Part shown: in pieces, positions 1 through 64,000 of the stretch | Position numbering within the stretch: position 1 is the stretch's first letter | Layout of the letters: each line of letters starts with the position of its first letter | Virus record (IMG/VR): IMGVR_UViG_3300028394_000037 | DNA: 64,000 nucleotides | Reading direction: 5' to 3' (one strand) | Source of the DNA: a virus | Notes under the pieces: model-generated | What the model was told of the DNA's origin: nothing | What the model saw: only the letters and a program-made list of their open reading frames with translations | Databases searched by the model: none | Made by a program: the position numbers and the translations under genes

Positions 1-98
1 TTATTACGAACTAAAAGTTTACCAAGATTGAAAAGTGATGTGGTGGTTTTTTCATTCACCAATCCACCATAACAAGGTAATGATATAAGAATACTCAT
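1..98 (-). CDS. 5' end of a putative GT-A/family 2-like glycosyltransferase (runs off the window)
   Basis: Manual translation from ATG at 98 gives MSILISLPCYGGLVNEKTTTSLFNLGKLLVRN. The hydrophobic strand + PCYGG start resembles phage GT-A enzymes. It begins 3 nt after the stop of the 564-aa gene. Only 32 codons are visible. Confidence 0.5.
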   Translation of the reverse strand, partial: MSILISLPCYGGLVNEKTTTSLFNLGKLLVRN

Positions 99-101
99 AA
101 A

Positions 102-1796
102 TTAAGAAGTTTTTTGTTTTCCTGCGACTTGTATTTCTATTGCGTATGGTGTGTTAGTAATCGCAAAAATTGACTGACCGATACCAATTCTCTTCGGTGC
201 TTCGCAAAGTTCAATTGAAGAGTTCTTTGGAATTACCATATTATAGGCCAACCAAGAGAAGATTGTATCACTATTACCAATACCTACGGAGACTGGATAA
301 TCACCACCAGGATAGACTAATCCATCAGAAATATTTGCAACTCTTATGGACTGAATAATTGATGGATAAGTATTTCCAGTTCCATAATAAGCAACCGGAA
401 TTGTAGAAAGTCCAGCAGTTACAGATGTAATAGTTGAAGAGGCAGCAGAAACAGTTCCAGTACCATTCAGATATGCAGTATCCGTAGAAGATTGATACAC
501 AATCGTTGCTTGTAATGCACCGTCTTGTGGAACAACGACTTCTGTGAATGAAAGTGATGTAGATGCAAGTGCTACCGTTGCTGGTCTTGTCATTGGAATT
601 GTTAATGCACCTGGAGTATAACCAACACCCACAAAAGTATTAGTTTGAATACCAGTATTATTACCAGTTGGTTGAATTAACATTCCAGAAGAAAGGAAGT
701 TTGTAATCGCAGCACCTGCAGTAACTGTAAGAATGTTAGAGTTTGCTGTTTGCGAAATTGCTGCGGTTGATGTTGAACCAATACCAGTACCAGCACCAGT
801 AGATTGTAACACAATACTATCCAGTGCATTGAGAACCATTGGTTGTTTTAAGAGTTCAACAGCAGAACCCACAGGAACTGGAAGTCTGGATGAAACCTTG
901 GATACTGGTGAGAACCAAGCAGTACCACTTACTGCCTGACCTGCAATTGGTTTGCTAAGTGTAATATTATTTCCATCTACGCTGGTGACATAAGTATTGT
1001 ACTGGAATCCGGCAGTTGAACCAATACCTGTAGTTTCTCCAATATTTCCTTGTCCTGTAACAGCCATACCAACAATAATACTACTTGCGGAACCAACTGT
1101 GATTGTGTTGATTCCTGCACCACCACCTATACTAATAGTTGCTGGAACTTTTCTTGCATTCATTACAAAACCAGCAGTGATTTCGGCATCACCATTGGAT
1201 ATGTTTGTAACGTGAATTGAATGAACAAGATATTTGTTTGAACCAGAAGGAAGTGTTGTAATTTGAGTAACTGTTGTACCAACACCAACAATATCTAATG
1301 TTCCTGTTGGTTGAACGTAAATTACATTGTCAATCGTTGTATCAAACTTACCAGAACCACCAGCAGCTGCAGTTGCCCATAAAGTTCCAGTTATAGTTGA
1401 CTGAAGAACCTGACCTGTTGTTCCTGGTTGATTGGTAGAATCATAGATAGCACCAGTAACTCTTGCATTACCTTGAACTTGTAAAGGATATGCTGGAGTT
1501 GTGGTTCCAATACCAAGATTACCAGATACATAGGCACCACCAGTTACTTGAAGTGGTTGTCCTGCAGTTCCTGTTGATGTTCCCGTTCCTACTAATATGG
1601 GCCCATTAACGAATGTAGAAATACCAGAAACATTTAACTGTTGTGATGTTAAGTTGGTTGCACTAGTAACACCTAAAGTACTGATACCAGAAACTCGAAT
1701 ACCAGAAGAACTTAATGTTACGGCAGAACCTACAACAACACTTGTATCAATCGTTGCGGTTCCGTAAATTCTTGTACCAGACTTAAGTTGTGCCAT
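102..1796 (-). CDS. Tail fibre-associated structural protein, 564 aa
   Basis: N-terminal GIGT/NLTSQQLNVSG fibre segments are shared with the 2401-aa fibre. The C-terminal half has two copies of a small beta-domain (SIHVTNIS...PVGSAVELLKQP; SIRVANIS...PKNSSIELCEAP). Confidence 0.7.
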   Translation of the reverse strand: MAQLKSGTRIYGTATIDTSVVVGSAVTLSSSGIRVSGISTLGVTSATNLTSQQLNVSGISTFVNGPILVGTGTSTGTAGQPLQVTGGAYVSGNLGIGTTTPAYPLQVQGNARVTGAIYDSTNQPGTTGQVLQSTITGTLWATAAAGGSGKFDTTIDNVIYVQPTGTLDIVGVGTTVTQITTLPSGSNKYLVHSIHVTNISNGDAEITAGFVMNARKVPATISIGGGAGINTITVGSASSIIVGMAVTGQGNIGETTGIGSTAGFQYNTYVTSVDGNNITLSKPIAGQAVSGTAWFSPVSKVSSRLPVPVGSAVELLKQPMVLNALDSIVLQSTGAGTGIGSTSTAAISQTANSNILTVTAGAAITNFLSSGMLIQPTGNNTGIQTNTFVGVGYTPGALTIPMTRPATVALASTSLSFTEVVVPQDGALQATIVYQSSTDTAYLNGTGTVSAASSTITSVTAGLSTIPVAYYGTGNTYPSIIQSIRVANISDGLVYPGGDYPVSVGIGNSDTIFSWLAYNMVIPKNSSIELCEAPKRIGIGQSIFAITNTPYAIEIQVAGKQKTS

Positions 1797-1799
1797 TTC

Positions 1800-4700
1800 T
1801 TATGCTTGTGCCTCCGTCCAGGAAAGTCTTGTAGCAACATTTGCTTGAGAATTTGACAAATTGGTTGCAACAATTGTAAGAGTATCAGGTCCATCAGGAT
1901 ATATATTCGTTCCTGATGTTGCTGCTCCACCACCAAGAATACAATTTCCCAAGTCACGAACTTGTGAAAGGTCAACACTACTTGTTCCAGATACGAAGAA
2001 ACCAGCAGTAATTTCACCACCACTTACCTGAACTCCTGTTGCTCCACCTACATTTTGATAATCAGCAATTTGTGCCAAACTAGAGTTCTGAACTCCTGTA
2101 ATATTACCAACGGCATTCGTCCAAGTTGCTGAAGTACTTGGAGTTGTATTCAAATATGCTCTTACAAGAATATTGGAGTTTGCTGTAAGTACCGTAAGGT
2201 CAAGAGAACGAAGAACCAACTGCATTCTATTGATAAGTTCTCTTGACCCAAATGTTGCACCAATACCATTATCAACTGATGGTGCAACACGAATTGCAAC
2301 AAGTGCTCTTGATGAACCAGTATTTCCTGATACAGCAAGTGTTGTAATACCAACCTGTCCATAAGTAAAGACCAAAGATTTATCATCATCAAATCTTCCG
2401 TCCATAATTACACTTGTACCCCAGTGAGAGATTGAAGGACCATAAGTTGGATATGCAAGTTCAACTGCTGTTGGGTCAGTTGCAGAGTATGTAAATGCTA
2501 CTCCAACTGGTGAACCCATTGGAACTGCTAACACTGTTGGGTTTGCTGATGTTGCTGCCTGACTTAAATAAACAGTTCCAACACCAAGAGCACTAATGTA
2601 AGTACCATCAGGGAAAGATGTACCTCCAGCACCTACAATTCTTTGTCCTACTTGTAAGTTTGTAGTCGTTCCTGCTGCCACATTAGAACCTGCTGCAACT
2701 GTAAGAGAAAGAGAAGCATTACCGGATTTTCCTCTGATGACTCCAGTAAATGCGGTTGTGCCAATACCAGAATAATTCACATATTCATAAGTTTCAGAAT
2801 TTCTGATGACCAATGTTCCAGCAGTTGGGAAACCTGCAGTACTTGCAATTCCAACAAAAGTATCAGATGCTCCTACACTATTATTGATTTGAGTTGTTGG
2901 TGGTCTGCTCTCACTTTCATATCGTGCTGGTAAGTTTCCAGAACGCATATATGCTTCGGTATTCACATTATTGTTTATGACCTTATGGCAATAGATTACA
3001 TCACCAGTTGGACCTCTAAATCCCCAACGAATAAATCCTGCACCATACCAAGAATAGTCCATATAGAACATCTGCATCTTGGTGAGGTCAATATTATAAC
3101 CAGAAGGTCCAGTACCATCACATTTATCAATATTCCAAGTTGATTGTGGATATTTTGTATCCACAGTTCTTGAAATGATTACAAAATCAGCAGTTGCTCC
3201 TCTATATGAAGGAGAAATCGTCATACTTGTATCACTTGCAATATCAACAACACGATAGGATTGACCACGAAGAACAATAAAATCTCCAATTGTTAATTGC
3301 TTTGCAAATGCCGTTGGAAATGTTGAGTTTGTTTGTGTTACTGTATTAATACCACTAATAACACTTACCTTTCCTGAAAGTTGGAAAGTAGAACTTCTAC
3401 GAACTGCATAAAGTGTTTGTCCATCAAACTCAAAGAAGATACCATTTTGTGAATCAAAAGTTCCAAGACGATTTGCACATCCATACCAACTTGTAACATT
3501 ACAACTATAAGGACCAGAAGCAGTTGTGGAAGTAAGTCCTGCTGTTGCAGTCACTTGAAAAGTATTATATCCTGTTACGGAAGTTACACTATAAGTTCCA
3601 TTATATCCAGTTTCATTTGCACCAGAAATTATGATTTGAGTTCCGGGAGTTGCTGCCTGAATATTATGCTGCTCTTTTGTCTGCACAGTAATCGTACTTC
3701 CAATGCTAATTGCAGAAGCAGTTAAAGAGTCAATTTGAAGATTTGGTTTCAGAATTGTACCAGAACTAACTTGAATACCTTTACCTGATTGATAGCGGAA
3801 ATATCTTCTTGTCTGACGAGTTGCCGTTTCAAAATTTGATTGAGCATTACTTGAAAAAATGACTCCACCATCAAAAGGACGATGTAAGAATTGCCCCTGT
3901 GGTCTTACATAAACTAAACCATTAGATGGAGTTCCTGCTGGTGCAGTATTTGCATAATAAGTAAAGGTTCTTGAACTGGTGATACCAGCAACAAAGAAAG
4001 AGCCATTTGCATTTACCTGATTAGTTCCAACAATTGCAACCTCATTTCCAATTGCAAGTCCGTGTGGGATTGTTGTGGTTACAGTGACTGCAGTTCCAAC
4101 ACTTGCAAAAGTTGGAGTTGTACCAATTGCAGCATTAGTGTAAACTGTTCCACTGTAAATAATAGTTTTATTAGGGTCAAAAATTTGAGTAACAGTTCCA
4201 GTATTTGTTGCTCTTGCAGTATATGTAAAGTTTGTATTACCAGCACCTACACTTTCTATAACAAAGTTTCCATTTGCAATATTCAAATAAGTATCCTGAA
4301 CCGTAATTGCAGTTCCAATTCCAGGGACTGATGATGTTCCACTTGCACCAACCACAACTGTGACAGTTCTGGAACTAGTTGGTAGTGTCATCGTACCAAT
4401 TCCAGATATACCAACAGAAGAAGAAAAGGAAAATGGACGATTGTTAATTGTTGCAAGATTTTCCCACTTGGAAACTTGAGTACCATATTCAAAGTCAGTA
4501 TCAATCAGTGCCTGTGGTGATGATGTACGAAACTTATTTACGGGGTCTTGATAAACTTCAGAAGGAGTAAACTTCTCATCATATTCGTCTATAATGATTT
4601 GAAGTTTATCAGTACTACTCATTGAAGTAGTACTATAATTCAATACGACTGTGGTTGTGTTCGTACCACCAGTGGTTGATACAGTATAAGAAGTTGCCTT

Positions 4701-4862
4701 TAAGTTTTGGTCTGAGAAATTATAAATTACAGTGTTCGTCGTTACATTCGTAATCAGTATTAATCGTTCTCTCGGAATAGCACGAGGAATAACTACACTA
4801 CCCACACCACTTGCACCTGGAGTAAATGTATATCCAGTTTCTAAAATTGCCTTCCTTGCCAT
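1800..4862 (-). CDS. Virion structural protein, 1020 aa
   Basis: Long Thr/Gly/Ser-rich ORF with repeated 'VTTTIPHGL..G..V' beta modules and a perfect late promoter upstream. Confidence 0.65.
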   Translation of the reverse strand: MARKAILETGYTFTPGASGVGSVVIPRAIPRERLILITNVTTNTVIYNFSDQNLKATSYTVSTTGGTNTTTVVLNYSTTSMSSTDKLQIIIDEYDEKFTPSEVYQDPVNKFRTSSPQALIDTDFEYGTQVSKWENLATINNRPFSFSSSVGISGIGTMTLPTSSRTVTVVVGASGTSSVPGIGTAITVQDTYLNIANGNFVIESVGAGNTNFTYTARATNTGTVTQIFDPNKTIIYSGTVYTNAAIGTTPTFASVGTAVTVTTTIPHGLAIGNEVAIVGTNQVNANGSFFVAGITSSRTFTYYANTAPAGTPSNGLVYVRPQGQFLHRPFDGGVIFSSNAQSNFETATRQTRRYFRYQSGKGIQVSSGTILKPNLQIDSLTASAISIGSTITVQTKEQHNIQAATPGTQIIISGANETGYNGTYSVTSVTGYNTFQVTATAGLTSTTASGPYSCNVTSWYGCANRLGTFDSQNGIFFEFDGQTLYAVRRSSTFQLSGKVSVISGINTVTQTNSTFPTAFAKQLTIGDFIVLRGQSYRVVDIASDTSMTISPSYRGATADFVIISRTVDTKYPQSTWNIDKCDGTGPSGYNIDLTKMQMFYMDYSWYGAGFIRWGFRGPTGDVIYCHKVINNNVNTEAYMRSGNLPARYESESRPPTTQINNSVGASDTFVGIASTAGFPTAGTLVIRNSETYEYVNYSGIGTTAFTGVIRGKSGNASLSLTVAAGSNVAAGTTTNLQVGQRIVGAGGTSFPDGTYISALGVGTVYLSQAATSANPTVLAVPMGSPVGVAFTYSATDPTAVELAYPTYGPSISHWGTSVIMDGRFDDDKSLVFTYGQVGITTLAVSGNTGSSRALVAIRVAPSVDNGIGATFGSRELINRMQLVLRSLDLTVLTANSNILVRAYLNTTPSTSATWTNAVGNITGVQNSSLAQIADYQNVGGATGVQVSGGEITAGFFVSGTSSVDLSQVRDLGNCILGGGAATSGTNIYPDGPDTLTIVATNLSNSQANVATRLSWTEAQA

Positions 4863-4883
4863 AATTATTGAATACCTTTGCTA

Positions 4884-4891
4884 TATTTATA
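4884..4891 (-). promoter_or_regulatory. T4-type late promoter TATAAATA
   Basis: Exact T4 gp55 consensus about 20 nt upstream of the ATG at 4862. Confidence 0.8.
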
Positions 4892-4893
4892 CA

Positions 4894-6036
4894 TTAGTAA
4901 ATAGTCGTAATTTCATCAATCTCATTATAAACAATCACATTACCATTAAGTTCTTGTCTCATAAATTTTCCTTGGCCTGGACCAAATAAGACGCCACCAA
5001 ATTCATCATATATTGGGTCATAAGGAGCAAAGACATTTGCGCTGAGTGTTGTTGTTCCGACTCCAACATTTTCTTTAAACTCCAATGCAGTATAAGTTCC
5101 CAATCCACTGACACCTGCTTTTGCATAAGTTTCGGTTAAATCTCCAACATTAGTTGCTGGAAATTGTCTATAAGCACCTAAACCCCAAATAATTCTTACT
5201 GCACCAACACCACCAACACTTCCATATCTACCTAGATCGCCTCCACCACCTCCTCCACCACCAAAGTTTCCACCACCAACTAATATACTTCCAGCACCTG
5301 CAGTAGTTGAACCATTTTGACCACCACTACCTCCAGTACCTGGATTATTACTACTACCACCATTTCCACTTGCGCCTTGGCCAAGTATCCCAACACCACC
5401 ACCACCAGTACTAGCAGATACATGACTTCCACCGCCACCTCCGCCGCCGCCAGATCCATTTGCTCCAGCACCACCAGATCCGCCAGCACCACCATTACCA
5501 CTATATCCACCGGCCCCTCCTCCTCCGCCGGATCCTGAAACACCGGTGCCTCCGGCACCACCATTACCACCAGTTCCAACAATCACTGTTCCACCAGTAC
5601 CACCATTAAAATTACCATTAACAGTAAGACTATTTCCCTTTTGCCCACCACCTGCTTCTACAAGAGAAATTGCTCCCCTCTTCACATAACTATTTCCACC
5701 ATTACTTGCCGTACTTGTAGGAACAATGCCCGGTTGTCCAGATGTGCCAACTCCTACCGTTAATGTTTCTCCAGGTGTAACTAAAATACTATTCACATAT
5801 GCTAGAGCACCACCGCCACCTCCACCTTTAGCAGGAACGCCATTATCTCCACCTCCTCCTCCACCACCACCAACAGTAACCACACTAATAGTATCAACAC
5901 CAGTAGGCACAGTCCAACTAAAAGTTCCTGGAGTTATGAAAGAACTTTGCCCCGCAGAAACTATATAACCAACTTCATTAAACTCACCAGTAACAATCAT
6001 TGACCCAAATTGGTCTAATCTTCCTACAACTGGCAT
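4894..6036 (-). CDS. Glycine-rich (polyglycine-II type) putative adhesin/fibre tip protein, 380 aa
   Basis: Domain runs 'WTVPTGVDTISVVTVGGGGGGG...GAVRIIW'. It directly follows the long fibre gene, as T-even gp38 follows gp37. Confidence 0.65.
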   Translation of the reverse strand: MPVVGRLDQFGSMIVTGEFNEVGYIVSAGQSSFITPGTFSWTVPTGVDTISVVTVGGGGGGGGDNGVPAKGGGGGGALAYVNSILVTPGETLTVGVGTSGQPGIVPTSTASNGGNSYVKRGAISLVEAGGGQKGNSLTVNGNFNGGTGGTVIVGTGGNGGAGGTGVSGSGGGGGAGGYSGNGGAGGSGGAGANGSGGGGGGGGSHVSASTGGGGVGILGQGASGNGGSSNNPGTGGSGGQNGSTTAGAGSILVGGGNFGGGGGGGGDLGRYGSVGGVGAVRIIWGLGAYRQFPATNVGDLTETYAKAGVSGLGTYTALEFKENVGVGTTTLSANVFAPYDPIYDEFGGVLFGPGQGKFMRQELNGNVIVYNEIDEITTIY

Positions 6037-6040
6037 AATA

Positions 6041-9000
6041 TTATCCTGCTACGAAGTCCAAACTATTTGTAGTTGAGTTGTACTGTATATAGAAGTTGGT
6101 TGATCCTGCAGTTCCACCAAATCGCATTTTACCAGTTGATTGAACTCTAGCATCACCAGAAACATCTACTGCAAAGGAAGGTGCCGTAACCGCAACACCA
6201 ACATTAGAAGACACATAAGCACCACCAGTAACTTGAAGTGGTTGTGATGTAGTTCCTGTAGAAGTTCCACCACCAATCAAAGTTGTAGATTGAAGTGTTG
6301 TTATACCTGATACATTTAACTGCTGTGAAGTTAGATTAGTGGTACTTGTAACTCCTAAAGTACTGATACCTGATACATTTAACTGCTGTGAAGTTAGATT
6401 AGTGGTACTTGTAACTCCTAAAGTACTGATACCTGATACATTTAACTGCTGTGAAGTTAGATTAGTGGTACTTGTAACTCCTAAAGTACTGATACCTGAT
6501 ACATTTAAAGTTTGTGATGTTAAGTTGGTTGTACTTGTAACACCAAGAGTTGTTATACCCGATACATTTAACTGTTGTGAAGTTAGATTAGTAGTACTGG
6601 TAACACCAAGAGTTGTTATACCAGAAACATTAAGTTGTTGTGATGTTAGGTTGGTTGTTGAAGTAACACCTAATGTTGAGACGCCAGTAACATTAAGTTG
6701 TCCTAATGTACCAACAGAAGTAAGTGATGAGTTTACAACACCACTTCCTAATGTATTATTGGTAATGACTGAAGTACCATTAATCTTATAATCATTTCCT
6801 GTGGTTACATTAATACCGCCAGAAGTAGTGACACCTGTGAAGCTTGCCGTAGTACCAAATAAAGATGCCGTATGAGTTGTTATACCAGCAAATGTAGAGA
6901 TTCCAGAAACATAAGCACTTGATGCAGTAATGATTCCGAGAGTTGTTATACCTGATACATTTAACTGTTGTGAAGTTAAGTTTCCAGTGAAGTATCCACT
7001 ACCATCAACCCAAAGTTTTGATGTTGGATTTGCAGTCCCCAATCCAATATTAAAATTACTATTACCAGTAATCCAAGAATTAGAACCAGAACCAATGTTT
7101 AATTGATCAGAACCATTGATTAATGGTAATTGAACACTATAACCAATGGCAACATTTCTATCACCATCAATTTGAGTACATGCCGCATTAGAACCTAAGA
7201 AAGTATTATTACATCCATTACTCATATTGTATCCAGTATTATTGCCGAAGAAACTATTATTTTGTCCAGAAAAACTATAATATCCTGCACAATTACCAAA
7301 GAAGTTATTATTAGATCCACTGTCGTTAAGAAGTCCAGAATATTGACCAAAGAAATTATTACAACCTCCAGAGGTGTTAGAAAATCCAGAATATTGACCA
7401 AAGAAATTATTATAATTTCCACAAGTGTTTAAATATCCCGCACTATTACCTAAGAAGTTATTATGATTTCCAATGGTATTTGAACATCCTGCACCACGAC
7501 CAAAGAAGTTATTACAAGATCCAGTGGTGTTACATTTTCCTGCTTCAGAACCAGCAAAGAAGTTATGAGTACCAGAAGTAATAGAACGTCCAGTATTAGT
7601 ATCACCAATTCTTATGTTATTATTAGTGAATATTACTGTTCCACCAATATTAACAGTACTTGATAATGTACTAATACCAGAAATACTTAAGGAAGTACCT
7701 ACTAAATTAGTACCACTAATACTTCCACCAACAAATTCTCCATACTGACTACTAAAGATTCTATTGGCAGTTAAGATTCCAGTGAAGTATCCACTACCAT
7801 CAACCCAAAGTTTAGATGTTGGATTTGTAGTTCCAATACCAACAGAACCGCCAATATAAACACTAGAGTTAATACCAGAAACCTGAAGAACTTGTCCTGC
7901 AGTTCCTGTAGAAGTTCCACCACCAATCAAAGTTGTAGATTGAAGTGTTGTTATACCTGATACATTAAGTTGTTGTGAAGTTAGATTAGTGGTACTTGTA
8001 ACTCCAAGAGTTGTTATACCCGATACATTTAATTGTTGTGAAGTTAGATTAGTGGTACTAGTAACACCTAAAGTACTGATACCCGATACATTTAACTGTT
8101 GTGAAGTTAGATTAGTGGTACTTGTAACTCCAAGAGTTGTTATACCCGATACATTTAATTGTTGTGAAGTTAGATTAGTTGTTGAAGTAACACCTAATGT
8201 AGTAATACCTGATACATTAAGTTGTTGTGATGTTAAGTTGGTTGCTGATGTAATTCCTAAAGTACTGATACCAGAAATATAAGCACTACCTTGAACAGTT
8301 AAGGTTGATGTTGGATTTGTGGTTCCAATACCAACGGAACCATTAAAGTAACCACCACTATTAACTTGAAGTCTTTGTGATGCAGTTCCTGTTGATGTTG
8401 CTGAACCAATTAATACTGGCCCATTGGCGAATGTTGAGATTCCAGTAACGCTGAGTGCAGTACCTACTAAGTTAGTACCAGTGATGCTACCAACAAAATA
8501 TCCATCACCATTGACCCAAAGTTTTGATGTTGGATTTGTGGTTCCAATTCCAAGATTACCAGAAGAGTCAAATCTACCAGATTCTAATGGAGTAATAGAA
8601 TTACCAGTAGAACCAATTGCTGCACGATAAAATACGTGTCCTCCAGATAAGAATTGAACCCAAGAAGCAACATCAGTTGTATCATAAGTCCAGGCATTTA
8701 ATGCACTTGGTTTTGCATTATATCCAACAACACCATAAGAAGTACCAGCAGTACCAAAGATGATACTACCAACACGACCTGCTTTGTTCAATGATGCAGC
8801 ACCAGCATCTATTGCATAAGATGGAGTAAAGTTTCCAATTGCAAGACTTCCAGAATTTAATATAAAATTATTAGAAGTATCAAAGTTTGCGTGTGATAAA
8901 TCTGTTTGGGCAAATGTTATACTTTTTCCACTTGGTCTATTGATAATTAAATTATTAGTTGATGTGGATAAAATATTATAATCAGCAGTTGCTGTGCTCC

Positions 9001-12000
9001 CATTTAATGTTATTGCATTTGCAGTAGCATATTGCTTACCAATTAAAATATTTGCACTATTTCCAGCAACAGTTAAGGTTGCTGTTGGATTTGTGGTTCC
9101 TATGCCAACAGAACCACCAGAAGTTGTCGTAATAATAGTTCCACCAGTTCCAACATTAAGTGTTGCTGTTGTTGTAACTCCAGTAAAACTTGCTTGAGTA
9201 CCAAATAGAGATGTAGTATGAGTTGCTATACCAGCAAAGGTAGAGACTCCAGAAACATTTAAGTTTGTTGCGGTAATGAATCCTACAGTTGTAATACCAG
9301 ATACATTTAACTGTTGTGATGTTAGATTAGTTGTTGAAGTAACACCTAAAGTACTGATACCTGAAATATAAGCACTACCTTGAACAGTTAAGGTTGATGT
9401 TGGATTTGTGGTTCCAATACCAACGGAACCATTAAAGTAACCACCACTATTAACTTGAAGTGCTTGCGATGCAGTACCTGTTGTTGTTGAGGTGTTGATT
9501 AAAAAGTTTCCTGATGCATCAATTACTTGTCTATAAAGACTAGCAGCATTATCCCAAATGTAGAAGGTATTTGGTGAAGATGGATTGGATGAACCTCTTG
9601 CACCTATTTCCCAATCATTTCCATTTGTAAGAAATTTTAATGTAGTTCTTGCAGTTGTACTAGTTGATTCAATTGTAAGAATATCATCAGTACCAACAAT
9701 ATGTGTTTTATATTGTGGATTTGTAGTTCCAATGCCAACAGAACCACCAATATAAACACTAGAGTTAATACCAGAAACCTGAAGAACTTGTCCTGAAGTT
9801 CCTGTTGATGTTCCACCACCAATCAAAGTTGTAGATTGAAGTGTTGTTATACCAGAAACATTTAACTGTTGTGATGTTAGGTTGGTTGTTGATGTAATTC
9901 CTAATGTAGTAATACCTGATACATTAAGTTGTTGTGACGTTAAGTTAGTTGTTGATGTAATTCCTAATGTAGTAATACCAGAAACATTTAACTGTTGTGA
10001 CGTTAAGTTAGTTGTTGATGTAATTCCTAATGTAGTAATACCTGATACATTAAGTTGTTGTGACGTTAAGTTAGTTGTTGATGTAATTCCTAATGTTGAT
10101 ACTCCAGTAACATTAAGTTGCCCTAGTGTTCCAACAGAAGTGAGTGATGAATTAACAACACCACTACCCAAAGTATCATTAGAAAGTACAGAAGTTCCAT
10201 TAACCCGATAAACTTTACCAGAAGCAACATCAAAGTCTTCACTAGACTTAAGTGCTGTAGAACTATTACTCCAAGTTAATGTTTTTCTTATACCAATAGA
10301 ACCAATACCAATACCAGCACCATCAAGAAGTGCATTTGTTCCTACTGTAGTTGCAATACCAACATTAAAGTCAGCCAGTTCAATAGTTGTTGAGTTAACA
10401 ATAAATTGAGTACCATCAACATACAAATCACCTTTAATTCGTACTGCACCAGTATTATCTCCAACCGCAGCAGGGTCTATCGTGAGAGTTGCCGGACCAC
10501 TAATAGTATTTGTATTGATATTAATACCAGTACCAGATGCACCAGTAGAAAGTTGAGACGCAGTTATAATACCAGAAGCAGCATTAATACCTGATGCATT
10601 AATTGTAACTCCAGAACCAACTACAATACTTGTTGCTGTTGCAGCACCTAATGCAGGAGTGACTAGAGTTGGACTTGTAGCAAATACAGCAACACCAGAA
10701 CCAGTTTTGTCTGATAATGCTGTTGCAAGATTAGAAGAACTAAAGGAACCTAATGATGTTGTGGTGTTATTGGATGTAATAACACCAGTTAAGTTTGGTA
10801 TATTAGTTGTTGATGTTGCTGTTCCAGTAAGAGCACCAACAAATGTTGTTGCTGTAACGATACCTGATACATAAGCACTTGATGCAGTAATGAATCCAAC
10901 TGTTGTAATACCTGATACATTTAATTGTTGTGAAGTTAGATTAGTTGTTGAAGTAACACCTAAAGTACTGATACCTGATACATTTAATTGTTGTGAAGTT
11001 AGATTAGTGGTACTTGTAATTCCTAAAGTACTGATACCTGATACATTTAACTGTTGTGAAGTTAAGTTGGTTGCTGATGTAACACCTAAAGTACTGATAC
11101 CAGAAACATTAAGTTGTTGTGATGTTAGATTAGTGGTACTTGTAACTCCAAGAGTTGTTATACCCGATACATTTAATTGTTGTGAAGTTAGATTAGTGGT
11201 ACTTGTAACTCCTAAAGTACTGATACCAGAAACATTAAGTTGTTGAGAAGTTAAATTAGTTGCTGAAGTAACACCTAAGGTACTAATACCAGAAACATTA
11301 AGTTGTTGTGATGTTAGATTGGTTGTTGATGTAACACCTAATGTAGAAACACCAGTAACATTAAGTTGTCCTAATGTTCCAACAGATGTTAGAGAAGAGT
11401 TGACAACATTAGTACCTAAAGTATTATTACTAAGAACCGAAGTACCATTAATCTTATAATCATTTCCTGTGGTTACATTAACTCCACCAGAAGTTGTAAC
11501 TCCAGAAACATAAACATTGGATGCAGTAATAAATCCAACTGTTGTAATTCCTGAAGAAACATAAAGTTGAGTTACTGATGCAATACCACCTATAACTGAT
11601 GTAGAAGTACCAGCATTAGTAGCATATGTTGCTATACCACTTGAAGTTGCATAAGTACTTACTCCAGCATTAGTTGCATAAGTAGCAATACCACTTGAAG
11701 TTGCATAAGTTGCTACGCCAGCATTAGGTGCATATGTAGAAATTCCTGATGATGTTGCATAAGTTGATATACCAGAACTTGTAGAGTATCCAGCAATTGT
11801 TGCATAAGTGGCAATACCTGATGATGTTGCATAAGTTGATATACCACTTGAAGTTGCATAAGTACTTACTCCAGCATTAGTTGCATAAGTCGCTATACCA
11901 CTTGAAGTTGCATAGGTTGATACACCTGCATTACTTGTATAATCTAAGAATGAAATTGTTGCTATACCCAAAGTAGAAGCAACAGAAACTATATTACCAA

Positions 12001-13246
12001 CAAAATTTAATTGTGTAAAACCATTTGCATCACCGATTAATGTTCCTTCATCAAAAATACTAAGTCCAGTAATAGCATCAGCAGGAGCAGCAGGAACCCA
12101 ATTTGGAGGATTGCTAATACCATTTGATTTGAGAATATATCCAGAAGTACCATTTGCCAAAAATGCTGTGGTATCAGCGGAAGACTGATAAACTAGATTT
12201 CCATTCAAACCACCTTTAATATTTGTTGATATACCAGCATCAGTTGCATATGTTGCAGTACCAGAAAATGTAGTAGCAGTTATAATACCAGTAGAATAGA
12301 TATTACCTGCAGTTACAAATCCCAAAGTACTGATACCAGAGATACTTAATGATGTACCTACAATATTAGTACCACTAAAAGAACCACCAATTAATGAACC
12401 ATTAACATAAAATCCATCAGAAGCAGTAACACTACCAATAAAATTTCCACTACCAACAACATGTAGTTTTGATGTTGGATTTGTGGTTCCTAATCCAACA
12501 GAACCAGAAACATATGCGCCACCAACAACTTGAAGTCTTTGTGATCTTGTTCCTGTTTCTGTTCCTCCACCTATAAGAACTGAACCATTAGTGAATGTAG
12601 AAATACCAGAAACATTTAACTGTTGTGATGTTAAGTTGGTTGCTGATGTAACACCTAAAGTGCTGATACCTGATACATTAAGTTGTTGTGATGTTAGGTT
12701 GGTTGCTGATGTAATTCCTAAAGTGCTGATACCAGAGATACTTAATGATGTTCCTACTACACTAGTACCACTAATAGATCCACCAACAAATTTGGTGGAA
12801 GATAATACTCCAACAAAATATCCATCACCATCAACCCAAAGTTTTGATGTTGGATTAGTTGTTCCAATACCAACAGAACCACCAATATAAACACTTGAGT
12901 TAATACCAGTAACCTGAAGAACTTGTCCTACAGTTCCTGTAGAAGTTCCACCACCTATAAGAACTGGTCCATTAGAGAATGTAGAAACACCAGCAATACT
13001 TAAAGAAGTACCTACTAAAGCAGTAGCATTAATAGCACCACCAATTAATGAACCATTAACATAAAATCCATCAGCAGAAGTAACACTACCAATAAAATAT
13101 CCACTGCCACCAACCCAAAGTTTAGAAGTAGCGTTGGTGGTTCCTACACCAACATTACCAATAACTTCTAATACTGTATTATTTTCAGTATAAGAACTTA
13201 CACCAATTTTAATATTTTTTTGGCGGTTGCTGAGATATTTTGTCAT
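6041..13246 (-). CDS. Long tail fibre-like protein, 2401 aa
   Basis: Many VGIGTTNPT modules plus 21-aa, 9-aa and 17-aa tandem repeats. Ends in YIQYNSTTNSLDF. Confidence 0.8.
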   Translation of the reverse strand: MTKYLSNRQKNIKIGVSSYTENNTVLEVIGNVGVGTTNATSKLWVGGSGYFIGSVTSADGFYVNGSLIGGAINATALVGTSLSIAGVSTFSNGPVLIGGGTSTGTVGQVLQVTGINSSVYIGGSVGIGTTNPTSKLWVDGDGYFVGVLSSTKFVGGSISGTSVVGTSLSISGISTLGITSATNLTSQQLNVSGISTLGVTSATNLTSQQLNVSGISTFTNGSVLIGGGTETGTRSQRLQVVGGAYVSGSVGLGTTNPTSKLHVVGSGNFIGSVTASDGFYVNGSLIGGSFSGTNIVGTSLSISGISTLGFVTAGNIYSTGIITATTFSGTATYATDAGISTNIKGGLNGNLVYQSSADTTAFLANGTSGYILKSNGISNPPNWVPAAPADAITGLSIFDEGTLIGDANGFTQLNFVGNIVSVASTLGIATISFLDYTSNAGVSTYATSSGIATYATNAGVSTYATSSGISTYATSSGIATYATIAGYSTSSGISTYATSSGISTYAPNAGVATYATSSGIATYATNAGVSTYATSSGIATYATNAGTSTSVIGGIASVTQLYVSSGITTVGFITASNVYVSGVTTSGGVNVTTGNDYKINGTSVLSNNTLGTNVVNSSLTSVGTLGQLNVTGVSTLGVTSTTNLTSQQLNVSGISTLGVTSATNLTSQQLNVSGISTLGVTSTTNLTSQQLNVSGITTLGVTSTTNLTSQQLNVSGISTLGVTSATNLTSQQLNVSGISTLGITSTTNLTSQQLNVSGISTLGVTSTTNLTSQQLNVSGITTVGFITASSAYVSGIVTATTFVGALTGTATSTTNIPNLTGVITSNNTTTSLGSFSSSNLATALSDKTGSGVAVFATSPTLVTPALGAATATSIVVGSGVTINASGINAASGIITASQLSTGASGTGININTNTISGPATLTIDPAAVGDNTGAVRIKGDLYVDGTQFIVNSTTIELADFNVGIATTVGTNALLDGAGIGIGSIGIRKTLTWSNSSTALKSSEDFDVASGKVYRVNGTSVLSNDTLGSGVVNSSLTSVGTLGQLNVTGVSTLGITSTTNLTSQQLNVSGITTLGITSTTNLTSQQLNVSGITTLGITSTTNLTSQQLNVSGITTLGITSTTNLTSQQLNVSGITTLQSTTLIGGGTSTGTSGQVLQVSGINSSVYIGGSVGIGTTNPQYKTHIVGTDDILTIESTSTTARTTLKFLTNGNDWEIGARGSSNPSSPNTFYIWDNAASLYRQVIDASGNFLINTSTTTGTASQALQVNSGGYFNGSVGIGTTNPTSTLTVQGSAYISGISTLGVTSTTNLTSQQLNVSGITTVGFITATNLNVSGVSTFAGIATHTTSLFGTQASFTGVTTTATLNVGTGGTIITTTSGGSVGIGTTNPTATLTVAGNSANILIGKQYATANAITLNGSTATADYNILSTSTNNLIINRPSGKSITFAQTDLSHANFDTSNNFILNSGSLAIGNFTPSYAIDAGAASLNKAGRVGSIIFGTAGTSYGVVGYNAKPSALNAWTYDTTDVASWVQFLSGGHVFYRAAIGSTGNSITPLESGRFDSSGNLGIGTTNPTSKLWVNGDGYFVGSITGTNLVGTALSVTGISTFANGPVLIGSATSTGTASQRLQVNSGGYFNGSVGIGTTNPTSTLTVQGSAYISGISTLGITSATNLTSQQLNVSGITTLGVTSTTNLTSQQLNVSGITTLGVTSTTNLTSQQLNVSGISTLGVTSTTNLTSQQLNVSGITTLGVTSTTNLTSQQLNVSGITTLQSTTLIGGGTSTGTAGQVLQVSGINSSVYIGGSVGIGTTNPTSKLWVDGSGYFTGILTANRIFSSQYGEFVGGSISGTNLVGTSLSISGISTLSSTVNIGGTVIFTNNNIRIGDTNTGRSITSGTHNFFAGSEAGKCNTTGSCNNFFGRGAGCSNTIGNHNNFLGNSAGYLNTCGNYNNFFGQYSGFSNTSGGCNNFFGQYSGLLNDSGSNNNFFGNCAGYYSFSGQNNSFFGNNTGYNMSNGCNNTFLGSNAACTQIDGDRNVAIGYSVQLPLINGSDQLNIGSGSNSWITGNSNFNIGLGTANPTSKLWVDGSGYFTGNLTSQQLNVSGITTLGIITASSAYVSGISTFAGITTHTASLFGTTASFTGVTTSGGINVTTGNDYKINGTSVITNNTLGSGVVNSSLTSVGTLGQLNVTGVSTLGVTSTTNLTSQQLNVSGITTLGVTSTTNLTSQQLNVSGITTLGVTSTTNLTSQTLNVSGISTLGVTSTTNLTSQQLNVSGISTLGVTSTTNLTSQQLNVSGISTLGVTSTTNLTSQQLNVSGITTLQSTTLIGGGTSTGTTSQPLQVTGGAYVSSNVGVAVTAPSFAVDVSGDARVQSTGKMRFGGTAGSTNFYIQYNSTTNSLDFVAG
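6296..6700 (-). repeat. 63-bp (21-aa) tandem array, 6 units
   Basis: Unit NLTSQQLNVSGI(S/T)TLGVTSTT. The three copies at 6303-6491 are DNA-identical. Confidence 0.95.
7140..7575 (-). repeat. 17-aa NNFFG..AG..N..G solenoid-type repeats, about 9 units, Cys-rich
   Basis: HNFFAG, NNFFG (x4), NNFLG, NSFFG, NTFLG and NVAIG occur at 17-residue spacing. Confidence 0.85.
7945..8280 (-). repeat. 63-bp tandem array, 5 units
   Basis: Same 21-aa unit as at 6296-6700. Confidence 0.9.
9840..10120 (-). repeat. 63-bp tandem array, 4 units
   Basis: Same unit, with the array-specific variant LGITSTT. Confidence 0.9.
10900..11370 (-). repeat. 63-bp tandem array, 7 units
   Basis: Same 21-aa unit. Confidence 0.9.
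11600..11941 (-). repeat. 27-bp (9-aa) tandem array, about 12 units
   Basis: Alternating YATSSGI(A/S)T and YATNAGVST units. Confidence 0.9.
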
Positions 13247-13251
13247 TATCT

Positions 13252-13599
13252 TTAGTTAAGGGTTTCTAGTATACTTGCAATAAATTTTAAGTCTGTTCCA
13301 TTACTTCCAGATAATACCATGATATCTCCAGCTTCAAGAACAAGTTTTCCAGAAAGAAGATTTGCAGTATCACTAGAAGAAATTGGAAAAGACTTCAATA
13401 TTTCAGTTGTAACAATTCCAACTCCTCCAGATACATTTCTTCGGTGAGATAATGAAACATCTTGAGAGTAATTTCCAATATTAGCCACTTGTGCTAACAG
13501 AACAACTCCAGTATAACCAACAGGTGCAGTATAAATTCCTACTGGACTCGTTTGTACAACTGATGTAATTGATTTAAAAACATTTAATGCTAATGCCAT
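13252..13599 (-). CDS. Small fibre-associated beta-domain protein, 115 aa
   Basis: C-terminal GKLVLEAGDIMVLS...ASILE resembles the 176-aa ORF at 31837. It follows a gene ending in ILALGGE. Confidence 0.65.
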   Translation of the reverse strand: MALALNVFKSITSVVQTSPVGIYTAPVGYTGVVLLAQVANIGNYSQDVSLSHRRNVSGGVGIVTTEILKSFPISSSDTANLLSGKLVLEAGDIMVLSGSNGTDLKFIASILETLN

Positions 13600-13602
13600 T
13601 TT

Positions 13603-16467
13603 TTATTCTCCTCCTAATGCTAGAATGAATGGTGTCATTGTTGAAAATAAACTCTTAGAATAGAAAGTACCAGAAATAGTTCCGGTTTGTTGATTAATAG
13701 AAACACCATCTCCTATTCGGAAATTACCAGATTGGTCTGTACTTGTGTATACAACTAATCCACCATTTCTAGAATCAGTCTCATTATCTTGAATTGGAAC
13801 TCCACCAGAAGAAGGAAGTGCAGATGCAATTTCAATTCCAGAACCAATATATTCAAATGAATGTCCAGATGCTAGAACTCTACTTTGCTTATGAAAGAAA
13901 ACTTCAGTACCAACACCCAAAGAATAAGGAAGATTCTCACTCACAGTAATTGTATAAACATTATTAGAAATTGGTGTAGAATTCAAAACAGAATAATAAG
14001 TAGGCACCAACTCAACTGTTGCTGTTGCATTATTTATTCCAACATTAGGAGAAGCAATTGTAATTGTTGGTGGTGAAGTATATCCACGACCATTAGATAC
14101 AAGTTCAAATCCAATAACAGAACCGTTACTTATTTCAGCAACTGCTGTAGCAGGAACTCCCCAAGTTGTATCAGGTTCAGAAATTGTTACTATTGGTGTA
14201 GAAGTATATCCAGTTCCACCAGACCCTACAGTTATTTTTCCTACGGAATAATATAAATCACCAAAATAAACAACTTGACCATCAAATGGTCTTATAACAT
14301 TTACTTTAGCATTTCCAGTATTTGGAACATAAGTATGTGGTTGAGTTGCAACACCAACATTCATTGTAAATACTGTACTTGCCATTGAGACTGATGGAAG
14401 ACCAGTCAAACTTCCTTGTCCAAGAAATGTAGTAAGAATTCCAACAAGATTATCAATATTAGATTTTACATTCGCACAAGATGCTGGATCAGTATTGAAT
14501 CCAGTTACAGGATCAGCGGCAATTGTCAGATCTTTTACATTTAATTGATTATTGATTGCAAGTTTAGAATAATCACGAACTGCTTGAAAAGCAGTAATAG
14601 AAGTTGTAATACCAATGTTTAGTGGAGTTCCAGAACTATCAAAATAAATTTTAGTTGCAGCAAGAATACTTTTATTTGTAAAGTTTGTAACATCAGAAGC
14701 AACAGCATCCACAATATATCCAATATCTCTTCTACACTTAGATTCACCTGTTAGGAAAGTTCCACCATTTAATGTTATTCCATTAATAATATTTAAATTA
14801 CCTGCACCAATTGATTGAGTTGCAATACCAACAAGGGTACTAATAGTTGTTTGAACATTAGAACAAGATGCTGGAGATGTATTAAATCCGGTTACTGGAT
14901 CTGCAGTAATTGTTAAATCTTTTATTGTAAGTTGATTAGTAATTGCCCTCTTACAATAGTAACCAGCAGATGTAAATCCAACAATTGATGGTGTTTCTTC
15001 TCCAACTAATCCATTAGCAATTGGAACACCTGCACCATCAAAATATTGCTTTGTGAATGCAATGGTATATGAGTTTCCTCCAGTAAATAGATCAGTAGAA
15101 ATAGCATCTACAAAATATCCAAGATCTCTTTTACATTTTGTTTGAGTACCAGAAATTGAAGGATATTGTGCTACGGTATCGTTCCACGCACTGTTAACAA
15201 TCTCGGTTTTATTTTGTTGAATTAAACGATATGAATCTTTATAACGATAAGAAGCATCACTTGCAGAATCACCAAGAAAAACAAAATCTGGATGATTGAG
15301 TGCAATTGATGCAAGAGACTTATCTACAATCTCAGTTTTATTTGCTGTGATTAAATTTCCTGCATCAACGTATCTTCCTGGTGCAACTGTTTTAATTTCA
15401 AAAATATATCCATTCTGACCACTTGGATAATATCGTGTTCCTGGTTCATAAGAACAAGTAAATCCAAGTCCTGCAATAGTTACTCCCATTCCAACAGAGA
15501 AATTATGTGCTGTTGAAGTATATGCAGTTAAAATTCCTGTTGTATTATCATAGGAAGCATTGGTAATATTTAAAGTTGGAGTACTTAAATCCAACACAAA
15601 TGTATCACTATTTACAGAGGAAGCATATGTAACAATTCCAACATATTTTAATGGTCCAATTCCATCAGCAACTAGTCCATAATTACCGAATGATGAGTTA
15701 GAGTTTGTTAAATCACACGCACCACCAGATCCACAATATACTGCAACGTCATCACAAATTGTGAAGAGTGATACTAACTGAGCATATCCTTCATTTGTAA
15801 TAGAAACACCAATACCACCTTGATTATATTGAGTATAAGAATCAAGAACCATTGATTTTAATGGTCCTAAAGCATTTTCTCCATCAATTCTTAATCCAGT
15901 ACTGTTACGAATAAAATTTGTACAGTTCTGAATATATGGAGATTGATTAATATATCTTTGATTATTTGGATTAAATGCAAAAATTGCTCCACTACTTGGT
16001 TGATTGCAAGTGAATGCCATTTCTGCAATATAGTTTCCGGTTCCTACATAAAACAAATCTTCATCAATATTTAAAGGAGTTACAGAAACTTCTCTTAAAC
16101 TATCTCCAGTAATACTTACTTGGTCTGGCAATTCAATTGGATTATCTTCTACATAATATCCAGCACTAACTTTAATAACTGTTCCCGTTGTTGCTTCTGA
16201 GACTGCTGCTTTGATTGTTGCTTTTGCGTCTCCAAGCTTTTTGCCTGTGTTGTTGTCGTTTCCGTCTTTTGTGACATATAAAATATTTGTTACTGTTACA
16301 CCAGACCCTACTCTAACAATATCCGTACCAATTCCTGCTCTTTCTCTTCTTACGAACAATTCTGCATCATAAGTATTGAGTGCAAGTTCACCTAAAGGTA
16401 ATTGGTCTACTGTAGGTCTTTTACCTTCAAGAGAAGATCTTTTAATCTTAATAACGGGTGCTGCCAT
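13603..16467 (-). CDS. Virion structural/fibre protein, 954 aa
   Basis: Has an Mtd_N-like start (IKIKRS...GELALN) and a beta-helix-type start (LYVTKDGNDNNTG...GDSLR). Contains two helical KC(K/R)RD(L/I)GY.VDA repeats. Confidence 0.7.
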   Translation of the reverse strand: MAAPVIKIKRSSLEGKRPTVDQLPLGELALNTYDAELFVRRERAGIGTDIVRVGSGVTVTNILYVTKDGNDNNTGKKLGDAKATIKAAVSEATTGTVIKVSAGYYVEDNPIELPDQVSITGDSLREVSVTPLNIDEDLFYVGTGNYIAEMAFTCNQPSSGAIFAFNPNNQRYINQSPYIQNCTNFIRNSTGLRIDGENALGPLKSMVLDSYTQYNQGGIGVSITNEGYAQLVSLFTICDDVAVYCGSGGACDLTNSNSSFGNYGLVADGIGPLKYVGIVTYASSVNSDTFVLDLSTPTLNITNASYDNTTGILTAYTSTAHNFSVGMGVTIAGLGFTCSYEPGTRYYPSGQNGYIFEIKTVAPGRYVDAGNLITANKTEIVDKSLASIALNHPDFVFLGDSASDASYRYKDSYRLIQQNKTEIVNSAWNDTVAQYPSISGTQTKCKRDLGYFVDAISTDLFTGGNSYTIAFTKQYFDGAGVPIANGLVGEETPSIVGFTSAGYYCKRAITNQLTIKDLTITADPVTGFNTSPASCSNVQTTISTLVGIATQSIGAGNLNIINGITLNGGTFLTGESKCRRDIGYIVDAVASDVTNFTNKSILAATKIYFDSSGTPLNIGITTSITAFQAVRDYSKLAINNQLNVKDLTIAADPVTGFNTDPASCANVKSNIDNLVGILTTFLGQGSLTGLPSVSMASTVFTMNVGVATQPHTYVPNTGNAKVNVIRPFDGQVVYFGDLYYSVGKITVGSGGTGYTSTPIVTISEPDTTWGVPATAVAEISNGSVIGFELVSNGRGYTSPPTITIASPNVGINNATATVELVPTYYSVLNSTPISNNVYTITVSENLPYSLGVGTEVFFHKQSRVLASGHSFEYIGSGIEIASALPSSGGVPIQDNETDSRNGGLVVYTSTDQSGNFRIGDGVSINQQTGTISGTFYSKSLFSTMTPFILALGGE

Positions 16468-16518
16468 TAGGTATTTACCAAAAAATCCAATATATATTGG
16501 ACATTATTATATATTTAG

Positions 16519-16713
16519 TCAATTAAAATCTTCCTCTACTTTTGCCATTTTTCTCGTTTTTGACGATAATAACTTCTCATTTTCCAATTGAAGATTCTCT
16601 ATTGTTTTTTTCAATTGTTCTATTTGAGTTTCAAAAACAATATTAGAATTAAATAATTCAAAAGATTTTTGTTGATACTTACTTAAAACTAATTTTAATT
16701 CTTCTTCAGTCAT
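16519..16713 (-). CDS. Small coiled-coil protein, 64 aa (possible fibre assembly chaperone)
   Basis: Heptad pattern QIEQLKKTIENLQLENEKLL and its own late promoter. The chaperone role is inference by analogy with T4 gp57A. Confidence 0.65.
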   Translation of the reverse strand: MTEEELKLVLSKYQQKSFELFNSNIVFETQIEQLKKTIENLQLENEKLLSSKTRKMAKVEEDFN

Positions 16714-16745
16714 AAAAAAAGAGGGAGATAACTCCCTCTATTTAG
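16714..16745 (-). terminator. Rho-independent terminator overlapping a late promoter
   Basis: Minus strand reads CTAAATA-GAGGGAG-TTAT-CTCCCTC-TTTTTTT-ATG. Confidence 0.8.
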
Positions 16746-16764
16746 ACTATTTTATAATTTAGAA

Positions 16765-19122
16765 CTATACAAATTCTCCTGCGTCAATAGTGATGTTTAT
16801 TAGATTTCTTGTAGTTCCTGTGCAAGAAATCACCTGCGATGAACCAGCACAGTCATTTACCCAGAGTTGTCCAATTTCAATAGGAGCAAATGTATTGACT
16901 GTAAGTTGTGGAGTGCTTGTATCACTTCCATCAGTATCAGTGTCAGCATTCAGAATACTTGCAAACTTAAATCTTGAATCTCCGTGTTCCCAAATAACTG
17001 CAGATTTCTTTGCAGTTGTTGCGCGATAGTTAAAGAGAATACCAAGGTCCCAAGTGGTATCAGTTCCTGGTGCAGCACCATTCACAATACCCAAGTCAAT
17101 TGTTCTATCTTCTACTTTAAGAGCATCAGTATTGATTTGAGTTGTAGTACCATTTACAAAGAGATTACCCTGTACCGTTAGACTATTGCCAATACTAACA
17201 GCACCAGTAGAGTTTGTGATGGTAATCGCAGTTGTTCCATCATTTGCCTTGAGGTTTGTTACATTAATCGTTGGAGTGGTAAGTGCAGTTGTAACCGTTA
17301 CACTATCAGGAAGTCCAACAGTAATGGTCTGTCCAGAAACAGCAGTATTGACTTCGTTTGCAGTACCAGAAACAGTAAGAGTTTGTGAGGTTGCAACAGT
17401 ACTTGGACCACCAGTATCAGCATTAATACCAAGAGTTACATCAACGTTATCTACATATGCCTTAACTGCTGCTTGTGTAGGTAGAAGTGTGTGACTATTT
17501 TCCGTAAGTGATGTACTTGATGAAATACCAGTAATGCCAATACCAGAAGTACCAAGAAGTTTAAGAGTACCGGTGGTTGTAATACCAGAAACATTAATAC
17601 TTGTTGCAGTTGCATCACCAAGTGCTGGTGTGACTAATGCAGGACTTGTTGCAAATACAGCAACACCAGTACCAGTCTTATCGGTTAATGCTGATGCTAA
17701 ACTGGAAGAACTAAAGGAACCTAATGATGTTGTGGTGTTATTGGATGTAATAGCACCAGTCAGATTAGGAATATTAGTAGTTGATGATGCAGTACCAGTA
17801 AGTGCTCCTACAAATGTGGTTGCACTTACAATTCCAGTGGCACCGTACATACTGATTGCAGTACCTACTTGTAACGTTGCTTGTGGATTTGTAACTCCAA
17901 CTCCAAGATTACCACCAATATAAACACTTGAGTTAATACCAGCAACCTGAAGAACTTGTCCTACAGTTCCTGTAGAAGTTCCTCCACCTATAAGAACTGG
18001 GCCACCAGAGAATGTAGAAATACCAGAAACACTGAGTGCAGTACCTACTAAGTTAGTACCTTGGATGGCACCACCCACTAAATTTCCATTAACAAAAAAT
18101 CCGGTAGAAGCAGTAACACTACCAATAAAATTTCCACTACCATTAACAACAAGTTTAAATGTTTGATCGGGAGAAGTGGTTCCAATACCAAGAGTACCAG
18201 AAACATAAGCACCACCAGTGACTTGAAGTGGTTGTGATGCGGTTCCTGTTGATGTTGCAGTTCCTACTAATAGAGTTTTATTGGTGAGTGTTTCTGTCCC
18301 TGCAATACTAACAAAATCAGCATCGGTTAATGCAGTATTAAATTCTGCTAGAGTACCAGTTATAGTATTGCTACCTAGTGCAATAGACTTATTAGTTAAT
18401 GTTTGAGTATCAGTAGCACCAATAACTTGACTGGTTGGTGCTCCAAATCCACCAACATATTGTGCATTTAAATTATCAACACGAGTTGATGAAGCAACTG
18501 AAATTGGTGCAGTTCCTTGTGCTACATTAGATACAAATCTAGATGCAGTAACAATACCAGCAGCAGCATTAATACCTGATGCATTAATCGTAACTCCAGA
18601 ACCAACAACTACACTGGTTGTGACAGATACTACACTAGGAAGTCCAATCTGAACCTGATTATCTGTAACTGCTGTCTCAATCTCATTTGCAGTTCCTGCA
18701 AAAGTAAGAGTTTGTCCTAAACCGACTGAATCAGTACTGGTTCCATCACTAATCGTGAAACTTGATGCTGCTAGAGTGGTAAATGAAAGAGTGCCACTTC
18801 CGTTTGTACTTAAAACCTGTCCAGGGTTACCATCAGCACTTGGAAGTGTGAAGGTTGTAATACCTGAAAGAGTATTTGGGGCCTTAATTGTAATGTAATC
18901 AGTGCCGTTATTGGTTCCTTCTACAAAGTTTACACCACTACCAGTTGAAGCAGTTCCTTTGGTCCAGTAACGATGAGAACCAAAAAACTTGTTGTTAGTT
19001 GTGGTACTATCAATACCTACATAAAGTTCAAAAAAATCAGTTGTAAATCCGGGTTCACCTGCCTTTAAACCTGGCAGATTAGCAAGAAGACCTCTCTTAA
19101 ACTGTAAAGTAGGAGCTGGCAT
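16765..19122 (-). CDS. Fibre protein with Mtd_N-like N-terminus, 785 aa
   Basis: Starts LQFKRG...GEPGFTTD. Shares blocks with the 2401-aa fibre and ends IDAGEF. Confidence 0.7.
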   Translation of the reverse strand: MPAPTLQFKRGLLANLPGLKAGEPGFTTDFFELYVGIDSTTTNNKFFGSHRYWTKGTASTGSGVNFVEGTNNGTDYITIKAPNTLSGITTFTLPSADGNPGQVLSTNGSGTLSFTTLAASSFTISDGTSTDSVGLGQTLTFAGTANEIETAVTDNQVQIGLPSVVSVTTSVVVGSGVTINASGINAAAGIVTASRFVSNVAQGTAPISVASSTRVDNLNAQYVGGFGAPTSQVIGATDTQTLTNKSIALGSNTITGTLAEFNTALTDADFVSIAGTETLTNKTLLVGTATSTGTASQPLQVTGGAYVSGTLGIGTTSPDQTFKLVVNGSGNFIGSVTASTGFFVNGNLVGGAIQGTNLVGTALSVSGISTFSGGPVLIGGGTSTGTVGQVLQVAGINSSVYIGGNLGVGVTNPQATLQVGTAISMYGATGIVSATTFVGALTGTASSTTNIPNLTGAITSNNTTTSLGSFSSSSLASALTDKTGTGVAVFATSPALVTPALGDATATSINVSGITTTGTLKLLGTSGIGITGISSSTSLTENSHTLLPTQAAVKAYVDNVDVTLGINADTGGPSTVATSQTLTVSGTANEVNTAVSGQTITVGLPDSVTVTTALTTPTINVTNLKANDGTTAITITNSTGAVSIGNSLTVQGNLFVNGTTTQINTDALKVEDRTIDLGIVNGAAPGTDTTWDLGILFNYRATTAKKSAVIWEHGDSRFKFASILNADTDTDGSDTSTPQLTVNTFAPIEIGQLWVNDCAGSSQVISCTGTTRNLINITIDAGEFV

Positions 19123-19152
19123 CTTTCTGTACTCTTTTTAGTGGTTTATAGT

Positions 19153-19160
19153 TATTTATA
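19153..19160 (-). promoter_or_regulatory. T4-type late promoter TATAAATA
   Basis: Exact consensus upstream of 19122. Related ATAAATA/CTAAATA sites precede genes at 16512, 19783, 23173, 24591, 27182, 32388, 41223, 48898 and 58752 (minus) and at 59586 and 60459 (plus). Confidence 0.8.
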
Positions 19161-19171
19161 AATCTAGAATT

Positions 19172-19765
19172 TTAAAAATTACCAGCATCCAAATTAACGT
19201 TGGCATTTATATTATCAGATATAAGTTCTTCAAAATCATCAGGCAATCCAGGAGAAATTGGTTCTGTTGCTGCCTTAGAAAGAACCTCATCAGGATTAAC
19301 TGCTTTATAAGTTTGAGTCACAGAATCATACATCACAATATAACTATCTTGAATTCCAGTTGTATCAACATCGGCTAAATCTGAGAACTTGACTCCAATT
19401 GCTAAATCTCCACTATCAGTACCAGTTCCTAGAGATATAGTATCCGTAACAATTACCGATCCACCATAAACTTTTATATATTTACCACCAGCAGTTACAA
19501 CTACATCATAATAATTTCTACCAGAATTTAACTGAGCAGTGGATTGAGCATCCATTTGAATTTTAATTTCACTTGTTGCAGTCGTAATAGTAGTCACAAA
19601 AGATTTATATGTTTGTGAAGTGGGATGCTTACGAATTTTAGCAATTGCAGTATATCCTGCTAATGCAAATAAAGAACCGTCAGAATTTCTAATAATAAAT
19701 TTAGATTCAAAATCAGTTCCTCTTTCAATTGCTAATGCTAAATTGACTACAGGTACTGTTGACAT
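19172..19765 (-). CDS. Virion structural protein, 197 aa
   Basis: IERGTDF...AKIRKH...GRNYYDVVV beta-sandwich pattern. Ends LDAGNF, like its neighbour. Confidence 0.65.
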   Translation of the reverse strand: MSTVPVVNLALAIERGTDFESKFIIRNSDGSLFALAGYTAIAKIRKHPTSQTYKSFVTTITTATSEIKIQMDAQSTAQLNSGRNYYDVVVTAGGKYIKVYGGSVIVTDTISLGTGTDSGDLAIGVKFSDLADVDTTGIQDSYIVMYDSVTQTYKAVNPDEVLSKAATEPISPGLPDDFEELISDNINANVNLDAGNF

Positions 19766-19798
19766 TGTAGGAATTTTTTAATTATTTATCCATTTTAA

Positions 19799-20215
19799 TT
19801 AGGACAATGAAGTTTCAAGAACCCATCCAGTTGTATTATCTCCTTGATATGCTTCTTCGTCCCAACGGTAAAATGAACGTGCTTCTACTTCTGCTTCGGT
19901 AAGTTCTGGTGCAGCACCAAGAGGTGATTGCCAATCAGCAGTTTCTTCTACGAGAACCCAAGAAGCAAATGGTTGTGGGGCAACAAAGGCATCAAGTTCC
20001 TCATTATAAGAATAACCAATAACTGCATATCTTACACGAATATTGTTATTATAAGAAGTCTGTTTCCAGTTAGTTTCTGCACCTAAAAGGTTTTTACAGA
20101 ATGCAATACCAATTTCTTCTACTTCTACTCCATTTGAATCGGTACAATCATCGTTTGATACTACGATGACTTGAGTTACAATGTTGCTTTCATTTAGTTG
20201 TGCGTAGTGAGCCAT
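19799..20215 (-). CDS. Acidic protein accompanying a Gly-rich tip protein (putative assembly chaperone), 138 aa
   Basis: MAHYAQL...VTQVIVV...WKQTSYN...DAFVAPQPFASW. Position directly after the Gly-rich gene. Confidence 0.6.
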   Translation of the reverse strand: MAHYAQLNESNIVTQVIVVSNDDCTDSNGVEVEEIGIAFCKNLLGAETNWKQTSYNNNIRVRYAVIGYSYNEELDAFVAPQPFASWVLVEETADWQSPLGAAPELTEAEVEARSFYRWDEEAYQGDNTTGWVLETSLS

Positions 20216-20279
20216 AAGAATTATAAGTTATAAAGTTTTTTAATAAATTTTTTTATTGTTGTAAAGTAAGTAAGATGAT

Positions 20280-22205
20280 TTAAAATGTTATAGAACCGGA
20301 TGCATCCCAAATATATGTTCTATATCCACCAGAAGGAGCTCCTGATGATGTAGTTCCTGTGGTTGAACTTGCCACTGAATATGCATCAGGATAACGAATT
20401 ACAATTCTACCAGATCCACCATTACCACCACCTCCACGATTTCCACAACCACCTCCACCACCGCCACTATTAGTGCCGCCAGAATCTCCACCTCTACTAT
20501 TATGTCCACCGCTGCCACCACCACCTGGTCCACCACTTCCAGGTCCATTAGAATCTGATCCACCGCCACCACCACCAGAATAAGTATTTCCAGTCATAGG
20601 ATCATATATTCCAGATCCTCCTGGTCCACCATTTGAAGATCCACCTTGAGCACCAGGATGAGGAACTGATCCGCCAGCACCACCGGCACCACCTCCGCCA
20701 CCACCGGATCCTTGATATGGATCATAATGCCCGTGATTTCCGGAACCACCAGGATTTCCTTGAGGTCCACCAGTTCCACCCTTAAAGTAATCATCGTTTG
20801 GAGAATCTCCATCTCCACCACCACCAGATGCACTACCAGGAGTACCAGGAACAGGACCACCACGAGCTCCACCCCACGCAGTTATTCCACCAAAACCAGA
20901 TTGTGATCCACTTCCACTTCCGCCTCCACCACCTCCAATAGTGATTGTATAAGGAGATCCAGGAGTAATTGGAGTTGTAGATGCCAGATATCCACCGGCA
21001 CCTCCACCTCCACCGCCACGTTCGTGTCCTTCTGATCCACCACCACCGCCTCCAACAACAAGATATTGAACACTAGTGGGTTTTGGTAACGTTACATTAA
21101 TAGAATTTGAGGTTACTGTTACAGAACCTGCAGTGTTTGTTGAAGTTGCATTCACTGTAATATTTTTACTCAAATCACCAGAAACAATAGTATAAGTACT
21201 TCCACCAGTTTGAACAGCAGATGCTCCACTATACCACACCCAACTTACTGATGAAGTTGGATTTGAAGAAAAAGTTGCCGTCGTATATGTGAGTGTAGAT
21301 CCAACAGTAGAGGATCCAGAAATAGTACCATCGGTTAATGAAGTATTGTATATGCTATTTGAACTAGAATTATCTAATGTAATATTTCCTGGTCCAGTAA
21401 ATTTATAATACTTGTACCCACTAACTGTACTAAAATTATAACTACCACTTACCGAAGATGCATCAGAATATGTGGAAGAGTACCTAATAATTACAACTCC
21501 TGGTCCTCCGCTTCCTCCGATACCATAGGGATCATTTCTTTGTCCTCCAGCGGCAGGTCCTCCATTTCCAGAATTTGATGGTTGTGGAGTTCCTGGAGAT
21601 GAATAATTCCAACCACTACCACTTCCACCTACTGCATATGTAACACCATCAAACCAAGTTCTTCCTACCCCACCAGAACCAGCAGCACCGTCAGTAACTC
21701 CATTGCCACCAACACCACCGGCACCGCCACCGCCACCACCGGTTCCTCTATCATTATCTGGAGTTCCTGTAGGTGGTCCATAATTACCACCTGGATAACC
21801 TTGTTGATTTGGTCCAGGGTATCCATAACCAGATCCACCGGCACCACCACCAGACCCACCAGGAGATCCAGGGGCACCTCCACCATAAGCTGTTATTGGA
21901 GTTATACTAGGACTAACTAATGTTGAAGGTTGTCCAGCACTACCACTAGGTCCACCATTACCAACTGAAATTGTAAAAACTGTTCCATTTAATATTTCAG
22001 TGGATGCAGATACATATCCTCCAGCACCTGCACCGTTTTGTCCATTCCAGCTAGGTCCTGGTCCAGGAGGTCCATTAGAACCACCACCTCCACCACCCAA
22101 CACCAAATAATCAATTAGTATCTTTGATGTAGTAGTAGATTTCTTACCAAATCCAAAACCACCACTAATAGCACCAATACCAAGTCTTGATAATAATGGA
22201 GACAT
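20280..22205 (-). CDS. Double glycine-rich-domain putative adhesin with central Ig-like domain, 641 aa
   Basis: Two YLV.GGGGGG...G.(V/I).IRY domains flank an Ig-like segment. N-terminus is MSPLLSRL...GFGFG. Confidence 0.7.
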   Translation of the reverse strand: MSPLLSRLGIGAISGGFGFGKKSTTTSKILIDYLVLGGGGGGSNGPPGPGPSWNGQNGAGAGGYVSASTEILNGTVFTISVGNGGPSGSAGQPSTLVSPSITPITAYGGGAPGSPGGSGGGAGGSGYGYPGPNQQGYPGGNYGPPTGTPDNDRGTGGGGGGAGGVGGNGVTDGAAGSGGVGRTWFDGVTYAVGGSGSGWNYSSPGTPQPSNSGNGGPAAGGQRNDPYGIGGSGGPGVVIIRYSSTYSDASSVSGSYNFSTVSGYKYYKFTGPGNITLDNSSSNSIYNTSLTDGTISGSSTVGSTLTYTTATFSSNPTSSVSWVWYSGASAVQTGGSTYTIVSGDLSKNITVNATSTNTAGSVTVTSNSINVTLPKPTSVQYLVVGGGGGGSEGHERGGGGGGAGGYLASTTPITPGSPYTITIGGGGGGSGSGSQSGFGGITAWGGARGGPVPGTPGSASGGGGDGDSPNDDYFKGGTGGPQGNPGGSGNHGHYDPYQGSGGGGGGAGGAGGSVPHPGAQGGSSNGGPGGSGIYDPMTGNTYSGGGGGGSDSNGPGSGGPGGGGSGGHNSRGGDSGGTNSGGGGGGCGNRGGGGNGGSGRIVIRYPDAYSVASSTTGTTSSGAPSGGYRTYIWDASGSITF

Positions 22206-22207
22206 AA

Positions 22208-23158
22208 TTAGAAGAAACCTCCACTTGCTGTACCAAATACTTGATAGTTTGCTGTGGTACTTGCACTACCAACAGTATTGATACCAGTAAAACTAAAGAT
22301 TGTATGCCCGGTTGAAGTGGTCACACCAGAGATTGCAGCACTCAAAGAACCACCAGCCCAACGAATTGTCTTTGATACTCCATTTAATGTAACAGCAGTA
22401 CAAGTTCTTGCAGTTCCCGTAGAGTTTGTAATCACTGCAAATGTAATAGCATAATCATCAAAATCAGAACTTGTTGGAATACCAGTTACCGCAAGTGTTA
22501 CATCGGCAGTTGGATTTGTTGTATATCCTACATTTGCACTTGAAGAATTATATGCAAGACTTACAGTATTTCCACTTGTTCTATAAACTTTCTCTGCACC
22601 TGTGACTGCTCTTGTTTCATTTGGTGACCAAGCAATATTAGTTTCAAGTGCTTTCTTGGTATCATTATAAGTTAATGTCTTATTGGTTGTACCGTAGATT
22701 GTGATTCCTGAACCATCAGCAAGAGCATCAGATGGGGTTGTTGTAGAACCAATACCAATATTCTTATCTGCGACTTCTAATGACGTTGTATTGATAATGG
22801 TTTGAGTACCATTAACTGTCAAATTAGTGAATGTTGCACCAGTACCAGTTATATTTCCTACAGTTATATTAGGACTTCCAGAAAGTCCATAAGCAGTTGC
22901 TGCTGCTGTTGCGGTGGATGCAGTACCAGAAAGATTGTATGCAGTAGTTGCAAAAGATACCGATGAAATACCAGTTAGATTTGCACCAGAACCATAATAA
23001 GAAGTTGCACTTACAATACCAGCAACCTGCAAAGTTGTTGTTGGATTTGTTGTGCCAATACCAACTCGTTGATTTGCATTGTCAAGTTGAAGAACAGCAC
23101 CAGCAGTACCGATGCCGGAACTAAAATCTGCAATTCTTGATGCGTTGGTAATAGCCAT
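22208..23158 (-). CDS. Short fibre/adaptor protein, 316 aa
   Basis: Paralogue of the ORFs at 26142 and 30581 (shared FTNLTVNGTQTIINTTSLEVADKNIGIGSTT core). Ends SGGFF. Confidence 0.7.
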   Translation of the reverse strand: MAITNASRIADFSSGIGTAGAVLQLDNANQRVGIGTTNPTTTLQVAGIVSATSYYGSGANLTGISSVSFATTAYNLSGTASTATAAATAYGLSGSPNITVGNITGTGATFTNLTVNGTQTIINTTSLEVADKNIGIGSTTTPSDALADGSGITIYGTTNKTLTYNDTKKALETNIAWSPNETRAVTGAEKVYRTSGNTVSLAYNSSSANVGYTTNPTADVTLAVTGIPTSSDFDDYAITFAVITNSTGTARTCTAVTLNGVSKTIRWAGGSLSAAISGVTTSTGHTIFSFTGINTVGSASTTANYQVFGTASGGFF

Positions 23159-23205
23159 TATCGTTTTTTAGATATTTATGTTAATCAAAGTGTCTTAATA
23201 AAATT

Positions 23206-23559
23206 TTATTGCAAAGGAATTTGTGGTAAAACAACTTCATTCGGTGATGAAAATGTTTTGGTAATATCTCTTAATTCTTGTCTATACTGTTTCCATTCAT
23301 CAGAAATAGGATTTTTATTTTCCATTGATGATACAACAATCCAATCAGATGAAGTCAATAACTGATTTCTAACAAGTCTTACAGTTTCCCAATCTGGAAA
23401 TAATATATTTTCTTGTCTGATAAAAGTTTCATTTACATATTCATCTCCTATAAATGCTCCTTCAGCGGAGACCCATCCATTTTGCAATGCTTCTTCTTCC
23501 GAACAAATTACAATATTTTTTACAATTTTATCTTCAATAATTGCGTATTTAAATGACAT
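23206..23559 (-). CDS. Tail fibre assembly chaperone-like protein, 117 aa
   Basis: WETVRLVRNQLLTSSDW...EWKQYRQELRDIT...P is the typical phage tail assembly chaperone motif. Confidence 0.75.
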   Translation of the reverse strand: MSFKYAIIEDKIVKNIVICSEEEALQNGWVSAEGAFIGDEYVNETFIRQENILFPDWETVRLVRNQLLTSSDWIVVSSMENKNPISDEWKQYRQELRDITKTFSSPNEVVLPQIPLQ

Positions 23560-23571
23560 TAGTTTTACCTC

Positions 23572-24573
23572 TTAGTATTCAATAATGATTGCACCTTGTT
23601 GACCATTACTCCCTGTAGGTGCGCCACCTAAACCATACCCAGTTGCTTGTGGAGCATCTCCAGAAACATAAGCCTGAACTGTAGATACTGCTGCAAATCC
23701 ACCATAAAGATTTATTTGCCCACCTGAACCTTGTGATATCCCTAATGGAGAACTATTTCCACGAACTCCTCCTGTCCCTGTTATGGTTACTGTATTATAT
23801 GTGAAGGTTGTATCTCCACCAACAGCTCCATAATAACCAGAGTCTCCCAACCCTCCAGCTCCAATAGCATAACTTGCAGTTGTTCCCGAACCTACTATAT
23901 AATACCTAATAGATGTTCCACCACTTCCTCCTCTAACATAAGTTCCACCAGCATTAAAAGAACCACCAGCACCACCACCAGTAGCATAAACTTTTATTAG
24001 ACTAACTCCAGATGGAACAGTCCAAGAAGTTCCGGATGTAAGTGTAACATATGTGGAAAATCCAATGCTTCCTGATGTTAGAGATAAACTACTCGCACTA
24101 ACAGTTCCTACAGTAATATTAGGACTTCCAGAAAGTCCATAAGCAGTTGCTGCTGCTGTTGCGGTTGATGCAATTCCAATTAAATTATATGCAGTAGTTG
24201 CAAAAGCAACTGAAGTTGCTGCGCCAGCAATTGTGCTTACACCGAGAACATTTAAGTTGCCAGTGATAGTTACATTTCCATTTACGGTTCCACCAGAATT
24301 TACATTCAGAGCATCAGCAACACGAAAGTCATCAAATACCTGAAATTCTATCGGGTCTCCTAATATTGCTGGTGAAAGTAGAGTAACTGTGGAACCATCA
24401 CGAGCAGTATAATCAAGAGAATCTACCAGTCTTGAACCATTTCTAAATACAGAAATTTGATTGATTCTATAACCACCAGTTACCGTGAAAAGTGTTTGTC
24501 CGGCAGTTGCAGTAACACTTATAGTTTTTGATGAAATATTGCCCGTGAGTGATACGGGATTACCTATTGCCAT
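23572..24573 (-). CDS. Fibre protein with fused C-terminal Gly-rich domain, 333 aa
   Basis: N-terminal domain resembles the 30581 ORF (VFRNGSRL...DY). Contains the shared adaptor stalk, then WTVPSGV...GGG...GAIIIEY. Confidence 0.7.
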   Translation of the reverse strand: MAIGNPVSLTGNISSKTISVTATAGQTLFTVTGGYRINQISVFRNGSRLVDSLDYTARDGSTVTLLSPAILGDPIEFQVFDDFRVADALNVNSGGTVNGNVTITGNLNVLGVSTIAGAATSVAFATTAYNLIGIASTATAAATAYGLSGSPNITVGTVSASSLSLTSGSIGFSTYVTLTSGTSWTVPSGVSLIKVYATGGGAGGSFNAGGTYVRGGSGGTSIRYYIVGSGTTASYAIGAGGLGDSGYYGAVGGDTTFTYNTVTITGTGGVRGNSSPLGISQGSGGQINLYGGFAAVSTVQAYVSGDAPQATGYGLGGAPTGSNGQQGAIIIEY

Positions 24574-24604
24574 AGTATTACTTTTTTAGTTATTTATGGC
24601 GATA

Positions 24605-25234
24605 TTATTTCAAAAATTTTCTTAGATTTTGAGTGAATAATGCACCTGGTTCAGAATGATCATATCTAAAAAGAACATCAAATCCTAATGTAATTCTTGG
24701 GATATCATTATTGTGAATAGTTGTCCAGTGAAGATAATAAGGAGGAAACAATGTTATCTCACCTTCCTTATTCTCAATTTCAATTATTTCATCTCCATAC
24801 TTATAATAAGTGGATGTGTTGAAAACACATATTGACATAGTTCCAGAAATAAAACTCCAAAGGTCATACTCCTCAGAATGCTTATGCATCCCAATATTTT
24901 CTGAAGATCTTATTACATTTAACCAACCACTAACAGCAGGATCTAATTGATCATTCGTAAAATGTTTTGGTGATAGTATATTGTCAACATAATCCCAATA
25001 ACATTCTTGTATAAAATTAAATAAGGTTTCTAAATCAGTATTTTCTGCAGCATAATCAAATATATTATAAGCACAGGAACGAGTTGATACGTGAGTATCA
25101 TTTAATTTTGTACCAAAATCACTCATATATGGATATCTATTAAGAATTTCTTCTTCTTTACTTAAAAGAAAGTCTGATAATTTGGATATTTCAATGCGAT
25201 TTCCTATTGAATAAGTCTTAATAAATTGTTGCAT
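24605..25234 (-). CDS. Putative 2OG-Fe(II) oxygenase, 209 aa
   Basis: WLNV...MHKH...SGTM...GEITLFPPYYLHWT...RITLGFD gives an HxH...H...R pattern. Confidence 0.75.
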   Translation of the reverse strand: MQQFIKTYSIGNRIEISKLSDFLLSKEEEILNRYPYMSDFGTKLNDTHVSTRSCAYNIFDYAAENTDLETLFNFIQECYWDYVDNILSPKHFTNDQLDPAVSGWLNVIRSSENIGMHKHSEEYDLWSFISGTMSICVFNTSTYYKYGDEIIEIENKEGEITLFPPYYLHWTTIHNNDIPRITLGFDVLFRYDHSEPGALFTQNLRKFLK

Positions 25235-25236
25235 TT

Positions 25237-26145
25237 TTATGGAATAGTAAAGGTCTGATCTGAACCGGTGTAACTAAATCTATACTTAACGTCATCTACA
25301 ATAATAATACAATATCCTGGATTGCCATTATAATCTCCTACCCCATAAACATTACCACCACTAATCCAATCGGGATCTGATTTTGCTTGTGGATGTTGTT
25401 CAGATCCCCATGCCGTATTATTGTTATAAACTGTTTCAATTTTTGGATGAGAAACATATGAAGATCCACCGCCACCTGCACCAGAAGCACAAGCACCACA
25501 GTCTCCATTACCTCCACCTCCACCATAATATCCACCACCCCCGCCAGAACCTTTACAACTCATACCATACCCACCATTCATAAAATACCCATCCTGACCA
25601 GCAGATCCACCACCACCAAATCCACCAGTTCCGGCACCACCTCCATTGCTTTGTGATCCACCACCAGAACCTCCGCCTCCAGGAGCTCCTTGAGGACCGC
25701 CGCCACCCCCAGCAGAAGTTTCTGTACTATCTGTTGACCCTCCAGATCCTCCACCAGCAGCAAGTATCATAGATGATTGATCTACTGAAGGAGTATTTAA
25801 ACCAATATATGATCCACCACCTCCAGAACCTCCACCATCACCACCTCTGGGAGCACCACCACCATACGTTCTACTATCACCATTAGCTGATCCACCTTGT
25901 CCAACCATAATACGAAGAACATTACCAGTTACTAATTCACCATCACGAAATTTTACATAGACAAATCCGCCACCGGCACCATTATAACCACCATTAAATC
26001 CACCACAACCTTGAGATGCTCCTCCACCAGCACCCCATAACTTTATCTCTACTGTTTTAAAACGCTTAACACCTCTACGTCTTCCAAATCCAAAACCACT
26101 TCCGGCAGAACCAGAACCAAACATTCTTGATAAAATAGGACTCAT
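25237..26145 (-). CDS. Glycine-rich putative adhesin, 302 aa
   Basis: MSPILSRM...GFGFG start, then KLWGAGGG...GGGSSY domain. Overlaps the upstream adaptor gene by 4 nt. Confidence 0.7.
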   Translation of the reverse strand: MSPILSRMFGSGSAGSGFGFGRRRGVKRFKTVEIKLWGAGGGASQGCGGFNGGYNGAGGGFVYVKFRDGELVTGNVLRIMVGQGGSANGDSRTYGGGAPRGGDGGGSGGGGSYIGLNTPSVDQSSMILAAGGGSGGSTDSTETSAGGGGGPQGAPGGGGSGGGSQSNGGGAGTGGFGGGGSAGQDGYFMNGGYGMSCKGSGGGGGYYGGGGGNGDCGACASGAGGGGSSYVSHPKIETVYNNNTAWGSEQHPQAKSDPDWISGGNVYGVGDYNGNPGYCIIIVDDVKYRFSYTGSDQTFTIP

Positions 26146-27161
26146 CTAAATCCTCCATTCACAACACCAAGTACATAATAGTTTGCAGTTGTACTTGCAC
26201 TTCCTATGGTATTGATGCCAGTAAAGTTATAGATATCCATTCCACTTGTGGTAGTCACACCAGAAGTAGCAGCACTCAAAGAACCACCAGCCCAACGAAT
26301 AGTTACACTATAACCATTTAATGTAACAGCAGTACAACTTCTTGCGGTTCCAGTTTGAATTACCATTACTCCAAATGAGATTGAATGATTATCAAAATCA
26401 GAACTTGTTGGAATATTTGTGACTGCTAAAGTAATATTACCAGATGGGTTAGTGCATAATCCAATATTTGATGATGATCCATTATATACAAGACTTGCAG
26501 TATTTCCATCTATTCTTGTAAGTTTTTCTGCAACACTTATAAATCTTGTTTCTGTTGTTGCCCAAGCAACATTAGTTTCAAGTGCTTTCTTGGTATTATT
26601 ATAAGTTAGTGTCTTATTAGTTGTTCCATAAATCGTGATACCTGAACCATCAGCAAGAGTATCAGATGGTGATGTGGTTGAACCAATACCTATATTCTTA
26701 TCTGCGACTTCCAATGAAGTTGTATTGATAATGGTTTGAGTACCATTCACTGTTAAGTTTGTAAATGTTGCAGCAGAACCAGTTACATTTCCTACAGTAA
26801 TATCCGGACTTCCTGTTAGACCATAAGCAGTTCCTGCTGCTGTTGCGGTTGATGCGGTTCCCGTTAAACTGCCAGTAACAGTTCCTACAGTTATATTAGG
26901 ACTTCCCGTTAATCCATAAGCAGTTCCTGCTGCTGTTGCTGTGGATGCAATTCCAATTAAATTATATGCAGTAGTTGCAAAAGATACTGATGAAATACCA
27001 GTTAGATTTGCACCAGAACCATAATAAGAAGTTGCACTTACAACACCAACAACATTCAACTTAGATGTTGGGATTGTACTTCCAATGCCTACGTTATTAT
27101 TGGAATCTACTGTAAGTGCATTTGTATTTGATAATCGTGACAGTTCGCGGGCGCGTGTCAT
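26142..27161 (-). CDS. Short fibre/adaptor protein, 339 aa
   Basis: MTRARELS start, shared core, ends NGGFR. Confidence 0.7.
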   Translation of the reverse strand: MTRARELSRLSNTNALTVDSNNNVGIGSTIPTSKLNVVGVVSATSYYGSGANLTGISSVSFATTAYNLIGIASTATAAGTAYGLTGSPNITVGTVTGSLTGTASTATAAGTAYGLTGSPDITVGNVTGSAATFTNLTVNGTQTIINTTSLEVADKNIGIGSTTSPSDTLADGSGITIYGTTNKTLTYNNTKKALETNVAWATTETRFISVAEKLTRIDGNTASLVYNGSSSNIGLCTNPSGNITLAVTNIPTSSDFDNHSISFGVMVIQTGTARSCTAVTLNGYSVTIRWAGGSLSAATSGVTTTSGMDIYNFTGINTIGSASTTANYYVLGVVNGGFR

Positions 27162-27180
27162 TATACGTTTTCTATTTTAG

Positions 27181-27351
27181 TTATTTATCAGATACAACAA
27201 TACCACCGAACTCATAGAGTTCGGCAGTAGCATCTTTTTTTAGGTTATAAATTTTACGGTTTTCATATTCAGTTGTCCATTGGTGATTTCCTTCATAAAA
27301 AATCACCTCGGTACGATCTTGTATCTGATGTTCTTTCTGAATGTGATACAT
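27181..27351 (-). CDS. Small hypothetical protein, 56 aa (not in the ORF track)
   Basis: Manual translation MYHIQKEHQIQDRTEVIFYEGNHQWTTEYENRKIYNLKKDATAELYEFGGIVVSDK fills the intergenic gap. Confidence 0.6.
   Translation of the reverse strand: MYHIQKEHQIQDRTEVIFYEGNHQWTTEYENRKIYNLKKDATAELYEFGGIVVSDK
27201..27229 (-). terminator. Strong hairpin, possible terminator or processing site
   Basis: TACTGCCGAACTC-TAT-GAGTTCGGTGGTA forms a 13-bp stem including G-U pairs. The U-rich tail is weak. Confidence 0.4.
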
Positions 27352-27367
27352 AACTTTTTTTAATTAT

Positions 27368-28078
27368 TTATCGTGCGGCATCAAATGCACAGTGAGCACG
27401 TTCTCCATCGGCAAGAACATAATGAAAGAAGATTTGATGATAATAATCTTGTACTGGTTTTCTAAAAAGTCTCTTCTTGACTCCACCGGGCATCGGTTCT
27501 CTCCAGTGTGGACGTTCACATCCCTTATAAAGCAATCCATCACCGGGTTCTAGATACAAAGAACGTTCTTCACCGGTAGATGTAATCACTTCCTTCTTCT
27601 TATCCAAATAAGTATCAGGAGTTTTGATGATAAATGGCCACCACTCTTTTAAAGATGTACTGATATGAACACTCACCGAAATCTCACAGGCATCTCTGTC
27701 TGCGTGTTTCTTGAGTTCTTGTCCTGAAAAATAAAACCTATCATAATAATAAGTATTATAAAGTTTCCGTCCAATTACCTCTTCCAGTTTGAGACGAATA
27801 CCGGTATGTATCTTCTTATACTGTGGATGAGAATATCGTGCCAGAGAACCATTCACTTGTGCTTCTTCTGGATTGTGATGAAATCTATCCACAGAACCAA
27901 AATAATTGATTTGCCCCCTTTCTTCTGGAACCGGATGATAAAGTTCCTTGGAATCCCATAGATTCTTGAGAACAAGATATCCGTTCTTTTCAAAACTCTC
28001 ATTACGTGTCCATGCAGTTCCCGTATTTCTACGTTCCTGCATCATCAATTCTAGTTCGTTATATTCACATTGTGCCAT
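27368..28078 (-). CDS. Putative 2OG-Fe(II) oxygenase, about 236 aa
   Basis: LKKHADRDACEISVS...GDGLLYKG...HWR gives an HxD...H pattern. Start moved to ATG 28078 to avoid overlap with the upstream gene. Confidence 0.75.
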   Translation of the reverse strand: MAQCEYNELELMMQERRNTGTAWTRNESFEKNGYLVLKNLWDSKELYHPVPEERGQINYFGSVDRFHHNPEEAQVNGSLARYSHPQYKKIHTGIRLKLEEVIGRKLYNTYYYDRFYFSGQELKKHADRDACEISVSVHISTSLKEWWPFIIKTPDTYLDKKKEVITSTGEERSLYLEPGDGLLYKGCERPHWREPMPGGVKKRLFRKPVQDYYHQIFFHYVLADGERAHCAFDAAR

Positions 28079-28079
28079 A

Positions 28080-28700
28080 TCAGACCCACCTCTTACCAAC
28101 CGTCCACCCGACAATGCTCTTACGAACACCCTTTGTGACTTTCAGAACACGATGTTGAGTACGTGAATCAAAGAGTACAATCGTTCCACGCTTTCTTGGA
28201 GCAAAATAACTATTGCCACCTTCATCAATGAACTGAACGTTGCCACCTTCATAATCATCAGGACCAGAGAGTTGTAGAGAGAAGGAAAGTTTCCTTACAA
28301 GTTCAATATTCTCATTCACAAAATCATTTGCAAGTCCTTCTGCACGATTACCAACAGATTGAGGTTTATATTGAGTTGCAAGTCCTGCATCATTGTGCCA
28401 ACCATAAAACTCACCTTCACCATAACGGGTATATTGAAGACTTTCACCATCAATATTCCTCAAATCATACAAGAAGTTCTCACGATTTGCACGTTGAACA
28501 TAGTGCCACAGAAAACCAGCAACCCAGTGAGTTGTAGGAATCCAAGTGTTTTGTGAGTTTCTCTTTTCCTTATTCAGGGCATCTCCATGAAGTCTAGAGT
28601 CTGCCATCTGTGAGTCAAAATTTTCTGTTAAATCTTTTTCAATAATATTTACAATATCTTCTGGAAGATTTGTATAATACCAAACTGACTGTAGAGCCAT
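28080..28700 (-). CDS. 2OG-Fe(II) oxygenase, prolyl-4-hydroxylase/PKHD-like, 206 aa
   Basis: QYTRY...YGWHND...RKLSFSLQL...YEGG...FDS...HRV...RKSIVGW. Confidence 0.88.
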   Translation of the reverse strand: MALQSVWYYTNLPEDIVNIIEKDLTENFDSQMADSRLHGDALNKEKRNSQNTWIPTTHWVAGFLWHYVQRANRENFLYDLRNIDGESLQYTRYGEGEFYGWHNDAGLATQYKPQSVGNRAEGLANDFVNENIELVRKLSFSLQLSGPDDYEGGNVQFIDEGGNSYFAPRKRGTIVLFDSRTQHRVLKVTKGVRKSIVGWTVGKRWV

Positions 28701-28723
28701 ATGATTATAATGTAGTCAAAGGT

Positions 28724-28752
28724 ATTTTATCAGATGTTGAGGAGAATGTCAA
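28724..28752 (-). promoter_or_regulatory. sigma70-type (early) promoter
   Basis: TTGACA-17 bp-TAAAAT with an extended -10 TG, upstream of the oxygenase ATG at 28700. Confidence 0.8.
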
Positions 28753-28766
28753 ATAAATTTTTTTAC

Positions 28767-29711
28767 TTATGTCAGATACCTAATTACAATAACTCCATCT
28801 TGCCCCATACCAGCACCTCCTCCTCCACAACTGGCACCACCACCACCAGATCCAGCAGTACTAGGTATTGTTGGATAAGTTGCAGGAGGAGCATCTACTG
28901 GTCTCGATGTTCCACTTCCTCCTCCAGATGTATTTAAATTTGTTCCTATAGGGTTAGTAAAACTTGATCCACCATTATTTCTAGTTCCACCTCCAGATGG
29001 GATACTTGTCATAACACCTGGTCCATTATATCCCCCTCCACCACCGCCAAATCCACCATTATCTCCCGTTTGTCCTGGACCATTTTGTCCAGATGTTGAA
29101 CCAGGTACATAGGAACCAGAACCACCTCTCGAACTACCACCTCCTGGAGATCCACCAGGAGCACCTCCACCTCCACCACCACCGCCGCCACCAGCTACAA
29201 TATAAAAAATAGACCCTGGACCAGGAGGTTGCGACACTCCAGTAAAACCACCGCCTGCGCCACCACCTCCAGAACTCCCATCAGGACCAGCAGCACCAGG
29301 ATCTCCTCCGCCGTTATTTCTAAACCCAGATCCACTATTATTTGGCCCGCTCCCGCCGTGGTTTGGACCTGCTTCTCCCCTACCACCAACATATACTGTA
29401 TAATTTCCAGGAGAGAAAGTAAAAGTTCCTTTTGATATTCCTCCAGAAGATCCTGATATTCCATCATCTGATGGGAAAAAATCTCCACCACAATCTCCAC
29501 CACCTCCACCTCCGCCACCACCTATCGCAACAATTTCAACATTATTTTGTCCTGCGGATACAGTAAAAGTTTCTGAACCTGGTGTTGTAAAAGTATGAAT
29601 TGTATACGAACCAGAAAAAGTTTTTGTGCCACCAGTCGCAGAAAAAGGAATAGGACCCTCACCAGCACTCCTACCAAACCCAAACTTCAACCCAGTAAAA
29701 AGAGGTGCCAT
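28767..29711 (-). CDS. Glycine/proline-rich putative adhesin, 314 aa
   Basis: MAPLFTGLKFGFGRSAGEG start, then VAIGGGGG...GVIVIRY domain. Confidence 0.7.
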   Translation of the reverse strand: MAPLFTGLKFGFGRSAGEGPIPFSATGGTKTFSGSYTIHTFTTPGSETFTVSAGQNNVEIVAIGGGGGGGGGDCGGDFFPSDDGISGSSGGISKGTFTFSPGNYTVYVGGRGEAGPNHGGSGPNNSGSGFRNNGGGDPGAAGPDGSSGGGGAGGGFTGVSQPPGPGSIFYIVAGGGGGGGGGGAPGGSPGGGSSRGGSGSYVPGSTSGQNGPGQTGDNGGFGGGGGGYNGPGVMTSIPSGGGTRNNGGSSFTNPIGTNLNTSGGGSGTSRPVDAPPATYPTIPSTAGSGGGGASCGGGGAGMGQDGVIVIRYLT

Positions 29712-29723
29712 AATATCAAACTC
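29655..29723. repeat. 69-bp direct repeat, copy 1
   Basis: Identical to 30520-30588 except position 29704/30569. Confidence 0.95.
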
Positions 29724-30576
29724 TTACTATTATTGCAACAAAAACTCTTTGAGGAGATCCTGTACCACCACCACCGCCATCACGAGCACCAATCGGAGCA
29801 GGCCAGTCGTTCCATCCGGTTCCACCTCCACCTCCACCGCCGCCACCACCAGCACCTACACCAGATCCACCTACACCTCCAGAACCACCATTTGCATAAG
29901 AACCAGGATCTTTATAAAGATCCCCACCAATATTACCTGGATTGGCATTGACTGATGCAGGTGGAAGTGGTGTTGTTATGTCACTTGGATATGGGGATGA
30001 ATTTAATGAAATTACTAATCCACCGGCACCACCACCACCAACGCCACCAGCATATCCGTTTGATGCACCTCTTGATGATTGAGTCGGTCCTCCAGCTCCA
30101 GCACCAAAACTGTATACAGAAGTAAATGAATTTAGTGCAGTTATTGCATCACTAGTATTGGAATATGGAGTGCCATTAGAATTACTCATCGCCAAAGATC
30201 TACCATCTCCAGTGGTCCCTGAAGTCTGAAATTGAACAGCAGAAGAATAAAAAGGATCAGAATAATTTGCCTTTACATTTAAAGTTCCGCCAGTTGCCAA
30301 ACTATTAAAAGGAACATTAATATATGCAGCAACATTAGATTGACCACCGGCACCACCAGAGGTAGCACCAGAGGCAGGAGCGGCAGCATTACCTCCAGGA
30401 GATCCATTAGAACCGGTTCCGGCAACAATAACAACTTTTGCGCTATTTGCCTCTGATTGAGTTAATGTGACACTTAAATCACTTGAACTAAAATAATATT
30501 GTTGTGATGGTGTAGCAGCACCCTCACCAGCACTCCTACCAAACCCAAACTTCAACCCAGTAAAAAGAAGTGCCAT
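29716..30576 (-). CDS. Glycine-rich putative adhesin, 286 aa
   Basis: MALLFTGLKFGFGRSAGEG start followed by a Gly-rich body unlike that of the 314-aa neighbour. Confidence 0.7.
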   Translation of the reverse strand: MALLFTGLKFGFGRSAGEGAATPSQQYYFSSSDLSVTLTQSEANSAKVVIVAGTGSNGSPGGNAAAPASGATSGGAGGQSNVAAYINVPFNSLATGGTLNVKANYSDPFYSSAVQFQTSGTTGDGRSLAMSNSNGTPYSNTSDAITALNSFTSVYSFGAGAGGPTQSSRGASNGYAGGVGGGGAGGLVISLNSSPYPSDITTPLPPASVNANPGNIGGDLYKDPGSYANGGSGGVGGSGVGAGGGGGGGGGGTGWNDWPAPIGARDGGGGGTGSPQRVFVAIIVRV

Positions 30577-30588
30577 AATATCAAACTC
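30520..30588. repeat. 69-bp direct repeat, copy 2
   Basis: Lies 865 bp from copy 1. Confidence 0.95.
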
Positions 30589-31837
30589 CTACAGTACCTT
30601 GACGGAACCCACCATTCTTGGTGACATAAACCTGATAACTACTTGCAACAGTATTTGTACCACCAGTATAATGTACGAAGAATGATACAAAATCTATATC
30701 ACTTGCAGTCGTAGAAAGTGTCACAGTGGTTGCACTACCTACCAGTGCTCTGGTTGAGATACCAGCAACTGTTGCACCATCCTCAAATCCAATCACAAAA
30801 CAGTTAGTACCAATACCAGTTGCTGCTGTTGTGTTTGCAGTTCCTGTTGCGTTCTGTGTAAAGATAACAGTAATCGTTGTACCATTAGAAACACCAGTAT
30901 CAGCAGGCATATTCTTAAAGGATACAATACCTACACTACCATTTGATAAACTATGAGTATAAGTCGTTGCATTTCTTACATCTAACTCAAGAACAACTCT
31001 ACCACCACCTAAGTCATAAGTAGATCCGGTAGATACTGTTTCTATAACACCCTTAAACTTACTTGGTTGGTTATACTCAAAGCATCCAGTATCTCTTTCC
31101 CAGGTGATTGTTTTATTTGTAGTGCCATAAATCGTGATTCCTGCACCATCAGCAGTTACATCAGATGGTGATGTGGTTGAACCAATACCTATATTCTTAT
31201 CTGCTACTTCCAGACTTGTGGTATTGATAATGGTTTGAGTACCGTTAACCGTAAGATTAGTAAAGGTTGCAGCAGAACCAGTTACATTTCCTACAGTAAT
31301 ATTTGGTGTGCCAGAAAGTCCATAAGCAGTTCCTGCTGCTGTTGCAGTGGATGCAGTTCCCGTTAAACTACCAGTAACAGTTCCTACAGTTATATTAGGA
31401 CTTCCCGTTAATCCATAAGCAGTTCCTGCTGCTGTTGCTGTGGATGCAATTCCAATTAAATTATATGCAGTAGTTGCAAAAGATACAGAAGAACCAGCAG
31501 ATAATGTAGTGGTTCCATTGACCGTAAGATTTCCAGAAATAGTGAAATTTCCAACAGCACTGGGAGCAGCAAGATTATATGCCTTATATGCAACTAATTC
31601 AAGAATATCTCCGCTTTGTGCTGCTGATGATAATCCTACTGTTGAAGTATCGGTTGCACTGAAATCTTGCCCTTCAATTTGACGAGCACCATTCAGGTAA
31701 ACGTCAAGATATCCAATCTGATATCCTGCGGCAAAAGTAAAGTTAGTTTGTACTCCTGTTGGAGAAAATACTTGTTTTGCAACAACAATTGGAGATGTAT
31801 CAGGACTATATCCAATATAACCATACTTTAATGACAT
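30581..31837 (-). CDS. Fibre/adaptor protein, 418 aa
   Basis: N-terminal DVYLNGARQ...DF domain, shared core, ends NGGFRQGTVGV. Confidence 0.7.
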   Translation of the reverse strand: MSLKYGYIGYSPDTSPIVVAKQVFSPTGVQTNFTFAAGYQIGYLDVYLNGARQIEGQDFSATDTSTVGLSSAAQSGDILELVAYKAYNLAAPSAVGNFTISGNLTVNGTTTLSAGSSVSFATTAYNLIGIASTATAAGTAYGLTGSPNITVGTVTGSLTGTASTATAAGTAYGLSGTPNITVGNVTGSAATFTNLTVNGTQTIINTTSLEVADKNIGIGSTTSPSDVTADGAGITIYGTTNKTITWERDTGCFEYNQPSKFKGVIETVSTGSTYDLGGGRVVLELDVRNATTYTHSLSNGSVGIVSFKNMPADTGVSNGTTITVIFTQNATGTANTTAATGIGTNCFVIGFEDGATVAGISTRALVGSATTVTLSTTASDIDFVSFFVHYTGGTNTVASSYQVYVTKNGGFRQGTVGV

Positions 31838-32367
31838 TAGGCAACTCCTTGCAAAATGGCCAAGGTAACATCAAGAGAGTTTACAACACTTGAACCAACG
31901 CGAATTTCATCGCTTGCATTCAAAAGTGTCTTACCAGCATCACTAATTATAACTGAACTTCCTGCAGGAACAGGAACTTTATAGAGTAAATTATAACTTG
32001 TAGAACCACTTGATACCTGAACCGTTGCAGAGACTTGGTTCGTGGTATTGTTTGCTAATGTTCCACCAATCAAAATACTCTTCAATCCAGTTGATGCATA
32101 TATCGTTGTAAGTCCAACAAAATTAACCGATTGGGATGAAGTTGCCGAAGTGTTTGTGGATGTGCTATCCACAGTAACTTGTCCTGCACCAATTGCAGAA
32201 ACCTTTGAACCACCAATGAAGTTTCCGTTATCCACAAGATAACCAACCAAAACTCCTGCGGTTGAAATTCCAGTAATAATTGTGGAGGTAATTCCAATAG
32301 AACCAGAAGAACTAGTTGTTACCACTCCGACTGCTTTCTTAAGTGCGTTTGTAAATACTTCTGCCAT
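31837..32367 (-). CDS. Small fibre-associated beta-domain protein, 176 aa
   Basis: VPVPAGSS...GKTLLNASDEIRV...AILQ resembles the 115-aa ORF. It follows a gene ending LAIALGG. Confidence 0.65.
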   Translation of the reverse strand: MAEVFTNALKKAVGVVTTSSSGSIGITSTIITGISTAGVLVGYLVDNGNFIGGSKVSAIGAGQVTVDSTSTNTSATSSQSVNFVGLTTIYASTGLKSILIGGTLANNTTNQVSATVQVSSGSTSYNLLYKVPVPAGSSVIISDAGKTLLNASDEIRVGSSVVNSLDVTLAILQGVA

Positions 32368-32396
32368 TTTTCTTTACGTGTTAGTGTTATTTATTA

Positions 32397-33170
32397 TTAA
32401 CCGCCTAAAGCGATTGCAAGACCAAGTGATACTCCAGGAGCAGGTAAATACACATTTGATGTATTACCTGATTGTGATGCAGTTAATCCCGTTCCAACAA
32501 AATTCACAGTTGTAATGGCAGTCCCAACTGAGACTCCACCAGATTGAATACCAATTGAACCACCAGAACTTGCAGAAACTCCTGATAATTTAGAACCATC
32601 ACCATAATAAGTAACAGAACTACCAACAATACTAGAAGTTACAATACCAGAAGAAATTTGAAGTGTTCCAAGAGTAGAAACACCAGTTACATTTAAATTT
32701 TGAGTTGTGGTAATACCTGTTGCATTTAAATTAAGAGTTGTTGCTTGACTATTAGCAGTAATATTTCTGACTGTTACTTCATCAAGTGTTATATCATCTT
32801 CAACAACCAAATCACCAGTAACTCTTACATCACCCTTTACATAAAGTGCTGTTGCTCCTGTAGAAACCGGAGAACGAACATCTAATAAGTATGCAGGTGC
32901 TGCGGTTCCAATACCAACAGAACCACCAACACCAGTAAGAGTTGTTCCGTTAGTTCCTACACTTAACTTTGTTACAAAGGTTCCTACACCAACAGTATAT
33001 AAATTATTTCTTATATAAGCATCAGTAACGCCAATTCCACCGGCAACATCAAGTAGATATCCTGGTTGCGAAGTACCAATACCCACCTTGCCAGTTGTTG
33101 CATTGGCAAGAATAAGCTTCTGATTTACTTCTAATCCGTTTTTGACTACAAAATTCTTATTGACAGACAT
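32397..33170 (-). CDS. Short fibre protein, 257 aa
   Basis: NKNFVVKNGL start, VGIGT modules, ends VSLGLAIALGG. Confidence 0.7.
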   Translation of the reverse strand: MSVNKNFVVKNGLEVNQKLILANATTGKVGIGTSQPGYLLDVAGGIGVTDAYIRNNLYTVGVGTFVTKLSVGTNGTTLTGVGGSVGIGTAAPAYLLDVRSPVSTGATALYVKGDVRVTGDLVVEDDITLDEVTVRNITANSQATTLNLNATGITTTQNLNVTGVSTLGTLQISSGIVTSSIVGSSVTYYGDGSKLSGVSASSGGSIGIQSGGVSVGTAITTVNFVGTGLTASQSGNTSNVYLPAPGVSLGLAIALGG

Positions 33171-33201
33171 AGGTGGAGAGCGCCAACCTGTGAGTTATTA
33201 T

Positions 33202-33209
33202 TATTTATA
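33202..33209 (-). promoter_or_regulatory. T4-type late promoter TATAAATA
   Basis: Exact consensus upstream of 33170. Confidence 0.8.
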
Positions 33210-35352
33210 CTTTTCTAATTACAATCTTTGCGCCGCCAGTATTTCCACCTTGTTGAGAAGTAGATACTACATTAACTGAACCATCGGTATATCCACTTCC
33301 TCCTCCACCTCCGCTACTATTTGTTCCACCATTACCACCAGTTGCACCAGATCCACCACTGCCACTACCAGATACAGTAACTGTTCTATATTGAGTGCAG
33401 GAATATGGATTACTATATGTGTCATCATAAGGAACCCAAAGATTTTCTTCCACCCATACTGTAAATATAAAATATCTAATATAAGTTGATATCCCACTTC
33501 TTAAAAATCTGATTGTAAATTCTCTACTTTGAGAATTATAATCTAGAGATTTTACTGTAAATCCATCAGGATATTCAACTCCAGAACCAGCAGTTGTTAC
33601 AATACTTCTATCAGGATAAATTACTTTTCCAGAAGGATCTGGTCCTAAAGATCTTTCAACATAACTATTAAATATTGTACTACCTATAGTATCTGTATTT
33701 TTATCAATTTTAACTGTATACCATCTATCTTCACCATTTATTCCTCTGGATACGCTAAAGTATCCACTAACATCTTGAGGAGCATATCCCGACGGCCCAA
33801 TTGCTCTTACTTCATTATGACTCATTGAACCTTGATTATCAACGTTTCCAATCTGAAATGTCACTCGGCGCATTTCATTTCGGTATCCACTACTACCACC
33901 AGTATCATAACAAGTATCAGTATAAGGTTCTTGTGTACTATATTGTGCTTGTCCTTGTCCAGCAGTCTGACGAACATCATATCCAGATTTAAATCCTCTG
34001 GTAATTGATGCCGAGTTAGTAACTAATGTTCCATTTGCAAGATATATTTTAGACGTACCAACATCAGCACAAGCAGTCTTTCCTTGTGATATCCAATAGT
34101 TTCCTTTTGGACACGGAATTACTCTTCCGCCATTTTGCCCAGTTGCTTTTGTATCCGAACCAATTGGAGTTGAACTTGAAGATGATCCAAAAATACCATT
34201 AGATGGTAATGTTCCCGCCGAATATACACTTCCACCACTTCCACCACCTCTACCAGCACCAGATGCGCCAGCAACATTTATTCCACCACCATTACCACCA
34301 TTACCACTAGATGCAGCATCACCACCCTTTCCACAAACTGCAATTAGTGAACCTTTACGATAAACAAAAGGACATTGATTAGTTGAATCCAATCCAGCAA
34401 TAGTATATTCTTCATTTTTTTTCATAGTAAATCTAATTTTAGAAACTCCCCCTTGCCCACCAGTATATGATCCAGAGTTTGCTCCAGCACCAGCGTATAT
34501 TTCCATTTCAACATTAGTATCAATATCTTTAGCATAAAGAGATATTAAACTTGTTGCACTTGTATTATCTTGAGCATATAAAGTTACATCTCCACTTACT
34601 AATAAGTCAGTAGTACTTAATGTTGCAGTTGATGATGTTGTATCATATTTCTCTATGGTTATATTTTTAGATGGAGGAACATTATAAAAATTAACCACAT
34701 CAGAATATAATGGAGAATTGGATGCAATAGAATTTGTGATTCTTACCTGAATTGAATATACTCCAATTTGAGAATATGAAATTGTAAGATTTGGTGTATT
34801 AGAACCACTTACAGTAGAACTATCAACAAGATCTGTTCCATCCAATATCCACTTATATGATAATGTCCCTTGAGTAGTATCAGTAGAGGATGCAACAACA
34901 CTAAAAGATGCACTTACATTTTGTACAGCAGTTGTTTCTATAGGTTGAGTTGTTATACTCAATACTGGATATACAGTTACGATTCCAACATTTGAATTTG
35001 TTGGTTCATTCAATGCATTAGCAGAGACTCCTGATGGTGCATAATCTGCCTGCAAATAAATCTGACGATTATGATCTGTTGGACTTACAAGATTACTAAT
35101 CGTTAATGTGGTTGTTGCTGCACCAGTTACATAAGTTCCATTTGATATGATACCATTTTGATCGTACCACTGATAAACAATACTTCCACTATTTGATGCT
35201 GCCTGTGCAAATGTTGCAGTCGCAATTCCAATAAAAGTTGCAGATCCACCATTAATAGTTGCTATTCCAACAGGTTGTGTAGTGAATGATAAAGTTGGAC
35301 CGTTTAATTCAAAATTTGTAGGAATTTCTTGAAAAAGATTATTCTCTATCAT
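33205..35352 (-). CDS. Ig-like + glycine-rich structural protein, 715 aa
   Basis: Two TTQP...Y.W...LTIS Ig-like repeats, then a Gly-rich domain interrupted by a non-Gly insert. Confidence 0.7.
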   Translation of the reverse strand: MIENNLFQEIPTNFELNGPTLSFTTQPVGIATINGGSATFIGIATATFAQAASNSGSIVYQWYDQNGIISNGTYVTGAATTTLTISNLVSPTDHNRQIYLQADYAPSGVSANALNEPTNSNVGIVTVYPVLSITTQPIETTAVQNVSASFSVVASSTDTTQGTLSYKWILDGTDLVDSSTVSGSNTPNLTISYSQIGVYSIQVRITNSIASNSPLYSDVVNFYNVPPSKNITIEKYDTTSSTATLSTTDLLVSGDVTLYAQDNTSATSLISLYAKDIDTNVEMEIYAGAGANSGSYTGGQGGVSKIRFTMKKNEEYTIAGLDSTNQCPFVYRKGSLIAVCGKGGDAASSGNGGNGGGINVAGASGAGRGGGSGGSVYSAGTLPSNGIFGSSSSSTPIGSDTKATGQNGGRVIPCPKGNYWISQGKTACADVGTSKIYLANGTLVTNSASITRGFKSGYDVRQTAGQGQAQYSTQEPYTDTCYDTGGSSGYRNEMRRVTFQIGNVDNQGSMSHNEVRAIGPSGYAPQDVSGYFSVSRGINGEDRWYTVKIDKNTDTIGSTIFNSYVERSLGPDPSGKVIYPDRSIVTTAGSGVEYPDGFTVKSLDYNSQSREFTIRFLRSGISTYIRYFIFTVWVEENLWVPYDDTYSNPYSCTQYRTVTVSGSGSGGSGATGGNGGTNSSGGGGGSGYTDGSVNVVSTSQQGGNTGGAKIVIRKV

Positions 35353-38300
35353 AGAAAGTTTTGTCCTCCAACAATACCAAATATTCCTGAAGTTGTAATA
35401 TTTGTTCCATCAAAGGTCTTAAAGGAGTAAATATCAGTTCGGTTTGCTGTAGTTGTTACAATCGGAATAACTCCACCACCAGCCCAATAAATCGGAATTG
35501 CCGTTCCAACAGAATTCCTAAAGGTATCAATTCCAACCGAATATCCAGTAGAACCTTGAGTGATCTTTAATGTAAATCCAGTAGATCCTGCTGGTGGATT
35601 TAATAATGTGAATGATGTTACTGCTTCTGTTGGAGTAAATGTAAATGTCTGTGCCTTTGAAAGATCAATTGTCACAACACCCGAAGAACTTGTGAGTGCT
35701 TCTACTACCTCAAAATAAGTCTTAAATCTTACAGATCCTTCAATATCAAGTTTCGCTCTTGGTGATACTGTACCAATACCAACCAAATCAGAACTTGCAG
35801 TAATAGCAGATCCATTAGTACCAACAGAAAGTGTGGTTGCAGTAATAATACCAGCACGAATATTACTTGAGGTACTATCAAATCGGAATGATGTAGATGT
35901 CAACATTCCACCAACAATTACATCTTGAGTTGTTGTAAATCCAGCAAAGACTGCTTTACCATTTACATAAAGTGATGTTGATGATGAACCAACAGAACCA
36001 AGTTCAAGATTAAATCTTGGAACAGAAGTACCAATACCAACATTATTCAGATTTGTATTATAAATCCCACCAGTAACTTGTTGCCATCCAGCAGCAGATA
36101 CATTTACATTTGTAATTAGACTACCATCGCCAGAGAAATAATTTGCATAACAAGTTCCAATAACATTAGTGGTTCCATTTACTTGCAACTTATATGAACC
36201 AGAAGTAGTTCCAATACCAACACCAGTTCCATTTACCGAGAATAGTGATGAACCAGAACCAACAACAAATGATGCAGTTCCTGCTGTTGTAGTTGCAATT
36301 CCCACACGATCAAAAATCATATGATTTTCGGATTGGGAAAGACTAATGTTTCCAAAACGATACCAACCATTCTCAAGAGTATAAACCCAACCAGCATAAC
36401 CACCCTTAGATGGATCTGAAAAATAAGTTACATCTCCAGGATTTCCTGAAATAGATGGTTGAGTTACTCCAACAGTATATTTTCTAGAAATAGTAGCATC
36501 GCCCTGTAAGAACAATGAGTATGCTTCAATACCCTTACTTGAATTTGATGTGATTTTATTGTTAAAAACAACAGGGCCATCAAATTGTGAAATGAGCGTT
36601 GAATCCGTTCCACCTTCTACACGAATTGAACGTGAAACAGAAATTTCAAGAGGAGTAAGTGCATCAAATCCTACACTCACACCAGTTAGAACATCTTCAC
36701 CTGTTACAGTTGGAACTGGAGAATCAAATACTTGTTCCTGACCTGTTGCAGAATTGACCTTCTTGTTCCCAACATAAAATGCACCCTTATCATTCATTCC
36801 TGTGAAAACATTAATTCCACCATCAAGTTTTGTAGATATAGCAAGTAATTCTTCTTGTTCAGTTAATTGCCTATCCTGACGATCTGGGAATGCAGTGGAA
36901 TAATTACCAGGACCAAATCCAAGATACTCAAAGGTATGTCCAGATGCACGAATGATTGAATTTCTTCTTAATTCAATTGGTTTCAGTTTTATTCTACGGA
37001 CAACAGATCCTGAAATATGAGATGTTGCATGAGTACCATAAATTCCTCTAAAAACACTTATTGGATTTCCAGAAACTGTTTGTTTTACTCTCAGTATTTC
37101 ATTATCAATTAGTAAATAATCACCAATTTCAAGATTCAAATTAGTAACATTAGTAAGACTTATTGTAGTATTTGTTGCATTAGAAATTGCTGCAGATAAT
37201 GTGGTGGTTATTCCTGCATATTGTGTCAATAATCTTCCTGAGATATTTTCATTTTCTACATTTATCACTCCACCTTGAGAAACAAATCCTTTGATATAAA
37301 TTGTCTTTGTTCCTGTTGTGGCAGGTGCAATTGTTCCAATACCAATATATGTTTCAAATTGAGTTAGACTATTAATTTTCTTTACAATAAAGTCAGAATT
37401 GTAAATTGAACTAGTTGCTCCACCAACAGTAAATTTATTTCCAATTCCTAATCCGTGATTTTGAATTGTTGTAATTGTACTAATTCCAGATACATTGTCA
37501 TATGTAAGTGTACTAATATTAATTGATTTGCCAGCATTAACTACATTTGCATAAGCAGTTGCAGTTACACCCAATCCGGTGGTGAGTGGTGGATATACAG
37601 TAGATGATGGTACTACATTAATTTCTTTAGATTTTCCTGTTGAAATTCCCGAAATCTTGTATACAGTATTATATACATCAAGTGATGCAGGAACAATACC
37701 TGCAATAGATAAACATTCTCCTGTTGCATCATAAATTCCAGTAACAGTTACAACTGCAGACGAATATCCACTTGTTGTTGCAACTCCTACAACAGAAAGA
37801 TTATTTCCAATACCATATGCACTACCACCATCAATAATCTTAACGTCAGTAATATTACCAGAAGTATTAACAGTAATTCTTGCAGTTGCGTGTTTACCAG
37901 TAGTATCTCCAACTCCAATCAATTGAGCATTATAAAGACTTCCTGCTGTACCAGAACCATAACCGGCACCACTAGATGCAATACTGACTGTTGTGATTCT
38001 ATTGAGTCCGTGATCAGTTTTTGTATAGAATGTATGTGCAGTTCCTACAGAGTTTGATACTATATTTGTTAGACCAATACCTACACCAAAATCAACTAAT
38101 CCCCTTCCAAGAGTTTCTTTTGTAATACTATTCTGAGGATCATCAACTACAACCTGTCCGATTGGATCAGAAAGTGCATATGATATTGCTGCTTTTGGAT
38201 CTGAATTTGGATTATCGCGGTTTGTTTGTGGATAAAAATTCTGAATTGGTTGTGAAAATCTTAGTTCAGTAAATGGATTTGCTGATGGACTATTTGAAGA

Positions 38301-41192
38301 ATTTACAATCAATAAATGATAAACACCATCTTGAACTCCAGGTAAATATTTTGTAATTTCCTGTGCTCTATAGATTGATAGAGTTTCTTTCAGTCTTCTT
38401 CTTACAAATCTTGGTAAAGATGTTGTTCTATTCGATACATCACTTTGAAATGTTCCAGGATCAGTAGTCAATCCAACAGTAAATTGTTTAAGACTTGAAA
38501 TACCAACAACAGAATAATTTAGATTATATCCAGAACCATAAGTTGATGTTGTGTTTGTAGAGCTCTTTACATTGTATACATCAACCTGACTTCCAACTGA
38601 TAAGTCGTGTGGAATTTCAGTATCAAAATATGCATAAGTCCCATCCCAAGATGCATTTGCAATAATTCTAAAGTTTCTTAACTCATTTTCATTGCTTAGT
38701 GTTGATGTTGTAGGACTGTATAGTGCAGAAACTTCAGAATCAGAAATTCCAATTGTTGTACTAGATTCTTGAATTACATATCCATCTAATGGTGGTCTTG
38801 CAGTTGTAACACCAGAAGAAGCTGGTATTACATAACGAATCCTATAAACAGTATCCAATACATTTCTGTTATCTACCTTTCTTGTAATATAAGATCTTGG
38901 TGTAACTGCTCCAAGTGAAGTTGTCCCAAAACCAACAATTGCAGAATATAACGTATTTTCAGTAGATGCTGATGATACATTAATATACCAATTATTTTGA
39001 GATGTATCATACTGAATTGGATGTCCAATATTCCCTACAATTTTATCAATAACTCTACTTTCTATTGTTAATATTCCACCTTTGTTATTGAGTGGTATTG
39101 CAGGTGTTGCATTAATAGCATCATTTAAAGTTTTTGCAATTTTAATTTGATCTGTTCCAACTCCAGAAGTAATTGCATAATAAGTTGTATTTGGAGTTAA
39201 ACCATCAGGTAAACTTCCATTATAACTCTTTATGCGAATTGTTTCTCCATTTATAAAGTTATGTGGTTGTGTTAATGATAAAGTATTGGAAGTAATACTA
39301 TTAATTCCTGCTGCAGATTGATTAACTTGGAACGACTTAATTGCGGAAATTTGATTTGAAGTTCCTTGTGTATTTGGCATCACAATTTTTGCCGAATACT
39401 GTGTAGAGGATCCAGAACTTGAAATTAATACATTGAGTGTATCATTTGTCTTTGCACCTATTCTGAAACCTTCAATTACGTGATTTGGTGGAGAACCTAA
39501 ATTAGTTTCATTATAAAGATATAATCTACTTGTGCTTGCAACACCTACAGTTTTTGCAACATCAATACCAATAAACTCAATTGAATTTTCTAATGTTTCA
39601 AGTTCTCTTGGTGGAATAATATGAGTAATATATCCAACATCATCTCTGGGAAATGCTTCTCTTTTAAATCCAGAAGCAACTAATGCTTTTGATCCAAAGT
39701 TTGAATTGGAGTTATTGATTGATTGGTCTCCACCAGATTCTGTTAAGAAATGTGCGTAAAATCCTATCGCAAAAATAGAAACATTTTGAATATATGCATC
39801 ATTAGTTGTTTTAATATGGAAGTTTCTATATGTTGGTTTATATACTGCTTTGGAATTATTACTAATCGTTTCATTTCCTGCTACAGTACTATCATCATAT
39901 GATCCTGTAATTGGATTATAAACTACAAAAGCATTATCATCTTTCTGTAAACTAATACCAGTAAATTGAGCAATAACCATAGACTTAAATCCGGTTGCTC
40001 TATCTCCATCTGCGAGAACACCACACATACCATAAACAGATCTCAGTGATAGATTAAAGATATATGGTGATGCCGAAGTTACAGTATCATTAGAAAGAGA
40101 TAATGATGAACCAGTAACTACAGGAAGTGCTATTGCCGGAGAGTTTTGTACTTTATATTTGATTTGAGTATCACTTACTTTTTCACTTACAACAAATTGG
40201 CCATTATATCCATTTGCAGTAATACCTTGAATACGGAAAGAAGTATCTACATCTAATCCATCAACTGCAGATGTTGTAGTAACAGTAATTGTTGTAGTTG
40301 CAGTGATTCCATCACCAGCCTTAATACTTGAAATACCTATGGACCCTCCACTTGGTCCCACAATACGATACTCATCAATTTTTGCTTGTATATCTAAACC
40401 TGAAGATGGATAATCTGGTTCAATTGCACGTCCAGAAGATTGTCCATATACAAGTCCAACTTTTTCATAATACATATCCAGATCAGTACGATCCGTTGAA
40501 TATGTTTGAAAATCATCATCAATATTTACAGAACTTACACCATCTGCATATTCAAAGCAAGAAAGTTTGTGATGTGAAAAATTAGGAACAAATACATTAC
40601 TAGTATAGTCCATATAGCACTGACCATTTGGATCAGCATCAAATATTGAAAATTGCCAAAAATAACATCCACCAGTTACACGAAATACTGTAGATCTTTC
40701 AATATTATCATTGATTGGATTTGGAACATATTTTGGACGAATCTTAGTTTTTCTTAAATCTAGTCCAACAATGGAAGTACCTCTTGGTACAATCACTCCA
40801 CCGTGAATACTATTCAGTTTATATAAAGAATTATTTGATACTGTTAAATCAAAATTTGATGTTAAATCCCAAGCAGGCAAATCATTAGATGTTGTTCCGT
40901 TTCTTAATCTATAATTATTTGCACCATCAGGTATCCAACCAGGACGATTATCTACAACGTGATCACCAGGATATAATAAAATCGTCGTTTTACCAAATCT
41001 ATCGTTATTCAGACCTCTCTGATATGAAAATCTTGCAGATTCAATCAGTGCTCTTTGAATTGTTTTAAATGGACGAGTTAAACTGTTTCCTTGATTTTCT
41101 ATGCTATCAGTGGCATCCAAATCATTTGGACTTACATATAGAATATTTCCACGAGCATTCTTCAAAAAATTATCTAAACGACTTAATCCCAT
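35349..41192 (-). CDS. Large cyanomyophage virion structural protein, 1947 aa
   Basis: LSRLDNFLKN...DATDSIENQGNSLTRPFKTIQRAL start recalled from T4-like cyanophages. The C-terminal domain resembles the adaptor C-termini. Confidence 0.75.
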   Translation of the reverse strand: MGLSRLDNFLKNARGNILYVSPNDLDATDSIENQGNSLTRPFKTIQRALIESARFSYQRGLNNDRFGKTTILLYPGDHVVDNRPGWIPDGANNYRLRNGTTSNDLPAWDLTSNFDLTVSNNSLYKLNSIHGGVIVPRGTSIVGLDLRKTKIRPKYVPNPINDNIERSTVFRVTGGCYFWQFSIFDADPNGQCYMDYTSNVFVPNFSHHKLSCFEYADGVSSVNIDDDFQTYSTDRTDLDMYYEKVGLVYGQSSGRAIEPDYPSSGLDIQAKIDEYRIVGPSGGSIGISSIKAGDGITATTTITVTTTSAVDGLDVDTSFRIQGITANGYNGQFVVSEKVSDTQIKYKVQNSPAIALPVVTGSSLSLSNDTVTSASPYIFNLSLRSVYGMCGVLADGDRATGFKSMVIAQFTGISLQKDDNAFVVYNPITGSYDDSTVAGNETISNNSKAVYKPTYRNFHIKTTNDAYIQNVSIFAIGFYAHFLTESGGDQSINNSNSNFGSKALVASGFKREAFPRDDVGYITHIIPPRELETLENSIEFIGIDVAKTVGVASTSRLYLYNETNLGSPPNHVIEGFRIGAKTNDTLNVLISSSGSSTQYSAKIVMPNTQGTSNQISAIKSFQVNQSAAGINSITSNTLSLTQPHNFINGETIRIKSYNGSLPDGLTPNTTYYAITSGVGTDQIKIAKTLNDAINATPAIPLNNKGGILTIESRVIDKIVGNIGHPIQYDTSQNNWYINVSSASTENTLYSAIVGFGTTSLGAVTPRSYITRKVDNRNVLDTVYRIRYVIPASSGVTTARPPLDGYVIQESSTTIGISDSEVSALYSPTTSTLSNENELRNFRIIANASWDGTYAYFDTEIPHDLSVGSQVDVYNVKSSTNTTSTYGSGYNLNYSVVGISSLKQFTVGLTTDPGTFQSDVSNRTTSLPRFVRRRLKETLSIYRAQEITKYLPGVQDGVYHLLIVNSSNSPSANPFTELRFSQPIQNFYPQTNRDNPNSDPKAAISYALSDPIGQVVVDDPQNSITKETLGRGLVDFGVGIGLTNIVSNSVGTAHTFYTKTDHGLNRITTVSIASSGAGYGSGTAGSLYNAQLIGVGDTTGKHATARITVNTSGNITDVKIIDGGSAYGIGNNLSVVGVATTSGYSSAVVTVTGIYDATGECLSIAGIVPASLDVYNTVYKISGISTGKSKEINVVPSSTVYPPLTTGLGVTATAYANVVNAGKSINISTLTYDNVSGISTITTIQNHGLGIGNKFTVGGATSSIYNSDFIVKKINSLTQFETYIGIGTIAPATTGTKTIYIKGFVSQGGVINVENENISGRLLTQYAGITTTLSAAISNATNTTISLTNVTNLNLEIGDYLLIDNEILRVKQTVSGNPISVFRGIYGTHATSHISGSVVRRIKLKPIELRRNSIIRASGHTFEYLGFGPGNYSTAFPDRQDRQLTEQEELLAISTKLDGGINVFTGMNDKGAFYVGNKKVNSATGQEQVFDSPVPTVTGEDVLTGVSVGFDALTPLEISVSRSIRVEGGTDSTLISQFDGPVVFNNKITSNSSKGIEAYSLFLQGDATISRKYTVGVTQPSISGNPGDVTYFSDPSKGGYAGWVYTLENGWYRFGNISLSQSENHMIFDRVGIATTTAGTASFVVGSGSSLFSVNGTGVGIGTTSGSYKLQVNGTTNVIGTCYANYFSGDGSLITNVNVSAAGWQQVTGGIYNTNLNNVGIGTSVPRFNLELGSVGSSSTSLYVNGKAVFAGFTTTQDVIVGGMLTSTSFRFDSTSSNIRAGIITATTLSVGTNGSAITASSDLVGIGTVSPRAKLDIEGSVRFKTYFEVVEALTSSSGVVTIDLSKAQTFTFTPTEAVTSFTLLNPPAGSTGFTLKITQGSTGYSVGIDTFRNSVGTAIPIYWAGGGVIPIVTTTANRTDIYSFKTFDGTNITTSGIFGIVGGQNFL

Positions 41193-41230
41193 CTTATTTG
41201 CACTATAAGTTCTATTATGTTTTATTTATC

Positions 41231-41294
41231 ATACAACAAAACCTCCCAAGAAGGAGGTTATGAAGCACACGGAAGGGGTTTGGTTGTATCGCCT
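41231..41294 (-). ncRNA. Candidate small structured RNA
   Basis: Has its own promoter. Outer stem ATACAAC/GTTGTAT encloses CCCCTTCCGTGTGCTTC and an AACCTCC/GGAGGTT hairpin. No ORF. Confidence 0.5.
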
Positions 41295-41299
41295 TTGAT

Positions 41300-41328
41300 A
41301 TTATATACTACTTATCAGAATATGTCGA
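41300..41328 (-). promoter_or_regulatory. sigma70-type promoter
   Basis: TCGACA-17 bp-TATAAT. Confidence 0.7.
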
Positions 41329-41476
41329 GACCTTTATAATCTGTAATGAAGCAAGTGCGGAAAAGACTAAAAGAAAGGCGTGAAAATAGTCCACGATTAA
41401 AATTTCTTTTTACCTTTCTATGTAGAAATATCAAAACATATATTGAGTATTTTTATCAGCATATTAAAACATTGAA

Positions 41477-41549
41477 TAGGAGTGGTGGGATTTGAACCCA
41501 CGCTGTATGGATTTTAAGTCCACTGCCTCTTCCGCTGGGCTACACTCCC
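41477..41549 (-). tRNA. trnL: tRNA-Leu(UAA), 73 nt, CCA not encoded
   Basis: Cloverleaf GGGAGTG TA GCC CAGCGGAAGA GGC A GTGGA CTTAAAA TCCAT ACAGC GTGGG TTCAAAT CCCAC CACTCCT A. Confidence 0.9.
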
Positions 41550-41573
41550 AAAAAGGGATCAGACCCTCTTTGA

Positions 41574-41735
41574 CTACATCAGTTCTCCACGAAGTTCAGC
41601 AAGCTTTGCAGTTGCAAGTGATTCTACACAAGTCCAATAGAGTTCTCCACTTACAATATTTTCATCCGCAAAATGTTCTGCCACATCTTCTTGAAGTTGT
41701 TGAAGTTCGGTCAAAGCGTCTCGGGTAATCATCAT
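41574..41735 (-). CDS. Small acidic hypothetical protein, 53 aa (not in the ORF track)
   Basis: MMITRDALTELQQLQEDVAEHFADENIVSGELYWTCVESLATAKLAELRGELM, directly behind a consensus promoter. Confidence 0.7.
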   Translation of the reverse strand: MMITRDALTELQQLQEDVAEHFADENIVSGELYWTCVESLATAKLAELRGELM

Positions 41736-41760
41736 GGGTGGTTCGTTGCATCACCCATAT

Positions 41761-41789
41761 ATCATAGCACGGATGCCCTGTGGTGTCAA
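41761..41789 (-). promoter_or_regulatory. sigma70-type (early) promoter
   Basis: TTGACA-17 bp-TATGAT. Confidence 0.85.
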
Positions 41790-42481
41790 GGGGTCTCAAC
41801 CACCAATTTTTCAACGTCTATTCTTTCTGCATGAACTAAATAAAAACAATCAATATTGGATTCGCACATAGATTTAATTCTAATATTCTTATCATCAAAA
41901 TCAGATACAACTAAATTTTGATTATATCCAATTTCAGTTAGAGAAACTGTAATGCTATCAATATTTACCAAGTCTTTCCAATAATCAGGAAGAGTTATTA
42001 TATTAGATCCAGTAATTCTTCCTCTAATATAAACAGCATGTTCTGGTCCTTCCAAACATCCGTGCATTAATCTCATACCATCTTTTGATGGATGTGGAAT
42101 GTCAAAAAATTTTACTGCTGCCGATAAAACTCCAAGAACTCCAAGATTTCCATTAACTCCAGCATTTCCAGCAACTCCAAGATTTCCAGTAACTCCAAGA
42201 CTAATAGCAACTGTTACATTTCCACTGAATGTAGATTGAGATGAATTTACGGTAAAAGTTGAAAGTGCTCCAGTATTACGTTCTAATGTAACATTTGATG
42301 TATCAGAACCAGTCAGATGCAAATAAACATAATCTGATGTTGTATTTAATAATGCCATTCCAACATCATTCAATTTAAATACTGGATCCTCAAAAATATT
42401 TGAGAAGTCATCATTATCTCTAAAAATATACTCTGTTCCAGTACCAGTAAATGTACCGTATTGCTGAAATGTAAATGCCAT
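41786..42481 (-). CDS. Spike/fibre-like protein with C-terminal intramolecular-chaperone-like domain, 231 aa
   Basis: GNLGV repeats followed by KFFDIPHP...HGCLEGPEHAVYIRGR. Confidence 0.6.
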   Translation of the reverse strand: MAFTFQQYGTFTGTGTEYIFRDNDDFSNIFEDPVFKLNDVGMALLNTTSDYVYLHLTGSDTSNVTLERNTGALSTFTVNSSQSTFSGNVTVAISLGVTGNLGVAGNAGVNGNLGVLGVLSAAVKFFDIPHPSKDGMRLMHGCLEGPEHAVYIRGRITGSNIITLPDYWKDLVNIDSITVSLTEIGYNQNLVVSDFDDKNIRIKSMCESNIDCFYLVHAERIDVEKLVVETP

Positions 42482-43143
42482 TAAGCGTCAATCTCCGTAA
42501 CTAATCTTTCAACATCTTGTCTTGTACCAAAGATATGATAAAAACAATTAATAGGAATACCAGGTTTTGCTTGAAGATAAACTTTATTATCTGATATTCT
42601 TTTTACAATAACATCCTGATGAGCTCCGATTGGAGTCAGTGATACAGTAATTGTAGTTGAATCTACTAATTTTGTCCAATATTCCGGAAGTTCTATTTCT
42701 GTACGGTTCAAAACTCTTCCACGAACATATACTGCATTTTCTGGACCTTCTAAACAGGTATGAACTAATTGCTTTCCTTGTTTTGTTGGGTGATTAATTA
42801 CAAAGTTTTTAATTTGTGCTTGTAATATTCTTGTTCTTACAATATCTGCTTCAACAAACTTTGTCTTAATAAGTTCATCTACTCTTACAAACTTCTCAAA
42901 TCTTGCAGTTAATTTACACCACAAAGAATATAATGGTGCAGTTTTTACATCCTCATTTGCTGTAATTCCGATCATCAACGTTGCTTTATTTTCTGCAAAT
43001 TGTTGTGCTGCACCAACTTGCAATGGTCCTTCTACATACGCAGATCCACGAACTTTTTCATCACCCAATCCAAGAGCAGTTGGAGTTCCTGCACCAACCA
43101 TAAGTTGCCCACCAGAAGCAACATCATCAAATAACATTGACAT
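42481..43143 (-). CDS. Protein with the same C-terminal chaperone-like domain, 220 aa
   Basis: KNFVINHP...HTCLEGPENAVYVRGR. Confidence 0.6.
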   Translation of the reverse strand: MSMLFDDVASGGQLMVGAGTPTALGLGDEKVRGSAYVEGPLQVGAAQQFAENKATLMIGITANEDVKTAPLYSLWCKLTARFEKFVRVDELIKTKFVEADIVRTRILQAQIKNFVINHPTKQGKQLVHTCLEGPENAVYVRGRVLNRTEIELPEYWTKLVDSTTITVSLTPIGAHQDVIVKRISDNKVYLQAKPGIPINCFYHIFGTRQDVERLVTEIDA

Positions 43144-43145
43144 TT

Positions 43146-43763
43146 TTAATCCTCCACTTGATTATTTTCATTGCAGACATCTTGCCCGCCAACTTTAGAA
43201 TCCCTAGTTTTAACTGCATCAGTCACACCACGAATTATAGAACTATAAATTTTCATTGAAGAATTTGCAACTATTTCTGCAGTTCCGGTTGTTACTAATT
43301 TATAATGTGCTGTTCCCTCAATGAATACTTTTTTACCTTTAACGATAGTAGATTCTGATGAGGTTATACGAATGTTACCCTTATCACCACCTTCACCAAC
43401 AGCAACTAAATCAATATTAACTCCCTCAAGACGAATATTACCTTTATCTGCCTTAATAATTATATTACCATTTACTGCATTTATAAGTAAAGTATCTTCT
43501 GCTTGTGCAGAATCCATTCCACATTTAATTTGAAATCTACCAGGACTTGTGGATGTTGTGGTTCCTTTTCTTTGACCGTTTTTATCCAAAACAATTGAGT
43601 GTCTTCCATCAGTTGCCTGAAGTAAAACATCTGCAGTTACAGCTCCATCTTTATGTATATGACCAAAAGATATTGAACCGTGATCATTTCCAAATCTGAT
43701 TCCAGTATAAGTACTATCTGCAGTTGACCCAGGCGTATTTTTTGTATTGATAGGTGTTGGCAT
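43146..43763 (-). CDS. Putative baseplate spike beta-helix protein, 205 aa
   Basis: Alternating beta pattern INAVNGNIIIKADKGNIRLEG, located downstream of gp5. Confidence 0.55.
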   Translation of the reverse strand: MPTPINTKNTPGSTADSTYTGIRFGNDHGSISFGHIHKDGAVTADVLLQATDGRHSIVLDKNGQRKGTTTSTSPGRFQIKCGMDSAQAEDTLLINAVNGNIIIKADKGNIRLEGVNIDLVAVGEGGDKGNIRITSSESTIVKGKKVFIEGTAHYKLVTTGTAEIVANSSMKIYSSIIRGVTDAVKTRDSKVGGQDVCNENNQVED

Positions 43764-43765
43764 AG

Positions 43766-46700
43766 TTATTGTAGAGTTCCCGGAATGTTGAGTTTTGGAT
43801 CATTAGCAGTAACATCAGTACCAACTCTTTGAATTGCACTTGGAGGTGTTGTTACTTGAGCAGTAATACTTTCTTGAAGAGTATCATATACACGAATTGG
43901 TTCTCCAATCGTTTTATAATATCCAGCATATTTAGCACCCTGATCATAGAACACTGAACCATAATATGCTCTACCATCAACATATCCAGTTTGTTTCAAT
44001 CCAACCAAATCAGTAACCTGAAGAAGTTTTTGTCTTTCTCCGGTTAATGCAGGATCTAATGGATCTCTAATCACTTTAAATACCGGAGTGAAGGATGCAT
44101 TTATTCCTGTTTTAGATGGAAGAGTAATTCTTGGATATACTGAAAAACAAGTTCCTTCACTTACTATCTTCACTTCCTTTATTTTACCAAATGGATCACA
44201 TATGTAATCCAATACTACTCCATTATCAGGTACTATACTAAGTTTGTCAACTCCACATTCATAATTAATTCCAGGATCATCTATAATAACACTTTCCAAA
44301 ATTAAGCATACCGGATATCCCGAAACTTGTGGTCCTGGTGTTGGAGGTGGTGGTGTTGGTGTTGGAGGTGGTGGTGTTGGTGTTGGAGGTGGTGGTGTTG
44401 GTGTAGGAGTAGGTGTTGGAAATGGAGTTAATGATCCGCAACGTACAAAACTTCCAATAGGAGCACTTGCATTTAATGTCATAATAATATTACCATCAGT
44501 ATCAAGAATTACCAAATCATTATCCGATAATTTTGTTAATGGTGGTATTAATTCAGATCCTACATAAACTGTTCCTGATTTAGATGATATTGGACCATAT
44601 ATTCTTCCACCATCCAAATCATATACTTTACTTGCATTTATAGTTATGTTATTATTGCCATCTTTTACTTCAAATGAATCTGCTGGTGATGATATTTTTA
44701 TGTCTATTGATTGTTTTCCAGTTTTCTTAGTTAGATCCAAATAAATTCCTGGACCAGTATATCCTTTAGTTGATGTACTACAGATAGGATTTGGCCCTGG
44801 AGGTGGTGGTATTGGAGTAGTTTGTTCACATTTACCAGTAGTTGAATTAAGAGTATATCCAGGATTACATTCACATTTTTGTGTTACCAAATTATATGTT
44901 GCATTTGGATCTTTACAATTTTTAATAGAAGGAGTATTACCTTGAGCAGCAGGAATTACTTTAGATACAACACCCTTACCACTAATTTTCTTGGGACAGG
45001 GTGGAGAAATTAAAACTGCAGAAATCGCAACAGGATTTTGTTGCCAAGAAAAAGCATCCGCTTCTATGACGGAAGTTTGCTTTGTAATTTCAAGAGCAAC
45101 ACCAGATGGATTTACTGCGAATATATCAGATGCAACTTTAGTATTTGTAAGAGTTATTACAAGATCATAAGTCCCTTTAGTTATATTTGCAATATCTTCA
45201 ATAGGATCTCCAACAAAATCCGTTGTTGTTCTTATATCTACTCCATTAATTGTAAATGATGCAATATTATCTCCTTGCATTTTTACCTTATAGGAACCGT
45301 CCTCTGGAAAAGTTACATTTCTCCACGTAAGAGTGAATGTTCCAGTAATTGCTGCATTTGGAGAATTGACATCCCCCAGATATGGAGATACGGAATACTT
45401 ATTCATATAATCACTCCATCTCTTATCATTCCAATGAACTAATGGAATTCCCTCATATGTTATTTTATCCTTTTGTGTTATAAAATTACTATTTGTTTGT
45501 TGTGGTGAAGTTGGTATAACAGTAGGGGCATAAAAAGCAGTTCCTTCTCTTTGGAATCCTAATGCAGCCAAAGATGGCATTTCATTCGTATCCAATGTAA
45601 GAAAATGTTCTCCTGTTCCGAGACGAAAATACCTAATCACCTCAGATCTATCTACTCCTGGAGTATCATATGCTGCTCCAACAACACCCTCAAAGTTATA
45701 CCCTATAGCAACTGCATTATCTTTTTCAGGTATGCTGGTTGTATATAAGTGATCTCCAGTAGGTCCATGAAATAAACGATATACGGGTACAGTTCCCGAT
45801 ACTTGATTAATATCTTTAAATAACTTAAAGGCAAGACCTTCTTCATTTAGATTGTTTTGTTCTATAAATTCTGTTGTTGGATTTGAAGTATAGAAATGTT
45901 GACTTTGTGCTGGTCCACCAAAATCAAAGGTAAAAAACCTTCTCATATCAACAGTTTCTACTGGTTTAGATATTATTGGAATACTAGACTGCCAATCCAA
46001 AGTACTAAAAATCTTAAGATCAATAGTAGATTTTTTATCAATTGGTGAATTGGTAACTTCAGTTGTAATTTTATGTTTTCCTTTTGTAAGAAATATTTTT
46101 GATGAACCTGGATTTTCTACATTAAATCCTTCAGCATTATGAACTTCTTTTCCATCAATAAGTATTCTTCCACTATTATCTGCAGTTGCCTTAACAGCAT
46201 AATATCCATCATAAGCAATATCTACTTCCCAGTCATTACTATGAGTTACACCTGCAGAATCACTTGATGGAGTATCTAATGGAGGAACAGGAGACAATGC
46301 ATACCTGTTCATAAAGTTACTCCAAGGAGAATTTTTAGAGGGGGGCGGAGTAGAAGAATTAGAACTAGGAGTATTAGTTTGCTGTTTGGAAATAATATCT
46401 TTAAGTTTTAGTCCTTCCGCACCGTCTCCACTAATAGTAATAGATCTTCCGCTTCCAGCACCCGGTCTAGTTACCATTTGTCCAGGAGGAACCGAAAGAG
46501 TTGTAAAAAAATCTCCTTGTGCATCTTTTCCATAATATATTTCTGTTGCCCCACCAAGGATTGGTAATGGTTTATCCAAAACTATTTTTGTATCAGGAAC
46601 TAATGTTAATGGAGGTATAGGAGCAGGAGTAGTGATAGCAGGAGTAGGTGGAGTATATCCTACAGGATAATATCTTACAGGATACCAAGATTTTTTTGCA

Positions 46701-48847
46701 GGAAACCGAGTAGACCAAATTGGATTTGGAGGACATCTACCACTCTGAACTTTTGGTTTTTCTTGAGGAACTGGTGCAGGAGGAGCATCAATAGTTAATG
46801 ACACACCCATTGGATTTTCATTCCAAGATTTACTTGATATAATAGTTCCTGAATTAACTTCTGATGAAGAAAATATTCTTTTAAAAGATCCAGAACTAAC
46901 CTGCAATACCACATTATCCCAACCTTGGTATCCCTCATCAACTATAAAACTCTTATTATCTCCAGATGGAGTTTCATCCCCAGTATAAGAAGATATGCTA
47001 TTATTATAGATTGGAGTAATTACAGAAGCAGTACAAGGACCATAAATTTTTCCACCACTTATAGTATATGATTTTGTACTTGGTGTGGATATAGCACTGG
47101 ATAGTTTTGATATATTACTATCAACATTTGGTATAGAAATCATATAATCTAAACCAGATCTCCCGCTGACGGTTATTGTAACATTTTGATCTCCAGTATA
47201 TGAACTCAAATCTAAATAAATTCCTGGACCATTAAAACCAGTTACCGCACTTGGGGCAGATACTTGAGAAGATGTTGAACCACCAAGTATTGGTATGGTG
47301 ATTGGTGCATAAAAAGCAGTTAATTCTCTTTGAAATCCTAATGGCGACAAAAATTGCATTTCATTAGTATCTAATGTAAGAAAATGTTCTCCAGTTCCAG
47401 GACGAAAATATCTAACTACTTCAGCTCTATCTACTCCTGGAGTATCATATGCTGCTCCAACAATACCTTCAAAGTTATACCCTGCAGCAACTGCATTATC
47501 TCTTTCAACTATACTTGCCACATAAAGATGATCTCCAGTAGGTCCATAAAACAAACGATATACTGGTACAGTTCCAGGAACTTGATTGGTATCTTTAAAT
47601 AACTTAAAGGCAAGAACTTCTTCATATAGATTGTTTTCTGCTATAAATTCTGTTGATGGATTTGAAGTATAGAAATGTTGACTTTGTGCTGGTCCACCAA
47701 AATCAAAGGTAAAAAACCTTCTCATATCAACAGTTTCTGCATATTTAACTACAGGTGGTGGTGTTACAATTGGAGCATAAATTGGAACATTCAATAAATT
47801 TATATAAATTTTATGCTTACCTGCTTTATATGTTTTTTTGATTGGAGTTGGCACATCTAAAAATTGATTTAGATCTGCAATAAATTGATTGTCAATAAAA
47901 ACTTTTGCAACATTATCACACAATCCACGAATGATATATTCTCCATCATAAGGAAAATCAACTTCCCATTCAAACACAAATAACTTTCCAGAATTATCAG
48001 TACCGGGAACATTAGATGGTGGAACTGGAGATATTGCATATGTATTGGTAAATGGATTCCACGCAGGATGTGAAACCAGATATGTTTGATTATATAAAGT
48101 AGATCCGTAACTAATCTTTAAAGGTTTTTTCTTTCTTGTAGTCCAAAATGGATTAGATGCTGTAGATAATGATTTCTGATATTTGTCAATTTCATATGCA
48201 ATTGGATCTGCACCAATTCCAGTATATGCCTCTGGTTGCCAAGGCCCTAAATCTTCTCCATTAGGTCCCCAATTTCTGCCAAATCCAACAGTTGTATCAG
48301 GACATATTTCATAATCTTCAAAGTCTGCTTCTTTATCATATGTTTCATACGATTCTGTAACTTCACCTAAAACAGCAACTAATACTGCACCATTTGTATT
48401 ATTGCAAGGATCATTTAAATCAACCAGAGGTGGATATTGATATCCGTGCCCGCCTCTAATAAGATCTACAGCAAGTACTGCCCCATCAACACCTATAATA
48501 GGATTACCTGCTGCACCAATTCCACCACCACCAAAAAATTGAACTTTAGGCGCACCGCAAGGTTTAACTTGTTGCAATCCACCACAATCAGTCTCAGTAG
48601 AAAGAGTATCATTTGGAGTTAATTTATTGACTTCATTAATATTAAGATATCTTATATTGTTATCACCATCCTTAAAAATGAATACTGTTCCAGGATTTTT
48701 TTGAGCATATGCATTTGCTTCACATATAGTATAATCATATTCATATCCAGTAGCACCATCAATAAATCCTACTTTAATCGCAGCAGTAGTTACAGGTGCT
48801 GTTAAATTAAAAAGATCAACTCCACGTACTTTATTTGAATTTGCCAT
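43766..48847 (-). CDS. Large multidomain baseplate-associated protein, 1693 aa
   Basis: Three PA14-like segments (DG.Y....DN...I.G), two DUF5648-like domains, an EGF-like Cys motif and a Pro/Thr linker. Confidence 0.7.
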   Translation of the reverse strand: MANSNKVRGVDLFNLTAPVTTAAIKVGFIDGATGYEYDYTICEANAYAQKNPGTVFIFKDGDNNIRYLNINEVNKLTPNDTLSTETDCGGLQQVKPCGAPKVQFFGGGGIGAAGNPIIGVDGAVLAVDLIRGGHGYQYPPLVDLNDPCNNTNGAVLVAVLGEVTESYETYDKEADFEDYEICPDTTVGFGRNWGPNGEDLGPWQPEAYTGIGADPIAYEIDKYQKSLSTASNPFWTTRKKKPLKISYGSTLYNQTYLVSHPAWNPFTNTYAISPVPPSNVPGTDNSGKLFVFEWEVDFPYDGEYIIRGLCDNVAKVFIDNQFIADLNQFLDVPTPIKKTYKAGKHKIYINLLNVPIYAPIVTPPPVVKYAETVDMRRFFTFDFGGPAQSQHFYTSNPSTEFIAENNLYEEVLAFKLFKDTNQVPGTVPVYRLFYGPTGDHLYVASIVERDNAVAAGYNFEGIVGAAYDTPGVDRAEVVRYFRPGTGEHFLTLDTNEMQFLSPLGFQRELTAFYAPITIPILGGSTSSQVSAPSAVTGFNGPGIYLDLSSYTGDQNVTITVSGRSGLDYMISIPNVDSNISKLSSAISTPSTKSYTISGGKIYGPCTASVITPIYNNSISSYTGDETPSGDNKSFIVDEGYQGWDNVVLQVSSGSFKRIFSSSEVNSGTIISSKSWNENPMGVSLTIDAPPAPVPQEKPKVQSGRCPPNPIWSTRFPAKKSWYPVRYYPVGYTPPTPAITTPAPIPPLTLVPDTKIVLDKPLPILGGATEIYYGKDAQGDFFTTLSVPPGQMVTRPGAGSGRSITISGDGAEGLKLKDIISKQQTNTPSSNSSTPPPSKNSPWSNFMNRYALSPVPPLDTPSSDSAGVTHSNDWEVDIAYDGYYAVKATADNSGRILIDGKEVHNAEGFNVENPGSSKIFLTKGKHKITTEVTNSPIDKKSTIDLKIFSTLDWQSSIPIISKPVETVDMRRFFTFDFGGPAQSQHFYTSNPTTEFIEQNNLNEEGLAFKLFKDINQVSGTVPVYRLFHGPTGDHLYTTSIPEKDNAVAIGYNFEGVVGAAYDTPGVDRSEVIRYFRLGTGEHFLTLDTNEMPSLAALGFQREGTAFYAPTVIPTSPQQTNSNFITQKDKITYEGIPLVHWNDKRWSDYMNKYSVSPYLGDVNSPNAAITGTFTLTWRNVTFPEDGSYKVKMQGDNIASFTINGVDIRTTTDFVGDPIEDIANITKGTYDLVITLTNTKVASDIFAVNPSGVALEITKQTSVIEADAFSWQQNPVAISAVLISPPCPKKISGKGVVSKVIPAAQGNTPSIKNCKDPNATYNLVTQKCECNPGYTLNSTTGKCEQTTPIPPPPGPNPICSTSTKGYTGPGIYLDLTKKTGKQSIDIKISSPADSFEVKDGNNNITINASKVYDLDGGRIYGPISSKSGTVYVGSELIPPLTKLSDNDLVILDTDGNIIMTLNASAPIGSFVRCGSLTPFPTPTPTPTPPPPTPTPPPPTPTPPPPTPGPQVSGYPVCLILESVIIDDPGINYECGVDKLSIVPDNGVVLDYICDPFGKIKEVKIVSEGTCFSVYPRITLPSKTGINASFTPVFKVIRDPLDPALTGERQKLLQVTDLVGLKQTGYVDGRAYYGSVFYDQGAKYAGYYKTIGEPIRVYDTLQESITAQVTTPPSAIQRVGTDVTANDPKLNIPGTLQ
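44337..44420 (-). repeat. 21-bp Pro/Thr repeat (TPTPPPP)x3
   Basis: Repeated ggtgttggtgttggaggtggt. Confidence 0.9.
45527..47738 (-). repeat. Dispersed ~433-bp intragenic duplication (45527-45959 and 47306-47738)
   Basis: ETVDMRRFFTFDFGGPAQSQHFYTSNP...TAFYAP occurs twice with an offset of 1779 bp. Confidence 0.92.
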
Positions 48848-48900
48848 ATTTTTTTTATACGTCCTTCAATTCTCTTTTCATATGGAATTAATATTCATAT

Positions 48901-50406
48901 TTATGTGAAATCTTTGGATATAAGTTTTTTCAAATTTTGTATTGGAGTTGCAAATGGTATTTCTAGTTTTAATGGCTTATCAATAAATTCCTGAGTAGAC
49001 TTATCAACTTCAGATACTCTTGGATCATTTGGTGTAGTTGTTGCACCACCTCCTTTTTGTAATGTATAATAATCTGATATTGGACACTCTGGTTTTAAAT
49101 CACAACCAAAAACATTAAATGTAATATTTTCAAAATTTAAAGCAGAACTTATACTACCATTAATTCCACTAATTAATGAACTGACTTGGGATATACCACC
49201 ACTTACCTGAGATAAAGCATTGCCCACTTTATCAATTTCAGATAATGTATCAGAAAGAAATGAATTTGCAATATTTACCGCATTACTAACACCGTCTGTC
49301 ATCTCTTTCATATTCATGGCAATCATTGTTCCGGTTAATGACTCAACAGAACAAAGTGTAGTAAAAGTATATGTATTAGGTGGTGTTTCCTTCGTAGTAT
49401 TTAACATAAATGGATTATTTTTATTGTTTATAGTTTTGTCTTCAAAAAATCCTTGCAATTGAGCACAAAGATTTTGAGTAAGTTTATTGTAAAGACATAC
49501 AATCAATTTAGTAATTGTTTTTTTTATATCAATAAATTGATTTCTTTTATTTGGTGGAATTTTATTTACAGTTGGTGCCAGTGCTTTATTGATTTTCTTC
49601 AAAACGTACTGCATAATCTTATCAAAAATAATCTTAATATATTTTGCAATTTCACAAGCAAAGTTAGCAATCAGTGCTCTAATATCAGATAATATTTGTG
49701 ATGCAGCATCAACATAACTCTTTGCTGCATGGAGTATTTTATTAATCTCATCAGTAAGTTCTTGAATTTTGATTTGTATTGCTTTAAGTGCAGACTTCAT
49801 CATATTGCACGGATTCATCAATACTGTCTTCTTTTGATATAATTCATTACGCTTAATATCAGCAGCACTTTGCTGTTGAACAGCATTTACTCCTTCTAGA
49901 GTTGGTTCAGGATTTGCTGGTGTTGGTCCAATACTTTTTCCTTCATCAGGAACTTTAATAGTTTGATCAGTATATGCACTTGTTGGTGCAAAATTACTTT
50001 GTGTAGTTCCAACTGTTTTTCCTAATACAGTTTGTGCATTATTACCAAGCACTCCCATAATAACTGGAACTTGTGCATCAGAATCATCAAGAAAAAATCC
50101 AAATACAAAATTACCTTGTCTTATATTTGGAGTTTGAGAACTTGTTCCTTGCCCACCCCCAGCCGTAATTGGATACATTACCTGTGCCCAAGGTAATTGA
50201 TCCGAAGGAATTGTTTCTTCTTCTTTATCGTGATATCCTATAATTCTAACTTTATACCTATATCCCCATCCAGGAATTTGATCTGGACTTTCAAATTTTC
50301 CAGGAAGTATATTATCTTTCCAAGTAGAATCCTGAGCGATTTGTCCAATCCACCAATGAAACCCACCTGTTCCCAAAAATCCTGAATTAAATAATGTTCC
50401 TTCCAT
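48901..50406 (-). CDS. gp5: Baseplate hub/spike gp5-like protein (N-terminal OB fold, no visible lysozyme), 501 aa
   Basis: WWIGQI...RYKVRIIGYH...LPWAQV...GNFVFGFFLD...QVPVIMG. Confidence 0.85.
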   Translation of the reverse strand: MEGTLFNSGFLGTGGFHWWIGQIAQDSTWKDNILPGKFESPDQIPGWGYRYKVRIIGYHDKEEETIPSDQLPWAQVMYPITAGGGQGTSSQTPNIRQGNFVFGFFLDDSDAQVPVIMGVLGNNAQTVLGKTVGTTQSNFAPTSAYTDQTIKVPDEGKSIGPTPANPEPTLEGVNAVQQQSAADIKRNELYQKKTVLMNPCNMMKSALKAIQIKIQELTDEINKILHAAKSYVDAASQILSDIRALIANFACEIAKYIKIIFDKIMQYVLKKINKALAPTVNKIPPNKRNQFIDIKKTITKLIVCLYNKLTQNLCAQLQGFFEDKTINNKNNPFMLNTTKETPPNTYTFTTLCSVESLTGTMIAMNMKEMTDGVSNAVNIANSFLSDTLSEIDKVGNALSQVSGGISQVSSLISGINGSISSALNFENITFNVFGCDLKPECPISDYYTLQKGGGATTTPNDPRVSEVDKSTQEFIDKPLKLEIPFATPIQNLKKLISKDFT

Positions 50407-50624
50407 TAGTTCTCGTATATTCTACATTCTGGTGAATCTGGATTTTCATCACAAAATAATTCTAATGATGATGGAGTTTTAGTTATTTCTGGATTATTTT
50501 TTTGATATCTTTCTAAATTATTCAGTTCATCTTCAAGATGACGAAGACGTTGACTACAAATATCTGAAGTATCAAGTTCTTGTCTAGTATCAAATATATG
50601 TTGTTGAAGAGTTTTAGTGTTCAT
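50406..50624 (-). CDS. cp12: CP12 Calvin-cycle inhibitor, phage type
   Basis: C-terminal LELFCDENPDSPECRIYEN and central RHLEDEL match cyanophage CP12. Confidence 0.88.
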   Translation of the reverse strand: MNTKTLQQHIFDTRQELDTSDICSQRLRHLEDELNNLERYQKNNPEITKTPSSLELFCDENPDSPECRIYEN

Positions 50625-51952
50625 ACAGTTGGATTTCCTGTTTTTCCATAAGAATCTCTAACCAAAATCAATTTAGTAAAAGTCCCTGTTGTAGAAATCA
50701 TATGACATAAATGTGATATCATATATATGCCACCAAATTGTTCGCTTTTACTTTTATCGGTATTTGAGGATAGTTCTGGATTATCAACAAAAATAAGATC
50801 TCCTGCGTGTAAACTAAAATCACCAGGAATCGTAATTCTTACTTTAATTGTAAACAGTTGATTATATCGCATTGCTGCTTGATTTAAGATACCATTCGGA
50901 TCAAAATTTTGTTCTTGTGATTTGCTAATTTGTTCTTTAGTATTTCCCGTAGGTAATGTTCCAGTATCAATGAGCATATATGATGTTCTAGTATGCTTAT
51001 TAGGAAACTCATCATTTAAAACTGGAAGTTCTTTTCCTGCAAGTTTTAAATTTTCTTTCGTTAATTCTGCTCTTGGATATTCTACTTTATAATAACAATT
51101 GAATGGATCAAACGTTATAATTTTTGTTGAATATGTGCCTATTTCAAATTTTGATACAACATCAGCAGTATTATCAATATCATACTCAAGAATCTTTCCA
51201 CCATATCCAACCGGAATATTTTGACCTCCAGAATCTGGCGAATCATTATAAATTAAAGACTTTACTGGTTTAGATAAAAATAATTTATCAATTGATTTAT
51301 ATTGAAATCCCTTTGAGGTTTCAAAGAAAAAATATCCCGCAGTATTTCCTTTTGCATTTTGAGTATTTGGTACTGATCTTTTTGATAACCAAGTGCAAAG
51401 ATAAATTGGTTTTTTATTATTTCCTATAAAGTTATAATTATTTAAAGTTTCTTCAATATCAATATTCTTTTTAGTATTTAAACAATTATTATCAGTAAGA
51501 ATATATTTAATATGATCAGAAATCTTACCATTAAATCTAGTTTTTACTCTAATTTGCTCATTTAAAATATATTCTTTTGATACCAAATCTAAAGAAATTA
51601 AAGATCTTCTTGAATCTTGATTTAATGGAGATATTTTATTTACATATAGTGCTAAATCTAATTTATTATCCAAATTATCAGTCATTACCAACTTCATTTT
51701 TTCTTGTCCAACCAAAGGTAAACCTTCAATTACACTCATATACTTACCATTATTTTCAACAGAATTACCAGTATCAGTATAAACACAAGTTACTTTTATT
51801 GTTTGTTGTAAAATACTTTCATAATAATATAACTCAGTTGTTCCATTCGCAATATCTACATTTTGTTTAGTCTTATTTGAGGTAACACTAAACAGATTTA
51901 TATTGGAAGGTTCTGCTAATTTTGAAAATAATTGTTGCTGTTCGTCTGCCAT
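50621..51952 (-). CDS. Baseplate hub (gp27-like) protein, 443 aa
   Basis: YYYESIL...AGYFFFET..GFQYKSID...IPGDFSLHAGD...GGIYMISHLCH, located between the tape-measure-like genes and gp5. Confidence 0.65.
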   Translation of the reverse strand: MADEQQQLFSKLAEPSNINLFSVTSNKTKQNVDIANGTTELYYYESILQQTIKVTCVYTDTGNSVENNGKYMSVIEGLPLVGQEKMKLVMTDNLDNKLDLALYVNKISPLNQDSRRSLISLDLVSKEYILNEQIRVKTRFNGKISDHIKYILTDNNCLNTKKNIDIEETLNNYNFIGNNKKPIYLCTWLSKRSVPNTQNAKGNTAGYFFFETSKGFQYKSIDKLFLSKPVKSLIYNDSPDSGGQNIPVGYGGKILEYDIDNTADVVSKFEIGTYSTKIITFDPFNCYYKVEYPRAELTKENLKLAGKELPVLNDEFPNKHTRTSYMLIDTGTLPTGNTKEQISKSQEQNFDPNGILNQAAMRYNQLFTIKVRITIPGDFSLHAGDLIFVDNPELSSNTDKSKSEQFGGIYMISHLCHMISTTGTFTKLILVRDSYGKTGNPTV

Positions 51953-51976
51953 ATTATTATTTTACTATTTTATTAT

Positions 51977-54900
51977 TTAACCTATAAGTGCAAGAGATTC
52001 ATATGGATCACTATTAGAACCACCAATAAAACTACTTGTTCCTCTATTCATAGGAACAGGAACAGGAATTAACTCTGGTTCTGGAAGTTCTACAATAATA
52101 TCCTGCATTCCCATATTTTCATATCCAGCATAAGACTGAAGAACACTCATCAATTGAGGTTTAGTTTTTGCTGCGTTGAGATACTCTAAAAGATTTGGTG
52201 CAAGAGAATCCAATCCTCTTGTAGTATCGGCATCAAAAACGAATTCTGGTCTTCCGTTCTCGGCAAGAGTTGCAAGAGTGGGTTTCAAAACTCTTCCGCC
52301 TTTTGCAAATGCAGTTTTACCTCCACTTAAAGGTATATTTGGTAATGGTGTTATTTGTGGTTTAGTAGGTGGTTTCGGGGGTGGTGTTAATTGAAATGCT
52401 CGCGGAATTGTATAAGGTGTTGTTAAAGGTACTGGTGGTTTTGGTTTTGCTCTTGGCGCTGCTGGTGGTGATGATGCTACTGGTGACGAAGGTGCTTGTG
52501 GTCTAGATGCTGCATTACTTGGAATTCTATAAAATTTTCCAGAACCTCCATAAGTATTTTGATATTGTGATAGTGGAGCAATCCAGCTAAATTTTGCTCC
52601 ACTAGATGAATTTGATATAATATTACCATCTGGTAGAACAACTCCAATATGCTTTTGTCCATTTACAATATACAAATCTCCAGGCATTTGGTTTCCTGAA
52701 GCAATTCTTACATATCCAGAATTAATCATTGCAGATTCTGCATCCGGAACATTATTAGAATTTCCCCAAGGAGGAGTTAATCCCGCTTTTGAAAACACCT
52801 TATTTACTGCCCAAACACATGCATTATTTCCACCATCAGGTCCAGAAGCAGTAGACATTCCCTTTAACGATTTTGCAGATTCTGCTAAATTAGATGCTAC
52901 TGGACCAGAACCAGCTGGAGGTCTATAATTTCCATACTTGGCAAATAATTTATTTCCAAATGCTGCTCTACGTGGAGATTCTATTGCATAATCTCCAGGT
53001 ATTTCAAATTTCTTTAACCAAATATCAGATGCTTCTTGAAGACTCTTTGCGTTTTTAATTTCTTGCCATTGCCCTCTGTCTTGAGCTTCCCATTTTAAAC
53101 CAACCAATTGTCCCTCTAATGTATTGGGATCCATACCTTTAGAACTAATATATGCAGAAACTTTTGGCCACCTAATCTGTTTATCCCACTGTGCGATACC
53201 ATGATGTGTTATATTGTCTGCTTTTGGATCAAATCCACCTTCTTGTTGAAGATTTCCTGCAATACCTGCTGCTTGTTCTCCAGTCAATCCTTGAGATATC
53301 AAATAATGCATAGTTTTTTCTTCACCACTTGAACCAGAAAAATCTGCAGCACCTTCAACTCCAGGTTGTGATGGTGAAGAAGATGGGGTAGTTTTAATAT
53401 CCTCTGCCCCCTTTAATCTCATTTCTTTCATCAAATCATTAATAATATCATCAATTTTAGGAACAACTAAATTTTCAACTGAATTCTGCAACCATTTTGT
53501 TATATCTCCACCACCTAACATTGGTGAAACAGTAACTGGACCGCCAGATGCAAATGCTGTACCACCTCTTGTAATTTCATTTGAACTTGCAAGACTTATC
53601 CAGTTACTTAATCCATTTCCTGCATTCATATAATCAGTTTTATCTGGTTTTTGTCCAAGAATTGCTTTAATTGGCAATCCAAATAAAGGAGCTAAGTCAG
53701 AACCTTCACTCATAGTTTTGAAGGATTTCTCCATATAACCAAGTGGATTTATTGATTTATTATCGCTATTCTCTGGGAATATTTTTGATATATTCTTTTT
53801 ACCACCAATACTTGCACCAGGTTTTACTGGTGTTGACTTAACATTTAAGGTTCTTCTTGGTTTTTTTAATGTTCTTTTTATAGGACCACTTGTAGATTTT
53901 CCACCTCTTGTTATTCGTCCTCCCCCTGCCGCTTTTTGTTTTTCTCCACCAGTCAATGAATCATAAAGCATTCCACCTGCAATATCACCAAGATATCCAC
54001 CAAGAATCGTTCCTGCAAATGGAACTGGTATAAGAGTTCCAAGAGCAGCCCCAGCAGTAGAACCAACTGCTTTTGCTGCTGCTCTACCTATAGGTTCTTC
54101 TCCCATTGCAACATTAATTGCAAAATCAATTAATCCACCAATAACAGGAACTCTTCCCAAACCTTTTGTTAGAAACTTTGCAGGACCCTTTCCCAAAAAC
54201 TTTATTGCTGCTCTTTGTGGTGCCTTGGAAAGTCCCCTTTTCATAATATTACCTTCTCCAGTTCCACCAAGAAGTCCTCTTTGAGGACCAAATCTTTCTG
54301 CAAGAGGTTTGAATTGTGATCTTACCCTGTTAAGAGCACCTTTTTGTGATTTTCCATTTTTTAGATCATTTTCAAACATTCTGGCAGCATCATTGCCATA
54401 GGTTTTCTCAATTTTTTTTATTCTTTTATTTCTATCAAAATAATCTAAATTTGAACCTTTACCGCTATTACCATTAGGTCTTGTGGGTTTAGTTCCTTTA
54501 GGACCCTTGCCCTTTCCAGTTGCAAGCATACCAAAAATAAGAGCACCATTAATAAATGCAGTAAATGCTCCTTCAAATTTTTTAAACATCTTGAGGGCAC
54601 CGTCACCCCCAATATCTTTGATAAACTTTTCAGTTTTATCAATTGCTTTATATCCCCAATCAATAAAAGTTACTAATCCATCAAGTGCTTTTCCTCCCCA
54701 ATCAAGAAGAAAATTAAATACTGGAGTTGCAAGTTTTATAAAACCTATAAGTTTTGGTAAATGCGGTATTAAATTATAAACAAAATACCCAATCAATGTT
54801 TTAAAAATAAAATTTTTAAGAAAACCCAAAAATCCAAGTCCTGGTATAGAAGGAACTTTAAATTTATTATCCTTATCTTTTTGTTTATTTTCTAATTTTT

Positions 54901-55168
54901 TTTCATTCTTATCACTAGTTTCCTCTTCTTTTTGTATTCTATTTTTTTCTGTTTGTTTCTTTTTGAATAATGTAGTACTAGCAAATATATCTCTAATACG
55001 TAAAACTTTTTTACCAATTGAATTTAAAATATTATTATCATTATCTTCATTTTTATCTTCTACTGGAGATAATACTTTAGATGTATTAATTTTCGTCGTT
55101 TTTGGACGAATATTAATACTTACTTTTGGTTTTGATGATGGTAAAAGTTTATCTTTAGTAATTGCCAT
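51977..55168 (-). CDS. Tape-measure/hub-like protein with tail lysozyme and Cys-His amidase-like domains, 1063 aa
   Basis: AAGIAGNLQQEGG...GIAQW...KKFEIPG (phage tail lysozyme-like) and NACVWAV...PGD...KHIGVV (NlpC/P60-CHAP-like). Confidence 0.75.
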   Translation of the reverse strand: MAITKDKLLPSSKPKVSINIRPKTTKINTSKVLSPVEDKNEDNDNNILNSIGKKVLRIRDIFASTTLFKKKQTEKNRIQKEEETSDKNEKKLENKQKDKDNKFKVPSIPGLGFLGFLKNFIFKTLIGYFVYNLIPHLPKLIGFIKLATPVFNFLLDWGGKALDGLVTFIDWGYKAIDKTEKFIKDIGGDGALKMFKKFEGAFTAFINGALIFGMLATGKGKGPKGTKPTRPNGNSGKGSNLDYFDRNKRIKKIEKTYGNDAARMFENDLKNGKSQKGALNRVRSQFKPLAERFGPQRGLLGGTGEGNIMKRGLSKAPQRAAIKFLGKGPAKFLTKGLGRVPVIGGLIDFAINVAMGEEPIGRAAAKAVGSTAGAALGTLIPVPFAGTILGGYLGDIAGGMLYDSLTGGEKQKAAGGGRITRGGKSTSGPIKRTLKKPRRTLNVKSTPVKPGASIGGKKNISKIFPENSDNKSINPLGYMEKSFKTMSEGSDLAPLFGLPIKAILGQKPDKTDYMNAGNGLSNWISLASSNEITRGGTAFASGGPVTVSPMLGGGDITKWLQNSVENLVVPKIDDIINDLMKEMRLKGAEDIKTTPSSSPSQPGVEGAADFSGSSGEEKTMHYLISQGLTGEQAAGIAGNLQQEGGFDPKADNITHHGIAQWDKQIRWPKVSAYISSKGMDPNTLEGQLVGLKWEAQDRGQWQEIKNAKSLQEASDIWLKKFEIPGDYAIESPRRAAFGNKLFAKYGNYRPPAGSGPVASNLAESAKSLKGMSTASGPDGGNNACVWAVNKVFSKAGLTPPWGNSNNVPDAESAMINSGYVRIASGNQMPGDLYIVNGQKHIGVVLPDGNIISNSSSGAKFSWIAPLSQYQNTYGGSGKFYRIPSNAASRPQAPSSPVASSPPAAPRAKPKPPVPLTTPYTIPRAFQLTPPPKPPTKPQITPLPNIPLSGGKTAFAKGGRVLKPTLATLAENGRPEFVFDADTTRGLDSLAPNLLEYLNAAKTKPQLMSVLQSYAGYENMGMQDIIVELPEPELIPVPVPMNRGTSSFIGGSNSDPYESLALIG

Positions 55169-55172
55169 TGTT

Positions 55173-57827
55173 TTAATTTATTCCCAAAGTCTTTGCAGTT
55201 CTAGAATTACCATCAGGATGAATAGCACTAAAATTAGGAACAGATTGTGATTTTGAACTTCCAGATGACGGTTTTGATTTTTTACTTGCAGGAATAACTA
55301 TTACTCTTGGTTGTGATGAAATTGGAGGAGTAATTTGATTTACTGATGGATTGAGTTTTGTAGGAGCAATTGTAGATTCTTCTGCTCTTACAGGTGGTGT
55401 AAATACTGAATTAACTACCGATCCTATTGTAGATTTTAAGGATCCAAATAAATCTGGTTGTAATTGTGGTGCCTGTGATACCTGTTCTTTTAAATCAGAT
55501 TTGGGTTTAGAAGAATATGCTTTTGCAACATCAGGATTTCTAAAATATATTAATTGTTTTGTTCCTGGCCATCCTGCTTTAGACATTTCAGGAGTCATCA
55601 AATTAGTAAATGTTCCTCGACCCGAAGAATTATTTGCAATTCTACCATCTGGCATTACTATTCCAATATGCCCATATGGTTCAGGATCTCCAGTCCCACG
55701 CGGATCATTCCATATTACAATATCTCCAGGTTTTCTTTTATCTTCAGAAACTTTGACAAAAGTTTTGTTCAATGACTTATAAATTTTTGGAACATTCTTT
55801 ATATTATCAATACCTTTCCAAGGAAGTGTTAATCCTGCTCTATTATATACCTCATTAATTGCTGGCGCACATCCATTACCAGGATCTTCACGATATCCCC
55901 ATTGTTCTTTTTGCATTTGTGCTGCAGCTTTTACAAGAGGATCAACATATCTGGAGGGTTTAAACTTGGGAACTGACGGACCATATTTTTCAGGTACTTT
56001 ATTATCATTTTTATTAGAGAAAATATTTTTTATAACATTTGCACCTTGATTAATTGCACTTGAAACTAAATTAATTGGTGTAGTATTTTGATTTGTCAAA
56101 GGTGAAAATGGAGGGTCTCCAATCAATCCACCACCAGCAGCATAAGTGTTTCCTTTAATAATTCTTGGGCGATTCGTTCCTCCACCCATAGCATTCATTG
56201 TTTCTAAAGTATTGACACCGAACAGCTGGGTCGCACCAGGAGACATCACAAACTCACCATCGGAAAGCATAGCAGGAATTTTATCAATTCCAGATTCTCC
56301 AGATACTTTCCCATCATTATCAAAAAATTGCCTTACCTTATGTAATCCACCGCCTATCAGACCAGCCATTTGACCGGCACCAAAACTTCCTGCCTCAATT
56401 GTTGAGGTTATTATACCTTCTTTAGTTTGTTGTTCTTTTGATTTTTGAGTTGGTTTTGATTGATCTTCTTTACCAAAAAGTTGTTCTCTTCTATCTTTCT
56501 TCTGATTTATTTCATTTATTCCAACACCAGTCATTACTGCAGCACCAGCAATTATACCAGCGGCAAGTGGATTTGCTGCAGCAAATTGTGCAATACCACG
56601 AATTAATATACCACTAATAGTTCTAATAAATCCACCAAGAGTGGTTCCAAATAAGAAATATGCACTCAAAAGTGCAGGCCAATAATCTTTAAAAAATCTC
56701 AAAACAGACTTGAGTTTATCTTGATTTTCTTTTTTTCCAATCCAGTCTATTAAATTATAAATTACTTTACCAATAAGCATAGATACAAAGAAATCAATAA
56801 TCTTATCCAATATTGACTTAACTGGCGAAAGAAGTTTTTGTGCAATCTTTTGAACTGCACCAAATCTTTTTTCCATTCCTTCTTCAATGCCTTTTCTTTT
56901 ATTTGCCTCTTTCTTCTTTCTCTCGTTTTCTGCATTCTTTCTATCTTGCTTATCTTGATCAACAATGCTTTTTAAAATATTATCAAGTGCTTTTTGAATA
57001 TCCTTAATAGGACCTTTCTTTTCTTCTGATTTTTTTATATCAGGAACTTCTGATGTTCCTTTTAATAAAAAATTATTTTTTATTAAATTTGATGGTCTTG
57101 TAATTCTTACATTATCTACTGTTATTTTTTTCCTTTCTACTTTAAATCTACCTACTTTATCTTTAACTCTTTCAAACTCATCTTGAATTAAAATTTGCTC
57201 TTCTGGATGAAGGTTAGATTTTCCTGTAGAAATTAAAACAGATTGTTCTTTTAAAAGACTTTTATACGTTCCATAATCAATATCAACTACATCATCTAAT
57301 CCAAGAATACGAAGAATTCTTTCATCAATCTTCTCCGTAATCAGATCTGCTTCATTAACTCCTCCTGTAGGAACTAATGCAGATTTTGAAGGTTCTTTTG
57401 TTGCAGTAGCAGTAGCAGTAGCAGTAGATTTTGCTTTTGCTTTTGCTTTTTGTATTTCCCTTTCTTTTTGTATTTCCTTTAATCTAGACTCTATTGCGAC
57501 ATCTTCAATTTTTTTATCTGCCTGTTTACGAAATGGTTTTTCAAGATATTCATCCACCAACCACTTCTGATACTTTTCATATCTTTCAATAAATTCAGCA
57601 CTATTAGCAGAATAATTAAATATTGGAAAACCTCTTGGATCCTTTTTTAGATTCTCAATTAATCTATCAGAATCTGCGTCACCAAGATTGACAGTAGAAT
57701 ATTTTCCGGCACCAGTCAGTTGGTCTTTAAGTTGTGACCAAACTTTTTCAGGATCACGCGGGTTACCCCAAGACATTTCGGGGTTTAATACTCCTTCTGG
57801 TGGTTGTGGAAGATTATTCACATCCAT
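55173..57827 (-). CDS. Tape-measure/hub-like protein with Cys-His amidase-like domain, 884 aa
   Basis: Coiled-coil plus hydrophobic helices, DKIPAMLSDGEFVM motif, and GCAPAI...PGDIVIW...GHIGIV. Confidence 0.7.
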   Translation of the reverse strand: MDVNNLPQPPEGVLNPEMSWGNPRDPEKVWSQLKDQLTGAGKYSTVNLGDADSDRLIENLKKDPRGFPIFNYSANSAEFIERYEKYQKWLVDEYLEKPFRKQADKKIEDVAIESRLKEIQKEREIQKAKAKAKSTATATATATKEPSKSALVPTGGVNEADLITEKIDERILRILGLDDVVDIDYGTYKSLLKEQSVLISTGKSNLHPEEQILIQDEFERVKDKVGRFKVERKKITVDNVRITRPSNLIKNNFLLKGTSEVPDIKKSEEKKGPIKDIQKALDNILKSIVDQDKQDRKNAENERKKKEANKRKGIEEGMEKRFGAVQKIAQKLLSPVKSILDKIIDFFVSMLIGKVIYNLIDWIGKKENQDKLKSVLRFFKDYWPALLSAYFLFGTTLGGFIRTISGILIRGIAQFAAANPLAAGIIAGAAVMTGVGINEINQKKDRREQLFGKEDQSKPTQKSKEQQTKEGIITSTIEAGSFGAGQMAGLIGGGLHKVRQFFDNDGKVSGESGIDKIPAMLSDGEFVMSPGATQLFGVNTLETMNAMGGGTNRPRIIKGNTYAAGGGLIGDPPFSPLTNQNTTPINLVSSAINQGANVIKNIFSNKNDNKVPEKYGPSVPKFKPSRYVDPLVKAAAQMQKEQWGYREDPGNGCAPAINEVYNRAGLTLPWKGIDNIKNVPKIYKSLNKTFVKVSEDKRKPGDIVIWNDPRGTGDPEPYGHIGIVMPDGRIANNSSGRGTFTNLMTPEMSKAGWPGTKQLIYFRNPDVAKAYSSKPKSDLKEQVSQAPQLQPDLFGSLKSTIGSVVNSVFTPPVRAEESTIAPTKLNPSVNQITPPISSQPRVIVIPASKKSKPSSGSSKSQSVPNFSAIHPDGNSRTAKTLGIN

Positions 57828-57994
57828 TAATTTTGCCTTTGCTGCTGTTTAAGTTTTTCTTCTTCTAAATGCTGTTTTAAGAGTTCAACATAAATATCCC
57901 TCTCCCATGGCATCATATTTTCAATCTCTGTTAATGAATATTTATGATACTGCATCAAGGCAAAATTAAGTCTAAAATAATTTTCCAGATCCAT
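57827..57994 (-). CDS. gp51: gp51-like baseplate hub assembly protein, 55 aa (not in the ORF track)
   Basis: MDLENYFRLNFALMQYHKYSLTEIENMMPWERDIYVELLKQHLEEEKLKQQQRQN. Confidence 0.85.
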   Translation of the reverse strand: MDLENYFRLNFALMQYHKYSLTEIENMMPWERDIYVELLKQHLEEEKLKQQQRQN

Positions 57995-58005
57995 ATGGAT
58001 CAGGG

Positions 58006-58725
58006 CTATGCGAAAAAACTTGATAACCCTTCTAAAGTAACTTCGTTTTCTACTTCTGTTTTTGGATTGATCACAATCAATTTATGAGAAAGTTTTGGCA
58101 TAGTCTCAAAAAATTCTTCAATTTTCTTAAATTGTGATGAATTCATTTGATCCAAAAATTCAATCATTTCTTTTTTAGTTACGTCAGAAGATGACCAAAC
58201 TTCTTCCTCCGTATAAATTTTATCCACACAAGATGCAATCAATTCAAATGATTGATCCATAGAGTTTTGATTTTTAAAATCAAAATTTGCTTTAATAAAC
58301 TGATCCAATGATGGATATTTCATTTCCATCATAACACTATCATCTATTTTTATTTTATTTGTATGTTCTTCATTCTTACAAACTTTAATTGAATCAACAT
58401 CAATTTTTACTAATACAGTTGTCTCGCCATCATCGGGACAAATCACATTAACTTCAATTTCTTCTCCAACAGATTTACCACGAATATTTAAAAACAGAAA
58501 CTCAATATCAAATGTGGGAAGTGTTTCTACTTTAATATTTTTTGTAAAAATGCAATTTTTGATAACATTTTTAATTGCATTTGTAATTTGTTTTGTATCT
58601 TCACTTTCCAATGCAATCAACAATACCTTTTCCTCTTTAACAAGAAATGGACGGTATTTAATCAGTTCTCCTGTTGATGGAAGTTCCAACTCATATGTTG
58701 GTGTAGAAATTTTTGGTAAAGGCAT
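58006..58725 (-). CDS. gp26: gp26-like baseplate hub protein
   Basis: MPLPKI.TPTYEL.LPS...YRPFLVKEEK...FDIEFLFLNIRGKSVGE...LEGLSSFF. Confidence 0.88.
   Translation of the reverse strand: MPLPKISTPTYELELPSTGELIKYRPFLVKEEKVLLIALESEDTKQITNAIKNVIKNCIFTKNIKVETLPTFDIEFLFLNIRGKSVGEEIEVNVICPDDGETTVLVKIDVDSIKVCKNEEHTNKIKIDDSVMMEMKYPSLDQFIKANFDFKNQNSMDQSFELIASCVDKIYTEEEVWSSSDVTKKEMIEFLDQMNSSQFKKIEEFFETMPKLSHKLIVINPKTEVENEVTLEGLSSFFA
58012..58018 (-). other. Candidate -1 ribosomal frameshift site T TTT TTC
   Basis: X XXY YYZ heptamer phased with gp26. The -1 frame is open into gp51. Confidence 0.65.
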
Positions 58726-58754
58726 AATGTCCTATAAAATTCAGGTATGGTTAT

Positions 58755-59585
58755 TTATGCGCGAGCACCAAGATTAAAATTTGGAAAATTATTAGCAGGG
58801 TTTACAAATGTTGTTGGTGTTTGTATATCTGAAGTTCCAAAATTATTACCAACAGGACCAGAAACATATCCTTTTGGTGTTGGTATATTAGGATCAGTTC
58901 CCCAATCAGTTCCAAACTGAGGATCAGTAGAACCTGTTTGATTATTAATTTTTTCTTGAGTTATAGTATCACTACCAAGAACATATCTTATATAAGTAAA
59001 AGAAACAGTACATTTTAATAAAGATGAACTGTCATATGATACTGGCATAGATATGATACTAATTGGATATGCATTAATAAATCTATAACTCAAAGATTTT
59101 CCGGCATAGTCTTTTTCAAATTTTTTGATATATATTGCCGATGTAATATAATCATCTGGATAATGCATTCTATAATAATAATTTCCGGTATCCAATCCTT
59201 GAGATATTTGCTCATTCGTAATATATCCCAACCAATTTTCAAAAAAATAAATGATTGAATAATCGTGATCTACATAAAAAGTAAAATCCGCACGATCATC
59301 ATATAATCTTCTGTATGCAAATCTTTGAGTTACACCAGTATAATCACTATTATTCTCGTGAGTTGCCAATGATGATCCAGGAAGAGATGCCTCACAACAA
59401 GATAATGAAATGAGTTCAGAATTATATTCTTTACCTAAACCAGCCTCAGCACGTTGCTTTACCCACTTTTCTACCTCCTTTGGTGGATTAAACCAACATT
59501 GAAACTGTGAAGTAAGTGCAGGATTTAATAGTTTTGATTTAATATCAGAAACACTAACTCTTTTAGCAGATGGTGTTGAGGGCAT
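58755..59585 (-). CDS. Tail-tube-fold protein (gp19/gp54-like), 276 aa
   Basis: CCEASLPG...RRLYD...FTFYVD...FENW...FINAYPISI...CTVSFTY. Confidence 0.7.
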   Translation of the reverse strand: MPSTPSAKRVSVSDIKSKLLNPALTSQFQCWFNPPKEVEKWVKQRAEAGLGKEYNSELISLSCCEASLPGSSLATHENNSDYTGVTQRFAYRRLYDDRADFTFYVDHDYSIIYFFENWLGYITNEQISQGLDTGNYYYRMHYPDDYITSAIYIKKFEKDYAGKSLSYRFINAYPISIISMPVSYDSSSLLKCTVSFTYIRYVLGSDTITQEKINNQTGSTDPQFGTDWGTDPNIPTPKGYVSGPVGNNFGTSDIQTPTTFVNPANNFPNFNLGARA

Positions 59586-59633
59586 CTAAATAAATTTGAC
59601 ATTATATATTATGTATTAGACATAAGATTAAAA

Positions 59634-60086
59634 ATGCCTCGTGATTCAAAATACAATCAAGGTAGATTTCACCCACAAAATCCACAAAAATATAAGGGAA
59701 ATGTAAATAACATAATTTACAGAAGTTCTTGGGAATTGAAATTTATGAAATGGTGTGATTTAAGTGAAAATATTTTAGAGTATGGTTCTGAAGAATTTTG
59801 GATACCATATCTTTCTCCAGTTGATAATCGTGTTCACAGGTATTTTCCAGATTTTATTATCAAAGTGAAAGAAAATTCTGGGCAAATCAAAACTTATATT
59901 GTTGAAGTTAAACCAGAAAAACAAACAGTACCACCAAAACAAAGGTCAAGAGTGACTAAATCATATCTATATGAAGCACAAACCTATGCAGTAAATCAAG
60001 CAAAGTGGGAAGCAGCAAAGGAATGGTGTGCTGACAGAATGTTAAATTTTATGATTATAACAGAAAAAGAATTAGGTATCAAATGA
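59634..60086 (+). CDS. gp4: Head completion protein
   Basis: NPQKYKG...YRSSWE...SEE...HRYFPDF...VEVKP...NQAKWEAA...ITE. Confidence 0.92.
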   Translation: MPRDSKYNQGRFHPQNPQKYKGNVNNIIYRSSWELKFMKWCDLSENILEYGSEEFWIPYLSPVDNRVHRYFPDFIIKVKENSGQIKTYIVEVKPEKQTVPPKQRSRVTKSYLYEAQTYAVNQAKWEAAKEWCADRMLNFMIITEKELGIK

Positions 60087-60466
60087 TGGAAAAAGGTTTC
60101 GGTCAACATATTAAAAAAACATCAGAGAGGGTTAAACTTCTAAAAAGAAATATTACAAATATTAGAAATCCTGAAGATATTATGATGGAAATTATAAGAT
60201 TATTTCCAGATACTGAACTTATTCCTCAAGTAGGAAAATATTATACATTCATTTATAATGCTAAGACACCAAAACTTAGATATGATCAACATCCTTTAAT
60301 CGCAACGGTTGCAGTTGAAAGATGGGGATTTAAAGGAATTAATTATCACTGGGGAACAATTCGTAGTTATACCTGGAATGAAGTAGTTGGTAAATTGCAT
60401 ATTGTTGAACCAGAAGAAGTTAAAGATCTTCGTAAAATACGTTATGCAAAATTCCTCACTAAATAA
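60083..60466 (+). CDS. gp2-like DNA end protector fold protein, 127 aa
   Basis: GKYYTFIYNAKT...YDQHPLI...GFKGINYHW, adjacent to gp4. Confidence 0.6.
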   Translation: MMEKGFGQHIKKTSERVKLLKRNITNIRNPEDIMMEIIRLFPDTELIPQVGKYYTFIYNAKTPKLRYDQHPLIATVAVERWGFKGINYHWGTIRSYTWNEVVGKLHIVEPEEVKDLRKIRYAKFLTK

Positions 60467-60541
60467 CTAAAAAGTATATTCAATGTTTAGAATAGTAGGA
60501 AAATATATTTTAAACATCTTCTCTAATAGAGAGGTAACCTG

Positions 60542-61891
60542 ATGGCATATACACCAACATATACAACCGGTGCTGATGGCAAGTCAATGGCAAAGGTTGT
60601 AAAAACAGATACTGTTACGTTGGATATTGGTGGAAAAAAAATTCAAGGATATCAAACAACATATGCTGATGGAAAATCGAAATGGATAACTACAGGAGAT
60701 GCCTCAAATAATTCCGGTTATGATTATTCCACTTTCACTTCACAAAAAAATTCTTCTGGTAAATGGATATGGACCCCAACCACAACAGATAGTATTTCAA
60801 ATTTAGCAGATAGCACAGGGATATCTTCGAAACAAATAGAAAAAGATCTATATACACAAGCAATTCAAAATTCTTTAGATAATAATAGAGTTACTCAACT
60901 TGGTGGTACAGACAATGCAAAAAAAATTGATGATACAATACCAAAAGCAGGGGCATCTGCATCGCCACCACCAGCAGCAGATGAAAAACAACCAACAGCA
61001 GATGCACAAAAAGCAGCAAATGATGATCTTAAATCCCCAGCAGCAAGAGGTGAATATGGACATTTAAGATATCCAATCACAAAAGTAGATGATAATCAAG
61101 ATCATATATTATTTTCTATGTGGGAATATTCACCCAAACCAATTAATACAAGTAATACTCAAACTCCAGGAATATCTGGAAGCAGAAATAAAGACAGAAA
61201 CCCTATAGGTAGTGTTATATTACCAATTCCTGCAGGAATATCAGATTCAAATAGAGTAAGATGGGGAGAAGATTCATTATCTCCAGAACAGAGCTTTCTT
61301 GGAGATCTTTTATCTAGAGGTATTACAGGAGAAGATGGCGGAGCTCCAGGTGCTCTTGGTAAAGGAGCAGGTTATATAAAAGAAAACTCAACAACAGCAA
61401 AAGAATATTTTAAAAATAGATATGTACAAGCTGTAACTGGCGTAAATCTATTAGCAAGAAATGAAGGTGCAATAGTAAATCCAAATATGGAATTATTATT
61501 TAATTCACCATCTTTAAGGTCATTTCTATTTAATTTCAGATTAACTCCAAGAAGTGAACCTGAAGCAATAGAGGTTAGAAAAATAATCAGATTCTTTAAA
61601 CAGGGAATGAGCGTTAAAAAAACAAAAGGTGAGTTATTTTTAAAAGCACCAAATACATTTCAGATTACATATTATAATGGAACAAAGAAAGACCATCCAT
61701 ATCTAACTAAATTTAAAGAATGTGCATTAACAGATTTCACTGTTAATTATACTCCGGATGGAAGTTATATGACTTATGAAGGAAAAGAAGCATCTATGAC
61801 TGCATATGAAATATCAATACAACTTTCGGAACTTGAACCAATATTTAATGATGATTATCCAAAAGATGGCGATGCAACAATAGGATACTAA
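60542..61891 (+). CDS. gp48: Baseplate tail-tube cap
   Basis: LRYP...LPIP...NPNMELLF..P.LRSF.F.F...PRS..EA...F...NYTPDG..TY...ELEPI. Confidence 0.88.
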   Translation: MAYTPTYTTGADGKSMAKVVKTDTVTLDIGGKKIQGYQTTYADGKSKWITTGDASNNSGYDYSTFTSQKNSSGKWIWTPTTTDSISNLADSTGISSKQIEKDLYTQAIQNSLDNNRVTQLGGTDNAKKIDDTIPKAGASASPPPAADEKQPTADAQKAANDDLKSPAARGEYGHLRYPITKVDDNQDHILFSMWEYSPKPINTSNTQTPGISGSRNKDRNPIGSVILPIPAGISDSNRVRWGEDSLSPEQSFLGDLLSRGITGEDGGAPGALGKGAGYIKENSTTAKEYFKNRYVQAVTGVNLLARNEGAIVNPNMELLFNSPSLRSFLFNFRLTPRSEPEAIEVRKIIRFFKQGMSVKKTKGELFLKAPNTFQITYYNGTKKDHPYLTKFKECALTDFTVNYTPDGSYMTYEGKEASMTAYEISIQLSELEPIFNDDYPKDGDATIGY

Positions 61892-61893
61892 AA

Positions 61894-62565
61894 ATGACAA
61901 GACCTTATTTCAGACAACTTCCAAACTTTGATTACGTTAGTAGACTACCAGATGCTAAAATATCAGATTATATTCAAGTAAAAAATCTTTTTAAGAAAGG
62001 AAAACTTCGTGAAGATATTTTTGAAAATATAGCATTTTTTACAAAATATAAAATTATTGGAGATGATCGTCCAGATAATGTAGCATATGAAGTTTATAAT
62101 GATTCAACATTAGATTGGATAGTTCTTCTTTCAAATAATATCATCAATATTCAAACAGAGTGGCCATTAACTCAACAGTCTTTTGATTCATATCTTCTAA
62201 ACAAGTATGGTTCATATGATGCATTGTATTCAAATATTCATCATTACGAAACTATAGAAGTTAAAAATACAGCAGGTACAATTATTGTTCCAGCAGGTAT
62301 GCAGGTCTCATCAGATTATAATGTAAGTTATTACGACTATTTCACAAATAGTCAAGTAAACAGATCAGATATCATAACACCAATTACAAATTATGAATAC
62401 GAAGAAAAAATAGAAAATGATAAAAGAAATATCTTTTTACTGAAACCAACATACATACATCTAATCTTTGATGATCTCAATGATATTATGCCATACAAAA
62501 AAGGGTCCTCACAGTATGTTAGTGAGGACCTAAAGAGAGGAGATAATATTAGATTAACAAATTAA
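61894..62565 (+). CDS. gp53: Baseplate wedge subunit
   Basis: YFRQLPNFDY...RPDNVA...Y...LDWIVLLSNNI...EWP...HHYET...NYEYE...N..KRNI. Confidence 0.92.
   Translation: MTRPYFRQLPNFDYVSRLPDAKISDYIQVKNLFKKGKLREDIFENIAFFTKYKIIGDDRPDNVAYEVYNDSTLDWIVLLSNNIINIQTEWPLTQQSFDSYLLNKYGSYDALYSNIHHYETIEVKNTAGTIIVPAGMQVSSDYNVSYYDYFTNSQVNRSDIITPITNYEYEEKIENDKRNIFLLKPTYIHLIFDDLNDIMPYKKGSSQYVSEDLKRGDNIRLTN
62497..62531 (-). terminator. Terminator for gp32, embedded antisense in the gp53 3' end
   Basis: AGGTCCTCAC-loop-GTGAGGACCC-TTTTTT on the minus strand, about 35 nt past the gp32 stop. Confidence 0.8.
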
Positions 62566-63504
62566 TCACTCGTCAGCAAGACGTTGAAAATAACTCAAGG
62601 CATCATCCTCATCTTCATCAGCAACAGGTTGCTTAACTTTAGGTGATGGTGCTTTACTACGAGAATAAGATTGCTCTAGTTCTTCCACTACACGACTTTC
62701 AATCGTTGGAGATTCAACCATAGAATCATATTCAGACTCTTCTTCTGATTGAACACGAGAATTACCCTTTTGACCCAAAACATACTTCAGACGCTTTTCA
62801 AGATCTTCATATGACTTGAATTGATCTGGAGCAACTACGGCAGCAAGAGAATACTCTTTCTTCCAGATTGCTTCCATTGCATCATCATCATCAAGAAGAG
62901 GTGCCTGACGATCAAACTCAGACTTATCATAGTTCCAGTAACCATCCTTCTTCACAATCTTCAGTTTGAAGTTTGCACCTTGCCAGAAGTCAAAAGGATT
63001 GATAGGAGTTTCATCCTCAAACTCAGGTTGCATTGCTTCCATAATCTTATCAAAGATCTTCTTACCATACTTGAATAAGAACACCTTACCTTCATTTGAA
63101 GGATTGGTAGGATCCTTTACAACATAAATGTTGGAGTAATATGACAACTTACGCTTTTGCTTACGAACAGTTTCCTTATTTGCTTCAGTACCAGTATTCC
63201 ATAGTTCACGATTATGCTCACCGAGAGGATCCTTACCACCAATGGTAGTCAGTGAGTTCTCAATGTACCATCCACCAGGACCTTGAAATGCGTGTGAGTA
63301 CATCTTTGCCCAAGGAAGTTCTTCTCCTTCAGGAGCGGGCAGGAAACGAATGATTGCGAATCCATTACCAGTCTTATCCATCTCTGGCTTCCACAGACGC
63401 TCATCAGCACCACCAGAAGTAGTGCTCATCTTCTCAACTTCTTTCACCAGTTTTGCGGTGAGAGAACCAATACTAGATTGCTTTTTTAGATTTTCAAAAG
63501 ACAT
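62566..63504 (-). CDS. gp32: Single-stranded DNA-binding protein
   Basis: DERLWKP..DK.GNG.A.IRFLP...GWYIENSLTT...FKYGKKIFDKI...GANFKLK...NYDKS and an acidic tail. Confidence 0.97.
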   Translation of the reverse strand: MSFENLKKQSSIGSLTAKLVKEVEKMSTTSGGADERLWKPEMDKTGNGFAIIRFLPAPEGEELPWAKMYSHAFQGPGGWYIENSLTTIGGKDPLGEHNRELWNTGTEANKETVRKQKRKLSYYSNIYVVKDPTNPSNEGKVFLFKYGKKIFDKIMEAMQPEFEDETPINPFDFWQGANFKLKIVKKDGYWNYDKSEFDRQAPLLDDDDAMEAIWKKEYSLAAVVAPDQFKSYEDLEKRLKYVLGQKGNSRVQSEEESEYDSMVESPTIESRVVEELEQSYSRSKAPSPKVKQPVADEDEDDALSYFQRLADE

Positions 63505-63548
63505 TTTTTTACCTCAGATTTGTACGGATTTGGCTTTTGTACTTCGTT

Positions 63549-63577
63549 ATTCTACAGGGAATCGTCAGTTTTGTCAA
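63549..63577 (-). promoter_or_regulatory. sigma70-type promoter for gp32
   Basis: TTGACA-17 bp-TAGAAT. Confidence 0.8.
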
Positions 63578-63896
63578 TCTGATTCTTCATCAACTCTATT
63601 AAATCTTTCATATTATTAAAAATAACACTCATATCTACTCCAGGAGGAAGTCCCATCATTGTTGCAGATTGAATAATTTTTTCTTTCATATTTTGAGCTT
63701 CAGGATCATCAGACAAACTCAATCTTGTATAAAGAACTTGTTGTTTTTCTAAAAGTTGCTGCAATAATTCAATATGGTAAATTTTTTCATCCTTTACCAT
63801 ATTGGGATAATCAAAAAGATTTCCATAAATTTCATTTTGAAGATCGTGAATTTCTTCTAATTCTTCACGAACAACTTCAGATTCAAAAAAACTCAT
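63552..63896 (-). CDS. DUF1825-like protein, 114 aa
   Basis: FFESEVV...Q...Y.RLSLSDDPEA, in its usual position between gp59 and gp32 in cyanomyophages. Confidence 0.7.
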   Translation of the reverse strand: MSFFESEVVREELEEIHDLQNEIYGNLFDYPNMVKDEKIYHIELLQQLLEKQQVLYTRLSLSDDPEAQNMKEKIIQSATMMGLPPGVDMSVIFNNMKDLIELMKNQIDKTDDSL

Positions 63897-64000
63897 TGTT
63901 CTCCTAAGATAATTTCTTTCAAAATTTTTTTATAACGAAATACATCGGTATTTAGAAATGGACTATACTTAACAAGTTTTGTTGATGTCAATTTCCACAC
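63893..64000 (-). CDS. gp59: 3' end of a gp59-like helicase loader (partial)
   Basis: VWKLTSTKLVKYSPFLNTDVFRYKKILKEIILGEQ*, plus synteny. Confidence 0.6.
   Translation of the reverse strand: MWKLTSTKLVKYSPFLNTDVFRYKKILKEIILGEQ

What the first reader, a model, noticed from the sequence alone, without database searches (positions are those of the whole stretch)
19799..33170. Modular 'adaptor + docking-peptide adhesin + helper' cassette array: candidate plug-in receptor-binding system
Seen: four consecutive units are each built as fibre/adaptor, then Gly-rich tip, then helper gene. (A) 418 aa > 286 aa + 314 aa > two oxygenases. (B) 339 aa > 302 aa > oxygenase. (C) 333 aa with a fused tip > chaperone. 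(D) 316 aa > 641 aa > 138-aa protein. B, C and D each have their own late promoter; A follows the promoter at 32388. All four free tip proteins begin with a hydrophobic peptide ending FGFG(K/R), and all three cognate adaptors end in Y.V.....GGF(F/R). The two similar adaptors (316, 339) precede MSP(L/I)LSR-type tips, while the divergent adaptor (418) precedes LFTGLKFGFG-type tips. Unit C, where the tip is fused, lacks both motifs. Established: T-even gp38 adhesins are polyglycine-II proteins docked on the fibre end. Inference: a co-evolving socket/plug code lets one virion or population display several interchangeable adhesins.
Basis: partly seen in the sequence, partly recalled or inferred. 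Interest (0 to 1): 0.85.

Follow-up and report, generated by a model that had tools for sequence, protein, structure and literature searches.

The report
Plug-and-socket cyanophage tail-fibre cassettes
An uncultured T4-like cyanophage encodes several host-recognition fibres as gene pairs: a stalk that always ends in the same small domain, and a swappable head that always starts with a matching short peptide; this looks like a snap-on system for exchanging receptor-binding heads, as already proven in Klebsiella phages, but built from a different, undescribed domain family.

Summary
On the minus strand, three fibre genes (418, 339 and 316 aa) end in a related C-terminal domain of about 135 aa, the "socket". 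Each is followed within a few bases by Gly-rich genes (286+314, 302 and 641 aa) that open with a conserved peptide, the "plug". These motifs occur nowhere else in the 108-kb record.

The pairing is general.
- 44 of 45 distinct socket genes from viral metagenomes are followed at -4 to +12 nt by a gene starting M-(S/A)-P or M-P-F.
- All 52 plug-bearing ORFs found sit in socket-led cassettes.
- In five whole records, 10 of 10 such ORFs follow sockets.
- The socket is C-terminal in 118 of 118 family representatives.
- Socket and plug classes always match. The 418-type pairs with the F-T-G plug, also in the cultured phage Bellamy.

The same plug heads unrelated bodies: Gly-rich ALK/Pam3-type or ConA-type lectin.

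Not supported:
- The "helper" is not a conserved third part.
- FGFG is not universal.
- Binding was not shown.

The principle is known (T2/S16 gp37-gp38; Klebsiella docking peptides). The socket family is uncharacterised. The scan noted similar junctions on other DNA. Verdict: a new variant of a known kind, of moderate to high interest.

The parts
30581..31837 (-). Adaptor A, 418 aa. It has an N-terminal anchor domain, a shaft shared with adaptor B, and a class II socket (about aa 300-418) whose tail is ...N-G-G-F-R-Q-G-T-V-G-V.
   Evidence: phrog_36132, 1.2e-80; 57% identical to Bellamy gp53; socket profile 4.5e-21
29716..30576 (-). Tip A1, 286 aa, with a class II plug (M-A-L-L-F-T-G-L-K-F-G-F-G-R). 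The body is moderately Gly-rich (23%) and has no Pfam hit.
28767..29711 (-). Tip A2, 314 aa, with the same class II plug as A1. It is 34% Gly and ends in the V-I-V-I-R-Y motif typical of the Gly-rich family.
   Evidence: weak phrog_2295
29652..29727 (.). Copy 1 of a 76-nt direct repeat. It spans the last codons and stop of the upstream gene, the spacer and the plug codons.
   Evidence: family D12, 96% identical to 30517-30592
30517..30592 (.). Copy 2 of the 76-nt direct repeat. Together the two copies bracket the 286-aa tip gene.
26142..27161 (-). Adaptor B, 339 aa, with a class I socket (aa 204-339) and tail ...N-G-G-F-R. Its stop overlaps the tip's start codon (ATGA).
   Evidence: AF2 beta-sandwich, pLDDT 85-94 for the socket; 1.5e-67
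25237..26145 (-). Tip B, 302 aa. It has a class I plug followed by a TNF-like plus glycine-rich domain.
   Evidence: PF12810, 32.8 bits against a cut-off of 24.5; profile against ALK GRD, 4.5e-8
23572..24573 (-). Unit C fibre, 333 aa. The anchor, shaft and Gly-rich head are in one chain, with no socket and no plug.
   Evidence: PF21722, 23.2 bits, just under the cut-off; phrog_18345, phrog_863
23206..23559 (-). Tail-fibre assembly chaperone, 117 aa, for unit C.
   Evidence: PF16778, 49.4 bits; phrog_4912
22208..23158 (-). Adaptor D, 316 aa, with a class I socket and tail ...S-G-G-F-F. A 2-nt spacer separates it from the tip gene.
   Evidence: 3.7e-63
20280..22205 (-). Tip D, 641 aa. It has a class I plug followed by two Gly-rich domains separated by an Ig-like stretch.
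   Evidence: (PF21722, 3e-26, two stretches)
19799..20215 (-). 138-aa protein of unknown function (phrog_7759). It is sometimes found directly after tips in relatives. It is not shown to be a helper.
28080..28700 (-). 2OG-Fe(II) oxygenase, 206 aa. It is a neighbour of the cassettes, not a conserved part of them.
   Evidence: (PF13640, 1e-13)
27368..28078 (-). 236-aa protein that travels with the 206-aa oxygenase (phrog_2954). It has only a weak 2OG-type hit.
24605..25234 (-). 209-aa 2OG-Fe(II) oxygenase-like protein. It is a neighbour of unit B.
   Evidence: PF13759, 25.9 bits against a cut-off of 27; phrog_81, 2.8e-16
31837..32367 (-). 176-aa conserved protein (phrog_26609) ahead of adaptor A. 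Its stop overlaps the start codon of adaptor A. A homologue precedes the fibre gene that carries the same anchor domain in phage S-SM2.
32397..33170 (-). 257-aa fibre-like protein (baseplate wedge initiator-like). It is the upstream end of the stated region and not part of a socket/plug pair.
   Evidence: phrog_8215

Best explanation
These are two-gene tail fibres.

The first gene makes a trimeric stalk, the adaptor. Its last ~135 residues fold into a conserved beta-sandwich, the socket. The next gene is translationally coupled to it (spacing -4 to +3 nt). It makes the receptor-binding head, whose first ~7-25 residues, the plug, are disordered on their own and dock onto the socket. [quoted passage not shown]

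Heads are interchangeable. They are mostly TNF-like plus glycine-rich domains of the Pam3 gp24 / ALK type, and sometimes ConA-type lectin domains. The conserved junction also serves as a site of homologous recombination through which heads are swapped or added, as in unit A, where two heads share one socket.

The genome keeps at least two socket/plug classes that never mix. It therefore probably carries several kinds of fibre at once.

Shown:
- gene architecture and conserved adjacency;
- class matching;
- module boundaries;
- selection on the peptide at the protein level;
- the fold family of the heads.

Inferred: the physical docking, its stoichiometry, and the presence of the heads in the virion.
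For: 1. Adjacency. 44 of 45 distinct socket genes are followed at -4 to +12 nt by a gene starting M-(S/A)-P or M-P-F. All 52 distinct plug ORFs in the fetched DNA sit in socket-led cassettes: 42 class I, 9 class II and 1 tandem second tip. A position-blind pattern scan of five whole records (72-205 kb) gave 10 real ORFs, all behind sockets, and 4 non-ORF chance hits.

2. The socket is strictly terminal. In 118 of 118 near-full matches among 50%-identity representatives it ends 0-3 residues from the C-terminus. Those proteins range from 142 to 2018 aa.

3. Classes match without exception: 42 to 0 and 0 to 9. Sub-classes match as well. The cultured phage Bellamy follows the same rule in gp50/51 and gp53/54.

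4. Within this window, adaptors A and B share 86-89% identical shaft DNA but only about 27-34% identical sockets, and each keeps its own plug type.

5. Module boundary. Eight pairs have plugs at least 75% and sockets at least 79% identical while the head bodies are under 30% identical. Plug identity tracks socket identity (r = 0.46, Mantel p <= 0.001) more than head bodies do (r = 0.19). The same plug sits on a lectin body in L017 and on a Gly-rich body in L019.

6. Selection acts on the peptide. Conserved P3 uses four codons, S6 uses both AGY and TCN codons, and R7 uses AGA, AGG, CGA and CGT.

7. The socket is conserved (54% mean column identity) while the heads are not. This is the reverse of what a receptor-binding tip would show.

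8. Heads: PF21722 and PF12810 above their cut-offs, and a profile match to ALK GRD at 4.5e-8. This is the fold that forms the receptor-binding end of the Pam3 fibre (PMC9608196).

9. In the AF2 models the plug has pLDDT 53-62 with no secondary structure. The adaptor tail is the last strand of a confident sandwich.
Against: - There is no direct evidence of binding and no virion proteomics for any member.
- All the support is comparative. Cassettes are inherited as units, so the counts are not phylogenetically independent.
- Most loci were fetched through the socket. Only searches are free of that sampling bias.
- Part of the conservation of the adaptor tail may serve translation. In class I the GG codons read GGAGG 6-9 nt before the tip's ATG. 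The ATGA overlap forces the R/M-S covariation.
- Adaptors B and D have sockets of the same class and similar plugs, so a fine 'code' that keeps them apart is not evident.
- The socket fold has only weak matches to solved docking domains.
Confidence: 0.6

Rival explanations
1. The junction is conserved mainly for reasons at the DNA and translation level: a recombination linker for cassette exchange, plus a ribosome-binding site and start region for translational coupling. The heads attach to the virion elsewhere, or not through the socket.
For: - A 76-nt near-identical repeat brackets the 286-aa gene.
- In G004 a tip is preceded only by a 36-aa remnant carrying the last 14 socket residues.
- In class I the GG codons of the tail form GGAGG at ribosome-binding-site distance.
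- Spacing of -4 to +3 nt indicates coupling.
Against: - Conserved plug residues use many synonymous and even non-interconvertible codons.
- The whole 135-aa socket is conserved, not just its last codons.
- In class II and in Bellamy the G-G-F motif lies 27 nt or more from the start codon, and the ribosome-binding site is elsewhere.
- Classes never mix even where the shafts are homogenised.
Confidence: 0.15
2. The Gly-rich and lectin proteins are assembly factors, like T4 gp38. They bind the adaptor's C-terminus transiently to fold or trimerise it and are not part of the virion.
For: In T4 itself, the gene downstream of gp37 encodes a chaperone rather than an adhesin (established knowledge). 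The position of the genes and the coupling would fit this equally well.
Against: - The heads are homologous to the receptor-binding end of a solved virion fibre, Pam3 gp24.
- They reach 641-851 aa, vary greatly and include lectin domains. That is typical of receptor binders, not chaperones.
- A classical Tfa-type chaperone exists separately for unit C.
Confidence: 0.1
3. The socket domain is itself the distal receptor-binding knob of each fibre. The downstream genes are independent fibres or accessory proteins that merely share a conserved N-terminal virion-attachment peptide.
For: - The domain is always C-terminal, as receptor-binding knobs are.
- Its best fold matches are ends of phage spikes and fibres (Pa223 spike, Z 6.7).
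- Conserved N-terminal peptides can target other virion sites, as in the Klebsiella systems.
Against: - The socket is far more conserved than the heads and than the adaptors' own N-terminal parts.
- Plug class follows socket class exactly.
- Adaptors as short as 142-152 aa consist of little more than the socket.
Confidence: 0.1

Closest known systems
T2/T6/S16-type long tail fibre tip: gp37 trimer plus gp38 adhesin (S16 gp38, PDB 6F45)
   Same: - A separately encoded Gly-rich adhesin is encoded directly downstream of the fibre gene.
- It attaches by its N-terminal part to the fibre's C-terminal end.
- Conserved segments flank hypervariable receptor-binding loops and promote recombination.
   Different: - There is no sequence membership: no GP38 Pfam hit.
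- The S16 attachment part is a small helical domain (PMC9608196), whereas here it is a peptide of about 7-25 residues.
- The fibre end here is a distinct 135-aa beta-sandwich family.
- Heads here also include lectin folds.
- Several cassettes occur per genome.
Branched receptor-binding proteins with a 'conserved peptide' docking on a T4gp10-like branching domain (Klebsiella KP32, KP34, K11; K1-5/K1E/SP6; G7C; CBA120)
   Same: - A short conserved N-terminal peptide (7 or more residues, hydrophobic) on an otherwise variable receptor-binding protein is matched to a conserved docking domain on another protein.
- The peptide differs between phage groups.
- Binding and modular exchange have been shown experimentally there (PMC6872550, PMC13352976).
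   Different: - The docking domain here is strictly C-terminal (end-on, not a side branch). It sits on an adaptor that has no binding head of its own.
- There is no detectable sequence relation to T4 gp10, and fold similarity is only weak (Z 4.3 to the CBA120 TSP4 N-terminal part).
- The hosts are cyanobacteria and the heads are not depolymerases.
Cyanophage Pam3 fibre gp24 with chaperone gp25 (PDB 7YPX/7YFW; PMC9608196)
   Same: - It has the same TNF-like plus glycine-rich head family.
- Unit C (333 aa plus a 117-aa PF16778 chaperone) has the same one-chain-plus-chaperone layout.
   Different: In Pam3 the head is fused to its stalk, with no socket and no plug. Units A, B and D split stalk and head into two genes.
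T4 long tail fibre joints (gp34-gp35-gp36-gp37), from general knowledge of T4
   Same: The fibre is assembled end to end from the products of consecutive genes.
   Different: The joint domains are different. T4 has one fixed chain rather than arrays of interchangeable heads.

Membership tests
T-even gp38 adhesin family | Sequence membership (Pfam GP38 model) | tested here: not met
   No such hit for any of the five Gly-rich proteins at E <= 0.01. The hits are to PF21722 and PF12810 instead.
T-even gp38 adhesin family | Encoded directly downstream of the fibre gene whose tip it caps | tested here: met
   Spacing is -4 to +4 nt in the window and -4 to +12 nt in 44 of 45 relatives.
T-even gp38 adhesin family | Binds the C-terminal end of the fibre trimer | not testable with these tools
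   This needs pull-down, cryo-EM or a conclusive complex model.
TNF-like plus glycine-rich (TG) domain: ALK/LTK GRD (PF12810), Gly_rich_2 (PF21722), Pam3 gp24 | Profile match above the curated cut-off | tested here: met
   - 302 aa: PF12810, 32.8 bits against 24.5.
- 641 aa: PF21722, 93.3 bits against 24.3, two stretches.
- The family profile A4 matches ALK GRD chains at 4.5e-8.
- 333 aa is just under the cut-off (23.2 bits).
- 286 and 314 aa have no Pfam hit and are placed only by alignment A4.
TNF-like plus glycine-rich (TG) domain: ALK/LTK GRD (PF12810), Gly_rich_2 (PF21722), Pam3 gp24 | Fold similarity to solved TG domains | tested here: inconclusive
   The model of the 302-aa tip has mean pLDDT 58. 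The top Foldseek rows are ALK/LTK (E 1.5e-3 and weaker), and Pam3 7ypx scores E 5.5.
Docking peptide plus T4gp10-like branching domain (branched receptor-binding proteins) | Short conserved N-terminal peptide on receptor-binding proteins whose bodies vary | tested here: met
Docking peptide plus T4gp10-like branching domain (branched receptor-binding proteins) | Docking domain homologous to T4 gp10 domains 2/3 | tested here: inconclusive
   - No PDB sequence match.
- Foldseek: TSP4 N-terminal part E 9e-3, gp10 E 0.86.
- VIA: Z 4.3 to TSP4 residues 79-180 and Z 6.7 to the Pa223 spike.
All of these are below the level at which fold identity is safe.
Docking peptide plus T4gp10-like branching domain (branched receptor-binding proteins) | Docking domain lies inside a primary receptor-binding protein that carries its own distal binding domain (a side branch) | tested here: not met
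   The socket ends 0-3 residues from the C-terminus in 118 of 118 representatives.
Tail-fibre assembly chaperone (PF16778, Tfa / Pam3 gp25 type) | Profile match above the cut-off, encoded directly after the fibre gene | tested here: met
   The 117-aa protein scores 49.4 bits against 26.6 and lies 12 nt after the 333-aa gene. The 138-aa protein of unit D does not match.
2OG-Fe(II) oxygenase superfamily | Profile match above the cut-off | tested here: met
   - 206 aa: PF13640, 52.4 bits against 27.
- 209 aa: 25.9 bits against 27, borderline, plus phrog_81 at 2.8e-16.
- 236 aa: only weak hits.

The most novel reading that the evidence does not exclude
T4-like cyanophages and their relatives use a set of mutually orthogonal socket/plug classes. 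At least five tail/peptide types were seen, with up to five cassettes in one genome. With these they mount several different receptor-binding heads on one virion. They exchange heads by recombination at the junction, including two alternative heads competing for one socket. That would make host range combinatorial and readable from sequence.
Probability: 0.3. Interest if true: 0.75.

Novelty: new variant of a known kind. Interest (0 to 1): 0.6.

Why it matters
The receptor-binding proteins of T4-like cyanophages are poorly defined. Every member of this family seen here that carries an annotation is labelled 'hypothetical protein'. A rule readable from sequence would pick out candidate receptor-binding heads in hundreds of marine and freshwater phage genomes: the gene that follows a socket and starts with the matching peptide is the head of that fibre.

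The rule would also explain how several heads can coexist in one genome. It gives a defined junction for studying host-range evolution in phages that control globally important cyanobacteria. The cultured phage Bellamy carries the class II pair, so the idea can be tested directly.

Tried and rejected
- Complex prediction. Three copies of the 200-residue adaptor end plus three copies of the first 40 tip residues, both given as alignments, scored 0.01 against a mark of 0.32. The tool returned 'no answer'. This is neither support nor evidence against binding.
- Megablast of the whole region, and tblastn of a Gly-rich tip, against 50,697 GenBank phages found nothing. The low-complexity filter probably hid the tip.
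- tblastn of the class I socket against the same phages found nothing even at E <= 1. Only class II is found in an isolate, Bellamy.
- The socket profile against PDB sequences found nothing. Fold searches gave only weak phage-fibre matches.
- The tip model was too poor (pLDDT 58) for a firm fold call.
- The 138-aa protein could not be linked to the Tfa chaperone (E 4.4) or to any Pfam family.
- A three-part 'adaptor + tip + helper' cassette was rejected after the neighbourhood count.
- Read-through or frameshift fusion of adaptor and tip was rejected, because the spacing puts the two genes in all three relative frames.
- Rosetta-stone fusion. One 309-aa representative (P0262) reads from the socket tail straight into a plug and a Gly-rich body. 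Its contig has an obvious frameshift just upstream in the same gene, so it was not counted.
- S-SM2 gene 034 shares adaptor A's anchor domain but has no socket, so it is not a fused form.

Full report
**Source and layout.**
The window is bases 353-64352 of a 107.8-kb IMG/VR viral record estimated to be about half complete. It has the baseplate and tail-fibre gene order of a T4-like cyanomyovirus. A D1-like (psbA-type) ORF lies further along the record, judged from its N-terminal residues only, and the order is syntenic with Synechococcus phage S-SM2. Every gene of the finding is on the minus strand.

**Check of the observation.**
- One correction: the 418-aa protein continues six residues past G-G-F-R.
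- In the whole record, FGFG near an N-terminus and GGF(F/R) near a C-terminus occur only in these seven ORFs.
- A profile of the adaptor's C-terminal domain finds only the three adaptors: E 1.5e-67, 3.7e-63 and 4.5e-21.
- Spacing is tight. The 339/302 pair overlaps in ATGA; the other pairs are 2-4 nt apart.
- The two unit-A tips owe their near-identical plug (one residue apart in the first 19) to a 76-nt repeat, 96% identical, that brackets the 286-aa gene. They therefore count as one observation.

**What the parts are.**
- The 641-aa tip has two PF21722 domains. The 302-aa tip matches PF12810 above its cut-off.
- A profile of 22 tips matches the ALK glycine-rich domain in the PDB at 4.5e-8.
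- This TNF-like plus glycine-rich fold forms the receptor-binding end of the Pam3 cyanophage fibre gp24. That fibre needs the chaperone gp25 (PMC9608196).
- Unit C repeats that layout: a 333-aa fibre with a fused Gly-rich end, followed by a 117-aa PF16778 protein.
- The adaptors share a C-terminal domain of about 135 aa. AlphaFold2 models it as a beta-sandwich (pLDDT 85-94) whose last strand is the Y-x-V...G-G-F tail.
- That domain has no Pfam model, and no PDB sequence relative was found for it.
- Its best fold matches are phage spike and fibre pieces: Pa223 spike Z 6.7, KP1 baseplate and a tailspike Z 5.0, and the CBA120 TSP4 N-terminal part Z 4.3. All are too weak to name the fold.
- Predicted viral structures with this fold are common: 160 matches at E <= 0.001, including fibres of Synechococcus phages S-H38, ACG-2014c and S-SM2.

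**Survey of relatives.**
- A search of viral contigs with the adaptor alignment returned 73 distinct loci. The 65 that cover the socket domain hold 45 distinct socket genes.
- Forty-four of these are followed at -4 to +12 nt by a gene beginning M-(S/A)-P or M-P-F.
- The adaptors range from about 150 aa to more than 1,170 aa.
- The downstream bodies are Gly-rich (20-36% Gly), ConA-type lectin (PF13385), or unknown.
- In the reverse direction, all 52 distinct plug-bearing ORFs in the fetched DNA lie in socket-led cassettes: 42 class I, 9 class II and one tandem second tip.
- Those loci were fetched through the socket, so five whole records (72-205 kb) were also scanned with a degenerate DNA pattern for the plug start. 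Ten hits start real ORFs and all ten follow socket tails. The other four hits are chance, with ORFs of 22 aa or fewer.
- Among 50%-identity representatives of 1.8 billion proteins, 879 match the socket at E <= 0.001 and 115 at E <= 1e-30.
- In all 118 near-full matches the domain ends 0-3 residues from the C-terminus. These proteins range from 142 to 2018 aa.
- At least 1,747 clusters at 90% identity exist. All but one of those that carry a name are called 'hypothetical protein', and none has a Pfam domain.

**Class matching.**
- Tails of the G-G-(F/Y)-(F/W/Y/R) type go with M-(S/A)-P-(I/L)-(I/L)-S-R plugs.
- S-G-G-Y-R-R-Y goes with M-A-P-I-V-T-S-L.
- N-G-N-F-K and G-G-F-N have their own plug types.
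- The 418-type tail always goes with P-x-F-T-G plugs.
- The cultured Synechococcus phage Bellamy has the class II pair twice, in gp50/51 and gp53/54. All four genes are annotated as hypothetical.
- Within the window, adaptors A and B share 86-89% identical shaft DNA, but their sockets differ (27% identity over the 136-aa socket, 34% over the last 200 aa). Each keeps its own plug class.
- Plug identity follows socket identity (r = 0.46, Mantel p <= 0.001), whereas head bodies follow it only weakly (r = 0.19).
- Eight pairs combine near-identical socket and plug with unrelated bodies. The module boundary therefore lies just after the plug.
- Conservation is at the protein level: several codon families encode the conserved Pro, Ser and Arg.

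**Caveats.**
- Cassettes are inherited as units, so the counts are not independent events.
- In class I the two Gly codons of the tail read GGAGG at ribosome-binding-site distance from the tip's start. The ATGA overlap ties a final Arg to an M-S start. Fine covariation at those positions says nothing about protein contact.
- In class II and in Bellamy the G-G-F motif is far from the start codon and is still conserved.
- Sockets B and D are of one class (74% identical over the last 200 residues; 66% over the 136-aa socket), with similar plugs. A code that separates them is not evident.

**The 'helper' genes.**
- Oxygenases lie within 3 kb of 10 of 45 cassettes, usually upstream as a 206+236-aa pair.
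- The 138-aa family is near 7 of 45 and directly after the tip in two.
- A Tfa-type chaperone is near 1 of 45.
- The conserved unit is therefore the gene pair, not a triplet.

**Comparison with known systems.**
- The logic is that of T2/S16 gp37-gp38.
- It is closer still to the conserved docking peptides that attach secondary receptor-binding proteins to T4gp10-like branching domains in Klebsiella and coliphages (PMC6872550). Peptide-domain binding has now been shown there experimentally (PMC13352976).
- The differences here are: a distinct and strictly C-terminal docking domain, an end-on arrangement, Gly-rich or lectin heads rather than depolymerases, several classes per genome, and cyanophage hosts.
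- The scan's notebook records similar junction ideas on other DNA. I treated these as leads only.

**Verdict.**
The plug-and-socket reading is well supported by comparative evidence but is unproven physically (confidence 0.6). The helper part and the FGFG-centred motif definition do not generalise. This is a new variant of a known principle and involves a large uncharacterised domain family.

Noticed in passing
window 27181-27351 (-): An unannotated 56-aa ORF lies between the oxygenase pair and adaptor B. Relatives have an 84-85-aa homologue at the same place (L004 238-495, L005 3205-3459), with a shared H-I-Q-H...V-I-F-Y-(Q/E)-G-(D/N)-(N/H)-(H/Q)-W-T-T motif.
   Followed up: partly
window 28701-28766 (-): A sigma-70-like promoter (TTGACA, 17 nt, TAAAAT) lies in front of the 206-aa oxygenase, inside an otherwise late structural region.
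   Followed up: no
window 4894-6036 (-) and 6041-13246 (-): A further Gly-rich protein (380 aa, PF21722) follows the 2401-aa giant fibre protein after a 4-nt gap. It starts M-P-V-V-G-R-L, which is plug-like, but the giant protein has no socket domain by profile. This may be a different junction type.
   Followed up: partly
window 33205-35352 (-) and 35349-41192 (-): The 715-aa protein has a Gly-rich C-terminal part ending in an I-V-I-R-K-V motif. Its start overlaps the stop of the 1947-aa fibre gene (ATGA). This is another coupled pair without the socket or plug motifs.
   Followed up: no
window 22208-23158 and 26142-27161 (N-termini); L081 1482-1898 and 5084-5545; L096 39463-39828: The N-terminal peptides of adaptors B and D (M-T-R-A-R-x-L-S... 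and M-A-(I/V)-T-...-A-D-F-(S/T)-S-G-I-G-T-A-G-A) occur as separate small genes in phage Bellamy (gp49, gp52) and S-SM2 (gene 039). Fibres may therefore be split at a second junction in other phages.
   Followed up: partly
L084 (G004:C1:35636-38649): A 316-aa Gly-rich tip is preceded only by a 36-aa ORF remnant that carries the last 14 residues of a socket. Its plug is near-identical to that of the next cassette. This gives a second head for one socket, like unit A of the window.
   Followed up: partly
L097 3001-3930 (protein P0262): This is an apparent in-frame fusion of a socket tail, plug and Gly-rich body in a 216.7-kb long-read contig. The same adaptor has a frameshift about 200 nt upstream, so the fusion may be an assembly error.
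   Followed up: partly
L036 4303-4575; L039 4390-4890: Homologues of the 138-aa protein (phrog_7759) lie directly after the tip gene in two relatives, as in unit D. Elsewhere they lie upstream of adaptors. Their function is unknown.
   Followed up: partly
window 22671-22970, 26605-26904, 31104-31403: A 300-nt block is 81-86% identical among the three adaptor genes, and shorter blocks are shared with the unit C fibre (24091-24215). The identity stops where the socket begins, which suggests gene conversion limited to the shafts.
   Followed up: partly

Follow-up and report, generated by a model that had tools for sequence, protein, structure and literature searches.

The question raised by this locus is why two dissimilar genes, standing in tandem behind a single tail-fibre gene, are each preceded and opened by the same 69 nucleotides. 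The locus was studied within a stretch of 64,000 nt, here called the window, from a phage that is a freshwater T4-like (Kyanoviridae-like) myovirus, a cyanophage. Most of the evidence points to the 69-nt repeat being the duplicated joint of a plug-in tail-fibre system, left behind when a foreign tip was inserted, with both tips probably docking together on one adaptor.

The repeat and the transcription unit around it

The late-promoter-like sequence TATAAATA heads a minus-strand unit of five genes with intergenic gaps of 29, -1, 4 and 4 nt (Table 1). Adaptor and tip are separated by 4 nt on the same strand, both within this one late unit. Directly past the last stop codon, a sigma-70-like promoter marks the boundary at which the fibre/tip unit ends and a pair of 2OG-Fe(II) oxygenase genes begins. 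The product of the 418-aa gene, the adaptor, matched tail-fibre genes of Synechococcus, Pelagibacter and Roseobacter phages as well as phrog_36132 (1e-80) and phrog_18345, tail fiber (8e-15).

Table 1. Coordinates of the features discussed, in window positions.
Feature	Position	Strand	Description
Late-promoter-like, T4-type	33202..33209	-	TATAAATA; heads unit 257 aa > 176 aa > 418 aa > 286 aa > 314 aa
418-aa fibre or 'adaptor' gene	30581..31837	-	Tail-fibre-like N-terminal domain, Ala/Thr/Gly repeat shaft, class I C-terminal beta domain ending ...TKNGGFRQGTVGV*
Joint block, upstream copy	30520..30588	-	Adaptor gene end (GA GTT TGA) + TATT + ATG/18 codons (MALLFTGLKFGFGRSAGEG); extendable to 30517-30592
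286-aa tip gene	29716..30576	-	Class I peptide, orphan Gly-rich domain, 4-residue tail IVRV
286 body, putatively imported	29724..30549	-	96.5% identity to L062 1050-1875
Joint block, downstream copy	29655..29723	-	286 gene end (GA GTT TGA) + TATT + ATG/18 codons (MAPLFTGLKFGFGRSAGEG); extendable to 29652-29727
314-aa tip gene	28767..29711	-	Class I peptide, beta-sandwich, Gly_rich_2-family glycine-rich domain, ending ...GVIVIRYLT
314 body cassette	28760..29684	-	89% identity to L004 6043-6956
Sigma-70-like promoter	28724..28752	-	TTGACA-17-TAAAAT; directly past 314 stop
339-aa class II adaptor paralog	26142..27161	-	Ends ...VVNGGFR*
302-aa tip, class II peptide	25237..26145	-	MSPILSR...GFGFGR; Pfam ALK_LTK_GRD 9e-8, above curated cut-off
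333-aa protein	23572..24573	-	Fibre N-domain and shaft fused directly to Gly_rich_2 tip
316-aa class II adaptor	22208..23158	-	Ends ...TASGGFF*; ortholog of L062 adaptor (87% aa)
641-aa two-domain tip, class II peptide	20280..22205	-	Residues 279-367 match C-terminal extension of L062 tip

A repeat search of the window returned a direct repeat of 76 nt (29652-29727 and 30517-30592), 96% identical and with a spacing of 865 nt, and base-by-base comparison placed the mismatches at 29654, 29704 and 29724. The 69-nt core holds one of these only, 29704 G / 30569 A, by which codon 3 reads Pro in one copy and Leu in the other. Uninterrupted identity extends over 49 nt at most. On the minus strand each copy consists of GTA-(A/G)GA-GTT-TGA, which are the final three codons and the stop of the upstream gene, followed by TATT and by ATG with 18 codons; the core takes in the final codon and stop, the 4-nt spacer and all 19 codons (MA(P/L)LFTGLKFGFGRSAGEG). 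Beyond the copies the sequences are unrelated, with 24-30% identity over 33-44 nt on each side, and BLASTP aligned the 286-aa and 314-aa proteins at residues 1-19 only. Removal of one repeat unit takes out 865 nt and with it exactly the 286-aa gene. The preliminary description had reported a 69-bp repeat with one differing base, the same content of the copies, dissimilar gene bodies beyond them and a clean loss of the 286-aa gene by an 865-bp deletion, and as a matter of geometry it was correct on each point.

A chance origin of the repeat is excluded, the number of 68/69 matches expected in 64 kb being inferred at <1e-30. Nor is the repeat an artefact of one contig, because the exact 286-aa protein was called on eight JGI contigs of up to 172 kb, its two ends lying inside the two copies, and because the 3' end of the 286 gene is joined to the copy-1 block in Logan unitigs from X1, X4 and X5, three runs of three studies. 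The core mismatch is polymorphic, as codon 3 of the 286 gene encodes Pro in a variant (P0001). The joint RNA had no stable structure (z = +1.65), and a reading of the joint as an RNA element was dropped.

Tip bodies, adaptors and the shared peptide

The usual arrangement, found in about 20 viral contigs, is an adaptor, 4 nt, a single tip and then the 2OG oxygenase pair, with very different tip bodies behind the peptide MAP(I/L)FTG..FGFG. The closest relative (L009/L010) has a single 315-aa tip, and its adaptor and joint are 89% identical at the nucleotide level up to window position 30523. The search for relatives with different genes behind the same block, proposed in the preliminary description, was carried out and succeeded (L009/L010, L008). 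Its reading of the block as the joint of a cassette system was supported too, the same tip bodies also standing behind other joints (L062, L004). Neither the locus nor the 314-aa protein had a match among 50,697 phage records searched by megablast and tblastn, and scans of viral contigs were negative for the 286-aa protein, for 35 nt taken from the block and for 26 nt taken from the 286 body.

The class of the peptide followed the family of the adaptor C-domain in 22 of 23 distinct pairs. All family A adaptors (16/16) were found with FTG or FSG peptides and all family B adaptors (6/6) with LSR peptides; one adaptor of the 23, which has an LSR peptide beside it, grouped with neither of the two. 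This pairing could also be caused by the physical linkage of adjacent DNA. The peptide probably docks the tips onto the adaptor: gene order, fold hints and co-variation together suggest an adhesin function for the tips and a 'socket' on the adaptor that receives the peptide. A simple docking code is thereby suggested for T4-like cyanophages, in which an FTG..FGFG or an LSR..GFGFG peptide goes with a particular family of adaptor C-domains; of the host-recognition proteins of these phages, almost none has an annotation beyond 'hypothetical'. Synechococcus phage Bellamy, which is in culture, has the same pairs as well (gp53/gp54 and gp50/gp51) and would allow bench work on the docking idea.

The glycine-rich nature of the tips was assessed with profiles and models. 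Pfam Gly_rich_2 (PF21722) matched 9 of 12 aligned relatives of the 314-aa protein (best 1.6e-20) and the 641-aa tip (3e-26), while the 314-aa protein itself scored 13.7 bits, below the cut-off of 24.3 bits. The 302-aa paralog matched PF12810 (ALK_LTK_GRD) with 32.8 bits at a cut-off of 24.5. In the alignment of the 314 relatives, GGGG runs are conserved and the loops vary. The monomer model of the 314-aa protein is weak, with a mean pLDDT of 54 and values below 50 in the glycine-rich part, and shows residues 4-17 of the peptide as disordered; its best Foldseek matches, weak and drawn from this low-confidence model, were, in first place, the fibre of cyanophage Pam3 (E = 1e-3, TM 0.31-0.38), and besides it the tail tip of Bxb1 and the ALK/LTK GRD. 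Foldseek returned nothing significant for the model of the 418-aa adaptor (pLDDT 57), the best rows being N-terminal parts of tailspikes with E of at least 0.03. Since the 286-aa protein and the 286-type domain matched no Pfam or PHROG family, it is position and composition that suggest a receptor-binding tip. The 333-aa protein is a natural fusion of fibre and tip, which places such tips at fibre ends.

A conserved attachment part with a swappable body is already established in coliphages and Klebsiella phages. In the T-even phages (T2, T6, S16; Tetart 1998; Trojet 2011; PMC3157838) the distal fibre gene, gp37, is likewise followed immediately by a small gene for a glycine-rich adhesin, gp38. 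The few N-terminal attachment subtypes of gp38 each occur always with one subtype of the gp37 C-terminus, paired as lock and key, and recombination at conserved motifs, or close to them, exchanges the hypervariable bodies. The present locus differs from that system in having no gp38 homology (no gp38 family among the Pfam and PHROG matches), in an attachment element that is a peptide of about 19-25 residues where gp38 has a folded domain, and in carrying several adaptor/tip units in one genome, with tips in tandem behind a single adaptor. A further trait of gp38-type adhesins is a polyglycine-II sandwich in which glycine-rich motifs are conserved and the loops hypervariable; the corresponding observation here is the conserved GGGG runs and variable loops of the 314 alignment.

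Docking by a short conserved N-terminal peptide is known from the anchor-branch receptor-binding proteins (RBPs) of K1-5/K1E/SP6 and of the Klebsiella KP32/KP34 groups (PMC6872550, PMC13352976). There, too, interchangeable RBPs have a common short peptide behind which bodies are swapped horizontally. Two RBPs per virion widen the host range in those phages, as two tips may do here, and the peptide plugs the RBP into its carrier, a role that is predicted for the present peptide. Those RBPs, mostly of podoviruses, are depolymerases of the tailspike type mounted on a branching domain like that of T4 gp10, in contrast to the glycine-rich fibre tips of a T4-like myovirus; for a gp10-like domain in the adaptor, Foldseek gave a match to the CBA120 TSP4 N-terminal part that was not significant (E = 0.04). 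The glycine-rich tip of Pam3 gp24 (PDB 7YPX; PMC9608196) and the ALK/LTK GRD may resemble the present tips in combining a beta-sandwich with a glycine-rich lattice domain at the distal fibre end. Pam3 gp24 is, however, a single fibre protein docked by its own N-terminal helical bundle, where here a separate tip gene carries a short peptide.

Breakpoints and probable origin of the duplicated joint

In another phage (contig L062), the 286 body makes up the opening domain of a longer tip of class II, with a different adaptor and peptide upstream. The 316-aa adaptor and class II joint of the window are 93.4% identical to those of L062, the 286 body is 96.5% identical at the nucleotide level over exactly 29724-30549, and the L062 segment that comes after it corresponds to residues 279-367 of the 641-aa tip at 92.8%. 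The 286 body is less diverged from L062 than are the flanks (Fisher p = 0.002). The homology stops exactly at both repeat edges, on the left at GGTGAGGGT/GCTGCTACACC and on the right at ..AATAGTAA/GAGTTTGA, compared with ..ACTGTAG/GAGTTTGA in the adaptor (slashes at the junctions). Record 25 of run X9 has 286-body boundaries identical to those of L062. More distant homologues (48-56% identity) have different N-termini and, past a conserved QRVFVAI, different tails; the 286 protein is without its native tail, which is lost at the 5' edge of the block. A role of 286 as a second adaptor for the 314-aa tip, considered for its VRV end that resembles the adaptor's VGV, was rejected, these codons being the crossover scar and 286 having no adaptor C-domain.

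The preliminary description had supposed that tips are gained through the 69-bp homology, and this was not supported. The 286 body is joined at microhomologies, with GTA at the adaptor 3' end on one side and the boundary of peptide and body on the other, and the 69-bp homology is therefore to be regarded as the product of the insertion and not its substrate.

The 314 body is mobile as well. It is 89% identical at the nucleotide level to L004, compared with 72-76% for the backbone (p = 1e-21), and the peptide in front of it in L004 belongs to class II and is identical to the one its neighbour has there. The joint of L004 is itself duplicated, as an exact repeat of 116 nt that includes a non-coding relic of the adaptor 3' end. 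A third duplicated joint, of 63 nt, occurs in L021, and arrays of three tips were found in L014 and L021. Two tips sharing one docking peptide beside a single matching adaptor recur (window, L004).

The proposed joint would consist of the final bases of the adaptor gene, including a ribosome-binding site, the 4-nt spacer, a start codon and the roughly 19 codons that encode the FTG..FGFG peptide, and behind it glycine-rich tip domains would be interchangeable among related phages. By copy choice, a foreign tip domain would have been patched between the adaptor and the resident 314-aa tip, the transfer running from an L062-like to a window-like phage or in reverse. The entry crossover would lie at the peptide/body boundary and the return crossover at the GTA microhomology of the adaptor 3' end, 69 nt upstream of the point of departure, so that the joint would have been copied twice. 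Neither tip gene would in this way have lost its ribosome-binding site, start codon or peptide. The two tips, transcribed late together with the adaptor, would most likely dock via their common peptide on the C-terminal domain of the single class I adaptor, which may give virions with two receptor specificities. The repeat would remain as a passive substrate of homologous recombination, through which the 286 gene might on rare occasions be deleted or amplified; there is no sign of a programmed switch.

Concerted evolution offers a way to the same repeat without insertion and duplication: the tips would already have stood in tandem, and gene conversion would have homogenised their 5' ends to match the same adaptor. 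Adaptor paralogs do share blocks of 125-300 nt at 81-89% identity, a sign of active intragenomic conversion, the two window copies are 97% identical to each other and 88% to the nearest ortholog (L009), and the Pro/Leu polymorphism at codon 3 is in keeping with it. We nevertheless consider this course of events improbable, as the 5' edge of the block is to the base the end of the L062 homology to the 286 body, the native tail of the protein is lost at that same edge, syntenic relatives have a single tip in the slot, and the tract copied in L004 carries a relic of the adaptor 3' end that is useless.

Read as an insertion with duplication, the locus is a clear but ordinary example of phages shuffling their host-recognition parts. 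It supplies base-resolution breakpoints for a natural transfer of a tail-fibre tip between different fibre slots of related cyanophages, and amounts to a natural swap experiment in which one tip body wears whichever N-terminal peptide fits the adjoining adaptor.

Possible excision and amplification at the repeat

Under another reading, put forward in the preliminary description as a host-range switch, the 69-nt copies form a programmed or high-frequency switch, recombining regularly to excise the 286 gene as an 865-bp circle or to amplify it, and each burst would contain subpopulations with differing tip sets as host-range bet-hedging. The repeats are indeed direct, in frame and exact over 49 nt, a deletion would leave adaptor, joint and 314 gene intact, duplicated joints recur in L004 and L021, and the polymorphic core mismatch seen in P0001 fits exchange between the copies. 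T4-type phages reportedly recombine efficiently on roughly 50 bp of homology. On the other side, four runs list no deletion joint at the repeat, though contigs built at k=31 could not show one: Logan contigs of this k break inside the 49-nt exact run, leaving a link across the block, a deletion or a circle junction invisible. No resolvase, integrase or reverse transcriptase was detected with the PF00239, PF00589 and PF00078 profiles in the 107.8-kb record (51% complete), nor was RecA/UvsX found in that record at this completeness. The presence of the exact 286 protein on eight contigs indicates an arrangement stable enough to dominate several samples, contig depths in X1 and X5, a weak measure, are similar for the 286, 314 and adaptor pieces, and a single insertion event fully accounts for the breakpoints. 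A regular switch is accordingly judged unlikely. We also hold it improbable that UvsX-type recombination between the copies yields 286-less or 286-amplified genomes in every burst at an ecologically relevant frequency; if it did, the duplicated joints of the window, L004 and L021 would provide recombinase-free, reversible host-range bet-hedging built on a universal FGFG docking peptide.

The host-range duplications of T4 gp37 (Tetart 1996, cited in PMC3157838) are similar in that they arise through short repeats within the fibre locus and alter host range with no dedicated recombinase. They concern a small domain within one gene, whereas here the whole body of a foreign gene is bracketed by a duplicated gene start.

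An assembly chimera, in which two strains with a different gene each behind the same block were stitched in tandem, is highly implausible: it is true that the window was assembled from a metagenome, that the 314 and adaptor genes have co-occurring strain variants in the same samples and that k=31 leaves more than one path through the 49-nt exact run, but a two-allele bubble cannot make the string '286 stop codon - TATT - ATG GCA CCT' present in the unitigs of all three studies, the 286 ORF is complete with both ends within blocks on the eight contigs of up to 172 kb, and the same type of duplication occurs in unrelated contigs.

A joint in run X9 that skips 865 nt (28763 to 29629) was not counted as a deletion; it lies off the repeat, one of its sides has no more than 24 nt, and the length of the contig agrees with a 314-like gene that is diverged but collinear. 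A 286-less relative in X4 was set aside, contig cover and depth being too weak a basis. In that run, 314-like and adaptor-like contigs of about 91-92% identity had a depth of 25-36, compared with a depth of 8 for the sole 286 contig.

Tandem tip genes and their shared joint

The window lies within a 107.8-kb IMG/VR viral record with a completeness of ~51%, and the metagenome runs containing the stretch are freshwater. Synechococcus phages S-SM2 and Bellamy have baseplate hubs with 41-44% identity to the one in this record. The 418-aa protein of the window, the adaptor, gave hits to tail-fibre genes of cyanophages, pelagiphages and roseophages, and among the PHROG families to 'tail fiber protein' and phrog_36132. 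The ORFs of the adaptor and of two tips (286 and 314 aa) are consecutive, with 4-nt spacers, and every gene of the region is on the minus strand. The unit 257 > 176 > 418 > 286 > 314 terminates at a sigma-70-like promoter ahead of two 2OG-Fe(II) oxygenase genes. In most related contigs this pair likewise lies 3' of the tip genes. The second oxygenase ORF, as listed, has a GTG start that gives a 50-nt overlap with the first; this start probably lies too far upstream.

Positions of the fibre-region features in the window
Feature	Position	Strand	Remark
T4-type late-promoter-like sequence	33209		TATAAATA; precedes the unit 257 > 176 > 418 > 286 > 314
418-aa adaptor ORF	30581-31837	minus	from the ORF listing
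286-aa tip ORF	29716-30576	minus	from the ORF listing
314-aa tip ORF	28767-29711	minus	from the ORF listing
76-nt direct repeat	29652-29727, 30517-30592		mismatches at 29654, 29704, 29724
Sigma-70-like promoter	28752-28724	minus	near-consensus, TTGACA-17-TAAAAT; directly after the tip genes
Oxygenase pair, promoter included	27368-28752	minus	2OG-Fe(II) type
333-aa fused protein	23572-24573	minus	fibre N-domain and shaft directly joined to a Gly_rich_2 tip
641-aa tip	20280-22205	minus	two glycine-rich domains with an Ig-like linker between
Shaft-region blocks of adaptor paralogs	22671-22970, 26605-26904, 31104-31403		125-300 nt in common
Stretch without listed ORF	23159-23571		413 nt, between the 333-aa and 316-aa adaptor genes

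A repeat search of the window returned a 76-nt direct repeat (96% identical, spacing 865 nt) with a longest exact run of 49 nt. Base-by-base comparison located the mismatches and confirmed the preliminary description of a 69-nt core with exactly one mismatch, far beyond chance. Read in gene sense, each copy is GTA (A/G)GA GTT TGA, TATT and then 19 codons (ATG GCA C(C/T)T CTT TTT ACT GGG TTG AAG TTT GGG TTT GGT AGG AGT GCT GGT GAG GGT) for the peptide MA(P/L)LFTGLKFGFGRSAGEG. The block starts with the final three sense codons of the upstream gene and its stop, a Shine-Dalgarno-like GGAG/AGAG included, and its reported composition of upstream gene end, 4-nt spacer and first 19 codons was borne out. 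The DNA flanking the copies is unrelated, and the dissimilarity of the two gene bodies was likewise found, as the 286-aa and 314-aa proteins align over residues 1-19 alone. The RNA of the joint is unstructured, as expected of a translation start. The core mismatch is polymorphic: in protein variant P0001, codon 3 of the 286 gene encodes Pro, a state that fits either occasional exchange between the repeat copies or simple mutation.

Further units of like design in the window are a 339-aa adaptor with a 302-aa tip, a 316-aa adaptor with a 641-aa tip and the 333-aa protein, a natural fused form with neither adaptor C-domain nor docking peptide. The blocks common to the three adaptor paralogs (81-89% DNA identity) suggest intragenomic gene conversion between fibre shafts. 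The region is tightly packed apart from the 413 nt without listed ORF.

Tip proteins and joint classes

The 314-aa, 302-aa and 641-aa proteins are well supported as fibre tips. The 302-aa tip scores above the curated Pfam cut-off for ALK_LTK_GRD, and Gly_rich_2 matches were obtained for the 641-aa and 333-aa proteins; the 314-aa protein is below the Gly_rich_2 cut-off, with nine of its 12 aligned relatives matching. For the 314-aa protein, AlphaFold gave an overall weak model (pLDDT 54), in which the beta-sandwich of residues 20-110 is confident and the N-terminal peptide disordered. The best Foldseek rows, all weak, were the cyanophage Pam3 fibre, the Bxb1 tail tip and ALK/LTK glycine-rich domains. 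Pam3 gp24 consists of a docking domain, a TNF-like sandwich and a glycine-rich receptor-binding tip resembling S16 gp38 (PMC9608196). The 286-type domain gave no family match in Pfam and PHROG profile searches; by its position, the 286-aa protein is a putative fibre tip.

Relatives of the 418-aa protein are encoded by 54 viral contigs. In about 20 of these, an adaptor ending ...ATKNGGFRQGxVGV* is separated by 4 nt from one gene starting MAP[IL]FTG..FGFG (class I peptide), with the oxygenase pair next, and the bodies behind the peptide are diverse (9-34% Gly, 232-626 aa). Different genes behind the same block, as had been anticipated, were indeed found: the nearest relative (contigs L009/L010) shows 89% DNA identity through adaptor and joint to window position 30523 and then a single 315-aa tip, and contig L008 carries a low-glycine 332-aa tip. 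In a second joint class, adaptors ending ...[SN]GG[FY][FWR]* precede M[AS]P[IL]LSR...GFGFG (class II peptide). Clustering of adaptor C-domains from 23 distinct adaptor/tip pairs, after removal of the last 14 residues, gave two families, A with FTG/FSG peptides (16/16) and B with LSR peptides (6/6); one adaptor of the 23, with an LSR peptide, clusters with neither. The same adaptor/tip pairs occur in the cultured Synechococcus phage Bellamy (L001 5800-7845 and 2158-5277) as gp53/gp54 and gp50/gp51, all four annotated as hypothetical, and its tips have an extra prefix of 11-12 residues (MGIFNEFFKKEK) ahead of the PVFTGLKFGFG peptide.

Movement of tip bodies and probable origin of the repeat

A 316-aa gene of contig L004 shares 89% nucleotide identity with the 314 body, against 72-76% for the backbone (p = 1e-21). 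In L004 this body carries the class II peptide MAPLLSRLGLGRSGFGFGK. The 339-aa tip next to it has an identical peptide, in keeping with the adjacent class II adaptor; one body therefore wears whichever peptide suits the local adaptor. These two L004 tip genes, otherwise unrelated, share a 116-nt exact direct repeat at their starts (5944-6059, 7736-7851). Within it are 57 nt of adaptor 3' end, which persist in the upstream copy as a non-coding relic ahead of the 316-aa gene. On contig L021, two tips starting MPLSSG are connected by a third such duplication of the joint (63 nt, 90% identity; 8148-8208, 8902-8964), and L014 (6155-8649) and L021 each carry a run of three tip genes after a single adaptor.

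The peptide probably docks the tip onto the adaptor C-terminal domain, because of the strict class pairing, the exchange of peptides on one body between L004 and the window, the peptide disorder in the monomer model, the fibre-tip fusion protein and two well-studied analogues. Alternatively, the pairing of peptide and adaptor could come from physical linkage of adjacent DNA. In one analogue, subtypes of the gp37 C-terminus and of the gp38 N-terminus pair in lock-and-key fashion, with exchanges close to conserved motifs (PMC3157838). In the other, K1-5/SP6 and Klebsiella phages attach secondary receptor-binding proteins through short conserved N-terminal peptides (PMC6872550), as later validated experimentally (PMC13352976). 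The locus would work like the gp37/gp38 and docking-peptide receptor-binding-protein systems; it is a sequence member of neither. No account of the adaptor/tip joint in cyanomyoviruses turned up in the literature searched. As a case of tip exchange on fibres the locus is clean and well resolved, offers a docking code open to testing, and is no surprise to a phage specialist.

The 286 body (window 30549-29724) was found in JGI contig L062 at 96.5% nucleotide identity, with flanks at 93% (p = 0.002). It sits behind a class II adaptor and peptide and runs past ...QRVFVAI into at least 100 further residues matching residues 279-367 of the window's 641-aa tip, which makes L062 the counterpart of the 316-aa/641-aa unit. 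In L062 (1002-2150), the 286-type domain replaces the first glycine-rich domain of that tip, a domain-level swap inside one gene. Homology starts exactly at the repeat end (GGTGAGGGT|GCTGCTACACC) and ends at ...AATAGTAA|, where the match to the adaptor 3' end starts (ACTGTAG|GAGTTTGATATT). Because it stops where adaptor identity begins, the A/G mismatch at the repeat edge marks the crossover, in GTA microhomology. A 2008-nt contig of metagenome run X9 matches between these same two boundaries, 29724 and 30549, and is unlike over the 1157 nt beyond them, so the L062-type arrangement is present in a second data set. Remoter 286-body homologues have different N-termini and different tails after QRVFVAI.

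On these sequences, the most economical account is one patch insertion into an ancestor with the order adaptor-joint-314. In it, synthesis or strand exchange would depart from the recipient after the peptide codons, copy the foreign domain and come back 69 nt upstream of where it left, at the GTA microhomology, thereby duplicating the joint. Only products retaining RBS, start codon, peptide and reading frame for both genes would survive, which would explain breakpoints at functional boundaries. The 69-nt homology would then be a product of the gain and not its cause. The proposal that tips are gained through it is not supported, given the L062 breakpoints at the repeat edges and the GTA microhomology.

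Possible recombination between the repeat copies

Once present, the 69-nt homology could support deletion or amplification by general recombination; T4 is said to require about 50 bp of homology, a figure attributed to Singer et al. 1982. No evidence was found for such recombination at an appreciable rate, or for the suggested host-range switch. Four runs, as k=31 contigs that break inside the 49-nt exact run, yielded no joint at the repeat; resolvase, integrase and reverse transcriptase were not found in the 107.8-kb record (~51% complete), and the exact 286-aa protein occurs on eight contigs. No feature tested marks the locus as a programmed switch.

An assembly chimera, in which a two-strain bubble produced the tandem arrangement, is contradicted by the junction of 286 stop and block, which cannot come from such a bubble and is present in unitigs of runs X1, X4 and X5 (three studies; k=31 contigs, whose reach ends short of a link across the 49-nt exact run), and by the whole 286 ORF on eight contigs of up to 172 kb. 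Run X4 also contains related-strain contigs of 314-like and adaptor-like sequence (window 28783-29466 and 30717-31120; ~91-92% identity) at depth 25-36, with its only 286 contig at depth 8, which may reflect a relative without the 286 gene.
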